The notes under the pieces: model-generated | Told to the model about the DNA's origin: nothing | Database searches by the model: none | The model's input: only the letters and a program-made list of their open reading frames with translations | Shown: positions 1 to 46,171 of the stretch, piece after piece | Layout: every line of letters begins with the position of its first letter | Numbering within the stretch: position 1 is the first letter of the stretch | Program-made: the position numbers and the translations under genes | NCBI GenBank assembly: GCA_946630825.1 | Contig: CAMOZG010000001.1 | Location: 1 to 46,171, forward strand | Reading direction: 5' to 3' | DNA from: an uncultured Lachnospiraceae bacterium | Lineage (GTDB): Bacteria; Bacillota; Clostridia; Lachnospirales; Lachnospiraceae | DNA length: 46,171 nt

Positions 1-26
1 TACACGGTTTGCAAATATTCTACCAT

Positions 27-686
27 TTATGGCTGTAAATTGCAAAAAAAACAGGCACACTTTGACGATCCTATTACATAGCTGCCGTGATCCTCCCCGG
101 GAAGCACTTCCATCCTGCAGTCCGGTATGATCCCTGCCATCCGCTTTCCGTCCTTTTCCTTTACCATGTCGTGCTGTCCGTAGACCAAAAGCACCGGGCA
201 GGTGATCCTCTTTAGGATGTCGTCAGACAGATCCGGTTCCTTAAGCATCATTTCCGTAAGGGGGCTTCCATTCTTTTTAAACTGCTTTTTTATTTCCGAC
301 CGTGCCGAAAAGGTGAGACCCTTGGGATTTGAATTTGCCCCACAGGCTATGATATCAGAAAAGAGCTCAGGCTTTTTTGATGCCGCTAAAAGGGCTGTGA
401 TGCCTCCGTCACTGAAGCCAAAAACAGTGGGGGCTTTGATATCCAGACCCTCTATAAAATTTATCAGATCCGTTGCCATATCTTCATAGTGATACTCACT
501 GGGGGTGGCGGAAAGCCCATGTCCCCGGGTGTCTATGGCATATATGGTATAATCCTTTGGCAAAGCCGATATCAGCTCATCAAATATGCTGTGATCCTCC
601 CCGTTGCCGTGGAGGAGAATGAGATCCTTATCTCCCTCACCCTTTTTTTCATAATAAAGGATCTGACCCTCAAGCTGTATATACAT
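27..686 (-). CDS. alpha/beta-fold hydrolase (219 aa)
   Basis: ORF track. LLHGNGEDHS motif near the N-terminus, nucleophile elbow GFSDGG, and a C-terminal acidic/His pair (GEDHGS) fit a Ser-Asp-His alpha/beta hydrolase. GGGGTG Shine-Dalgarno-like element lies just upstream of the ATG. Confidence 0.8.
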   Translation of the reverse strand: MYIQLEGQILYYEKKGEGDKDLILLHGNGEDHSIFDELISALPKDYTIYAIDTRGHGLSATPSEYHYEDMATDLINFIEGLDIKAPTVFGFSDGGITALLAASKKPELFSDIIACGANSNPKGLTFSARSEIKKQFKKNGSPLTEMMLKEPDLSDDILKRITCPVLLVYGQHDMVKEKDGKRMAGIIPDCRMEVLPGEDHGSYVIGSSKCACFFCNLQP

Positions 687-708
687 TTTTTCACCCCATC
701 ATCCGCTC

Positions 709-717
709 TATTGTAGC
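709..717 (-). promoter_or_regulatory. putative extended -10 promoter element (TGCTACAAT) for the hydrolase gene
   Basis: Minus strand reads AAAAGTGCTACAATAG about 22 nt upstream of the ATG at 686. It has TGn plus a TACAAT hexamer. The only -35-like hexamer (TTGTAA, 730-735) has a suboptimal 15-nt spacer. Confidence 0.35.
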
Positions 718-731
718 ACTTTTCAATAATT

Positions 732-762
732 ACAAAAAAGGATCTCGTAAAGAGATCCTTAA
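732..762 (-). terminator. Rho-independent terminator downstream of serS
   Basis: Minus strand reads AAGGATCTC-TTTAC-GAGATCCTT (9-bp stem, 738-746 / 752-760) running into TTTTTTG. It starts 16 nt after the serS stop codon. Confidence 0.7.
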
Positions 763-776
763 AAACCTTAGAAAGA

Positions 777-2060
777 TTATGCAGGAATAAGCACTTTCGT
801 GCCGCCCATATACGGCTGCAACACCTCAGGGATCCTTACGCTTCCGTCTGCCTGGAGATTGTTCTCTAAAAATGCGATAAGCATTCTCGGAGGTGCCACC
901 ACTGTGTTGTTAAGAGTGTGGGCAAAGTATTTGTCCTTGCCGCTTCTGACTCTGATGCCAAGTCTTCTTGCCTGGGCATCTCCTAAGTTGGAGCAGCTTC
1001 CCACCTCAAAGTATTTCTTCTGTCTGGGGCTCCATGCCTCCACATCACAGGATTTCACCTTCAGATCTGCCAGATCTCCTGAGCAGCACTCCAGGGTGCG
1101 GACAGGGATATCCAGACTTCTGAAAAGATCCACTGTGTTTTGCCAGAGCTTGTCATACCACTCCATGGATTCCTCCGGCTTGCAGACCACTATCATTTCC
1201 TGTTTTTCAAACTGATGTATACGGTATACTCCCCTTTCCTCTATACCATGGGCACCCTTTTCCTTTCTGAAGCAGGGTGAATAGCTGGTAAGGGTGTAGG
1301 GCAGGGATTCCTCGTCATTTATGGTGTCTATGAATTTACCGATCATGGAGTGCTCTGAGGTACCTATGAGGTAGAGATCCTCTCCCTCGATCTTGTACAT
1401 CATGGCATCCATTTCCTCAAAGCTCATGACCCCGGTCACCACATTGGAACGGATCATGAAGGGAGGTACGCAGTAGGTAAAGCCCCTGTCGATCATAAAG
1501 TCTCTGGCATAGGCTATTACGGAGCTGTGAAGTCTGGCAATATCTCCCATGAGATAGTAAAAGCCGTTGCCTGCCACCTTTCCTGCAGCGTCCAGATCTA
1601 TGCCGTTAAAGCGCTCCATTATCTCTGTATGATAGGGGATCTCAAAATCGGGAACCACCGGATCACCAAACCTTTCGATCTCCACATTCTTGCTGTCGTC
1701 CTCACCTATGGGAACCGAAGGATCTATGATGTTGGGGATCACCATCATCCTCTTTTTGATCTCCTCGGAGAGAGTGGACTGCTTCTCCTCCAACTCAGCT
1801 AAGCGCTCTGCATTCTTTGCCACCTCAGCCTTTACTGCCTCGGCTTCATCTTTTTTGCCTTCCTTCATCAGACCGCCGATCTGCTTGGAGAGCACGTTCT
1901 TTTGATTTCTGAGATCATCCCCCTCCTGCTGGACAGCACGAACCTCTTTGTCAAGTTCTATGACCTCGTCCACTAAAGGAAGCTTCTTGTCCTGAAATTT
2001 TTTTCTAATATTATCCTTTACTATATCAGGATTCTCACGCAAAAATTTAATGTCTATCAT
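777..2060 (-). CDS. serS: seryl-tRNA synthetase
   Basis: 427 aa. N-terminal MIDIKFLRENPDIV coiled-coil arm and a class II aaRS core (FRKEKGAHG..., GSCSNLGDAQARRL), all typical of SerS. Confidence 0.97.
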   Translation of the reverse strand: MIDIKFLRENPDIVKDNIRKKFQDKKLPLVDEVIELDKEVRAVQQEGDDLRNQKNVLSKQIGGLMKEGKKDEAEAVKAEVAKNAERLAELEEKQSTLSEEIKKRMMVIPNIIDPSVPIGEDDSKNVEIERFGDPVVPDFEIPYHTEIMERFNGIDLDAAGKVAGNGFYYLMGDIARLHSSVIAYARDFMIDRGFTYCVPPFMIRSNVVTGVMSFEEMDAMMYKIEGEDLYLIGTSEHSMIGKFIDTINDEESLPYTLTSYSPCFRKEKGAHGIEERGVYRIHQFEKQEMIVVCKPEESMEWYDKLWQNTVDLFRSLDIPVRTLECCSGDLADLKVKSCDVEAWSPRQKKYFEVGSCSNLGDAQARRLGIRVRSGKDKYFAHTLNNTVVAPPRMLIAFLENNLQADGSVRIPEVLQPYMGGTKVLIPA

Positions 2061-2088
2061 TCTCTATCTATCTCCTATATAGCCAAAT

Positions 2089-3336
2089 CTAAAACCTACC
2101 GCTCAAGGGATATTTTGCAACTATGTCAGCAATGATGGCTCCGGCTTTTTCCACTCCTGCCTCGCCTTCATTTATTACGGTTGCTATGGCATCTGCCACC
2201 TTGTCAAAGTCATCTGTTCCGAGACCACGGCTGGTGGAGGCGGGAGTACCCAGACGGATACCGCTGGTAACGAAGGGTGACTTGGGATCGTTTGGTACTG
2301 TATTCTTGTTGGCTGTGATGTGAGCTCTATCCAAAAGCTTCTCCACTTCCTTACCTGTCAGATCCTTGGGAACCAGATTTACAAGCATCAGGTGATTGTC
2401 GGTACCTCCCGATACTATGGATACGCCCCTGTCCATAAGCCCCTTGCAAAGAGCCTGGGCATTATTTACTATGTTTTTGGCATAGTCGGAAAACTCAGGT
2501 GACAGTGCCTCCTTGAAGCAGACTGCCTTTGCCGCTATCACATGCATAAGAGGCCCACCCTGAATACCGGGGAAAACAGCCTTGTTAAAGTTATACTTTT
2601 CATTGGCTTCTTTGGTGGCAAGTATCAGTCCGCCTCTGGGTCCCCGAAGGGTCTTGTGGGTGGTGGTAGTCACAATGTCCGCATAGGGAACCGGAGACTC
2701 ATGCATGCCTCCTGCCACCAATCCTGCAATGTGAGCCATATCCACCATGAGTACGGCACCTACCTCATCAGCTATCTCTTTAAACTTCTTAAAGTCGATC
2801 TTTCTGGCATAGGCAGATGCACCTGCAATTATAAGCTTGGGTCTGCACTCCTTTGCCAGCTTCATCACATTGTCGTAATCAATAAACCCATCATCATTTA
2901 CACCATAGGGCACTATATTAAAGTACCTGCCGGAAAAATTAACCGGACTTCCGTGGGTCAGGTGTCCGCCGTGATCTAAGCTCATGCCCATGATGGTGTC
3001 TCCCGGCTCACATACAGCAAACTGCACAGCCATATTTGCCTGGGCTCCCGAATGGGGCTGTACATTTGCATAGTCAGCACCAAAAAGCTCTTTGGCTCTG
3101 TCTATGGCGAGCTGCTCTGCCACATCAACTATCTCACATCCGCCGTAATAACGCTTTCCGGGATAACCTTCCGCGTACTTGTTGGTAAGTACCGACCCCA
3201 TGGCGGACATTACTGCCGGGCTAACCCAGTTTTCCGAAGCTATAAGTTCTATGTGGTCTGACTGTCTGGCATACTCGTTGCAGATAACCTCTGCAATCTC
3301 GGGGTCAACATTTCTGATATCGTCTATTGAATACAT
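2089..3336 (-). CDS. glyA: serine hydroxymethyltransferase
   Basis: 415 aa. [27 protein letters not shown] and the PLP-lysine region [14 protein letters not shown] are canonical SHMT signatures. Confidence 0.97.
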
Positions 3337-3358
3337 ATTGGCTCCTTTTTACTATTAT

Positions 3359-5623
3359 TTATTTCTTTTTTACACCTATCCTGGTCTTCATCACATACCA
3401 AAGCTCTGTAGCGATACAGATGGATGAGTATGTACCGCAGATCACACCCACCAAAAGAGGCAGGGCAAACTCACGGATGGTTGACACACCTAAGATCAAA
3501 AGCATCAAAACCATGATGGCAGTGGTAATGGATGTGGATATGGATCTGGAAAGTGTCTGGGAGATACTCTCATTTGCCATGGCAGCATAACTTTCCGCGT
3601 CCTTTTTAAGCATACCGTGGGCATTCTCACGGAGACGGTCAAATATAACGATAGTATCGTTTACAGAGTAACCTATAACCGTAAGCATACATGCGATAAA
3701 CGCAGATCCCACAGAGATACGAGCCACTGCGTAAAGTGCCAGCACTACAAGCACGTCATGGATCAGTGCGATTATGGCAGATGAAGCAAATCTCAGATCC
3801 TTGAATCTGAACCAGATGTAAAGGAGCATCAGTATGGCTGCCACAATAACTGCTATGAGTGACTGTCTGCGCATCTCGCCACCTATGGTGGAGCTTATGT
3901 TTTCTGAAGATATCTTGTCCTCTGTGATACCAAAGTTTTCTTCAAACATGGTATTTAAAGCTTCACGCTCATCCAGATCGAGGGTACGGGTCTTGAAGAT
4001 AATGCCTGTACCGTCATCAACCTTTGAGGTCTGGATATCATTGTCACCGGTGATCTCTGATACCAGAGGAACTATGTCGCTGTCGATCTCAGAAAGGGAA
4101 TACTCTTTGTCAAAGTTTACAGTGGTTGAAGTACCGCCCAAAAACTCAAGGCTGTAGTTAAGTCCGTATCCCTTTACACTGTGTACCCCTATTGAAACCA
4201 ATCCTATACATATCACTAAAAGTGATACTCCGAAAAATGCCTTTCTTTTTCCGATAAAGTCAATGACCTTGACCTTCTTGGCGCGACCGTAAAGCTTTTC
4301 ATCAGTCAGCCCCACTGCATAGAGGCTTCTCATGATCCATCTTGTAACCGCAAGAGCTGTAAACATGGACAAAAGCACACCGATAGCCAGGGTCACAGCG
4401 AAGCCCTTTACCATACCGCTTCCAAGTCCGCCGAGGACTGCTGCGGCAATAAGGGTGGTTATATTTCCGTCTAAAATAGCAGACAAAGCCTTTTTGAAGC
4501 CTGATTCTATGGATGCTGCCACACCCTTGCCGGAAGCGATCTCCTCACGGATACGAGCAAAGATGATAACGTTGGCATCCACCGCCATACCGATGGAAAG
4601 GATGATACCTGCAATACCCGAAAGGGAAAGAGCAATGTCATACAGATATAATATAGCGATCATGATCACCGAGTAGATGGCGAGTGCCAAAGATGCTGCC
4701 AAACCGGGAAGCCTGTACATGGCGATCATAAAGAGCATTACGATTATAAGTCCTATTACTGCTGCCAAAAATGCAGTGGACAAAGCGTCAGATCCCAGTG
4801 TAGCTCCCACTACCCTTGACTCCAACTCCTCAAGCTGTACGTTAAGTCCACCGATCCTTATGAAGCTTGCCAGAGAGGATGCCTCTTCAAAGTCCTCCAT
4901 ACCGTTTATAACTGCCTGACCGTTGGTGATCTCTGCAGATACGGAAGGCACACTTACGAATTTGCCGTCATAGTAAATGGCTATGGTGTCTTCGTTATTG
5001 GCATAGGCCGCTCTGGTTGCCTCGGCAAAAGCCTCTGTACCTGAGTCATTAAGTGTAAGCTGTACCACAGGCTTCTGTGCACTGGTGTTTTTGTCCTGCT
5101 CATAGGATGCTACTGCAGACTGTACATCTGTACCTGTCAGTACCACATCACCGCTGGCAGTGAGTTCCTCTATGGATGCTGTAAGCTCATAGCCTGTATC
5201 CCCAAGTGTGTAGTTTTCATCTCCATTGTCATTTAAGTGACGGATGAAATACAGATCACCGGGTGAACCCAACTGCTCCAAAAGCTCGTTGGCATCCTTG
5301 ACTCCGGGAACCTCCACTGCTATACGGTCATCACCCACACGGTAAACCGTACCCTCGGTAGAGGAGTTTTCTCCCAGCTCTGAATCCACACGCTGCTGAA
5401 GCTTGTAGACCGTATCCTCCATCTCCTCGTCAGTGTATTTTCCACCCACTGCCTGATAGGTGATGGATACTCCGCCTGCCAGATCAAGTCCCAGCTTTAA
5501 GCTGTCATCTGTCTGGTTTTTTGTTCCGTTGATGATAGTTGCGGCATAAAAGCCCAATCCCCCTATGATCGCAATGATCAAAATGAGACTTACAACTCCC
5601 TGCCACTTTTTCATTCGCTTCAT
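3359..5623 (-). CDS. secDF: fused protein-export membrane protein SecDF
   Basis: 754 aa. N-terminal TM segment plus periplasmic-type P1 domain (LGLDLAGGVSITYQ), followed by two 6-TM RND-like halves (second half LEFLGGTS..., DTIVIFDRLREN). Confidence 0.92.
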   Translation of the reverse strand: MKRMKKWQGVVSLILIIAIIGGLGFYAATIINGTKNQTDDSLKLGLDLAGGVSITYQAVGGKYTDEEMEDTVYKLQQRVDSELGENSSTEGTVYRVGDDRIAVEVPGVKDANELLEQLGSPGDLYFIRHLNDNGDENYTLGDTGYELTASIEELTASGDVVLTGTDVQSAVASYEQDKNTSAQKPVVQLTLNDSGTEAFAEATRAAYANNEDTIAIYYDGKFVSVPSVSAEITNGQAVINGMEDFEEASSLASFIRIGGLNVQLEELESRVVGATLGSDALSTAFLAAVIGLIIVMLFMIAMYRLPGLAASLALAIYSVIMIAILYLYDIALSLSGIAGIILSIGMAVDANVIIFARIREEIASGKGVAASIESGFKKALSAILDGNITTLIAAAVLGGLGSGMVKGFAVTLAIGVLLSMFTALAVTRWIMRSLYAVGLTDEKLYGRAKKVKVIDFIGKRKAFFGVSLLVICIGLVSIGVHSVKGYGLNYSLEFLGGTSTTVNFDKEYSLSEIDSDIVPLVSEITGDNDIQTSKVDDGTGIIFKTRTLDLDEREALNTMFEENFGITEDKISSENISSTIGGEMRRQSLIAVIVAAILMLLYIWFRFKDLRFASSAIIALIHDVLVVLALYAVARISVGSAFIACMLTVIGYSVNDTIVIFDRLRENAHGMLKKDAESYAAMANESISQTLSRSISTSITTAIMVLMLLILGVSTIREFALPLLVGVICGTYSSICIATELWYVMKTRIGVKKK

Positions 5624-5714
5624 TTCCTTTGTCTCCTTGCTATATTATTTTTGAGGGGCTTGTGTAGCACTTTTTAATTAGCTGTAGCTACACTAGTACC
5701 CTTATAAACAATGG

Positions 5715-7088
5715 TTATTGCTCCTTTAGCTCCCGGGCAGCCTTAAGCATGATGGCACATTCTACCCGCTTTCTCATAAGAGCACAGCCCACCTCGTAGG
5801 TGCCTCTTATATCTCCGGTAAAATGATAGGCATTGGCGGCGCAGCCTCCGCTGCAGTAATACTTTGCAAAGCATTCGCTGCACTCTTTCCGGGAGTACAC
5901 ATTGCAGCCCTTGAACTCCTGTTGAAGTTCTTTATTCTGGATGCCATTATACACATCCCCTATCTTCATGCCGTCATTTCCCACAAACTGATGACAGGGA
6001 TAAAGCTCCCCGGTGGGAGTCACCGACAGATATTCCGTGCCGCTGCCGCAGCCTGAAAGCCTCTTATATACACAGGGACCTCCCTCCAGATCTATCATAA
6101 AGTGGAAGAAATTAAACTCCCTGTCGGTATCCATCCGCTCTGCCATTTCCGCAGCAAGCCTGTCGTACTCTTCGTAAAGCTCAGGCAGATCCTCCATGGT
6201 AAGGGCATACTGCTCATCCTCAGGAGCCACCACCGGCTCCACGGATATCTGCTTAAAGCCCAGATCCGCCAGATGAAGCACATCCTTTGAAAAATCCTTG
6301 TTGCCTGCGGTAAATGTACCTCTCACATAGTATCTGTCCTGGTTACGTGAGTCTGCAAGCTTTTTAAACTTTGGAACGATCAGGTCATAGCTTCCGTCTC
6401 CCCGGATAAAGGGTCTCATCCTGTCATGGACCTCTTTACGTCCGTCAATGGACAAAACCACGTTGTCCATCTCCCGGTTTACAAATTCCATCACCTCATC
6501 ATCCAAAAGTACGCCATTAGTGGTAAGAGTAAATCTGAAATGCTTGTCGTGTTCTTTTTCCACGGATCTGCCGTATGCCACAAGATCCTTTACCACCTGC
6601 CAGTTGAGAAGAGGTTCTCCTCCGAAGAAATCCACCTCCAAATTGTGACGGCTGCCGGAGTTTTCTATCAGAAAATCCAAAGCCTGCTTCCCCACTTCAA
6701 AGGGCATAAGCTCCGCTTTTTTCCCGTGATACAGCCCCTCTTCGGCAAAACAGTATTTGCAGGAGAGATTGCAGGCATGTGCCACATGGAGGCAAAGAGC
6801 TTTTACCACTGTGGGTCTTTTGGTGTAGTCAATGACCCTGTCCTTATACACATCCTCGGAAAACAGGTCTCCGGATTCTTTAAGCTGTCCGATCTCCTCA
6901 TATACTTCGCCAAGCTCATCCTCCGAAACTGAGGGATGCATGGACTTCATTTTGCTGAAAATGTCGTCCCTGTCATTGTCCTCATAGAGTCCCACCATGT
7001 CATAGGCGATATCATCAAATACATGAACGGCTCCGCTGTCCACATCCAGCACGATATTGTATCCGTTGTTTTTGTAACAGTGAACCAA
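5715..7088 (-). CDS. scfB: thioether cross-link-forming SCIFF peptide maturase (radical SAM / SPASM)
   Basis: 457 aa. Radical-SAM CX3CX2C motif (CNLSCKYC) and a C-terminal Cys-rich SPASM region (CGSGTEYLSV..., CSECFAKYYCSGGCAANAY). N-terminus MVHCYKNNGYNIVLDVDSGAVHV resembles known SCIFF maturases. It sits directly downstream of a SCIFF precursor. The start codon is TTG (revcomp of caa at 7086-7088), preceded by AAAGGAG. Confidence 0.9.
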   Translation of the reverse strand: MVHCYKNNGYNIVLDVDSGAVHVFDDIAYDMVGLYEDNDRDDIFSKMKSMHPSVSEDELGEVYEEIGQLKESGDLFSEDVYKDRVIDYTKRPTVVKALCLHVAHACNLSCKYCFAEEGLYHGKKAELMPFEVGKQALDFLIENSGSRHNLEVDFFGGEPLLNWQVVKDLVAYGRSVEKEHDKHFRFTLTTNGVLLDDEVMEFVNREMDNVVLSIDGRKEVHDRMRPFIRGDGSYDLIVPKFKKLADSRNQDRYYVRGTFTAGNKDFSKDVLHLADLGFKQISVEPVVAPEDEQYALTMEDLPELYEEYDRLAAEMAERMDTDREFNFFHFMIDLEGGPCVYKRLSGCGSGTEYLSVTPTGELYPCHQFVGNDGMKIGDVYNGIQNKELQQEFKGCNVYSRKECSECFAKYYCSGGCAANAYHFTGDIRGTYEVGCALMRKRVECAIMLKAARELKEQ

Positions 7089-7136
7089 ATCGGCTCCTTT
7101 CTGTCTGAATAGTTACCTGTATTTTTACAGCAAGGC

Positions 7137-7166
7137 GACCGGAGGGAAAGACTAACCCCTCCGGTC
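7137..7166 (-). promoter_or_regulatory. GC-rich intercistronic stem-loop between the SCIFF precursor and maturase genes
   Basis: Minus strand reads GACCGGAGGG-GTTAGTCTTT-CCCTCCGGTC, a perfect 10-bp stem. No U-tract follows it (GCCTTGCTGTAAAAA). This fits an mRNA stabiliser, processing site or partial attenuator rather than a full terminator. Confidence 0.5.
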
Positions 7167-7212
7167 CCCCGGTTTGTTATTCAATTAATACTAAACTAAA
7201 ACCCCTAAAAAA

Positions 7213-7356
7213 TTACTTACTGTTCTCGCACTTCTGATTGCCTACAGTGCATGATGTCTTGCAGGCAGACTGGCATGATGTCTGGCACTCACCGCATCCA
7301 CCTGTCTTAACTGTGTTGTTGAGCTTTTTTGTCTTAAGAGTCTTAATATGCTTCAT
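7213..7356 (-). CDS. scfA: six-cysteine ranthipeptide precursor SCIFF (47 aa; absent from the ORF track because it is under 60 aa)
   Basis: Hand translation of the minus strand gives MKHIKTLKTKKLNNTVKTGGCGECQTSCQSACKTSCTVGNQKCENSK, stop TAA. Six Cys lie in the C-terminal 27 residues. The sequence closely matches the SCIFF family core GGCGECQTSCQSACKTSCTVGNQ as I remember it. GGAGG lies 8 nt upstream of the ATG. Confidence 0.9.
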   Translation of the reverse strand: MKHIKTLKTKKLNNTVKTGGCGECQTSCQSACKTSCTVGNQKCENSK

Positions 7357-7430
7357 ACCTGATTCCTCCACTTTTGTCTAATGTGATCCCCGATCACAGG
7401 TCGTATCGGGACTATCTGAAAATCCGTGAC

Positions 7431-7459
7431 ATTGTACCATAAATACACTCTCTGGTCAA
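7431..7459 (-). promoter_or_regulatory. SigA-type promoter for scfA-scfB
   Basis: Minus strand reads TTGACC - 17 nt - TACAAT, with TGG immediately upstream of the -10 (extended -10). The -35 overlaps the dapL stop codon (7456-7458). The predicted leader is ~65-70 nt. Confidence 0.6.
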
Positions 7460-8673
7460 GAATTCTTTGTGATCCGGCTGATCGCCTCCTTTGTATCCTC
7501 ATGGGTGCCAAAGGCAGTGAGTCTGAAGTATCCTTCACCGCTGGGACCGAAGCCGCTGCCCGGAGTTCCCACTATATTTTTCTCCTTTAAAAGATAGTCG
7601 AAAAAGTCCCAGGAGGTCATATCCTTTGGAGTCTTAAGCCAGATATAAGGTGCGTTTACTCCGCCGTACACATCATAACCGGCTTCCTGCAGTCCCTCCC
7701 TTATGACTTTAGCGTTTTCCATGTAATAGGCTATCTGCTCTCTTATCTCTTTTTGTCCCTCCGGGGAGTAGACCGCTTCTCCTGCTCTTTGGATGATGTA
7801 GGGTGCTCCGTTAAATTTCGTCCCGTGTCTTCTCGCCCACATATCATGAAGGGAAGTATTTCCGCACTTCAACTCCTTGGGCACCACGGTAAAGCCAAGT
7901 CTCACTCCGGTAAATCCGGCATTTTTGGAAAAGGATCTGATCTCTATGGCACAGCTTTTTGCTCCCTCACACTCAAATATGCTGTGGGGCACCTCATCCT
8001 CTGAGATATATGCCTCGTATGCCGCATCATATATGATGACGGCTCCGTTTTTTGCCGCATAGTCCACCCAGCCCTGGAGCTGATCCTTTGTAAGAGTGGT
8101 GCCGGTGGGATTATTGGGCAGGCACAGATATATGATGTCCGGCACTTCTTTTGGATATTCTGGTACAAAGCCGTTTTCAGCAGTGCAGGGAAGATATACT
8201 ATATCACTCCACTTCTGCTGGGACGGTATGTAGGTGCCGCATCTTCCCGCCATCACATTGGAATCCACATACACCGGATAAACGGGATCCGTAACGGATA
8301 TCACATTTTCAGTGCCAAAAAGCTCCTGTATATTTCCCGAGTCGCTTTTGGCTCCGTCGGATACAAAGATCTCATCCGGTTCAATATCCACCCCTCTTTC
8401 TTTATAGTCATGCTCTGAGATCACATCCCTTAAAAAGCCGTAGCCCAGATCCGGGGCATAGCCGTGAAAGCTTTCTGCCTCACCCATCTCATCCACAGCC
8501 TTGTGCATGGCTTTTATAATCGAAGGTGCTATGGGAAGGGTCACATCCCCTATTCCCAGACGGATCACCTTTGCCTCGGGATTCGCCTCCTTATATGCCG
8601 CCACCCTCTTTGCTATATCCGAAAAAAGATAGCTTCCCGGCAGCTTGCTGTAGTTAAAATTAACAGTATACAT
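7456..8673 (-). CDS. dapL: LL-diaminopimelate aminotransferase
   Basis: 405 aa. N-terminus [21 protein letters not shown]...[13 protein letters not shown] and the PLP region [14 protein letters not shown] are typical of DapL-type class I aminotransferases. Confidence 0.88.
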
Positions 8674-8694
8674 TCCATATCTCCCTCTATAACA

Positions 8695-9627
8695 CTAACC
8701 CATAAATATCTCGGTAGAGTAATACCTGTCTCCGCTGTCCGGCAACAGTGCCACTATTACCTTGCCCTTGTTTTCGGGTCGTCTGGCAAGCTCTATGGCT
8801 CCGAAAAGGGCTGCCCCGGATGAGATCCCGGTGGATATCCCCTCGCTTTTAGCCAGAAGCTTTGCAGTATCAAAGGCATCCTTTGATGAAGCTGTAATCA
8901 CCTCATCATAGATCTCTGTGTTTAATACCTCAGGCACAAAGCCTGCGCCAATGCCCTGGATCTTGTGAGGTCCCGCTTTTTTTTGTGAAAGCACCGGTGA
9001 ATCCTCCGGCTCCAAAGCAACGATCTTTATATCGGGATTTTTTTCTTTTAAGTATTCTCCCACTCCCGTAAGGGTACCTCCCGTACCCACTCCGGCAATA
9101 AATATATCCACCTTTCCGTCTGTATCCTCCCAGATCTCAGGTCCGGTGGTTTCCTTATGGGCAGCCGGATTGGCAGGGTTTTCAAACTGGCCTGCTATTA
9201 TGCTTCCGGGAATCTCTTCTTTAAGCTCCTTGGCTTTTTCGATAGCTCCCTCCATACCCCTGGCACCATCTGTCAAAACCAGTCTGGCTCCGTATGCCTT
9301 AAGGATGTTTCGTCTTTCCATACTCATGGTCTCAGGCATTGTCAGTATCACATTGTAGCCCTTGGAGGCGGCAATGGCAGCAAGACCTATACCCGTATTT
9401 CCGGAGGTGGGTTCAATGATGGTGGAGCCCTCTTTTAAAAGTCCTCTTTTTTCCGCGTCCTCTATCATGGACTTTGCCACCCGATCCTTCACGCTTCCGG
9501 CAGGATTTAAGCCTTCAAGCTTTACTAAAACTGTGGCAGGAAGATTTAGCTTTTTTTCTATATTTGTGATCTCCATCAGAGGTGTTTTGCCTATGATTTC
9601 AGTTACTCCCTTGTAGATTTTAGACAT
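8695..9627 (-). CDS. cysK: cysteine synthase A (O-acetylserine sulfhydrylase)
   Basis: 310 aa. GKTPLMEI..., PLP-lysine motif [19 protein letters not shown] and [12 protein letters not shown] loops. Confidence 0.93.
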
Positions 9628-9643
9628 TTATTATCCTCTCTTT

Positions 9644-10675
9644 CTAATCCAAAAGATCCGCCAGCTCATAAACCATCTGCTCGGTCTTTTCCCAGCCCAG
9701 GCAGGGATCCGTAATGGACTGACCGTATACATTTCCATCCGGCTTCTGGTTTCCGTCCACCAGATAGGACTCTATCATAAGGCCCTTCACCAGCTTTTTG
9801 ATATCAGCAGACAGCCTCATGCTGTGCAGGATCTCCTTTGCGATCCTGGGCTGTTCTATGAACTGCTTATTGGAATTGGCATGATTGGTGTCAACTATTA
9901 CCGCAGGATTTATAAGGTCGCTTTTTGCATAGAGATTGCTGACGAATTTCAGGTCCTCATAGTGATAGTTGGGGGCATTGCTGCCCTGCTTGTGGGAATA
10001 GCCCCGAAGTATGGCGTGAGCCAAGGGATTGCCCTTGCTGTGTACCTCCCATCCGGCGTATACAAAGGTATGTCCGTGCTGGGCTGCCGTCATGGCATTC
10101 ATCATTACAGACATCATGCCCCCTGTGGGATTTTTCATGCCCACGGGAATATCGAGTCCGCTGGAGGTGAGCCTGTGCATCTGGTTTTCCACGGATCTGG
10201 CACCCACTGCCACATAGGAAAGCACATCCGACAGATAGGGGTGGTTTTCCGGATAAAGCATTTCATCAGCACAGGAAAAACCGTATTCCTCCAAGGCTCT
10301 GATATGCACCTTTCTTATGGCTATAAGTCCCTTAAGCATATCCGGTGCGCTCTCAGGATCCGGCTGGTGAAGCATACCCTTATAGCCCTCACCTGTGGTT
10401 CGGGGCTTATTGGTGTAGATCCTGGGGCAGATCACAATTTTATCTGCCACCTTTTCCTGAAGTTCCCTAAGACGTCCGATATACTCTATGACTGCGTCCT
10501 CCCGGTCTGCCGAGCAGGGACCGATCACTAACAGAAGCTTATTGCTATCTCCGGTAAAAATAGACTGGATGGCGGTGTCATTTTCCTTTTTCTTTTTGAC
10601 CGCAGCATCCGATAAGGGATACATCTCCTTTACCACCCTTGCCGAGGGCAGTTCTCTTAAAAACTCCATGTTCAT
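9644..10675 (-). CDS. 3-deoxy-7-phosphoheptulonate (DAHP) synthase, class I
   Basis: 343 aa. LLLVIGPCSADRED, ...RIYTNKPRTT..GYKGM..., DTNHANS: AroF/G/H-like class I motifs. Confidence 0.88.
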   Translation of the reverse strand: MNMEFLRELPSARVVKEMYPLSDAAVKKKKENDTAIQSIFTGDSNKLLLVIGPCSADREDAVIEYIGRLRELQEKVADKIVICPRIYTNKPRTTGEGYKGMLHQPDPESAPDMLKGLIAIRKVHIRALEEYGFSCADEMLYPENHPYLSDVLSYVAVGARSVENQMHRLTSSGLDIPVGMKNPTGGMMSVMMNAMTAAQHGHTFVYAGWEVHSKGNPLAHAILRGYSHKQGSNAPNYHYEDLKFVSNLYAKSDLINPAVIVDTNHANSNKQFIEQPRIAKEILHSMRLSADIKKLVKGLMIESYLVDGNQKPDGNVYGQSITDPCLGWEKTEQMVYELADLLD

Positions 10676-10706
10676 TCAATATTTCCTCCTCTATATCAAC
10701 TCGCCC

Positions 10707-12185
10707 CTATGCGTCTGATCTGGCATAGGCGTTTTTCATTATATTGCTCGCCTCATAAAGCACCTTGTCCAAAAGACCGTTTGTCTTTTCCTCTGTGATA
10801 GCGGCTATCTCTTCATTGGATTTTTCACAGAGACTCATTATCTTTGAACTGTCATTTTCTTCTGCTATGAGTTTGTCGTATTTTTTAATTACCGCCTTGC
10901 ATTTGCCGGTGACATCAAGCTGGTATCTCTCCACATGGTTTAAGCTGGTCTTATAGCTTGCATCCGCCAAAGCCCCTATCATGCGGTTTGCCCAGTAAAA
11001 ACTTTTTGTATCCGGCTTTTCGGGTGTATAACCGAAATACTCAGGGATGGTTCTCACATTGCCGTAAAGCGGTATCATGGCATTGAACACATTGGATCCA
11101 AAACAGATTTCAAACAGGGGCTCCCCATCCTCCCGAAGCTCTGCAAGAGACATAAATGATGTGCGGTTTACGCCAATGGATCTGAATGCTCCGCTCATGC
11201 TCCGGTCTCCGTAGCTCATATAAGGGTCATAGGGTGTGCCCTGATAGTGACTGGACAAAAGGTATTTTACATCCTCCGGTGTAATGAGCCTCTCCGGTGT
11301 CAGGCACCAGGGTATATCATCCGAATAGGGGTTAAAATCTGCATCCTCACCATCCCATTTGTAGGAACCGGGGCAGAGATAGCGTCCCATATACCAGGCT
11401 CTGGGGGTATTGTACACATGATCCGCATCATCATGGCTGCCAAAGGCAGTCCTGGGGTTGAAAAAGTCATCCCCCTCCAGATCCAGATGGTTTTCTTCGA
11501 TAAACTCCATCATATCCGGTGAGCATATATGTTCTTCCTGGTCACCAAAGGCATCCGTAAAGTCATATCTGTCCAGCCCCAACTGGTTTGGCATTATCAC
11601 CACGCCCTCATCCGGCACCCTTTTTGCCAGAAAATGATGACCTCCCACGGTCTCCAAGTACCAGATCTCATTTTCATCACTAAAAGCCATACCGTTCATT
11701 TCGTAGGTGCCGTACTTTTCCAAAAGTTCTGCCACCCGAAGTACACCCTCTCTGGCAGAATTTATATAGGGCAAAACCAGATAAACCAGATCCTCCTCAC
11801 CTATTCCTCCGGCAGCCTCTTCCCTGCCCTCTGTTTTTTTTGTTTCCCAAAGGGGATCTGCTGCTAAGACCCTTTCATTGCTGGTGATGGTCTCTGTGGC
11901 TGTCATGGATATATTTTTTTCATTCACTCCCGCTGCAGCCCAGATGCCCTCTTCCGTAAGATCCGAGTTCGGCACACAGATAAAATGCATGGCACCCTCA
12001 GGCATGGGAATTTCCGCTTTTGATATCACAGGCTTATAGACCTCGGGCAGATCCTTTGGATCCACATGAACCATATGCTTGGCTGTATAGGTTCCTGCCG
12101 CACAGTCGTCATTTCTGGCGATCATGGTGCTTCCGTTATAAGATGCGTATTTTCCAACAAGTATTGTAGTACAGGACATAGTCAT
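10707..12185 (-). CDS. C69-family dipeptidase
   Basis: 492 aa. N-terminal MSCTTILVGKYASYNGSTMIARNDD carries the Ntn-type Cys nucleophile typical of peptidase C69. The ATG overlaps the ispD TGA (ATGA at 12182-12185). Confidence 0.85.
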   Translation of the reverse strand: MTMSCTTILVGKYASYNGSTMIARNDDCAAGTYTAKHMVHVDPKDLPEVYKPVISKAEIPMPEGAMHFICVPNSDLTEEGIWAAAGVNEKNISMTATETITSNERVLAADPLWETKKTEGREEAAGGIGEEDLVYLVLPYINSAREGVLRVAELLEKYGTYEMNGMAFSDENEIWYLETVGGHHFLAKRVPDEGVVIMPNQLGLDRYDFTDAFGDQEEHICSPDMMEFIEENHLDLEGDDFFNPRTAFGSHDDADHVYNTPRAWYMGRYLCPGSYKWDGEDADFNPYSDDIPWCLTPERLITPEDVKYLLSSHYQGTPYDPYMSYGDRSMSGAFRSIGVNRTSFMSLAELREDGEPLFEICFGSNVFNAMIPLYGNVRTIPEYFGYTPEKPDTKSFYWANRMIGALADASYKTSLNHVERYQLDVTGKCKAVIKKYDKLIAEENDSSKIMSLCEKSNEEIAAITEEKTNGLLDKVLYEASNIMKNAYARSDA

Positions 12186-12883
12186 TCTCCTTTTTGATAT
12201 CTTTCTATTATACTCATGCCGGTGGAAATATCCTCCGGTGTGGTAAGCTTAATATTGTCGTAGGAGCCCTCTATCAGCCGGATCCTTTTATGACCCATGC
12301 GCTCCATTATCATGGCGTCATCCGTAATGCCCAAAAATCCATCCTCCGTCTGCCTAAGTTTTTCGTAAGCAGATATCAGCTCATCCCTGATAAAGCACTG
12401 GGGAGTCTGGATGGTCCAGAGTCTGTTCCTGTCGGGGGTCTGGGATACAAAGCCCTCTTCGTCCGAGATCTTTATGGTGTCCTTGGCAGGCATACCCACT
12501 ACACAGGCTCCAAAGGTTTTTACAGCCTCCATGGCAGACTCTATTATATCCACGGTGACAAAGGCTCTGGCTCCGTCATGTATCAGCACATATTTTCCGG
12601 AGGCAGCTTTAAGCCCGTTGTACACGGAATCATATCTCTCTTCTCCCGATCCCACTATATGACTCACCTTTGAAAAGCTGTACTTTTTCAGGATGTCCTC
12701 CCTGACAAAGTCCTCATCCTCCGGTGACACCACAAGTATCACCTCATCTACTCCACTTTTTTCAAAAGCCGCCAGGGGATAGTATATCACAGGTCTATCA
12801 CAAAGCTGCATATACTGTTTTTTAACTTCCTGTCCCATGCGGCGACCACTGCCGCCTGCAAGGACTATAGCCGAATATGTCAT
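12182..12883 (-). CDS. ispD: 2-C-methyl-D-erythritol 4-phosphate cytidylyltransferase
   Basis: [14 protein letters not shown]-loop-like motif, HDGARAF, QTPQCF. I place the start at the ATG at 12883 ([11 protein letters not shown]) because it forms an ATGA overlap with the tsaD stop. The ORF-track start at 12925 would overlap tsaD by 46 nt. Confidence 0.9.
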
Positions 12884-13893
12884 CTCTCGCCTAACTTCAG
12901 ATTGGGAACGGCATTCAGATCCCATCCGTCCCTTCTGCCTGCCATGTATTCATAATAAGCTGCAGCTCCGATCATGGCTGCATTGTCGGTACAGAGTATG
13001 GGTGCCGGACAGAAAAACTCCACGCCCCGGGCTTTGCAGGCGGCGGCAATGGCAGATCTGATGCTGCCGTTGGATGCCACGCCTCCGGCTATGGCAAACC
13101 TGTCTGCCTTATACTCCTCCACAGAGCGCATGCCGTGATCCACCAAAACATCCACCACAGCTCTTTGAAAGGATGCCGCCAGATCATTTGGATTCACCTG
13201 TCGCCCTGCCATCTGCTCCCTGTTTATATAGTTTAATACTGCGGATTTAAGTCCTGAAAAGCTGAAATCGTATTCGCTGTCTCCCACCTTTGCCCGGGGC
13301 AGATCTATGGCATAGGGATCTCCTGTTTTGGCTGCCTCCTCTACCTTTGGTCCGCCGGGATATCCTAAGCCTATGGATCTTGCCACCTTGTCAAAAGCCT
13401 CTCCTGCGGCATCATCCACCGTCCTACCTAATATCTCGTATTTGCCGTAATCCACCACCCTTACCAAATGGGTGTGACCTCCCGAGACCACCAGACATAA
13501 AAATGGGGGAGCAAGATCAGGATACTCAATATAATTTGCACAGATATGTCCTTCTATGTGGTGGACTCCCACCAGGGGCTTCTTTTTTGCATAGGCTATG
13601 GCTTTTGCCTCTGCCACCCCCACCAAAAGAGGCCCCACCAGACCGGGGCCGTAGGTCACCGCTATTACATCCATATCATCCAATGTCATATCAGCCTGTA
13701 TAAGAGCCTCTTCGATCACCCGGTTTATCCGCTCTATGTGTTTTCTGGAGGCTATCTCCGGCACCACTCCTCCGTAGAGGGTGTGCACCGGTATCTGGGT
13801 GGATATCACATTGCTTTTTACTTCTCTCCCGTCTATCACCACGGCTGCTGCCGTCTCGTCACAGGAGCTCTCTATTGCTAAAATTTTAGTCAT
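12880..13893 (-). CDS. tsaD: tRNA N6-adenosine threonylcarbamoyltransferase
   Basis: 337 aa. [15 protein letters not shown], metal-binding HHIEGH, GGVASN: Kae1/Gcp/TsaD signatures. Confidence 0.95.
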
Positions 13894-14477
13894 CTTATGG
13901 TATTTCCATCCTCATCCGTCAGCATAAATGCCAATATCTTCCACCTGCCCATCTCGTCTTTTCTCAGGGCAAATTTCTGGTAGGTGCGCTCATAGGTGCT
14001 GCCCTCTTTGGTAAAATAATAGGCTATGACATAGGCATATTCCCGACCCTTTATGGTCTTGTATTCCACATCACCGGAGCTTTGCACCGAGCTGTTTCTG
14101 ATCTCCCTGCCCCGGTCCCTGTAATCGGTTATATCACCTCTTACATTTGCCAGGTAAAACTCTCTGGGATTTGCCTGCAAAAGATCTGCGTCAAAAAGCA
14201 TCATTGCCTGATCGCAGAGCTTTTCCACATCAGCATCCTCAGTCTCCTCATCATAGTAAAGCATGATGATACGGTTGTACCACTTGATCACTGATCTGGG
14301 GGTCTCGGGATACTCCTTTGAAAAATCCTTTGCCAGGACCTTTGACAGTTCGCTTTCAGCCTGGATGGTATCCTCTTCGCTATTTCCGCTGTCCCTTCTG
14401 GACAGGTAAAAATAATACCCCACTATGAGCACCGCCATACATATGACCAGTATCACCATTCTGAGCACATTTTTCAT
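13890..14477 (-). CDS. hypothetical membrane-anchored protein (195 aa)
   Basis: Single N-terminal TM helix ([18 protein letters not shown]) followed by a soluble domain. I recognise no family. The stop overlaps the tsaD ATG (ATGA at 13890-13893). Confidence 0.6.
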
Positions 14478-14509
14478 TTGCGACTCCTTTGATCCCTACT
14501 GACTTATAA

Positions 14510-15424
14510 CTATTCCTCATCTATGAAGTTAAGCTCCACAAACTTCCCGTCCTTTCCCAGATGAGCCCGGGGAAAGATGGAGCGCACCTCTTTCATATAC
14601 TGCCTGCCATTGACTAAAGAGGGTGAAAAATGGGTAAGCCAAAGTTCATCTACCTCTGCGTCCCTTGCCAGCTTTGCAGCTTCCGTAAACATCATATGCT
14701 TTTTCTTTTTGGCATCCGGAAATTTTTCCTTGTCGCCGTACATTCCCTCACAGATAAAAATATCCGAAGCCTTTGCATTTTTAACTATGCTCTCACAGGG
14801 TCTGGTATCCGTACAGTATGTCACCTTGATGCCCCGTCTGTCAGGTCCCATGACCATGTCGGGAGTGTAGGTAATGCCGTCTATTTCTATGGTCTGTCCC
14901 TTTTGGAGAGGATTCCAGGCAACTATGGGGATATTTTGGCTCTTGGCAGCCTCCACATCAAACTTTCCCGCCCTGGGGATATCTATGACATATCCGTAAC
15001 AGGTCACATTGTGCCTGACACGAAAAGCCCTGATGTGATAGCCGTGCTCAAAAAACTCCTCTTCTTCCTTTGTTATCTCCTTGTAGATTATATCAAAAGG
15101 CAGCTCCTGTGCAATGACCCTTAAGGAATTTACCACATGGGAAAGTCCCTTTGGTCCGATCATCACCACAGGGTCGGTACGGTCGGAATTTCCCATGCCC
15201 AAAAGAAGTCCCGGAAGCCCTGCTATATGATCCCCATGGTAATGGGTGAAGCATATGGTGTCTATGGGATTGGAGGACATCCCCGCCTCCTTCATGGCGA
15301 TCTGGGTCCCCTCCCCGCAGTCTATCAGAAGGGAACTTCCGTTATATCTGGTAAGAAGGCTTGTAAGCCATCTCTTTGGCAGGGGCATCATCCCTCCGCA
15401 TCCCAGCAAACATACATCTAACAT
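14510..15424 (-). CDS. rnz: ribonuclease Z (metallo-beta-lactamase fold)
   Basis: 304 aa. N-terminus LLGCGGMMPLPKRWLTSLL...LLIDCGEGTQ and HxHxDH motif (THYHGDH). Length and layout fit short-form RNase Z. Confidence 0.85.
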   Translation of the reverse strand: MLDVCLLGCGGMMPLPKRWLTSLLTRYNGSSLLIDCGEGTQIAMKEAGMSSNPIDTICFTHYHGDHIAGLPGLLLGMGNSDRTDPVVMIGPKGLSHVVNSLRVIAQELPFDIIYKEITKEEEEFFEHGYHIRAFRVRHNVTCYGYVIDIPRAGKFDVEAAKSQNIPIVAWNPLQKGQTIEIDGITYTPDMVMGPDRRGIKVTYCTDTRPCESIVKNAKASDIFICEGMYGDKEKFPDAKKKKHMMFTEAAKLARDAEVDELWLTHFSPSLVNGRQYMKEVRSIFPRAHLGKDGKFVELNFIDEE

Positions 15425-15440
15425 TATCTACTCCGTATCT

Positions 15441-15911
15441 CTATCTTATCATTGTAGCATAGATCAAAGCATCCTCTACGGGATCGCTGTAAAATCCGGG
15501 TCGCCTGCCGGCGCATAAAAACCCGTGGCTTTCATAATAGGAAATAGCAGGTTTATTTCTCTCTCTTACCTCTAAAAAAAGCCTGCTTATTCCTTTTTCT
15601 TTTGCCCTTAAAAAAAGCTCCTCCATAAGGGCGTGACCTATCCCCTGTCGTCTTACGCTTTCTTTTACAGCCACCGAGGGTATCTCTCCCTCATCAGCGG
15701 CATGATACATGATCACATATCCTGCCAAGGCATCCTTATGGTAGGCGCTTAAGCAGAGGGCATGGGCTCCCTCTATGGCATCACAAAAATCAGAGTGAGA
15801 CCAGGCACTGGTCATGGAGGCAGCCGATATAGCGGAAAGCTCCTTAGCCTCGGAAATCAGGGATTCACTTACCCTTATATCTGCCTTTTTATCACACAGT
15901 GGGCTCATCAA
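15441..15911 (-). CDS. rimI: ribosomal-protein-alanine N-acetyltransferase (GNAT)
   Basis: 156 aa. GNAT acetyl-CoA motif VRRQGIGHALMEEL. Sits in the conserved position downstream of tsaE-tsaB. Confidence 0.82.
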   Translation of the reverse strand: MMSPLCDKKADIRVSESLISEAKELSAISAASMTSAWSHSDFCDAIEGAHALCLSAYHKDALAGYVIMYHAADEGEIPSVAVKESVRRQGIGHALMEELFLRAKEKGISRLFLEVRERNKPAISYYESHGFLCAGRRPGFYSDPVEDALIYATMIR

Positions 15912-16617
15912 GCTTTCCTCCTGCTTCGAGTCTCTCCCGCTCCGCCTGGGACAGTCTCAGATAATTGGGTCTGAAATCCCCGGCATCCTGGGCTTTGCCC
16001 TCTTTTATATATATCTGTGCCAAATCTGCCACTGCCGCTGCTCTTTGCCGGTTAAATCCCGCAGGAGCAAAGCTGTAGGGCGCTTTGCAGCTTTTTTCGA
16101 TCTGCTCTTTAAAAACAGGGACTCCGTCACCTAAAAAAATAACAGGTTCACCGGAGCCGTCTATCACTTCTATTATTTCCTCAAGGGGCAGGGCGCACGC
16201 AGGATGTATCACCTCAAAGCTGTGATCCGAAGAAAACCTGTATAAGCCGGTGTAGGTCTGATTTCTCCTGGCATCCATAAGGGGACATATCCGCTCAGTA
16301 ACCCCATACAGATTATAGGCAAGAGCATCCACCGTGGGCACTCCCACCAGAGGTATATTAAGAGCCAGTCCCAGTCCCTTGGCTGTGGCAGATCCTATCC
16401 GAAGTCCAGTAAAGCTTCCGGGTCCCGCCGCCACCGCTATGGCATCCAGCGTATTCAGATCCAGCTCTATCATGGAGGATAAGGCATCTATCATTGGTAA
16501 AAGTGTCTGGGAGTGGGTCTTTTTATAATCAATGGTATACTCTCCCAAAAGCCTGTCATCCTCCACCACTGCCACAGATGCCACAAGGCCGGATGAGTCA
16601 ATCGCTAAAATCTTCAT
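15892..16617 (-). CDS. tsaB: tRNA threonylcarbamoyladenosine biosynthesis protein TsaB
   Basis: MKILAIDSSGLVASVAV..., AAGPGSFTGLRIG. I prefer the start at 16617, which has GAGGG 5 nt upstream. The ORF-track start at 16629 has no Shine-Dalgarno sequence. Confidence 0.9.
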   Translation of the reverse strand: MKILAIDSSGLVASVAVVEDDRLLGEYTIDYKKTHSQTLLPMIDALSSMIELDLNTLDAIAVAAGPGSFTGLRIGSATAKGLGLALNIPLVGVPTVDALAYNLYGVTERICPLMDARRNQTYTGLYRFSSDHSFEVIHPACALPLEEIIEVIDGSGEPVIFLGDGVPVFKEQIEKSCKAPYSFAPAGFNRQRAAAVADLAQIYIKEGKAQDAGDFRPNYLRLSQAERERLEAGGKLDEPTV

Positions 16618-17056
16618 AAAGTCCCTCATCTATGGTTATTCGTCTGTAGTCCTCGCCCTTTGAGAAATCCCTCTCTATGGTGATGCGCATAGCCTCTTTG
16701 GGTATCAGCTCATCAATAAGCTTAGACCACTCTATCAGGGATACTCCCCCGCCGTAAATATAATCAAAGAACCCCACTTCCTCCATCTCCTCAGGATCAC
16801 CAATGCGGTAAACATCAAAATGGTAGAGGGGGAGTCGTCCCCCCTCGTATTCCTGCAGTATGGTAAAGGTGGGGCTGTTTATGGGTTCATTTATACCGAG
16901 TCCTATGGCAAAGCCCTGGGCAAAAAGGGTCTTTCCTGCCCCCAGATCCCCGTCAAGGGTTATGATCATTCCGGCTTTGGCAGCTTCTCCCAGCTTTTGT
17001 CCAAAAAGCTTTGTCTCTTTGGGACTATTGGTTTCGTATACCCTGCTTTCCATCAT
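16598..17056 (-). CDS. tsaE: tRNA t6A ATPase TsaE
   Basis: 152 aa. Walker A GDLGAGKT, SPTFTI, HFDVYR: YjeE/TsaE signatures. ATGA overlap with the upstream gene at 17053-17056. Confidence 0.9.
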   Translation of the reverse strand: MMESRVYETNSPKETKLFGQKLGEAAKAGMIITLDGDLGAGKTLFAQGFAIGLGINEPINSPTFTILQEYEGGRLPLYHFDVYRIGDPEEMEEVGFFDYIYGGGVSLIEWSKLIDELIPKEAMRITIERDFSKGEDYRRITIDEGLYEDFSD

Positions 17057-17586
17057 TTCAGACTCACCCTGTGGGAGGGCACCTTGGAGACAATGAGTTT
17101 TTTTATCTCATCATAGCCCTCTATCTGTGCCAGAGGCAGTATGTAGGCATTTATCTTGTTGGAGTAGATCAAAAGCTGCTCCTTTGTGGACACGGCTTTA
17201 TATATACTCTCCCAGGGCAAAAATGCCTTGTCCTCTCCCTCCGGCAGATCAGCTTCTTCATCAGCTAAAACCGTGATCCCCTTTTCATCAAAGGTGTAGT
17301 GAAGCGGATGGGAAAGGGTGGGTGAATTCTTGATCAGTTGGGGGGCTTTTTTCTTAAGAGCCACAGGATAATAGGCGAGAAAGACTATACCCACCCCTGC
17401 ATAAAAAACTATGTCCAGAGTCTGTATCCTGTCCGGTGCCATTATTGGCGCCGCTATAGCCACCACTATACTTAGGATCCCCAAGACTATGGAAAGGATC
17501 CCCTGACCGGAGTGATATATATGATACATCTGAAAGCGGTACATATCATCCGCATCTATGCTGATATCCAGCTTTTTTTCTTCCAT
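17053..17586 (-). CDS. YcxB-like membrane protein (177 aa)
   Basis: Two central TM helices (ILSIVLGILSIVVAIAAPIM, IVFYAGVGIVFLAYYPV) followed by a PH-like C-terminal region. It resembles the YcxB family from memory. Function unknown. Confidence 0.5.
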   Translation of the reverse strand: MEEKKLDISIDADDMYRFQMYHIYHSGQGILSIVLGILSIVVAIAAPIMAPDRIQTLDIVFYAGVGIVFLAYYPVALKKKAPQLIKNSPTLSHPLHYTFDEKGITVLADEEADLPEGEDKAFLPWESIYKAVSTKEQLLIYSNKINAYILPLAQIEGYDEIKKLIVSKVPSHRVSLK

Positions 17587-17598
17587 ATATTAAACCTC

Positions 17599-18195
17599 TT
17601 ATTTTCTGCCCCGATCCGATCCTCCGTGGAGTATGGGTGACAGGGGCTTGTAGATGAAAAGCGTGATCACCACCGACAGCATGGCTTTTACAAAGGTAAA
17701 GGGCACATTAAAGACCAAAAGACACTGGGGCAGGGTCTCCACCCTTGGAAGTATCATCTGATATGCCTCAATGATGGTCTCCTCACTCATTCCATATAGA
17801 TTGATATACATAGGGTATGTCAAAAACAGATTTGAGGGGAAGGAAAAGATCGCCATTATCACCGCACCTGAAAGGGCTCCAATGATGGCATTCCTTTTTG
17901 TCTTTTTCATGCCATATATGATCCCGGCAGGAAGCACAAATGATGCGCCTAAAATAAAGTTACACATCTCTCCCACCAAAGCTGACTGGGATACCGCCAT
18001 ATGGAGGATGTTTTTAACCAGACAGATGGCTACCCCGTACCAGGGTCCAAGTGCAAAGGCTCCTATAAGCCCCGGCAGATCCGACAGATCCATCTTGATG
18101 AATGCCGGCATAAGAGGCACCGGAAATTCAAAGTACTGCAACACAAAAGCCAACGCCGACAGCATGCCGGCAACCGCAAGGTTTCTTGTTTTCAT
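17599..18195 (-). CDS. ribU: ECF-transporter S component, riboflavin-specific
   Basis: 198 aa, about six TM segments. LQYFEFPVPLMPAFIKMDLSDLPGLIGAFALGP is typical of RibU/YpaA. An FMN riboswitch lies immediately upstream. Confidence 0.85.
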   Translation of the reverse strand: MKTRNLAVAGMLSALAFVLQYFEFPVPLMPAFIKMDLSDLPGLIGAFALGPWYGVAICLVKNILHMAVSQSALVGEMCNFILGASFVLPAGIIYGMKKTKRNAIIGALSGAVIMAIFSFPSNLFLTYPMYINLYGMSEETIIEAYQMILPRVETLPQCLLVFNVPFTFVKAMLSVVITLFIYKPLSPILHGGSDRGRK

Positions 18196-18203
18196 AATGT
18201 TCT

Positions 18204-18367
18204 CCTTTCTCTCATCCAGACTGTACTACAAGACCTATAATCTTGTAACTGTCGGCTCCGGAGTCTCACCGGATCCACCGAAGATCGGGTTGCGGGCTTC
18301 GTCCGGGCATATCATATACGATCTGCCCCTACATACCGCCGGTCGGGAATCACACCCTGTCTCGAAA
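18204..18367 (-). promoter_or_regulatory. FMN riboswitch (RFN element)
   Basis: Minus strand reads ...TTTCGAGACAGGGTGTGATTCCCGACCGGCGGTA...GAAGCCCGCAACCCGATCTTCGGTGGATCCGGTGAGACTCCGGAGCCGACAGTTACAAG...AGTCTGGATGAGAGAAAGGAG. All conserved RFN core blocks are present. The 3' P1 strand runs into the ribU Shine-Dalgarno sequence. Confidence 0.9.
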
Positions 18368-18384
18368 TTAATACTACCTTTATG

Positions 18385-18412
18385 ATTATATTAGTTTAGT
18401 TTTTTTTGTCAA
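18385..18412 (-). promoter_or_regulatory. consensus SigA promoter driving the FMN riboswitch and ribU
   Basis: Minus strand reads TTGACA - 16 nt - TATAAT (both hexamers perfect), about 18 nt upstream of the riboswitch 5' end. Confidence 0.65.
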
Positions 18413-18417
18413 TCATT

Positions 18418-18445
18418 AAAAAAGCAGGGGCTGTGCTGCCCCTGC
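18418..18445 (-). terminator. Rho-independent terminator of the HExxH-protein gene
   Basis: Minus strand reads GCAGGGGC-AGCACA-GCCCCTGC (8-bp GC stem, 18424-18431 / 18438-18445) followed by TTTTTT. It starts directly after the stop codon at 18446-18448. Confidence 0.85.
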
Positions 18446-19006
18446 TCATACTGTATAGTCTGCTTTGCCTCCCACTCCTATGTCGTCTAAGATACCCTTG
18501 GCTGCCCTCTGGTAAGGATCATCCTTGGGGGTGGCAATGGTGGTATTGGTGACACCGCCGGAGACATAGGTCCTGCCGCACTCCGGACAGGTGGCGGTGT
18601 GTATGGCTACTCCGCAGTGGAGCACCCTGCCTCCTTCCATAGCTGCCTTTTTGTAGGCATTGCTCACATGCTCCCCCTCATGGGCTCTGACTGCCGCCCC
18701 TGCTGCATTGGGGGAAATATGGGTAGGAGCTTTAAAGGAAACCTCTTCATCAGAACCGTCCTGATATTTTCTCTCACGACAAGTCCTGCACTTTTCCGGC
18801 GAAGATTCAAAGCCGGGTCTGGCATTGGGATCCTTGCCCTCTACGGTACGACCGTCAGCCCGCAGATTTTCTACCTGCCCATCCACCATGGCGGTACCAA
18901 AGGCACCTCCTACAGTGGAAGCTGCACGTCCTCCGTCGGCTCCCCATCCTGATGAGAAGGCCGGCTTATATGCACTTAATGCTGCATTTATGCCGCCTAC
19001 ATTCAT
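18446..19006 (-). CDS. putative zinc metalloprotein with HExxH and two CxxC pairs (SprA-related / CJM1_0395-like family, from memory)
   Basis: 186 aa. Gly/Ala-rich N-terminal third, CRTC (73-76), VRAHEGEH (HExxH at 109-113), CPEC (140-143). AAGGAG lies upstream of the ATG. It has its own promoter and terminator. Confidence 0.6.
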   Translation of the reverse strand: MNVGGINAALSAYKPAFSSGWGADGGRAASTVGGAFGTAMVDGQVENLRADGRTVEGKDPNARPGFESSPEKCRTCRERKYQDGSDEEVSFKAPTHISPNAAGAAVRAHEGEHVSNAYKKAAMEGGRVLHCGVAIHTATCPECGRTYVSGGVTNTTIATPKDDPYQRAAKGILDDIGVGGKADYTV

Positions 19007-19038
19007 ACCCGATCTCCTTAAAAAAGTCTACCACCTTA

Positions 19039-19067
19039 ATTATACAACCTGATCCCGGATTCTTCAA
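19039..19067 (-). promoter_or_regulatory. SigA-type promoter for the HExxH-protein gene
   Basis: Minus strand reads TTGAAG - 17 nt - TATAAT. The -35 begins 3 nt after the GH25 stop codon. Confidence 0.55.
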
Positions 19068-19070
19068 CAG

Positions 19071-20966
19071 TTACCTTTTTATTTTAAGGCCTGTGGTATC
19101 GTAGTGGCTTATGTATTTTACGGAGTCCTTTACCCTGTAGGAGCGCACTGTGTAATAGTAGGTCTTGTTCTTTTTCACATCAGTATCCTTGTAGGCTGTT
19201 TTGCCGCCGTCTTCAATCATGGCAACCTTCTTCCAGGAGCCTGATTTTTTGGTCTTTCTGTAAATGATGTAGCCTGTTGCTTTTTCATTTTCCTCCCAGG
19301 TGATCTTGTTATAGCCCGACTTCTTTACAGCCTTTTTAAGCTCAGGAGCCAAAAGCTTGTAATAGTACAGACCGGCTGTATCCATGGAACTCCTGTAGTT
19401 TTTCTCACCCTTGGTGATATATGCCCGGACTGTATAATAGTAGTTCTTGCCGTTTTTGGATGCCACGGACTTGTCCTTGTACTCGGTGGTATCTCCATCT
19501 GTCACCTCGGCTATCTGCTCATAGCTGCCGTCTAATGAGGACTTCCGGTAGATATAGTATCCGCTTGCCTTTGCCACTTCATTCCATGAGATATACATAC
19601 CATAGGATTTGGCGGATATCGTATCAAGTCCCGGGGATGCCAGGCGATAATAGGAATCTCCCTCACTGTCCTTGGCACTCTTATAGCCCTCGTCACTGTA
19701 TGCCTTTACGGTATAGTAATAGCGCTTTCCTGCCTTTACATCCGTATCCTTATAGGTCACATTGGCTTTGCCCTCAATGGTGTCAAGCTTCTCCCAACTG
19801 TCGTCAGCAGAGGTCTTGCGGTACAGATAGTATCCGCTGGCTCCTGCCACCTTGCCCCAGGTCACCTTCATTCCCTTGGCGTAGTTTGCCACTGACTTTA
19901 TGGCAGGATCATTAAGTCTTAGGATAACCGATTTGGGTCCTGCCTCCGTAAAGCCGGAGCCTGTACGAAGCTTTATTTTGTAGTCATAGGTCACCCCTCC
20001 GTCAGCAAGCTCATCCAGATAGGTAAGGGTATCCGCATCCACCTGATCTATTTCCTCATAGGATTCATCCCCACCATCCTCTTTACGGTAGATATAGTAG
20101 GATGCCGCCTGGGGAGTCTGGTTCCACTGAAGCTTTATGCCACCTGTCGTATTAGTGGAGGTGGTTGTGCTTATGAGATCCATGCTGCCATACCAGTAGT
20201 TCATATCCACATTTCCCGAGATCCCTGCCACGGAACCCGTGGAGGAATACTGCCAGGTCTCATATCTGTGATAGTCCTGATATACAGCCCAGGATTTATT
20301 ATACTCCTCTACCAGCTCCTCATCTGCATAGGCGCAGTAGTCGGAATTATACTGGGCGACCCAGTGATAATGGTTATCGTTTTTGGCAAATTCATCCAGA
20401 TAGGCATACCAGTAATACAAGCTTGCATATATACCGCTTCTATATCCCGCATTGTCCATCTTCTTGCAAAACCGCTTTGCCAGCGCTGATATCTGGGAGG
20501 CGGAGCAGGCTTCTATCACCGACTTGTCCTCCATATCCAGATATATGGGAAGAGAGGGGGTGTGTCCCTTTAAAAGCCTCTTTATATGATTGACCTCCGA
20601 ATCTATCCTGTCGGAATTGGTGGCATAGGAATAGAGATACACTCCGTAGGGAATACCGTACTCCTCACAGGCACTCACATATTCCTCCCACTTTTCATCA
20701 TCCTGTTCGGTGGTATTGCTGCCATAGCCGCACCGTAAAATAACAAAGTCCACATTTTCTGCTGCCGCCACCTGCGCCCAGTCTATGTCTCCCTGATGTT
20801 TGCTTACGTCAATGCCCCTGTAGGTGTATTCCGGCTGGGATGCTGCAGTTACATTGTCGCTTTCATAAATATCATAATAAAAAGAAGCAGCTCCCTCTAT
20901 ACCGGTAACTGCTAATGCCATTGATAATACCGTCGTTATAAGGTATTTTATAAATTTGTTTTTCAT
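19071..20966 (-). CDS. secreted GH25 muramidase (lysozyme) with four C-terminal Fn3-like repeats
   Basis: 631 aa. Signal peptide MKNKFIKYLITTVLSMALAVTG. GH25 catalytic region GIDVSKHQGDIDWAQV...FVILRCGYG...IYLDME. Four ~90-aa repeats follow. The ATG overlaps the rpe TAA by 1 nt (TAATG, 20964-20968). Confidence 0.85.
   Translation of the reverse strand: MKNKFIKYLITTVLSMALAVTGIEGAASFYYDIYESDNVTAASQPEYTYRGIDVSKHQGDIDWAQVAAAENVDFVILRCGYGSNTTEQDDEKWEEYVSACEEYGIPYGVYLYSYATNSDRIDSEVNHIKRLLKGHTPSLPIYLDMEDKSVIEACSASQISALAKRFCKKMDNAGYRSGIYASLYYWYAYLDEFAKNDNHYHWVAQYNSDYCAYADEELVEEYNKSWAVYQDYHRYETWQYSSTGSVAGISGNVDMNYWYGSMDLISTTTSTNTTGGIKLQWNQTPQAASYYIYRKEDGGDESYEEIDQVDADTLTYLDELADGGVTYDYKIKLRTGSGFTEAGPKSVILRLNDPAIKSVANYAKGMKVTWGKVAGASGYYLYRKTSADDSWEKLDTIEGKANVTYKDTDVKAGKRYYYTVKAYSDEGYKSAKDSEGDSYYRLASPGLDTISAKSYGMYISWNEVAKASGYYIYRKSSLDGSYEQIAEVTDGDTTEYKDKSVASKNGKNYYYTVRAYITKGEKNYRSSMDTAGLYYYKLLAPELKKAVKKSGYNKITWEENEKATGYIIYRKTKKSGSWKKVAMIEDGGKTAYKDTDVKKNKTYYYTVRSYRVKDSVKYISHYDTTGLKIKR
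19074..20144 (-). repeat. four tandem ~270-nt (about 90-aa) coding repeats inside the GH25 gene
   Basis: Recurring protein pattern W(N/G)xV..A(S/T)GYxIYRK....W/Y..I..(V/I).....T.Y.D..V...K.YYYTV(K/R)(A/S)Y, seen four times. The first copy is the most diverged (YDYKIKL). DNA-level identity is low, so the repeats are old rather than recent duplications. Confidence 0.6.
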
Positions 20967-21613
20967 TACATAACCTCTAAAAATTTCCTCACATTTTCAC
21001 CGATATCACCATTGAAAACTGCTGATCCGGCTACTAATATATTCGCTCCGGCGGCTAAAATTTCCGGGGTATTATCCACACAAACTCCCCCATCCACTTC
21101 CACATCAGTCTTAAGGCCCTTTTTTTCAAGGATCCTTGAAAGGGCTTCTAACTTGTCCAAAACATAGCCTATGAATTTCTGTCCGCCGTATCCAGGGTTT
21201 ACGGACATAAGAAGCACCATGTCCACCTCCGGCAGTATATACTCCAGCTCCGAAAGAGGTGTGGCGGGATTAAGAGCCACCCCTGCCATGATCCCCTGGG
21301 ATTTGATCAGGTCAATGCAATGATCCAGATGGTTGGTTGCCTCTGCGTGAACGGTTATGATATCCGCACCGGCTTTGGCATAGTCTAAGATAAAACGCTC
21401 CGGTGACTCCACCATCATATGTACATCCAGTATCCTCTCTGTCAGGGGACGCACACATTCTAAAACCGGCAGCCCGAAGGATATATTTGACACAAAGTGT
21501 CCGTCCATTACATCAAAATGGAGGTACTGTGCCCCTGCATCATCAACTGCAGTCACTGCCTCTGCAAGTTTTCCAAAATCCGCTGCCAATATCGAAGGTG
21601 CCAAGCAATTCAT
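20966..21613 (-). CDS. rpe: ribulose-phosphate 3-epimerase
   Basis: 215 aa. PSILAADF, HFDVMDGHFV, DVHMMV, MSVNPGYGGQKF, VDGG. Confidence 0.95.
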   Translation of the reverse strand: MNCLAPSILAADFGKLAEAVTAVDDAGAQYLHFDVMDGHFVSNISFGLPVLECVRPLTERILDVHMMVESPERFILDYAKAGADIITVHAEATNHLDHCIDLIKSQGIMAGVALNPATPLSELEYILPEVDMVLLMSVNPGYGGQKFIGYVLDKLEALSRILEKKGLKTDVEVDGGVCVDNTPEILAAGANILVAGSAVFNGDIGENVRKFLEVM

Positions 21614-21631
21614 ATCCTTATCCTCTATCTT

Positions 21632-22504
21632 TTAATACTTCTTCTGATCTTTGATCTCGCTATACAATCTGACATAGTGGTCATACCGTTCAGGATCCAT
21701 GTGCTCCTTTACGGCACAACCAGCTTCTCCCACGTGGGCACAGCCCGAAAACCTGCAATCGGCTTTCCACTCTCTTATCTCCGGGAAATTATCTCCCAGC
21801 TCCTCCGGTTCTATATGGGAAAATTCCACAGCTCCGAATCCGGGGGTATCCATAATATATCCCGCTGCCCCGGGCACATATAAAAGTTCCGAGTGTCTGG
21901 TGGTCTGACGGCCGCTCATGTGCTTTTTCATCAGATCCCCGGTCTCCATTACCACCTCATCCTGAATAAGGTTTATCAGTGAGGATTTTCCCACTCCCGA
22001 GGGACCTGCCACGGCAGTGACCTTTCCTCTTAAAACCTCTATCAGATCCTCACGACCCTCTCCGGTCCGTGCTGAGGTCTCTATCACTCTGTAGCCGATA
22101 TCTCTGTACCGTGATACTAAAACCCCTGCCTCGTTTTCATCCTCCTGCATAAGATCCGTTTTATTGATGCAAAGTATGATCTCCACTCCCTGGCTTTCCA
22201 TCCAGACTAAAAACCGGTCTAAAAGTCCCGTGTTTATATTGGGATTTTTGATGGCAAAGATCACCAGTGCCTGATCCACATTTGCCACAGGGGGACGGAT
22301 AAGCATGTTTTTTCTTTCCCTTATCTCTTCTATCTGTCCCTCCATATCACCCTCATGGGTAATGGATATAGAGACATTGTCCCCGGTAAGGGGCTTGATC
22401 CCCTGCTTTCTGAATATCCCCTTGGGACGGCATTCGTATACTCCGATCCCGGTGTCCACATAGTAGAAACCCGCCAGACTTTTTATGATACGTCCCTCTG
22501 TCAT
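21632..22504 (-). CDS. rsgA: ribosome small-subunit-dependent GTPase A
   Basis: 290 aa. OB-fold N-terminus (GRIIKSLAGFYYV), circularly permuted GTPase motifs (NKTDL ... GPSGVGKSSLIN) and a C-terminal zinc-finger region (CRFSGCAHVGEAGCAV). ATGA overlap with the prkC stop. Confidence 0.93.
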   Translation of the reverse strand: MTEGRIIKSLAGFYYVDTGIGVYECRPKGIFRKQGIKPLTGDNVSISITHEGDMEGQIEEIRERKNMLIRPPVANVDQALVIFAIKNPNINTGLLDRFLVWMESQGVEIILCINKTDLMQEDENEAGVLVSRYRDIGYRVIETSARTGEGREDLIEVLRGKVTAVAGPSGVGKSSLINLIQDEVVMETGDLMKKHMSGRQTTRHSELLYVPGAAGYIMDTPGFGAVEFSHIEPEELGDNFPEIREWKADCRFSGCAHVGEAGCAVKEHMDPERYDHYVRLYSEIKDQKKY

Positions 22505-24537
22505 TGCTTTTTAAATTTCACCGATCCGGAGCTTATCTCCTCTGATCTGCTGGAGTCCACGTAGTAGGTAAGGGTTCCCGTCTCTGTAGTCATGCCCGAG
22601 GCACTGCAGGTATCCCCGTCATCCACTGAGCCCTTGTACTGCTCATTGCCGGAGGCATCCGTCAGCACCACATAGGCGGAATCGTATTCACCCAGATCCA
22701 CATCCCAGGTGTACTTGTAGTACACTGACTCGGCACCCTTTGAAATAACCACAGATACAGAGCTTCCTATATCCACATAGCTGCCGGAGGCAGTGCTCTG
22801 GGAGATCACAAGTCCCTCTGCCACACTGTCGGAATACTCCGAGGTCACATTGCCCAAAGTCAGTCCCACATCAGAAAGAGCCGTGGAGGCATCCTGCTGG
22901 GTCTTTCCTGTCAGGGTGGGAACCTTTACGGATTCCACTCCCTGGCTTACAAGGATGGTTACGGTATCTCCCTCCTTGCCCTTGGAGGCTGCATCAGGAG
23001 TCTGGGAAATTACCTTGCCCTGCTCCACTTCCTTGCTGTGCTCATAGGTCACATTGACCTGGAATCCGGCTCCGTTAAGTGCGGATTTGGCATTGGCTTC
23101 ATCCTGCCCCTTTACATCCGGGATCTCTATTTCTCCCTTTCCTGAGGAAAGAGTCACCTCTACGGTGGTATTTTTCTCAACCGTGCTTCCGGCTGCCACG
23201 GACTGTTCTATGATCTGTCCCTCTTCGTAGTCTTCCGAAGAAGCCTCTCCTGTCTTGTGATAGCCCAGACCCAGCTCCCTTAAGGCAAGCTTTGCCTCAT
23301 CCTCTGTCATTCCCAAAAGATCGGGCATCTCTATGTCGCCGGTCTCCTCTGTGGTCTCCTGCTCAACCTGGGGTTCCTCTGTGGTCTCTTCTGCGGTCTT
23401 TTTTCCAAAGTGGAAAAGCCCGAAAAAGCTGCCCACCAGATATATCACCAGCACCACTATCACTACAGCCGCAGCTATTCCCATGATGCGGATCGCCTTG
23501 TCCATCTTGGGATTTATGAGTCCGTCGTCATCCTCATCATCCTCTTCGTCTATCACAGGCTCCGGACGTCTAACATTGTTATTGGTCTTTGGTGTCTTTT
23601 TTACAGGCTCGTCATTTATGATCCCTGCCTGCTCCTGTATCTTTTTGACCTCATCATCTGTAATGACTCTGGTTTTTTCCGCCTCATCCCCGTCGGGTAT
23701 GGTGACAAAATCCTCCTCGGGATTGACCAATGCGCGCTTTAAGTCACTTAGCATATCCTCCATAGAACCGTATCTGCGATCCTGGTTTTTCTGAGTGGCT
23801 TTTAAGATGATCTTTTCCACGGATATGGGCAGATCCGGTGCATACTTTCCGGGAGGCACCATCTCCCCCTGAAGATGTTGCAGTGCAATCGCCACTGTGG
23901 TATCACCGTCAAAGGGCACCCGTCCCGTGCACATCTCATACATGACTATACCTAAGGAATAGATGTCACTCTGGTATGTAACATAGCCGTTTCTCGCCTG
24001 CTCCGGTGATGAGTAATGAACCGATCCCATGATATCCGCATTGATGGTATTGGAGGTGGCAGCTCTGGCTATACCGAAGTCTGTAACCTTGACCTTGCCC
24101 TCCTTGGAAATGATTATATTCTGGGGCTTTATATCCCGGTGTACTATCTCCTTTTTATGTGCCGCTTCTATACCTCTGCCCACCTGGATTGCAATGGAAA
24201 TGACCTCATTGTAGGTAAGCTGGCCTTTTTTGGAAATATAGGTCTTGAGGGTGATGCCCTCCACGTACTCCATTACGATATAGTACATGCCGTTTTCGGC
24301 GCCCACATCATAAATATTTACTATATTGGGATGCTCAAGTCCTGCTGCAGCCTGAGCCTCCTGACGGAATTTGGAGACAAAGCCGGAATCCTGCGCATAT
24401 TCTGATTTTAAAACCTTGACTGCAACCTCCCGTCCCAGTGAGTGATCCATGGCTTTATATACATCACTCATGCCGCCGGCACCTACTTTTTCAAGTATCT
24501 CATATCTGTCAGCAAGGTAAGTTCCATTTTCTAACAT
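22501..24537 (-). CDS. prkC: PASTA-domain Ser/Thr protein kinase
   Basis: Complete Hanks kinase domain (GAGGMSDVY, VAVKVL, HRDIKPQN, DFG, SPEQ), acidic linker, one TM helix, three PASTA repeats and a C-terminal beta-rich domain. I prefer the start at 24537 (MLENGTY), which has GGGAGGAG 7 nt upstream. The ORF-track start is 24558. Confidence 0.93.
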   Translation of the reverse strand: MLENGTYLADRYEILEKVGAGGMSDVYKAMDHSLGREVAVKVLKSEYAQDSGFVSKFRQEAQAAAGLEHPNIVNIYDVGAENGMYYIVMEYVEGITLKTYISKKGQLTYNEVISIAIQVGRGIEAAHKKEIVHRDIKPQNIIISKEGKVKVTDFGIARAATSNTINADIMGSVHYSSPEQARNGYVTYQSDIYSLGIVMYEMCTGRVPFDGDTTVAIALQHLQGEMVPPGKYAPDLPISVEKIILKATQKNQDRRYGSMEDMLSDLKRALVNPEEDFVTIPDGDEAEKTRVITDDEVKKIQEQAGIINDEPVKKTPKTNNNVRRPEPVIDEEDDEDDDGLINPKMDKAIRIMGIAAAVVIVVLVIYLVGSFFGLFHFGKKTAEETTEEPQVEQETTEETGDIEMPDLLGMTEDEAKLALRELGLGYHKTGEASSEDYEEGQIIEQSVAAGSTVEKNTTVEVTLSSGKGEIEIPDVKGQDEANAKSALNGAGFQVNVTYEHSKEVEQGKVISQTPDAASKGKEGDTVTILVSQGVESVKVPTLTGKTQQDASTALSDVGLTLGNVTSEYSDSVAEGLVISQSTASGSYVDIGSSVSVVISKGAESVYYKYTWDVDLGEYDSAYVVLTDASGNEQYKGSVDDGDTCSASGMTTETGTLTYYVDSSRSEEISSGSVKFKKQ

Positions 24538-24538
24538 C

Positions 24539-25291
24539 TCACATCTCCTCCCGAACATCTATCAAAAGCAGAGTAACATTGTCCCTGCCACCGTTTTTCA
24601 AAGCCATATCCAAAAGACTCAGCGCCTTTTGCTTAACCTTACTTTCACCTGCCAGGACTTTTTCTATGTCCTCATCACTGACCATATTGGAAAGACCGTC
24701 TGTACACATGAGCACCTGGTCGATATCCTCATAGGCAACATCAAATATGTCCACCCTTACCTCCGGCTCTGCCCCTACAGCTCTGGTTATAACGTGCTTT
24801 TTCTCCCGGGCGATCTCGGAGTCTTTGTCCAGATTTCCGCTGCTTATAAGCTCCTGCACCACGGAATGATCCCGGGTGATCTGGGTCAGGATACCGTTTT
24901 TCATCACATAAAGACGCGAGTCTCCCACATTTGCCACATACAGATGTCCGTCATAAAAAGTGGCTGCCACCATGGTAGTCCCCATGCCAAGCTTGGTGAT
25001 ATCCTTTTGAGCCATATCGTATATCCCGGCATTGGCAGCGTTAATGGCTGATTCCAGCACCGGCACCGGCTCCTTTTTCTCTTTTTTTCTGATCTCATCA
25101 AGGACGATCTGTACCGCATGTTCGGAAGCAAATTCACCTGCCAGATGGCCGCCCATCCCGTCAGCGATGACAAAAAGATTGTTAAGCGCTCCCGTGCCGG
25201 TGTCAGATGCAAATACATAGTCCTGATTGGACTCTCTTATTCTGCCCTTGTCTGTGATAGCAAAAAATAACATAGCTATCCATTCCTCCAA
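24539..25291 (-). CDS. stp: PP2C-family Ser/Thr phosphatase (Stp1/PrpC type)
   Basis: 250 aa. RESNQD, IADGMGGH, NVGDSR, LMCTDGL, GGRDN motifs. Conserved position upstream of prkC. Confidence 0.92.
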   Translation of the reverse strand: MEEWIAMLFFAITDKGRIRESNQDYVFASDTGTGALNNLFVIADGMGGHLAGEFASEHAVQIVLDEIRKKEKKEPVPVLESAINAANAGIYDMAQKDITKLGMGTTMVAATFYDGHLYVANVGDSRLYVMKNGILTQITRDHSVVQELISSGNLDKDSEIAREKKHVITRAVGAEPEVRVDIFDVAYEDIDQVLMCTDGLSNMVSDEDIEKVLAGESKVKQKALSLLDMALKNGGRDNVTLLLIDVREEM

Positions 25292-25313
25292 AATTCATAA
25301 GCTGAATATATAT

Positions 25314-26369
25314 CTACAGCTTTACGTCATAGTGCCTTCTAAGTTGTCCGCATGCACCGTCTATGTCGGCACCCATGCTTCTTCTAATAGTAACATTTAT
25401 TCCATTTTTTTCAAGTTTATGTTGAAAATCCCGGGCTGCCTTCATATCAGGAGGCTCGTAGTCCCGCTCCGATATGGGGTTTATGGGTATCAGATTTAAG
25501 TGGGCATTTTTCCCTGCCAAAAGTCCCAAAAGCCCATCCACATCCTCATCTCCGTCATTGACTCCGGCGATCAGGCTGTACTCATAGGACATCCTGCGGC
25601 CTGTCATTTCAAAGTAATAGTCACAGGCTTCCATCACCTCATCCAAAGGATAGGTGGAGGCTATGGGCATGAGCTTCTCCCTTTTTTCCTGGGATGAAGC
25701 ATGGAGAGAAAGAGCCAGGGTCAAGCCCAGCTTAAGGTCTGCCAGCTCGTATATCCTCGGCACTATGCCGCAGGTGGAGACCGTAATATTTCTGATGCTC
25801 AGATTCTGTCCCCGGTCACTGGTGATGATATTTAAAAAGGTCAAAAGGTTTTTAAAATTGTCCAAAGGCTCCCCTGTACCCATTATCACCACATGATCTA
25901 TCCTCGGTTCCTCGTCACCTTTTTTTTCAGCCAAAAGATCCCGCCTCATGGCATAGATCTGTTCTAACATCTCACCGGGCAGCAGATTCCTGATCCTGCC
26001 TCCTATACCCGAAGCGCAGAAACGACAGCCCATCCTGCAGCCCACCTGGGAGGAGATACATGCTGTGATGCCGTAGTCATGCCTCATAAGCACACTCTCC
26101 ACCATATGGTTATCACTGAGTCTGAAAAGGTACTTGCAGGTGCCATCCTCCTTTGACCTCTGCCTCACCTCCGCCCTTAAGGTGGTCATCTCGCATTCAG
26201 AAGCAAGCTTTTCCTTAAAGGATCTGGACAGATTGGTCATCTCATCATATGAAGCTTTTGTATGTACATGAAGCCACTCATAAAGCTGTCTGGCACGATA
26301 GGGCTTTTCCCCCATGCCAATGACCTGCTCTATAAGCTCCTCATAGGTCAACGATCTTATATCAATCAC
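25314..26369 (-). CDS. rlmN: 23S rRNA/tRNA (adenine-C2)-methyltransferase, radical SAM
   Basis: 351 aa. YRARQLYEWL, CRMGCRFCASG radical-SAM cluster, MGTGEPLDN, C-terminal ACGQL. Confidence 0.95.
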   Translation of the reverse strand: MIDIRSLTYEELIEQVIGMGEKPYRARQLYEWLHVHTKASYDEMTNLSRSFKEKLASECEMTTLRAEVRQRSKEDGTCKYLFRLSDNHMVESVLMRHDYGITACISSQVGCRMGCRFCASGIGGRIRNLLPGEMLEQIYAMRRDLLAEKKGDEEPRIDHVVIMGTGEPLDNFKNLLTFLNIITSDRGQNLSIRNITVSTCGIVPRIYELADLKLGLTLALSLHASSQEKREKLMPIASTYPLDEVMEACDYYFEMTGRRMSYEYSLIAGVNDGDEDVDGLLGLLAGKNAHLNLIPINPISERDYEPPDMKAARDFQHKLEKNGINVTIRRSMGADIDGACGQLRRHYDVKL

Positions 26370-27603
26370 GATTTATCACCGCCACAAAAAATCCGTCATG
26401 TCCGCCTGCCTCGGGCATGATCTGTCTTTTTGTCCTTAATTTAAACTGCGGGTGCTCCCGCAAAAAGCTGTTTGTGACCCCTTCGTTTTCCTCCCCGGTA
26501 ATGGTGCAGGTGGAGTATATCAGTGTGCCCCCCTCTTTTACATATTCGCACACCACCGAAAGTATCTTTTTCTGAAGCTCCGCCAGACTTTTTATATCCG
26601 AAGGCTCAAGCCTGTATCTTATCTCCGGCTTTTTGGAAAGGATCCCAAGCCCGGAGCAGGGCAGATCCGCTATCACCGCATCATAGGATCGGATCGCCGA
26701 CTCATCAGCTATGGTGGCATCCCATTTTTTGGTATGCACCGTCTCAGACATTCCCATGCGCCGGATGTTTTCTTCTATTTTGCGAAGCTTGCTGTCGGAT
26801 ACATCCCTTGACTCAACAAAGGCTCCCATTTTTGCCGCCAAAAGGGATTTGCCTCCCGGTGCCGCACACACATCCAGCACCTTATCCCCTGCCTTTATGC
26901 CTGACATAAGTACAGGCTGCATGGAGGACTCATCCTGGACATAAAACTCCCCCTGCAAAAACCCCTCCATATCCTCTATGCTGCCGCCGGGGTCAGCTAT
27001 GGTGCGTATCTCCATGGGATCAGTATTGGTCCATATGGTAATGGGGGAGGGCTTTGAAAACCCACGGCAGATGGTGGCACATTCTTCCTCTCCGAAGTCC
27101 CTTGTCCACATTTCAATTATCCACAAGGGGATGCTGTATCTCAGGGAATATTCATTCACATCCCGGGCTGATGATATCAGCTTTTCCATGGCAGGCTTTT
27201 CATCCCTGCCATCCCTTAGCACCGATCTTAGGACCCCGTTTACAAAGCCGGACAGATTCCCCAGCTTTTTTTTCTTGGCAAGCAAAACTGCCTCGGATAC
27301 TATGGCATGATCCGGCACACCATCCATGTAGTATATCTGGTAAACCGAAAGCCGAAGGATCGCCAGTATCACCGGCTTTATCTTTTTAAAGGGCACTGAT
27401 GAGTAGCTTTTTATCACCTCATCCAAGAAAATCAGTCTCTCCTCTGTGCCGAAACAAAGGCGCGTCAAAAAAGCGCGCCCCCGTCTGTCCATATCTTTAT
27501 ATTCCGACATTGCTTCATCAAGTGTGGGACCTAAGTATGCATCCTGCCTCCACACCTTAAGCATAGTCTCCAGCGCCACCCGGCGCAGATCGATCTCACT
27601 CAT
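26362..27603 (-). CDS. rsmB: 16S rRNA (cytosine-C5)-methyltransferase RsmB/Sun
   Basis: 413 aa. NusB-like N-terminal domain, SAM site DVCAAPGGK, catalytic DLPCSGLG and TCT motifs. Confidence 0.9.
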   Translation of the reverse strand: MSEIDLRRVALETMLKVWRQDAYLGPTLDEAMSEYKDMDRRGRAFLTRLCFGTEERLIFLDEVIKSYSSVPFKKIKPVILAILRLSVYQIYYMDGVPDHAIVSEAVLLAKKKKLGNLSGFVNGVLRSVLRDGRDEKPAMEKLISSARDVNEYSLRYSIPLWIIEMWTRDFGEEECATICRGFSKPSPITIWTNTDPMEIRTIADPGGSIEDMEGFLQGEFYVQDESSMQPVLMSGIKAGDKVLDVCAAPGGKSLLAAKMGAFVESRDVSDSKLRKIEENIRRMGMSETVHTKKWDATIADESAIRSYDAVIADLPCSGLGILSKKPEIRYRLEPSDIKSLAELQKKILSVVCEYVKEGGTLIYSTCTITGEENEGVTNSFLREHPQFKLRTKRQIMPEAGGHDGFFVAVINRD

Positions 27604-27608
27604 AAAAT

Positions 27609-28580
27609 CTATCCCAGATGCTCTCCTATCTCCACGGAGTATCCGTTTAGGAAGTCATTTACAGCCATCCTCTTTTTACCCTCAATCTGAACCTCTTTGA
27701 TGGATAAAAAGCCCTCTCCGGTCTGCACCACCAGATGATCCTTGTCCACATGGACTATGGTTCCTGGTGCGGTCTGGTTGGCAAAGATATTTCCTATAAG
27801 CTTTTCCCCCAGCATATTCTCCAGAAACGGATCTCTTTTCGCCTCCCATATCTTCATGGTGGCGGCACCGAACTTGGTAAAGGTGCCGGGCCAGGGTCTG
27901 AGTCCCCTGACATATCTGCTTATCTCATCAGCACTCTTTTTAAAGTCGATATTGCCCATCTCCTTTTTGATCATACCCACATAGGAAGACTGGCTCTCGT
28001 CCTGGGGATGGTGCTCCGCCACTCCGTTTTCTATGGCATGAAGTGCCATGCAGCACAGATTTCCCCCTACTGTGGAAAGCTTGTCAAAGAGGGTGCCACC
28101 TGTATCGTCGGGAGCGATAACCACCTCTTCCTGCATGATTATGTCTCCGTCATCTAAGCCTTCGCCCATCTGCATTATGGTCACACCGGTCTTTTCGTCT
28201 CCGTTTAGAATAGCCCACTGGATGGGGGCAGCTCCCCGATATTTGGGAAGCAGTGAGGCGTGTACATTTATGCAGCCGTATCTCGGCACTTCCAAAAGCT
28301 CCTTGGGAAGGATCTGTCCAAAGGCAGCCACCACAAATATATCTGCATTCACCTCACGAAGCTCCGAGATCACATGAGGATCCTTTACCGTATCCGGCTG
28401 ATACACCAATATCCCATGCTCCTCAGCCCAGACCTTTACCGCAGGGGGAGTCATCTCTTGATGTCTGCCCACCGGCTTGTCAGGCTGTGTCACAGCCAGC
28501 ACCACATTGTGTCCATCCTTAACCAGAGCCTCCAGCGTGCCAACTGCAAAATCCGGGGTACCCATAAAAATTATGTTCAT
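27609..28580 (-). CDS. fmt: methionyl-tRNA formyltransferase
   Basis: 323 aa. IIFMGTPDFAV, NVHASLLPKYRGAAPIQWAI. Confidence 0.95.
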   Translation of the reverse strand: MNIIFMGTPDFAVGTLEALVKDGHNVVLAVTQPDKPVGRHQEMTPPAVKVWAEEHGILVYQPDTVKDPHVISELREVNADIFVVAAFGQILPKELLEVPRYGCINVHASLLPKYRGAAPIQWAILNGDEKTGVTIMQMGEGLDDGDIIMQEEVVIAPDDTGGTLFDKLSTVGGNLCCMALHAIENGVAEHHPQDESQSSYVGMIKKEMGNIDFKKSADEISRYVRGLRPWPGTFTKFGAATMKIWEAKRDPFLENMLGEKLIGNIFANQTAPGTIVHVDKDHLVVQTGEGFLSIKEVQIEGKKRMAVNDFLNGYSVEIGEHLG

Positions 28581-28617
28581 TTAAGCCTCCTAAACCGGAA
28601 AATCCTAAAAAAGATAT

Positions 28618-29103
28618 TTAGTCTTCCTCTTCCTCATCCTTCATCTCGTAAAGCGGTCCCTGTGCAAGTTCTGTATACATATGACCCTTTAAATGATCGA
28701 TCTCATGACAGGCTGCCCTGGCAAAAAGTCCGTCACCCTCCATATTTATGGGTTCCATATTCCGGTCCAGTGCTTTTACCACCACATGCATGGGTCTGGT
28801 CACATCCCCGTACAATCCGGGTACAGACAGACATCCCTCGGGGCCGGTCTGTTCTCCGTCTGATTCTGCCACACTGGGATTGATAAGCACTATGGGCTCA
28901 TTTTTATCCTCACTTACATCCATAACAACGATCTGCTTAAGGACTCCCACCTGAGGCGCCGCAAGCCCCACACCCTCATTGCTATACATGGTTTCAAGCA
29001 TATCGTCAATTAACTGCTGATCCCGGTCCTTTAGCTCCTTTACCTCCCGACATTCCCTGAGAAGTATGGGATCTCCCTGCAATCTGATCTCTCTAAGTGC
29101 CAT
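28618..29103 (-). CDS. def: peptide deformylase
   Basis: 161 aa. GVGLAAPQVG, EGCLSVPG, HEIDHL motifs. Confidence 0.95.
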   Translation of the reverse strand: MALREIRLQGDPILLRECREVKELKDRDQQLIDDMLETMYSNEGVGLAAPQVGVLKQIVVMDVSEDKNEPIVLINPSVAESDGEQTGPEGCLSVPGLYGDVTRPMHVVVKALDRNMEPINMEGDGLFARAACHEIDHLKGHMYTELAQGPLYEMKDEEEED

Positions 29104-29114
29104 ATTTTTCCTTC

Positions 29115-31340
29115 CTACATAAAATCCATAGGGTCAAAGTCAAAGCTTACATACGCTTTGGAATAGCCCCTTTCATTCAAAAGATATCTTTCCAGCCGGT
29201 CCTTTATAAAAACCAGCCTGTCGTAATTTGTATTTTTTACATATACCACTCTTCGGTACACATCCCGAAGCTTGCCCACCGGTGCCATAAAAGGTCCCAA
29301 GACCACTGCACCTATTACGGACATTTCATCTATGAAGCTTTTGATGGCTGCTGCCCTGCCTGCTGCCTGTCCCTCCTCCTCTGAGGATATCATTATGGAA
29401 AGCATATGGGAAAAGGGAGGATACTTCATAAGCTTCCTGTATTCCGACTCCCGGGCATAAAAGCTCTCATAGTCCTGGGCTGCCGCGGAGGTGATGCTGT
29501 AATTGTCCGGCTGATAGGTCTGTATCACCACATCCCCGGGGATATCACCCCGGCCTGCCCTGCCTGCTGCCTGTGTAAGTATCTGAAAGGTACGCTCCCC
29601 TCCCCTGTAATCTGAGGAGTTAAGGGATATATCCGCAATCATGATCCCCATGAGAGTAACTCCGGGAAAATCATGACCCTTTACTATCATCTGTGTGCCC
29701 AAAAGCACATCCGCTTCCCTGTTGGAAAAAGCCTCAAGTATCCGTCTGTGTCCATCCTTGCCTCCGGTGGTATCCGCATCCATCCTAAGGACTCTGATAC
29801 CGGGAAAGCTTTTTATAAGCTCATCCTCTATGGACTGGGTCCCCACCCGAAATCCACGTATATATGCTGAACCGCAGTTGGGACAGCTCTTCACCTGGGG
29901 CATGGAATACCCGCAGTAATGGCAGGTCAGACGTCCGCCTCTGTGAAGTGACAGTGACACATCACAATGAGGACATTTTATCACATGTCCGCACTCACGA
30001 CAAGAAACAGAAGAAACCAGTCCTCTTCTGTTTAAAAAAAGCATGATCTGCTCCTGCTTTTTTAGTCTGTCTTTGATATGCTCGGAAAGGAGCCCGGAAA
30101 ACATGGTGCGGTTTCCCCTTTTGAGCTCCTGCCTCATATCCACTATCTCACAGTGGGGCAGGCTTCTTTTAGATACCCTGTGAGGCATATCCAGCCTGAT
30201 ATACTCGCCGGCCTCTGCCCTTTCATAGCTTTCCACAGAAGGGGTGGCGGAGCCTAAAACCACAGACGCCCCCGTCATCCTGCCTCTTTGTATGGCAGTT
30301 TCCCTGGCGTGGTATCTGGGGATCTGCCCGGACTTATAGGAGTCATCATGTTCCTCGTCTATAATGATCACACCCAGATTTGAAAATGGGGTAAAAAGAG
30401 CGGATCTGGGACCGATCATAACAGATATGTCACCTGTTTTTGCTCTTTCAAACTGGTCATACCGCTCTGCCGGAGTCATGCGGCTGTTTATGGTGGACAC
30501 CCTATCCTTAAACCTGCGGTAAAACCGGACCAGCGTCTGATAGGTCAGAGATATCTCCGGGATCAGGACTATTGCCTGCCTCCCCCCGGATATCACCTCC
30601 TCTATGATCTGCAGATAAACCTCTGTCTTGCCGCTTCCGGTGACTCCGTACAAAAGAAAGGGCTTCTTTTCATCACGTCTTTTTTTGTAGGTTTCAAGCA
30701 CCTCCATTTGCTCCGGGGTTAGCATAGGTCTTTCTTCCTCCTCAGGCAAATTACCGGTGGGGAGGCGAAATTCCCTCTCCTCTATTATCTTAACAAGCCC
30801 TTTGCTTTCCATATCCCGGATAGCAGCGGCAGGGATCATAAGCTTGTTTCTCACCATATCCCAGGACAGCTCCCTGTCGTTTATCAGGGCTCTTAAAAGC
30901 CTCTCCTTGGGGATGCTGTGGTTTTTTCTGGCGCACATATCGTCCAAAATATCTTTGGCTTCTCCCTCTGCGGGGATCAGACATATGGTCTTTTTAAGCT
31001 TTAGTGCCTGTTTTTTCTTTACCGGTATCACCGTCTTTAGAGCCTGACTCATGGTACCGCCGTAATTGGATTTCATCCATGCCGCTAATCCTATGAGCTG
31101 ATCCTCTATGGCAAGTTCTCCCTGAGGTGTGCCGGTGATATCCTTTATCCGGGAGGGATCTATCTCCGGTGTATCTGACAGTCCCGTCACATAGCCTGTC
31201 ATGCTCCGGTCTCCCCCTCCAAAGGGAACCACCACCCGGCTTCCGGGTCTTATGGTGCCCTCCAGCCTTTTGGGAATTGCATACTGGAACGGCCGATCCA
31301 GCTTTTCATGTGAAATATCTATGATAACATCCGCGTACAA
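29115..31340 (-). CDS. priA: primosomal replication-restart helicase PriA
   Basis: 741 aa. N-terminal 3'-DNA-binding domain (ADVIIDI...LDRPFQYAIP), Walker A GVTGSGKT, DEEH box, and Cys-rich zinc region (CRECGHVIKCPHCDVSL...CHYCGY...CPNCGS). Confidence 0.95.
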   Translation of the reverse strand: MYADVIIDISHEKLDRPFQYAIPKRLEGTIRPGSRVVVPFGGGDRSMTGYVTGLSDTPEIDPSRIKDITGTPQGELAIEDQLIGLAAWMKSNYGGTMSQALKTVIPVKKKQALKLKKTICLIPAEGEAKDILDDMCARKNHSIPKERLLRALINDRELSWDMVRNKLMIPAAAIRDMESKGLVKIIEEREFRLPTGNLPEEEERPMLTPEQMEVLETYKKRRDEKKPFLLYGVTGSGKTEVYLQIIEEVISGGRQAIVLIPEISLTYQTLVRFYRRFKDRVSTINSRMTPAERYDQFERAKTGDISVMIGPRSALFTPFSNLGVIIIDEEHDDSYKSGQIPRYHARETAIQRGRMTGASVVLGSATPSVESYERAEAGEYIRLDMPHRVSKRSLPHCEIVDMRQELKRGNRTMFSGLLSEHIKDRLKKQEQIMLFLNRRGLVSSVSCRECGHVIKCPHCDVSLSLHRGGRLTCHYCGYSMPQVKSCPNCGSAYIRGFRVGTQSIEDELIKSFPGIRVLRMDADTTGGKDGHRRILEAFSNREADVLLGTQMIVKGHDFPGVTLMGIMIADISLNSSDYRGGERTFQILTQAAGRAGRGDIPGDVVIQTYQPDNYSITSAAAQDYESFYARESEYRKLMKYPPFSHMLSIMISSEEEGQAAGRAAAIKSFIDEMSVIGAVVLGPFMAPVGKLRDVYRRVVYVKNTNYDRLVFIKDRLERYLLNERGYSKAYVSFDFDPMDFM

Positions 31341-31347
31341 AGCCTTG

Positions 31348-32865
31348 CTATTCTCCCATTTCTTCCATTATCTCCCGGATCAGCACCCTTTCATCCATGG
31401 GGTATTTTTTTCCATGTATCTCCTGGTAATCCTCATGACCCTTTCCTGCAAGCACTATTACATCCCCGGGCTGTCCGTTTTCTATGCAGTAGCGGATGGC
31501 TTCCTTCCGATCCGGTATGGTCACATATTCTCCGGTGGTCTTTTTTATGCCCCCTTCGATTATGTCATTTATAATGTCCATGGGCTCCTCGTCCCTGGGA
31601 TTGTCGGATGTCACCACCGTAAGGTCAGCCAGCCTTCCCGACACCTCACCCATTTCAAAGCGCCGAAGCTTTGACCGGTTGCCGCCGCAGCCAAAGAGAC
31701 ATACCAGCCTTCCGGGTTCGTACTCCTTTAGGGTGGTAAGCAGGCTTTCAAGTGCCATGGCATTGTGGGCATAGTCTATCATAAGAGAAAAGTCATCCGA
31801 CACATGGACCATCTCGATCCTGCCCTTGGCATGGGCTTTTTTAAGCGCCTCCTGCATCACAGCCGCATCCACTCCGTAGTGGTGACAGATGGCTATTGCC
31901 GTTAAGGTATTATATACGGAAAAAATGCCGGGTACGTGGGCCTCTACTTTGAAATTTTCCAGCCCCACAGCGTCATATCTGATACCTAAAAATCCGTTTC
32001 CGGTAAAAAGCTCTATATTTTTTGCAGTCAGATCATTTTTCTCATCCAGTCCGTAAGTATTTACGGTACAGGTATGACCCTTTAATATGGCATCCTTATG
32101 CTCATCATCCCCGTTTACTATTCCGTGACGGCATTTTGTAAAAAGCAGGGACTTGCATCTGAGATAATCCTCGAAATCCTTGTGCTCGTTTGGTCCGATA
32201 TGATCCGGGGAAATATTTGTAAATATCCCCAGCTCAAAGGTGAAACCGTCCACCCTGTGCATCATAAGCCCCTGGGAAGAGACTTCCATGACACAGACCT
32301 CTATGCCGAGATCTGCCATGCGCTTAAAATCCCTCTGAATGATGTAGGACTCAGGAGTGGTATTTACAGCAGGGATATGCTCCTCTCCGATTATGGTCTC
32401 TATGGTACCTATAAGCCCCACCTTTTTCCCTGCATTTTCCAAAATAGACTTTACCATGTAGGTGGTGGTGGTCTTGCCCTTGGTTCCCGTAATACCGATC
32501 ACTGACAGCTTCTCCGCCGGATGGTCAAAATATGCCGCAGATAAAAATGCCAAAGCCTCTCTGGTATCCTCCACGGTTATTATATTAAGCTTTTTAAGAT
32601 CCGAATTATCCGCCAGAGAGGAAAGCTTTTTTTGAACCTCATCAGTAACAGCGGATCTTGTCTCCATTACCACTAAGGACGCTCCCGCATTTATTGCCTC
32701 GGTCACGGCACTGTGTCCGTCAAAGGCAGCTCCTTTTATACATACAAAGCAACAGCCCGGCTCTATTTTCCGGGAGTCGTATACAAGCTCTGTTATCTCC
32801 CCCTCAAGACTTCCGAATACATGCTTATACTCAAGTCTTTCAAGTAATCCCTTTATATCCTTCAT
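31348..32865 (-). CDS. murE: UDP-MurNAc-L-Ala-D-Glu:meso-diaminopimelate ligase
   Basis: 505 aa. GITGTKGKTTT P-loop, DYAHNA, and DNPR motif (SDNPRDEEP), which is typical of meso-DAP-adding MurE. Confidence 0.92.
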   Translation of the reverse strand: MKDIKGLLERLEYKHVFGSLEGEITELVYDSRKIEPGCCFVCIKGAAFDGHSAVTEAINAGASLVVMETRSAVTDEVQKKLSSLADNSDLKKLNIITVEDTREALAFLSAAYFDHPAEKLSVIGITGTKGKTTTTYMVKSILENAGKKVGLIGTIETIIGEEHIPAVNTTPESYIIQRDFKRMADLGIEVCVMEVSSQGLMMHRVDGFTFELGIFTNISPDHIGPNEHKDFEDYLRCKSLLFTKCRHGIVNGDDEHKDAILKGHTCTVNTYGLDEKNDLTAKNIELFTGNGFLGIRYDAVGLENFKVEAHVPGIFSVYNTLTAIAICHHYGVDAAVMQEALKKAHAKGRIEMVHVSDDFSLMIDYAHNAMALESLLTTLKEYEPGRLVCLFGCGGNRSKLRRFEMGEVSGRLADLTVVTSDNPRDEEPMDIINDIIEGGIKKTTGEYVTIPDRKEAIRYCIENGQPGDVIVLAGKGHEDYQEIHGKKYPMDERVLIREIMEEMGE

Positions 32866-33506
32866 TTTTGATCTCCTGCTTTATTTATTGCTTTTTCAAG
32901 TTCCTTCACCGTAAAGTACCGGTCTCCCGGATCCTCTGACATGCCCTTTTTTATGATCGCGGTAAGAGCCCGTCCACGGCTTCCCATGAAAAAAAGCCGT
33001 CTTTTGTATACTGCATCCAAGGTGGCACATATACCATACACATCCACCCTGAAGTCCAGGGATCCCATAGGCGCCATCTGCTCCGGTGCAGCATAGCCTT
33101 TGGTGCCAAAGCTGTCCTTTGGAGCCAGTCCGTCCATCACCATAGGACAGCCTCCGTCTATGTCAATAAGCACCACTCTTTTTATATCTTTCGCAGCTTT
33201 GGTTATGATCACATTTTCCGGCTTCATATCGCAATAGAGCCAGGGCGGCGTCAGACTGTGGAGGTAGGATATGGCGCTGCACAGCTTTTTTCCTATGTAT
33301 ATGACATCCTCTGCCGAAAGTCCGCCTTCCTCACCGGCAAGATCCTTTAGGGTTGTCTTTCCCACATCCTCCATGGTTATAAGGGTATCCCCCTTATCTG
33401 TTTCCTCTAGGGATATGGTATGAACTATATTTGGATGATCTATCTTAAGTAAAAATTCAAGATCCCGGGCAGGCTTTTTGCAGGTCTTTGTAAAGTAAGT
33501 CTCCAT
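32862..33506 (-). CDS. N-lobe-truncated protein-kinase-fold protein (possible pseudokinase, 214 aa)
   Basis: It aligns by eye to PrkC of this same window from helix alphaC onward (LKIDHPNIVH vs GLEHPNIVN). Catalytic-loop remnant YCDMKPEN, DIDG in place of DFG, GYAAPEQ (APE). There is no Gly-rich loop and no VAIK lysine. Only 8 nt separate its ATG from the proA stop, so no upstream extension is possible. ATGA overlap with the murE start. Confidence 0.7.
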   Translation of the reverse strand: METYFTKTCKKPARDLEFLLKIDHPNIVHTISLEETDKGDTLITMEDVGKTTLKDLAGEEGGLSAEDVIYIGKKLCSAISYLHSLTPPWLYCDMKPENVIITKAAKDIKRVVLIDIDGGCPMVMDGLAPKDSFGTKGYAAPEQMAPMGSLDFRVDVYGICATLDAVYKRRLFFMGSRGRALTAIIKKGMSEDPGDRYFTVKELEKAINKAGDQK

Positions 33507-33514
33507 GTCAGATT

Positions 33515-34807
33515 TCAGCCCTTAAAATCCTTTACTATATGAAGCTTGTCTCCGTGACCGTAGAGCTTGTATTTGTAGGTCATAAGTCCCTCTAAGCCCA
33601 CGGGTCCCCTGGCATGGATCTTGGAGGTGGATATACCTACCTCTGCTCCGAATCCGTATCTGAAGCCGTCGGCAAACCGGGTGGAGGCATTCTGATATAC
33701 TCCTGCAGAATCCACCATGTCCATAAAGCGGGCTGCTGTTTCGTCATTTTCCGTGATAATGGCATCAGTGTGATGGGAGCCAAACCTGTTGATATGATCT
33801 ATGGCTTCATCCACATCCGAAACCAGCTTTATGGATATCACCAGATCCAGGTACTCCCTGTCAAACTCCTCCTCTGCCATGATATCCTCATCCATGATCC
33901 CTGCTCCCTTTTCATCAGGAGCATCCTTTAAAATGTCATAAACCTCTTTTGTACCCCTAAGCTTTACTCCGGCATCCTGGAGCGCCTTTGCCAGTGCAGG
34001 TAAAAACTTTTGCGCCGCCTGTCTGTGGATAAGCAGAGTCTCAGTGGCATTGCAGGCTGCAGTGTACTGGGTCTTTGCATCAAGTATTATGGGTATTGCC
34101 TTTTTAATATCTGCATCAGCATCCACATAGGTGTGGCACACTCCGTCTGCATGACCCATGACCGGTATCTTGGTATGATCCATTATATATCTGACAAAAG
34201 CATTGGATCCCCGGGGAATTATGAGATCCACATCCCCCTCACAGGATAAAAGCTCGTCTATCTCACTGTGGGTCTCTGCCAAAAAAAGCGCGGACTCGGG
34301 AAGCCCTGCCTTTACGGCAGCTTCGTGAATGAGTTTAAAAAGTATACGGTTGGTATTGGCAGTTTCCTTGCCGCCCTTTAAAATGGCGCAGTTGCCGCTT
34401 TTTATGCAAAGAGTGGCGATCTGTACTAAAGCATCCGGTCTGGCTTCAAATATCACCCCAAGGACTCCTATGGGACAGCTTACCCGCTTAAGCACCAGTC
34501 CCTCCTCAAGCTCCTTTTCGTATAAAAGCCTGCCGACCGGATCCTCCAGCGCCATAAGTTCACTGATGCCGTTTTTAACTGTCAAAAGCTTTTTTTCGTC
34601 GAACTTAAGTCTTTTGTAGACTGCCTGGGATATACCCTCTTCTTCGGCACGCTTAAGATCCTTTTCGTTTTCCGCAAATATTTCTTTTTTGTTTGCCTCA
34701 AGGCTATCGCTTATAGCCACAAGTGCCCCATGTCTCATATCTAAAGAAGAAGCCGCCATCCTGTTGGATGACAGCTTCATCATATGAGCCTTACTCTTAA
34801 TTTCCAT
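33515..34807 (-). CDS. proA: glutamate-5-semialdehyde dehydrogenase (gamma-glutamyl phosphate reductase)
   Basis: 430 aa. PIGVLGVIFEARPDA, ILKGGKE, catalytic-Cys region ACNATETLLIH, NASTRFADGFRYGFGAEVGIST. Confidence 0.93.
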   Translation of the reverse strand: MEIKSKAHMMKLSSNRMAASSLDMRHGALVAISDSLEANKKEIFAENEKDLKRAEEEGISQAVYKRLKFDEKKLLTVKNGISELMALEDPVGRLLYEKELEEGLVLKRVSCPIGVLGVIFEARPDALVQIATLCIKSGNCAILKGGKETANTNRILFKLIHEAAVKAGLPESALFLAETHSEIDELLSCEGDVDLIIPRGSNAFVRYIMDHTKIPVMGHADGVCHTYVDADADIKKAIPIILDAKTQYTAACNATETLLIHRQAAQKFLPALAKALQDAGVKLRGTKEVYDILKDAPDEKGAGIMDEDIMAEEEFDREYLDLVISIKLVSDVDEAIDHINRFGSHHTDAIITENDETAARFMDMVDSAGVYQNASTRFADGFRYGFGAEVGISTSKIHARGPVGLEGLMTYKYKLYGHGDKLHIVKDFKG

Positions 34808-35021
34808 CAGACTCCACCCTTTTAATATCTATCCTCTTGGTAATCTCATCCAAAACCTCTGCCGGAACTATGCCATCCGTGTAAAGATCCATAAGCGTAC
34901 TCTCCGAGGACAAAAGCGCCGTCACATCCAGCCATGAGGCGCGCTGAAATTCTTCATCAAATATGGCAAAAATATCTCTGTTTTGTAAAATCTCAGACAG
35001 CGGCTGCTGCTTAATATCCAT
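34797..35021 (-). CDS. small hypothetical protein (74 aa from ATG 35021; 82 aa if from 35045)
   Basis: An ORF fills the efp-proA gap exactly. GAGGG lies 6 nt upstream of the ATG at 35021, which itself is 1 nt after the efp stop. Its 3' end overlaps the proA start by 11 nt. Acidic and helical-looking. I recognise no family. Confidence 0.45.
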   Translation of the reverse strand: MDIKQQPLSEILQNRDIFAIFDEEFQRASWLDVTALLSSESTLMDLYTDGIVPAEVLDEITKRIDIKRVESDGN

Positions 35022-35022
35022 A

Positions 35023-35580
35023 TTATACCCTCGATAAATACTCACCGGTACGTGTGTCGATCTTTATTACATCATCCTGGTTTACAAAGAGAGGTACATT
35101 GACCTGTGCACCGGTCTCAACTGTAGCGGGCTTTGTAGCTCCGGTAGCTGTATCTCCCTTAAATCCGGGCTCTGTCTCTGTAATGGCAAGCTCCACGAAA
35201 AGAGGGGGCTCCACTGCGAATACATTGCCCTTGTAGGAGCAGATCTTTACCATCTCATTTTCCTTGACAAACTTAAGGGAATCTCCTATGTCGGACTCTG
35301 ACAGAGCTATCTGATCATAGGTCTCTGTGTCCATGAAGTGATAGAGATCGCCATCACTGTACAGATACTGCATATCCTTACGGTCTATGTGGGCGTTTTC
35401 AAACTTCTCAGTAGGTCTGAATGAAGTCTCAACCACACCACCGTTTACAATATCCTTAAGCTTGGTACGAACAAAAGCAGCTCCCTTGCCGGGCTTAACA
35501 TGCTGAAACTCCACGATCTGACAAACCTTGCCGTCATACTCAATAGTAATACCGTTTTTAAAATCGCCGGCTGTAACCAT
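35023..35580 (-). CDS. efp: translation elongation factor P
   Basis: 185 aa. [36 protein letters not shown], including the conserved modified-Lys loop (KPGKG). Confidence 0.96.
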
Positions 35581-35648
35581 AATTATAAATCCTCCTAATA
35601 AAATCCTGTCATACTCACAAATACTTGCAACATTTTACACTAATTGTC

Positions 35649-36101
35649 TTAAAAATGCAAATACTTTGCTTCGATAGCCTTAATATCGGCTATACGCTCA
35701 TCATGTCTGCCTCCCTCATACTCTGCTCCAAAATAGGCATCAAGTATGGCGTGGGCTGTTTCGGTACCCACTATCCGCGCCCCGAAGGCTATGATATTGG
35801 CATTGTTATGTCTCTTTACTAAAGCTGCAGTCACCGGTTCCGAACAGACTGCCGCCCTTATGCCGGGAACCTTGTTGGCAGAAATGGATATACCCACTCC
35901 CGTACCGCAGATCAATACTCCGCAGTCCACCTTGGAGGATGCCACCGCTTCTCCCACCGCCAGGCCGTACTCGGTATAGCTGTCAGCCCCGGTACTGTCT
36001 GTACCCATATCTATGACTTCATATCCCTTGTTTTCGAGATATTCTACCACGTCCTTTTTCAGCTCCACCGCAGCGTGATCATTTCCAATCGCTACCTTCA
36101 T
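35649..36101 (-). CDS. rpiB: ribose-5-phosphate isomerase B
   Basis: MKVAIGNDHAAVELK..., LICGTGVGISISANK, catalytic Cys region. The start is set at the ATG at 36101 (GAGGAAGGTGG upstream). The ORF-track start at 36233 would run through the yqeG 3' end. Confidence 0.92.
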   Translation of the reverse strand: MKVAIGNDHAAVELKKDVVEYLENKGYEVIDMGTDSTGADSYTEYGLAVGEAVASSKVDCGVLICGTGVGISISANKVPGIRAAVCSEPVTAALVKRHNNANIIAFGARIVGTETAHAILDAYFGAEYEGGRHDERIADIKAIEAKYLHF

Positions 36102-36115
36102 AATTCCACCTTCCT

Positions 36116-36652
36116 CTATTTTTTTAGCGGCACCGGGGCATCCTCTCCCCATATGCCTTTTTTGATTCCATATACAAAAAGCACTAAAGCCTCGGCAAAC
36201 CTTTTTAGTATGATCTGTGGTTCTTCCTTCCATTTAAGCACAGGCTTTGTCATGATGCTTCTGATGCCGCTTCTGTTGGCGCCCCATATGTCCGTGAATA
36301 TCTGATCTCCGCAAAACAGTGTGGTCCCACTTTCCGTCCCAAGCCTCTTCATGGCTTCCATATATCCGGTCCTTGCAGGCTTATTGGCTTTATAGATATA
36401 TCCGGTGGCTCCCACCTCTTCCTTAAAGCTTTTGACTCTGGGCTCTCCATTATTGGACAAAAGCAGGGTCTTAAACCCCGTCCTTTTCAAGTAATCAAAA
36501 AACTCTATGGCTCTTTTGTCCCCATGGGCTCCGTGGGGCACTAATGTATTGTCCACATCAAAGATTATCCCTCTGTAGCCCTCACTGTAGAGCTTTTCAA
36601 AATCCACATCAAAGATAGAGTCCACATAGGCTCTCGGAAAAAGGCTTTTCAT
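36116..36652 (-). CDS. yqeG: YqeG-family HAD-IIIA phosphatase
   Basis: 178 aa. HAD motif I IIFDVDNTLV, motif II LLLSNN, C-terminal GDQIFTDI. Confidence 0.85.
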   Translation of the reverse strand: MKSLFPRAYVDSIFDVDFEKLYSEGYRGIIFDVDNTLVPHGAHGDKRAIEFFDYLKRTGFKTLLLSNNGEPRVKSFKEEVGATGYIYKANKPARTGYMEAMKRLGTESGTTLFCGDQIFTDIWGANRSGIRSIMTKPVLKWKEEPQIILKRFAEALVLFVYGIKKGIWGEDAPVPLKK

Positions 36653-38568
36653 GATACCACCACGCCTCTGCAGTAATCCAAAAAGCTGTCTATAGGCAGG
36701 GGCTTTGAATAGTAGTAGCCCTGGAAAAACTCAACTCCCAGCCTGCTAAGCTCCGACTTCTGTGCCTCTGTCTCCACTCCCTCACAGACTATGGGTATGG
36801 ACAGACCGTGAACCATGTTTACAATATTTTCCATCAGCCCTCTGGCATCCTCGTCATTGTCCGCATTCCAGAGTATGGACTTATCCATCTTGATGATGGA
36901 AAATTTCATCTCATAAAGTGATGCTATATTGGACACCCCTGTGCCGTAGTCATCCAGGGAAAAGGAAAAGCCTGCCTCCTTAAGCTTTTGGATGGTGGCA
37001 CGGAAGATATCCGCACTTTTTTCAGCAGTGGACTCGGTTATTTCCAGATTGATCTGGGAAGGACGGATGTGCCAGGAATCCATGACCTTGATAAAGTCCT
37101 GATCTAAGTCCTGCTTCATGCACTGTACCGGCGATACATTGACCTCCACGAAATCTATACCTGCCTCAGCCATGCTGCCGTCTGACAGATCCCTGCACAC
37201 CTTTTCAAACACCTGGTATCCCACATCTATGACCATTCCATTGGACTCTGCCACGGCTATGAATTCATCCGGGGGAATAAATCCCATCTGCTCGTCAAAT
37301 ATCCTGGCAAGCGCCTCTGCACTGTGGATACGTCCTGCGGTATTGTCGTATATGGGCTGGTAGTAAACCTGAATGGTCTTGTCCCGGACAGCTCTTTTGA
37401 TAGCCTCCTCCACAGCCACTCTTCTTTTTACCACATCAAAATCATCACCCCTGTAAATGGTGGTATCTGTCACCACATTGTCTGTCTTGGTATTGGTAAT
37501 TGCCATGATCTCTTCATAATCCGCAGCCTCATCCGGCACATGGATGGCAAAAATCTCCACCTCCACATCCAGACCTTTGCCCATACCTGCAGCGGCACCT
37601 GAGACAAAGCCCTCCTTTATGCTTTCTGCCACATCAATGGTATCGCTGCTTTCCACTGTAAGAAGTGCAAAAACTCCGTGTCTGATGTGATAGCAGTAAT
37701 GCTTTTTCATAAAGCCTGCCTGTCTCATCCAATTTGCAATATTTTCCTCCAGCTCCGTCATACCCGGATTTCCCAGAGTGCTTTCCACATCCTCTACATT
37801 TATTATGCGGAAGGTGACAACTCCGAATCTGGCGCCTGCATTTATAAGCCTGTAAAGATCAGCCTCAAAGACCTCTCTGTGATAAAGACCGGTTTTGTTA
37901 TCACGAAGCTCCTCCGTGCTTTCCACCGTGGATATGATACCTATTAGACCCACAGCCTCAAAGAAGGACTCCACCACCATAGAAGGCTCCGCCATCTGGA
38001 TAAGGACTCCCGTGATACATAAGAGCATAAAAAGCGTAAGCCCCAGCACACGTTTTTTCCCAATGGATTTTCTGAAGGCAAGAACTGTTAAAAAGGCTCC
38101 TAAAACATATACAAGGGCTATGATGTACTCCAGCCATATACCATCTCCCCTGTGGTACACTCCCAGCGCATCCACCCTAAAGCACCAGTTGGTCCAGGGA
38201 TTTGCCGTCAGGACTGCCCCGAAGGCAACACAAGGCAGGGAAAGTATCCATTTTTTCCGTACAGATACCTTATTCCACAAACCGGAAATTTCTATGGCAA
38301 AAAGTACAAAAAGATAGGGCAGCATACAGTGCAGATAATGGTATATCATATTCATGATAAAGGTCATGGTGATATTGCGCTGCACTCCCATAAAGGTAAA
38401 CACCTGATAATCCCCGAGAAGTGATGCTAAGGTGCTTATTAAAAGATTGAGGATGACCACAAAGATTATCTTGTTTTTGCGACGCAAAAAGCCCTTGCCT
38501 CTCATAATGAAAAGGCAAAGCAAAAATACCGAAGATGCCGCTATATAATAGTGAAAAATACTATTCAT
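36649..38568 (-). CDS. membrane-bound c-di-GMP phosphodiesterase (multi-TM sensor, degenerate GGDEF, EAL)
   Basis: 639 aa with about 6 N-terminal TM helices. The GGDEF-domain position reads IRHGVFALL, so the GG(D/E)EF motif is lost. The EAL domain is intact (QPIYD, EALARI, EITES, LDDYGTG, KMDKS, EGVETE, QGYYYSKP). ATGA overlap with the yqeG start. Confidence 0.85.
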   Translation of the reverse strand: MNSIFHYYIAASSVFLLCLFIMRGKGFLRRKNKIIFVVILNLLISTLASLLGDYQVFTFMGVQRNITMTFIMNMIYHYLHCMLPYLFVLFAIEISGLWNKVSVRKKWILSLPCVAFGAVLTANPWTNWCFRVDALGVYHRGDGIWLEYIIALVYVLGAFLTVLAFRKSIGKKRVLGLTLFMLLCITGVLIQMAEPSMVVESFFEAVGLIGIISTVESTEELRDNKTGLYHREVFEADLYRLINAGARFGVVTFRIINVEDVESTLGNPGMTELEENIANWMRQAGFMKKHYCYHIRHGVFALLTVESSDTIDVAESIKEGFVSGAAAGMGKGLDVEVEIFAIHVPDEAADYEEIMAITNTKTDNVVTDTTIYRGDDFDVVKRRVAVEEAIKRAVRDKTIQVYYQPIYDNTAGRIHSAEALARIFDEQMGFIPPDEFIAVAESNGMVIDVGYQVFEKVCRDLSDGSMAEAGIDFVEVNVSPVQCMKQDLDQDFIKVMDSWHIRPSQINLEITESTAEKSADIFRATIQKLKEAGFSFSLDDYGTGVSNIASLYEMKFSIIKMDKSILWNADNDEDARGLMENIVNMVHGLSIPIVCEGVETEAQKSELSRLGVEFFQGYYYSKPLPIDSFLDYCRGVVVS

Positions 38569-38762
38569 ATCATGATATACTAAGTTTCTGTCAGTGACTC
38601 AGATCCTTAGATGCCTCTCTTAAGAATCGTTGTAAATCCTTTGAAAGTATTATATACCATAAGCATATAAAAATAAAGATTTCTTTTAGAGGGAGTCTGT
38701 GATAAAATGGTCGGAAATGTGAATTACAATGATGGCATTTACCAATAAAAAGGAGCAGCAAA

Positions 38763-39815
38763 ATGAAAAAGAAAATATTGACCGCATTGATCTTAGCATG
38801 CATGACAATGACCCTTTGGGGCTGTAAGGATAAGGCAGACACAGACACAAAAAGTGACACCTCCGACACCGAAGCCGGAGCCACTGAGGATGTGGATGTA
38901 AATTACACCCCCTCCGACTATGTCACCTTAGGAGATTATATCGGAGTGGATGTGGAGCTTACGGAGAAATTTGACACCAGTGACGAAGCCTTTTACAAGT
39001 TCGTGGATCAGGCTCTTTTGGAAGGTGCCAGCTACGAAAAGGATCCTGATGCCACCGAGGTCAAGGAGGACTCCATAGTAAATCTTGACTATATGGGTCT
39101 CAAGGACGGAGAAGCCTTTGAAGGAGGTACCGCCAAGGATCAGACCATTGATGTGGCAGGGAACTGCTCCGTAAATGGCAGCGGATATATAGAGGGCTTT
39201 ACCTCGGGCCTTGTAGGTGCCAAGGTGGGGGAGACCATTGACTGTGATGTAACCTTCCCCGAAAACTACGGTTCCGCCGAGCTTGCCGGTCAGCAGGTGG
39301 TATTCAGATTCACCATCAACTACATCTGCAAGCCTGCCATCACCCATGACGATCTTACGGATGACTATGTAAAGGAAAACTTAGGAGCGGACTCGGTGGA
39401 GGCTTATTTAAAGAACCAGCGAAAAGACTTTGAAGCCCAGGTGGAATCCCAAAAGGAAGAAGCCGTAAAGAATGCCCTTATAGACACTGTAGTGGCAAAC
39501 TGCACCGTAGAAAACTATCCTGAGGATGTGGTGGAAAACCGCCTTGCCTACTATTTGGAATCCTATAAAAGCTACACCGAAGATGGTGACGTGGACAAAT
39601 ACATCCAGGAAAACTTAGGGGTAACTCCTGACGAATTTAAAGAGACCATCCGTGCCCAGATAAAGGACAGCATGACCTCGGAGATGGTCTTTGCAGCCAT
39701 TGCGGATGCCGAGGGCATAACCTCTGATGTGGAGGGTGAATACGACAACTATATAGACCGCTGCCACCAGGCAGTGGATCTGTGCTATGAAAAAATGGGC
39801 AAGGTGATCGAATAG
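38763..39815 (+). CDS. lipoprotein with trigger-factor-type FKBP PPIase and trigger-factor C-terminal domains
   Basis: 350 aa. Signal peptide plus lipobox (LILACMTMTLWG|C). VNLDYMGLKDGEAFEGGTAKD...GFTSGLVGAKVGETIDCDVTFPENYGSAELAGQQVVFRFTI closely parallels the Tig PPIase domain. A TF-C-like helical arm follows. The ribosome-binding N-domain is absent. AAAAGGAG lies upstream of the ATG. Confidence 0.75.
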   Translation: MKKKILTALILACMTMTLWGCKDKADTDTKSDTSDTEAGATEDVDVNYTPSDYVTLGDYIGVDVELTEKFDTSDEAFYKFVDQALLEGASYEKDPDATEVKEDSIVNLDYMGLKDGEAFEGGTAKDQTIDVAGNCSVNGSGYIEGFTSGLVGAKVGETIDCDVTFPENYGSAELAGQQVVFRFTINYICKPAITHDDLTDDYVKENLGADSVEAYLKNQRKDFEAQVESQKEEAVKNALIDTVVANCTVENYPEDVVENRLAYYLESYKSYTEDGDVDKYIQENLGVTPDEFKETIRAQIKDSMTSEMVFAAIADAEGITSDVEGEYDNYIDRCHQAVDLCYEKMGKVIE

Positions 39816-39820
39816 GGATG

Positions 39821-41194
39821 CTATTTTTTCAAAAAGGATCTGCAGCTTAAGGTACCCAAAAGAAGCTCGGTACCATTTAAGTTTTCATTGGCAGGTATGA
39901 TCCTCTCGCCGGTGATCTCATCCTCAATATAGAACCAGACCTTATAGTCGGTATTTTCAAGACCTTTTGTAACAGGCACATCCACCGACCGGGTCTCATC
40001 AGCCATAAGAGTTGTAAAGTCGGTAGGGACTTCCAAAAGGATATCCCCACCGGCTTTTTTTCCTGTGGGTTCAAGTCTGATATATCCTTTGAAAGGTCTG
40101 TAGGCTGGAGCAAAGCCTTTGTTTTTAAGTGTCACCCGCATACTGATATCCGCAGAGGTAAGAGAGCTGTCTATCAGCGCATCAGAAAATGAGATGAAAT
40201 ACCTGTAGCCCAGATGATTTTCTATATACTCATATCCGCTTTTCCCCCTCCATATGGGATCGGTAAGCTCCTTTTGATTTTTCCATTTGTTTAAGACCGC
40301 CGGGTCATACTCGCTGTTGAGATAGGATATATGAAGCTTTTTCAGATCCAGTCTGGCATTTTCATAGTCATTGTATTCATTGTCCACCACTACCTCACCG
40401 CCGTTTGGTACATGGGCACACAAAACCTCCTGGAAGTTGTACTCATCACTTCTGGGACGGATGGTATATGAGCCCAGATCATCCTCGGAGCCAAATAGAC
40501 CGTCATTAAAAAGTCCAAGCCTGGAGGTGATGCCCCGGTTCGTGGAGGGGTCGTCGGATTTTGTGATCAGCCGCCACTGCCAGGGAGTCCTTACCGCAAG
40601 AAAAATATCAGGATCTATCTGGGAGTACATGGTATCCATCAGCATGGAGATATTTTCTTCATTCAAAAGATTGGAGTCATGCATCTCACCGTAGTCTCCG
40701 ATCAGGATCCCCTGCAGTGTAAATACACAGCTTACATGCCGGTTTATGATAGGAGCTGCGGCAATGATATGGTCCCTTACGATCTCCACACTCTTTGGCT
40801 CCACCTTTTTAGCCTCTCCCTTTTGGTCGTATAAAAGTCGGAGGATCACCCCGCGATCACCGGCATCAAAAACAGACAGCACATCATTAAGCTGGGTAAG
40901 TGCCGTCTCGCTTAATTCTCCCTCGGCGTAGTTTTCAAGATTTACCTCCAAAAGGCACAATCTGTATCCGTCACCCAAAAGCTCCTCTGCCACCTCCGAT
41001 ACAGGGGTGGGATCCGTATCCGAAAGAGTATAGCTGTATATGCGATACATCCCTTCATAGGGGTTATTCAGTATGGCGGCACTTTCCTTTTGATCCTGGG
41101 GAGTGTAGGTATAAACCGGTCTCACTCCGAAGATATACAGACCTCCCAAAAAGATCAGTGCCACGACTATTAAAAATGGAATTACTTTCTTCAT
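39821..41194 (-). CDS. membrane-anchored protein, DUF4874/DUF4832-like (possible glycoside-hydrolase-like TIM barrel)
   Basis: N-terminal anchor MKKVIPFLIVVALIFLGGLYIF. The motifs NPYEGMY, GEMH, HISYLN and HLGYRY recall the DUF4874+DUF4832 architecture from memory. I prefer the ATG at 41194. The ORF-track start at 41230 is a TTG with no obvious Shine-Dalgarno sequence. Confidence 0.5.
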   Translation of the reverse strand: MKKVIPFLIVVALIFLGGLYIFGVRPVYTYTPQDQKESAAILNNPYEGMYRIYSYTLSDTDPTPVSEVAEELLGDGYRLCLLEVNLENYAEGELSETALTQLNDVLSVFDAGDRGVILRLLYDQKGEAKKVEPKSVEIVRDHIIAAAPIINRHVSCVFTLQGILIGDYGEMHDSNLLNEENISMLMDTMYSQIDPDIFLAVRTPWQWRLITKSDDPSTNRGITSRLGLFNDGLFGSEDDLGSYTIRPRSDEYNFQEVLCAHVPNGGEVVVDNEYNDYENARLDLKKLHISYLNSEYDPAVLNKWKNQKELTDPIWRGKSGYEYIENHLGYRYFISFSDALIDSSLTSADISMRVTLKNKGFAPAYRPFKGYIRLEPTGKKAGGDILLEVPTDFTTLMADETRSVDVPVTKGLENTDYKVWFYIEDEITGERIIPANENLNGTELLLGTLSCRSFLKK

Positions 41195-41315
41195 GCTCTG
41201 TATTTTACCACCATCAAACTCAATCGGCAACCGGCATTGCTTTTTGCCTGCTTTAATGATATAGTATCAAAGTCGGTTTTGCGATATATAATAAGACTAA
41301 AGCGGAGGATGATCC

Positions 41316-41798
41316 ATGTTTTTATTACAGATACCCACATTTACACTGGTGCTTCTGATAATCACCGCCATTGTGCTGGTGCTCACCATTGTTTTTTATT
41401 TCCTTGGAAAAAAAGCCGAAAAGAGAAAGGCTGAACAGGACGAACAGGTCAAGGCAATGTCCCAGACCGTTTCCATGCTTATCATTGACAAAAAGAGGAT
41501 GAAGCTTAAGGATGCATCCCTGCCGGATGCGGTGGTAAATTCCATGCCCTGGTATGCAAAGGGCTCCAAGATGCCCATAGTAAAGGCAAAGGTAGGTCCA
41601 AAGGTAATGACCTTCATCTGCGACTTTGATGTGTTTGATCAGGTGCCTGTTAAAAAAGAGGTAAAGGCACAGGTAAGCGGACTTTATATCACCGGAGTAA
41701 AGGGACTCCATGGCAACAAGGCTCCTCAGGATGAGGCTCCCAAAAAGGGCATCCGTGCCTGGCTTCAGAGACAGGCTAAAAAGATGAATCAAGCATAG
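41316..41798 (+). CDS. hypothetical single-pass membrane protein (160 aa)
   Basis: GGAGG lies 7 nt upstream of the ATG. N-terminal TM helix (FTLVLLIITAIVLVLTIVFYFL), then a Lys-rich soluble region. The fully overlapping minus-strand ORF (41325..41792) has a non-protein-like composition. Confidence 0.55.
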   Translation: MFLLQIPTFTLVLLIITAIVLVLTIVFYFLGKKAEKRKAEQDEQVKAMSQTVSMLIIDKKRMKLKDASLPDAVVNSMPWYAKGSKMPIVKAKVGPKVMTFICDFDVFDQVPVKKEVKAQVSGLYITGVKGLHGNKAPQDEAPKKGIRAWLQRQAKKMNQA

Positions 41799-41799
41799 G

Positions 41800-42213
41800 T
41801 TAGGCGTAGGTTATGTCATAGTCCACATGGTTATGACTTACCAGTGAACCATCTGCATACAGATCATAAGCCAGGGCCACCGAAAGGTGGTCCTCATATA
41901 TGCCCACAGCCACTCTGGTGGTACGCACTAAAAAGTTGAATTTCCCAAGTCTGGTCTCCATTTCAAACAAGTGTGACTCTCCGGGGGCAAAGTCCATCTC
42001 AGAAGAGACTGCACCGCTGCGCCTTACTTTTACCCGCCGGGGTTTGATCTCCATGGTATCTATGGTGTCGGATTCAAAGTCCCTGTATTTTACGATCTGT
42101 ACCCCGTCTCTTTCATACCACTTCCCTTCACACAGGCGGTCCTGCTTTTCGCTATGGACTCCCATGGACTGGGTGGCTGCCATTTTTACGGTTACATCCA
42201 CACTATTTATCAT
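41800..42213 (-). CDS. DUF1934-family beta-barrel protein
   Basis: 137 aa. The pattern EGKWYERDG..IVKY.....T.T.EIK...V.V.R.G.....M.F..G matches my recollection of DUF1934/YwiB-like proteins. It overlaps the GntR-family gene stop by 11 nt. Confidence 0.55.
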   Translation of the reverse strand: MINSVDVTVKMAATQSMGVHSEKQDRLCEGKWYERDGVQIVKYRDFESDTIDTMEIKPRRVKVRRSGAVSSEMDFAPGESHLFEMETRLGKFNFLVRTTRVAVGIYEDHLSVALAYDLYADGSLVSHNHVDYDITYA

Positions 42214-42892
42214 AGCTTCTAATTATGCTTCTGACTGCATCTATCTGATTCTGCAGATGGGTGTGCATTATCTTTTTCACAAAGTGCACGTCCCCTCTCT
42301 TTAAGCCATCCACGATACTCTGGTGCTCGTCTATAAGCTTGTCGTAGTTTTTTTCTTCTCTCACATATTCAAATCTGAATCTGTACATCTGCTCTTTTAG
42401 ATTATCCACTATGGATAAGAGCCTCGGATTATCAGCCGCCTCATAAATGATCCTGTGAAAAGCCTCATCAGCCTCAACTATGGTCTTGGTATCCTCCTCA
42501 CTCACGGCTTTTTTAAATTCATCCATGGCACCCCGAAGCCGGGCTGTGATCTCGTCATTTATATTTTTGCATGCCTTTTCCACCGCCAGCTCATCTAAGA
42601 CCTTGCGGACCTCAAGCACATCCGACAGATCCTTTTCCGTCATCCGGGCCACCTGGGCTCCCCGTCTGGGAATGGTCAAAGCCAGACCCTCCCGCTCCAG
42701 CATCTTTATAGCCTCCCTTACAGGAGTGCGGCTTACCCCCAGCTTGTCCGCCAGATGGATCTCCATCAGCCGGTCCCCCGGCTTTAATTCCCCCTTTAAT
42801 ATCAGATCCCTGAGGGTACAAAAAACCTCGTCCCTAAGTGGCAGATATGATTGTGTGTCCAGTGAAAATCCCTTATCCATACCCTTCTCCAA
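42203..42892 (-). CDS. GntR-family transcriptional regulator (FadR/FCD subfamily)
   Basis: 229 aa. Winged-HTH region LKPGDRLMEIHLADKLGVSRTPVREAIKMLEREGL plus an all-helical FCD-type C-terminal domain (EHQSIVDGLKRGD). Confidence 0.88.
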   Translation of the reverse strand: MEKGMDKGFSLDTQSYLPLRDEVFCTLRDLILKGELKPGDRLMEIHLADKLGVSRTPVREAIKMLEREGLALTIPRRGAQVARMTEKDLSDVLEVRKVLDELAVEKACKNINDEITARLRGAMDEFKKAVSEEDTKTIVEADEAFHRIIYEAADNPRLLSIVDNLKEQMYRFRFEYVREEKNYDKLIDEHQSIVDGLKRGDVHFVKKIMHTHLQNQIDAVRSIIRSYDK

Positions 42893-42898
42893 TCCTTG

Positions 42899-43765
42899 CT
42901 ACATCATCCCCGGTACCGGTTCGGTGATCTCCAAAAAGGAGCATATCCCCATTTTTTCTATATTCCTCTTACAGTCCTCAGCCATGTCTAAATCGGCAAA
43001 AAGCCCAAACACCGTAGGTCCGCTTCCTGTCATAAGTGCCCCATAAGCCCCCATGTCCGTCATGACTTCCTTAAGCTTTGCTATTTCACCCACCTCTGAC
43101 ATGGTAACATTTTCCAATACATTGCCCAGGCTTTTCCCCAGGGCTTTATTATCCCCTGACTCTATGGCATCCATTAGCGCATCTATGTCAGGATGGACAT
43201 AATCTCCTATTGAGTCAAGCCGTCCGTATATGCCTGCGGTGGATACTGCCCTGTCCGGCTTGGCTATTAAAATGGAAAGCTTTGCCATGGGAGAAATTGG
43301 GGTGATGATCTCACCTATACCCTCACAAAGTGCCGTCCCACCCTCTATGCAAAAGGGTACGTCCGCCCCGACAGATACTCCCAGCGCCCTAAGCGCTGCA
43401 TTGTCATATCCCAGCTCATATATGCTGTTTAACCCCACAAGCACGGCGGCGGCATCTGTACTGCCCCCTGCCATCCCTGCAGCCACGGGATTGTTTTTTA
43501 TAAGCCTTATGTCTGCCCCAAGCCTCTTTTTTGCTTTGGCACTTATTATCTCTGCCGCCTTTACACAGAGATTATCCCCTGTTTCAAGAGCCGGATCTGA
43601 ACAGGTAAAAACTATCCTGTCGTCATCCCGCTTTTTGATCCTTAGGATATCGTGTATCCCCACCGACTGCATGACCATCCTGACCAGATGGTATCCATCC
43701 TCACGGAGGCCCGTCACATCCAGTCCAAGGTTGATCTTGGCATAGGCTTTAAGCTCAATCTCCAC
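42899..43765 (-). CDS. ispE: 4-diphosphocytidyl-2-C-methyl-D-erythritol kinase
   Basis: 288 aa. AYAKINLGLDVTG...DGYH and GHMP-kinase motif PVAAGMAGGSTDAAAVL. Confidence 0.93.
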   Translation of the reverse strand: MEIELKAYAKINLGLDVTGLREDGYHLVRMVMQSVGIHDILRIKKRDDDRIVFTCSDPALETGDNLCVKAAEIISAKAKKRLGADIRLIKNNPVAAGMAGGSTDAAAVLVGLNSIYELGYDNAALRALGVSVGADVPFCIEGGTALCEGIGEIITPISPMAKLSILIAKPDRAVSTAGIYGRLDSIGDYVHPDIDALMDAIESGDNKALGKSLGNVLENVTMSEVGEIAKLKEVMTDMGAYGALMTGSGPTVFGLFADLDMAEDCKRNIEKMGICSFLEITEPVPGMM

Positions 43766-44408
43766 CTGACTTTGCCTCCATTATTGCTTCGTTTAGTGAA
43801 AGCATCTTGGCATCCAGCATTGATACTATGCCGGAGCACTCCCGCAGGTCCTTGCTGATATAATCCGGTGCATTGCCCTCAAACTTATAGTATATCTTGT
43901 GCTCTAAGGACGCCCAGAAGTCCATGGCAATGGTGCGGATCTGCACCTCCACCTTTGTGTCCACCACCTTGTCGGACAAAAATATGGGCAGAGTCACCAG
44001 CATATGGTAGCTCTTATATCCGCTCTCCTTGGGATTTCTCATATAGTCCTTTATGGAGATGACTGTAATGTCATTTTGCCTGCCTATCATATCCGCCATG
44101 CGGTAGATATCGGATGTAAAGGAGCACACTATCCTCATGCCCGCAATGTCATTGCAATAGGTGACCATATTTTCAATACTGTCCTCATAGCCGTAGCGAT
44201 CCAGCTTTTTAACTATGCTCTCCGGGCTTTTGACCCTGGATTTTACATACTCTATGGGATTGTACTGGTGGGTCTGCTTGAATTCTTCATTGAGGATCTG
44301 TATTTTTGTGTCCAGCTCCTTGATAGCCGCCCTGTACAAAAGCATGACGGAGTTCCATGTGTCTATACCCTCTCCGTCACATTTTTTAATAAATTCAACC
44401 TGATCCAT
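43755..44408 (-). CDS. small alarmone synthetase (RelQ/RelP-type GTP pyrophosphokinase)
   Basis: 217 aa, single RelA/SpoT synthetase domain: SRVKSPESIVKK, DIAGMRIVC, SGYKSYHMLV, EVQIRTIAMDFWASLEHK. There is no hydrolase or regulatory domain. Confidence 0.88.
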   Translation of the reverse strand: MDQVEFIKKCDGEGIDTWNSVMLLYRAAIKELDTKIQILNEEFKQTHQYNPIEYVKSRVKSPESIVKKLDRYGYEDSIENMVTYCNDIAGMRIVCSFTSDIYRMADMIGRQNDITVISIKDYMRNPKESGYKSYHMLVTLPIFLSDKVVDTKVEVQIRTIAMDFWASLEHKIYYKFEGNAPDYISKDLRECSGIVSMLDAKMLSLNEAIMEAKSGGD

Positions 44409-44417
44409 AGGATGCTT

Positions 44418-45227
44418 TTACCTCCGCTGTCTGGTACCCTCATATAAAAGTATACCGCATGCCATGGCTGCATTTAAAGATTCCACCTGTCCCTTCATGG
44501 GAATGGTGATCCGCTTATCCGCCATAGCCGATACCTCAGGGGAAAGTCCGCTCCCCTCATTTCCTATCAAAATACCGGTGGGCACCCTCATGTCCGCCTC
44601 GTAATACATATCACTGCCTTCGGGATGTGCCGCAAGAAAGCTTACTCCCTTGCTTTTAAGGATACCTATGTCCCGGGGCAGATCCTCCGACACATAAAAA
44701 GGCACCCTGTAAAGGCTTCCCATGGTGGACCTGACCACCTTGGGAGAAAATATATCCACACAGTCCCGGGACATGATGATCCCTGTCACTCCTGCTCCCT
44801 CACCGGTCCTGAATATGGTTCCCATATTCCCCGGATCCTGCAGTCTGTCCAATGCCACCACAAATGCACTGTCTCCCAAAAGCTCATCCATTTCGTAGGA
44901 GGGGCTTTTGACCACCGCCAAAATCCCCTGGGGAGTTACCGTATCACTGAGGGACTTCATGACCCCATCCGATACCACCGAAACAGGGGTAGTGCCGGGT
45001 TTTTCATCTTCCAATGAAAGCCCCTGCCTGCGGCAGTAGTCCAAAAAACGCTCATCCTCTAAAAAGCTCTGGGAAACATATATCTCCTGCAAAAGCTCCC
45101 CGGGAGTTTCAAAGACCATTCTGGGACCTTCAGCGATAAAAAAGCCGGTTTCCTTGCGTAACCGGCTTTTCTTCGTCAGTGCAGATATTTTTTTGATCCT
45201 GGGATTTGAACTGCTCTCTATGATCAT
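44418..45227 (-). CDS. TrmH/SpoU-family RNA 2'-O-methyltransferase (RlmB-like)
   Basis: SPOUT motifs LDRLQDPGNMGTIFRTGEGAG, IGNEGSGLS, IPMKGQVESLNAAMACGILLYE. The start is set at 45227, forming an ATGA overlap with the pfkA stop. The ORF-track start is 45248. Confidence 0.85.
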   Translation of the reverse strand: MIIESSSNPRIKKISALTKKSRLRKETGFFIAEGPRMVFETPGELLQEIYVSQSFLEDERFLDYCRRQGLSLEDEKPGTTPVSVVSDGVMKSLSDTVTPQGILAVVKSPSYEMDELLGDSAFVVALDRLQDPGNMGTIFRTGEGAGVTGIIMSRDCVDIFSPKVVRSTMGSLYRVPFYVSEDLPRDIGILKSKGVSFLAAHPEGSDMYYEADMRVPTGILIGNEGSGLSPEVSAMADKRITIPMKGQVESLNAAMACGILLYEGTRQRR

Positions 45228-46171
45228 GAGTTCCCCAGATCCTTGCATATCCTTACCTGATATTCGTCTACATCCTTTTTCATGGCAAGAGCCTCGTCAA
45301 TATCAAAATCCACGAACTCGCCATGATCATATCCGACTACGCGATTAGTCTTGCCTTCGCACAAAAGATCCACTGCCAGTGCCCCCATGGTGGAAGCATA
45401 TACCCTGTCCTTACAGGTAGGGGAGCCGCCTCTTTGCATGTGACCCAGAATGGTGGCTCTGGTCTCTATGCCTGTGGCTGCCTCTATACGCTTTGCCATG
45501 GATGCGGAGTGTCCTATACCCTCGGCATTGATGATGATGTGGTGCTGCTTGCCTTTTTTACGGCCTTCGATAATGTGATTTACCAGCTTCTGCTCGTCAT
45601 AATCATATCTCTCCGGCAAAAGTACATCCTCAGCTCCGTTGGCTATGCCGCACCAGAGTGCTATGTAGCCTGCGCCTCTTCCCATAACCTCGATTATGGA
45701 GCAGCGCTCATGTGAGGTTGATGTATCACGGACCTTGTCAATAGCCTCCATAGCTGTATTGACAGCAGTGTCAAAGCCAATGGTATACTCGGTACAGGCT
45801 ATATCCAGATCTATGGTGCCGGGCAGCCCAATGGTATTGATCCCGTTTGCCGCCAGCTTCTGTGCTCCCTTAAAGGAACCGTCGCCGCCTATTACCACCA
45901 GCCCGTCTATGCCGTGCTTTCTGCATATATCAGCCGCTTCCTTCTGATACTCGGGGTCTACGAATTCATAGCAGCGTGCTGTCTGTAAAATAGTGCCTCC
46001 TCTGGAGATGATATCGGATACACTGTGTGCATCCATATCTATGATCTCCTCCTGCAAAAGTCCTGCGTATCCTCTCTTGATCCCCTTAACTTTTTTCCCT
46101 TTTGAAATAGCCTCACGCACTACTGCACGGATGGCTGCGTTCATTCCCGGAGCATCCCCGCCGCTGGTGAG
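45224..46171 (-). CDS. pfkA: ATP-dependent 6-phosphofructokinase (5' end cut by the window edge)
   Basis: The reading frame stays open to the last base of the window. The edge codons read LTSGGDAPGMNAAIRAVV, the canonical PFK N-terminal motif. Also GGDGS, PGTIDLD, MGR, HMQRGG. Confidence 0.93.
   Translation of the reverse strand, partial: LTSGGDAPGMNAAIRAVVREAISKGKKVKGIKRGYAGLLQEEIIDMDAHSVSDIISRGGTILQTARCYEFVDPEYQKEAADICRKHGIDGLVVIGGDGSFKGAQKLAANGINTIGLPGTIDLDIACTEYTIGFDTAVNTAMEAIDKVRDTSTSHERCSIIEVMGRGAGYIALWCGIANGAEDVLLPERYDYDEQKLVNHIIEGRKKGKQHHIIINAEGIGHSASMAKRIEAATGIETRATILGHMQRGGSPTCKDRVYASTMGALAVDLLCEGKTNRVVGYDHGEFVDFDIDEALAMKKDVDEYQVRICKDLGNS

Follow-up and report, generated by a model that had tools for sequence, protein, structure and literature searches.

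What kind of peptide is encoded by a short, six-cysteine gene next to a radical-SAM gene in an uncultured Lachnospiraceae bacterium, and what might the organism use it for? [quoted passage not shown] The locus is, on its sequence, very probably a standard SCIFF ranthipeptide system. The scfA–scfB pair is real and of an already-known kind, a textbook copy of a system that is near-universal in Clostridia and that genome-mining papers list as a ubiquitous two-gene clostridial ranthipeptide cluster. The only fresh point about the pair is that it apparently sits in a single operon with secDF. The two genes are as follows:

7213..7356, minus strand: scfA, 47-aa SCIFF ranthipeptide precursor (TIGR03973, PF13165)
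5715..7088, minus strand: scfB, 457-aa radical-SAM/SPASM SCIFF maturase, thioether-forming by homology (TIGR03974, Pfam, CteB)

A search with the family models had been proposed as a check, and both products score above the curated equivalog cutoffs. The 47-aa peptide reaches 85.4 bits against TIGR03973 (cutoff 50, E = 1.8e-24, model positions 1-43 of 43) and the 457-aa enzyme 760.5 bits against TIGR03974 (cutoff 425, E = 5.8e-229); ScfA also matches PF13165 with 87.4 bits (cutoff 27, E = 5.7e-25). These matches are far beyond chance. The initial annotation was thus right about a SCIFF precursor with a radical-SAM/SPASM maturase and about the two TIGR accessions it named, and its sequence-level statements (the ORF, the cysteine positions, the GGAGG, the promoter, the 124-nt gap and the CX3CX2C motif) are all correct. 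Standard annotation models name the pair automatically, and NCBI records of homologues bear such names.

The maturase shows the features expected of its family. Pfam finds Radical_SAM, Fer4_12 and SPASM domains, and the "not_ScfB" exception model NF040492 stays short of its cutoff of 855, at 577 bits. The radical-SAM motif is C106-X3-C110-X2-C113, and the seven-Cys SPASM motif for two auxiliary clusters consists of C347-X12-G-X4-C365, C403-X2-C406-X5-C412-X3-C416 and C435, with C339 and C444 in addition. None of these cysteines varies when ScfB and its homologues are aligned with CteB. The crystal structure of CteB (5WGG/5WHY) is the closest among solved structures and matches ScfB over residues 1-451 (E = 1.6e-176); the two proteins are 59% identical. 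The N terminus of CteB contains an RRE, and residues 1-95 of ScfB align with it; Pfam itself gave no RRE or PqqD match. The TTG start codon is consistent with the TIGR03974 alignment, which runs from residue 2, and with homologues that begin MVH or MIH. All of the nearest relatives of ScfB (75-84% identity) come from Lachnospiraceae, as MAGs or isolates, in keeping with a host in the class Clostridia, and are labeled [quoted passage not shown] in the database.

The precursor, MKHIKTLKTKKLNNTVKTGGCGECQTSCQSACKTSCTVGNQKCENSK, carries cysteines at positions 21, 24, 28, 32, 36 and 43 (CX2CX3CX3CX3CX6C, 47 aa). Its leader spans approximately residues 1-18, with the MKHIKTL motif, and its core is G19-Q41, GGCGECQTSCQSACKTSCTVGNQ. 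While more than 6000 homologues were matched in a large protein collection, the exact peptide is absent from it, with the best match at 91% identity. The window's ScfB is present in the same collection (P0121), which fits a gene caller that skipped the short ORF; shortness is also the most likely reason why scfA is missing from the supplied ORF track. No second SCIFF-like motif was found elsewhere in the window. Among 77 distinct DNA sequences, all 23 core residues are invariant and the changes are synonymous only (dN = 0), averaging 10.9 per 69 nt of core-coding DNA; the MKHIKTL motif shows little variation in the same set. An invariant core amid such abundant synonymous change indicates that ScfA is under purifying selection. 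Beyond the family, in which it is invariant, the core is near-invariant across orders.

A separate point concerns the Gly-Gly that follows the Lys-rich N terminus. The initial annotation took the leader to end in GG. The two glycines are present, but structural literature on CteA assigns residues 1-18 to the leader and begins the core at G19, so the GG is where the core begins, and there is no evidence for it as a double-glycine cleavage site.

Signals for expression were identified around both genes, and a structured element lies between them:

7431..7459, minus strand: predicted sigma-70-type promoter, TTGACC / 17-nt spacer / TG-extended TACAAT (consensus match)
7365..7369, minus strand: GGAGG ribosome-binding site, 8 nt 5' of the scfA ATG (read from sequence)
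7133..7170, minus strand: GC-rich stem-loop in the scfA–scfB spacer (folding and comparison with 77 loci)
7094..7100, minus strand: AAAGGAG ribosome-binding site, 5 nt 5' of the scfB TTG (read from sequence)

Of the five promoter-like sites in this region, the predicted promoter ranks first, with 10 of 12 consensus positions matched, and it overlaps the aminotransferase gene upstream at that gene's stop codon. The 124-nt spacer between the two genes, which lie on the same strand, has a minimum free energy (MFE) of -42.3 kcal/mol (z = -3.4) and holds a hairpin whose 11-bp stem (GACCGGAGGGG/TCCCTCCGGTC) closes a loop of 8 nt; it lacks a U-tract. A comparable hairpin occurs in 77/77 related loci, though the stem sequences differ, and in 69 of the 77 the MFE of the spacer gives z < -2. 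At least four T within the next 8 nt follow the hairpin in only 18/77. We infer that the stem-loop may act as a leaky terminator or a transcript-stabilizing element that sets the ratio of precursor to enzyme; given the missing U-tract, the choice between attenuator and stabilizer is a guess. A pattern scan for canonical intrinsic terminators found none behind either scfA or scfB. A leader RNA element in the scfA 5' UTR (7357..7425) was considered and rejected, as this region folds no better than shuffled sequences (z = +0.82). An Rfam scan of the whole window returned nothing at the scfAB locus, its sole match being an FMN riboswitch 11 kb away.

The closest well-studied counterpart is the CteA/CteB (thermocellin) system of Acetivibrio (Clostridium) thermocellus. 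It has the same gene order, precursor then maturase, with a spacer of ~150 nt, and secD/secF lie downstream, as secDF does here. CteB aligns end to end with ScfB with identical radical-SAM and SPASM cysteines, and CteA shares an identical core from C21 to C36, including Cys32 and Thr34, as well as Thr37. The two precursors differ in the leader (MKHIKTLKTKKLNNTVKT in ScfA, MKHIKILNGSTLKDSLKK in CteA), at position 39 (Gly in ScfA, Ala in CteA) and in their C-terminal tails. In addition, secDF is fused and directly adjacent to scfB in the window, whereas A. thermocellus has separate secD and secF genes, with one for an HD-domain protein between them and the maturase gene. Tte1186a/Tte1186 from Caldanaerobacter subterraneus belong to the same NCBIfam families. 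As related in reviews, through which the comparison was made, they were the first SCIFF system characterized in vitro, with one Cys32–Thr37 thioether reported. The rSAM/SPASM fold and non-alpha thioether chemistry are also common to PapA/PapB (freyrasin) and QhpD. Their models score ScfB below cutoff (PapB, 281 bits against 340; QhpD, 265 bits against 453), and the cross-links they form run from Cys to the C-beta or C-gamma of Asp or Glu within CX3D repeats, while the ScfA core has no Asp and one Glu (E23).

The thioether chemistry of ScfB can be proposed by homology to CteB and Tte1186. The initial annotation pointed to a conserved Cys32/Thr37 pair. Both residues are indeed conserved in the window's ScfA, which has Cys32 as donor and, as candidate acceptors, both Thr34 and Thr37. 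The acceptor, however, is disputed in the literature: according to two reviews, Thr37 is the in vitro assignment, while co-expression in E. coli joined Cys32 to C-gamma of Thr34. In the proposed scheme, scfA would be transcribed from its own promoter, and the stem-loop 3' of it would probably hold scfA transcripts above those of scfB. A putative N-terminal recognition domain of ScfB would bind the MKHIKTL leader, as CteB does with CteA. ScfB would then cleave SAM at the [4Fe-4S] cluster held by CX3CX2C, take a hydrogen from the methyl group (C-gamma) in the side chain of core Thr37 or Thr34 and join that carbon to the Cys32 sulfur, with two SPASM auxiliary clusters assisting. Only one of the six cysteines in SCIFF has an assigned fate.

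The genes that follow scfB suggest a longer transcription unit:

3359..5623, minus strand: secDF, fused, 754 aa (Pfam SecD_SecF_C, SecDF_P1_head, SecD_1st)
2089..3336, minus strand: glyA (Pfam SHMT)
777..2060, minus strand: serS (Pfam Seryl_tRNA_N, tRNA-synt_2b)
738..760, minus strand: canonical intrinsic terminator, 9-bp stem then TTTTTGTAATT, directly after serS, predicted unit end

The gap between scfB and secDF is 91 nt with no predicted terminator or promoter, so secDF is probably co-transcribed with scfAB. With gaps of 22 nt (secDF–glyA) and 28 nt (glyA–serS) and the canonical terminator after serS, scfAB appear to head a unit scfA–scfB–secDF–glyA–serS, in which glyA and serS are, with low confidence, the predicted distal genes. 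The secDF–glyA–serS order recurs in a subset of related loci. Upstream of scfAB, Pfam identifies an aminotransferase (DapL-like) and a PALP enzyme (CysK-like); the neighbor identities first given for both flanks (DapL-like and CysK-like upstream; SecDF, SHMT and SerS downstream) agree with the Pfam results.

How much of this context is conserved was assessed in a sample of 80 genomes and 120 metagenome loci. The scfA gene lies directly upstream of scfB, co-oriented with it, in 76/80 related loci, and the other four end at contig ends. In Lachnospiraceae genomes secDF follows scfB in 74 of the 76 that could be assessed, with a median gap of ~30 nt, and it does so in 34/41 metagenome loci with a Thr37-type peptide. 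At the experimentally studied A. thermocellus locus and in two relatives, secDF is found one or two genes downstream, and the genes that intervene (HD, hexapeptide transferase, HTH) are unrelated to it. Ruminiclostridium josui and Pseudoclostridium thermosuccinogenes have the pair flanked by yajC on one side and secD on the other. Conservation does not extend to the upstream flank (dapL in 0/51 loci, tgt in 4/51); dapL or cysK as a conserved upstream partner was rejected on the same 0/51 count. Since this flank is scrambled, the linkage to secDF has survived rearrangements. Among Gly37-type SCIFF loci, 0/14 have the linkage. The Gly37-type clade, which is without Thr37, has also lost the connection to secDF; under the export-operon reading taken up below, this would point to two functionally distinct SCIFF lineages. 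No paper mentioning SCIFF or ranthipeptides together with SecD was found in the open-access literature.

What the peptide does is best approached through its relatives. The SCIFF peptide is most likely, by extrapolation, a conserved regulatory or signaling peptide, quorum-sensing-like and not a bacteriocin. According to reviews, Chen et al. (2020) reported a quorum-sensing role for Clostridium beijerinckii and C. ljungdahlii, based on SCIFF mutants with sporulation genes down and agr up; this is one study in distant species. These systems are of the same two-gene biosynthetic gene cluster (BGC) type and the only members with reported mutant phenotypes. Both species belong to the Clostridiales, whereas the host here belongs to the Lachnospirales. 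The role was first described as unresolved, which is partly outdated in light of the 2020 report, although the function is still poorly defined. No receptor, exporter or protease for the peptide is identifiable at the locus.

A different possibility is that the modified peptide acts in the cell or membrane with YajC–SecDF, modulating SecDF or depending on it, or else senses redox state or metal through the five remaining ScfA thiols; in either case it would not be a diffusible signal. The linkage in Lachnospiraceae and in Thr37-type metagenome loci speaks for it, as do the position of the pair between yajC and secD in R. josui and P. thermosuccinogenes, the persistence of the linkage through upstream rearrangement, the lack of a dedicated exporter or protease in the window and an invariant core that suggests a conserved cellular partner. 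The linkage may instead be inherited order, for example an old insertion into tgt–yajC–secDF kept by operon inertia. Gly37-type loci do not share it, unrelated genes intervene in the A. thermocellus group, ScfA has no hydrophobic signal sequence, and the mutants described in print were taken to show quorum sensing. This reading is unlikely. The same doubt attaches to its evolutionary form, in which SCIFF would be a functional module of an ancestral (queA–tgt–)yajC–secDF export operon, with a ranthipeptide that has the SecDF/YajC accessory complex as its target or its handler; operon-like gaps and the persistence of the scfAB–secDF adjacency are compatible with this form.

An antimicrobial bacteriocin-type RiPP, cut after Gly-Gly and secreted through a transporter whose gene lies outside the window, is very improbable. 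A Lys-rich N-terminal region followed by GG and a Cys-rich peptide with a radical-SAM maturase, like sactipeptide bacteriocins, would suit such a product, and a distant transporter could exist, as the window shows only 46 kb of the genome. However, the GG after a charged N-terminal segment is the only likeness to double-glycine-leader (C39/ABC) bacteriocins, and in ScfA it is invariant as a part of the core, to which the CteA/CteB work assigns it. Peptidase_C39 and ABC_tran had no Pfam match among the ~47 ORFs covering the window, as the initial annotation had claimed for the peptidase and the exporter; an immunity gene cannot be judged in this way, since there is no general model for one and a few ORFs are without a Pfam match. 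The conservation of the core is the opposite of typical bacteriocin diversification. Reviews report that no species has more than one SCIFF copy and that nearly all Clostridia have one, and they speak against an antimicrobial function; the conclusion that the peptide is not a bacteriocin agrees with them, and the argument from ubiquity was already in print. The description of a purely housekeeping neighborhood with no export partner needs amending. It holds for an ABC exporter and C39 peptidase, but secDF is a conserved downstream partner while the upstream flank is not conserved, so the argument from context for an intracellular role is weaker than first stated. Finally, that scfA is a chance, untranslated frame, as its absence from the ORF track and of its exact sequence from the protein collection might suggest, can be dismissed given the E value to a curated model, the thousands of homologues, a core with dN = 0 under abundant synonymous change, a proper ribosome-binding site and predicted promoter and a cognate maturase gene adjoining it in every locus examined.

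The locus in the window itself matters little, as curated models already recognize scfAB, and core invariance, the spacer hairpin and the secDF linkage are none of them specific to it. Their value lies with the family. SCIFF peptides are among the most conserved RiPPs known, with a mature structure and function that are poorly defined. The invariance of the core under heavy synonymous turnover, the hairpin present in every locus examined and the tight, selective linkage of scfAB to secDF in Thr37-type but not Gly37-type loci are all features that could inform the design of experiments.

The window carries a real, ordinary member of the well-known SCIFF family of ranthipeptides, comprising a precursor gene (scfA) and a radical-SAM/SPASM maturase gene (scfB). 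The coordinates and residue positions of the initial annotation all proved correct when re-read from the sequence. From 5' to 3' on the minus strand, the features are:

7459..7431 (-), scfA promoter-like site TTGACC-17 nt-TACAAT with a TG before the -10, the region's top consensus match
7369..7365 (-), scfA ribosome-binding site GGAGG, 8 nt 5' of the ATG
7213..7356 (-), scfA, encoding MKHIKTLKTKKLNNTVKTGGCGECQTSCQSACKTSCTVGNQKCENSK as read by translation
7133..7170 (-), GC-rich hairpin without a clear U-tract in the scfA–scfB spacer, predicted by folding
5715..7088 (-), scfB, 457 aa, TTG start, AAAGGAG 5 nt upstream
760..738 (-), canonical terminator after serS, predicted from sequence

A GTG-started, 52-aa version of scfA is unlikely, as its start would fall within the GGAGG ribosome-binding site. 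The scfA peptide scores 85.4 bits (E = 1.8e-24, cutoff 50) against NCBIfam TIGR03973, "six-cysteine ranthipeptide SCIFF," and 87.4 bits against Pfam PF13165. ScfB, encoded downstream across a gap of 124 nt, scores 760.5 bits (E = 5.8e-229, cutoff 425) against TIGR03974, "thioether cross-link-forming SCIFF peptide maturase." The proposed identity of the pair is borne out, and both model accessions given for it were correct. Against NF040492, an exception model named "ScfB-related orphan maturase," ScfB reaches 577 bits, under the cutoff of 855, and it also falls under the cutoffs of PapB, QhpD, and every other rSAM/SPASM RiPP model. Its best match among solved structures is CteB, the SCIFF maturase of Acetivibrio thermocellus (5WGG/5WHY; E = 1.6e-176, residues 1–451, 59% identity), and in their alignment the CX3CX2C motif and every SPASM cysteine are invariant. 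The closest database relatives are Lachnospiraceae MAG proteins (75–84% identity) already named SCIFF maturases.

The protein collection yielded more than 6000 SCIFF peptides as scfA homologues. The exact 47-aa sequence is absent from that collection (best match 91% identity) and the window's ScfB is present in it, a combination that fits a gene caller passing over a short ORF and so a mundane reason for the unlisted status of scfA. Public gene calls often miss this type of gene, as here, or add a spurious N-terminal extension. Many of the database SCIFF entries (P0002–P0120) are 55–83 aa long, though the conserved peptide has 46–48 aa.

Conservation was assessed in 80 Lachnospiraceae genome loci fetched via ScfB alignment. 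The scfA gene lies upstream of scfB in 76 of them, the remaining four being cut by contig ends. Across these 76 loci and the window, the core from G19 to Q41 is identical in 77/77 sequences, while the DNA encoding it is distinct in every one, with a mean of 10.9 and a maximum of 21 synonymous substitutions per 69 nt. An invariant core with so many synonymous substitutions indicates strong purifying selection on the SCIFF peptide. In the same 77 sequences the MKHIKTL leader start is well conserved, and the mid-leader and tail are variable.

Two reviews (PMC8326336; PMC8172795) attribute the definition of SCIFF to Haft & Basu (2011). They also cite a single Cys32–Thr37 thioether formed in vitro in Tte1186a, the precursor of Caldanaerobacter subterraneus (Bruender 2016), and in CteA, the precursor of A. 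thermocellus (Grove 2017), and, from Hudson et al. (2019), a link to the Thr C-gamma and E. coli co-expression that placed it at Thr34. The published acceptor assignments therefore conflict. The Cys32/Thr37 pair noted earlier does include a Thr37 in the window peptide, but this is only one of the two assigned acceptors, and Thr34 is present too. In a subgroup of SCIFF loci Gly replaces Thr37, making a Cys32–Thr37 link impossible there, and this subgroup may bear on the dispute. In the CteB–CteA structure, the leader comprises residues -18 to -1, the core starts from G19, and Cys21 of CteA ligates the Aux I open site (PMC6231123). The GG that the initial annotation placed at the leader end is, in published numbering, the core start and is no known cleavage site.

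A strong spacer hairpin is found in all 77 loci (median best hairpin -23 kcal/mol), and in 69 of them the spacer MFE falls more than 2 SD below that of mononucleotide shuffles (median z = -3.5). Different families of stem sequence occur, GACCG...CGGTC (the window type) or AAGCAGCG...CGCTGCTT, indicating that structure rather than sequence recurs. Most of the 77 hairpins are missing a proper U-tract, and Rfam holds no family matching them. By analogy with other RiPP operons, we infer that the hairpin may serve as a leaky terminator or stabiliser that leaves the precursor message in excess of the enzyme message.

Downstream of scfB lie secDF (gap 91 nt), glyA (22 nt), and serS (28 nt). The stretch from the scfA promoter-like site to secDF occupies 3359..7459 (-). 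With neither terminator nor promoter predicted in the scfB–secDF gap, scfA-scfB-secDF-glyA-serS as a putative single transcription unit is the most economical reading. Rfam detects no T-box leader for serS (738..2088 region, -). Some of the related Lachnospiraceae loci repeat the secDF-glyA-serS order.

Neither a Peptidase_C39 nor an ABC transporter ATPase turned up in Pfam scans of ~47 ORFs spanning the window, in agreement with the absence reported earlier. Most genes have housekeeping functions, and almost all lie on the minus strand; they include a DapL-like aminotransferase, a CysK-like PALP enzyme, DAHP synthase, C69 peptidase, IspD, TsaD/B/E, a RibU-like ECF component preceded by an FMN riboswitch, GH25 lysozyme, Rpe, RsgA, PASTA kinase and PP2C, RlmN, RsmB, Fmt, Def, PriA, MurE, and EF-P. 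The riboswitch (RF00050, 77.2 bits, 18200..18373, -) is directly 5' of the S component (17599..18195), presumably a RibU-type riboflavin transporter. The PASTA Ser/Thr kinase (22501..24558, -) is grouped with PP2C, RsgA, and Rpe. Just 5' of the MurE-like ligase gene, with a 4-nt overlap into its start, lies a second kinase-like ORF (32862..33506, -; 214 aa). Its match is confined to the C-terminal two-thirds of the kinase domain, and the product may be a truncated or atypical kinase. An RpiB-like ORF (35649..36233, -) overlaps the upstream HAD hydrolase ORF (36116..36652, -) by 118 nt; its Pfam match starts at residue 47, and the true start is probably an internal codon. ORFs 18446..19006 (-), 38591..38884 (-), and 41316..41798 (+) / 41325..41792 (-), the last two being overlapping alternatives on opposite strands, have no Pfam match at E <= 1e-5.

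The housekeeping context had been taken to argue for an intracellular or signalling role. That argument has been made before and carries less weight than presented because the adjoining secDF is a component of the export machinery whose linkage to scfAB is the sole conserved neighbourhood feature. Wide SCIFF distribution has been said to speak against an antimicrobial role (PMC8326336), and the same source cites Chen et al. (2020) for SCIFF mutants with quorum-sensing-type phenotypes. According to a 2026 preprint, no species has more than one ranthipeptide in the three largest conserved groups of ranthipeptide BGCs across clostridial orders.

Among Lachnospiraceae loci with enough downstream sequence, secDF is 3' of scfB in 74/76, usually with a gap of 15–50 nt. 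Conservation is absent from the upstream flank, where dapL or cysK precedes scfA in 0/51 loci, and tgt or yajC in 4/51. In the three loci from Acetivibrio, Ruminiclostridium, and Pseudoclostridium (L081–L083), secD/secF are one or two genes 3' of scfB; the Ruminiclostridium and Pseudoclostridium loci also have yajC upstream. The experimentally studied A. thermocellus locus reads cteA-cteB-HD-secD-secF, and Ruminiclostridium josui has queA-tgt-yajC-DUF3792-scfA-scfB-(hexapeptide transferase)-secD-secF. Pseudoclostridium thermosuccinogenes matches R. josui upstream; its scfB is separated from secD by an HD gene and an HTH gene in inverted orientation. These orders place scfAB inside a widely conserved yajC–secDF neighbourhood.

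A further 120 metagenome loci, 55 of them assessable, were retrieved by searching DNA for a degenerate version of the core sequence; because this pattern fixed residues 21–36, the sample is uninformative on variation there. In Thr37-type loci, secD or secDF starts within 1.5 kb of scfB in 34/41, at ~200 nt or less in most. Gly37 loci (CKTSCG[VIL]ANQ; L086, L092, L095, L114, L117, L118, L124, L128, L131, L139, L151, L172, L198, and L201) have secDF downstream in 0/14 assessable cases. No mention of SCIFF or a ranthipeptide paired with SecD was found in the open-access papers searched.

The linkage may be inherited gene order. Nor does it show export through Sec, since SecDF assists the Sec pathway in general and a hydrophobic signal sequence is missing from the peptide. 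A functional connection between SCIFF and SecDF/YajC, together with a separate Gly37 lineage that lost it, seems to us improbable; if true, it would be moderately interesting and would bear on the whole family, not on the window locus.
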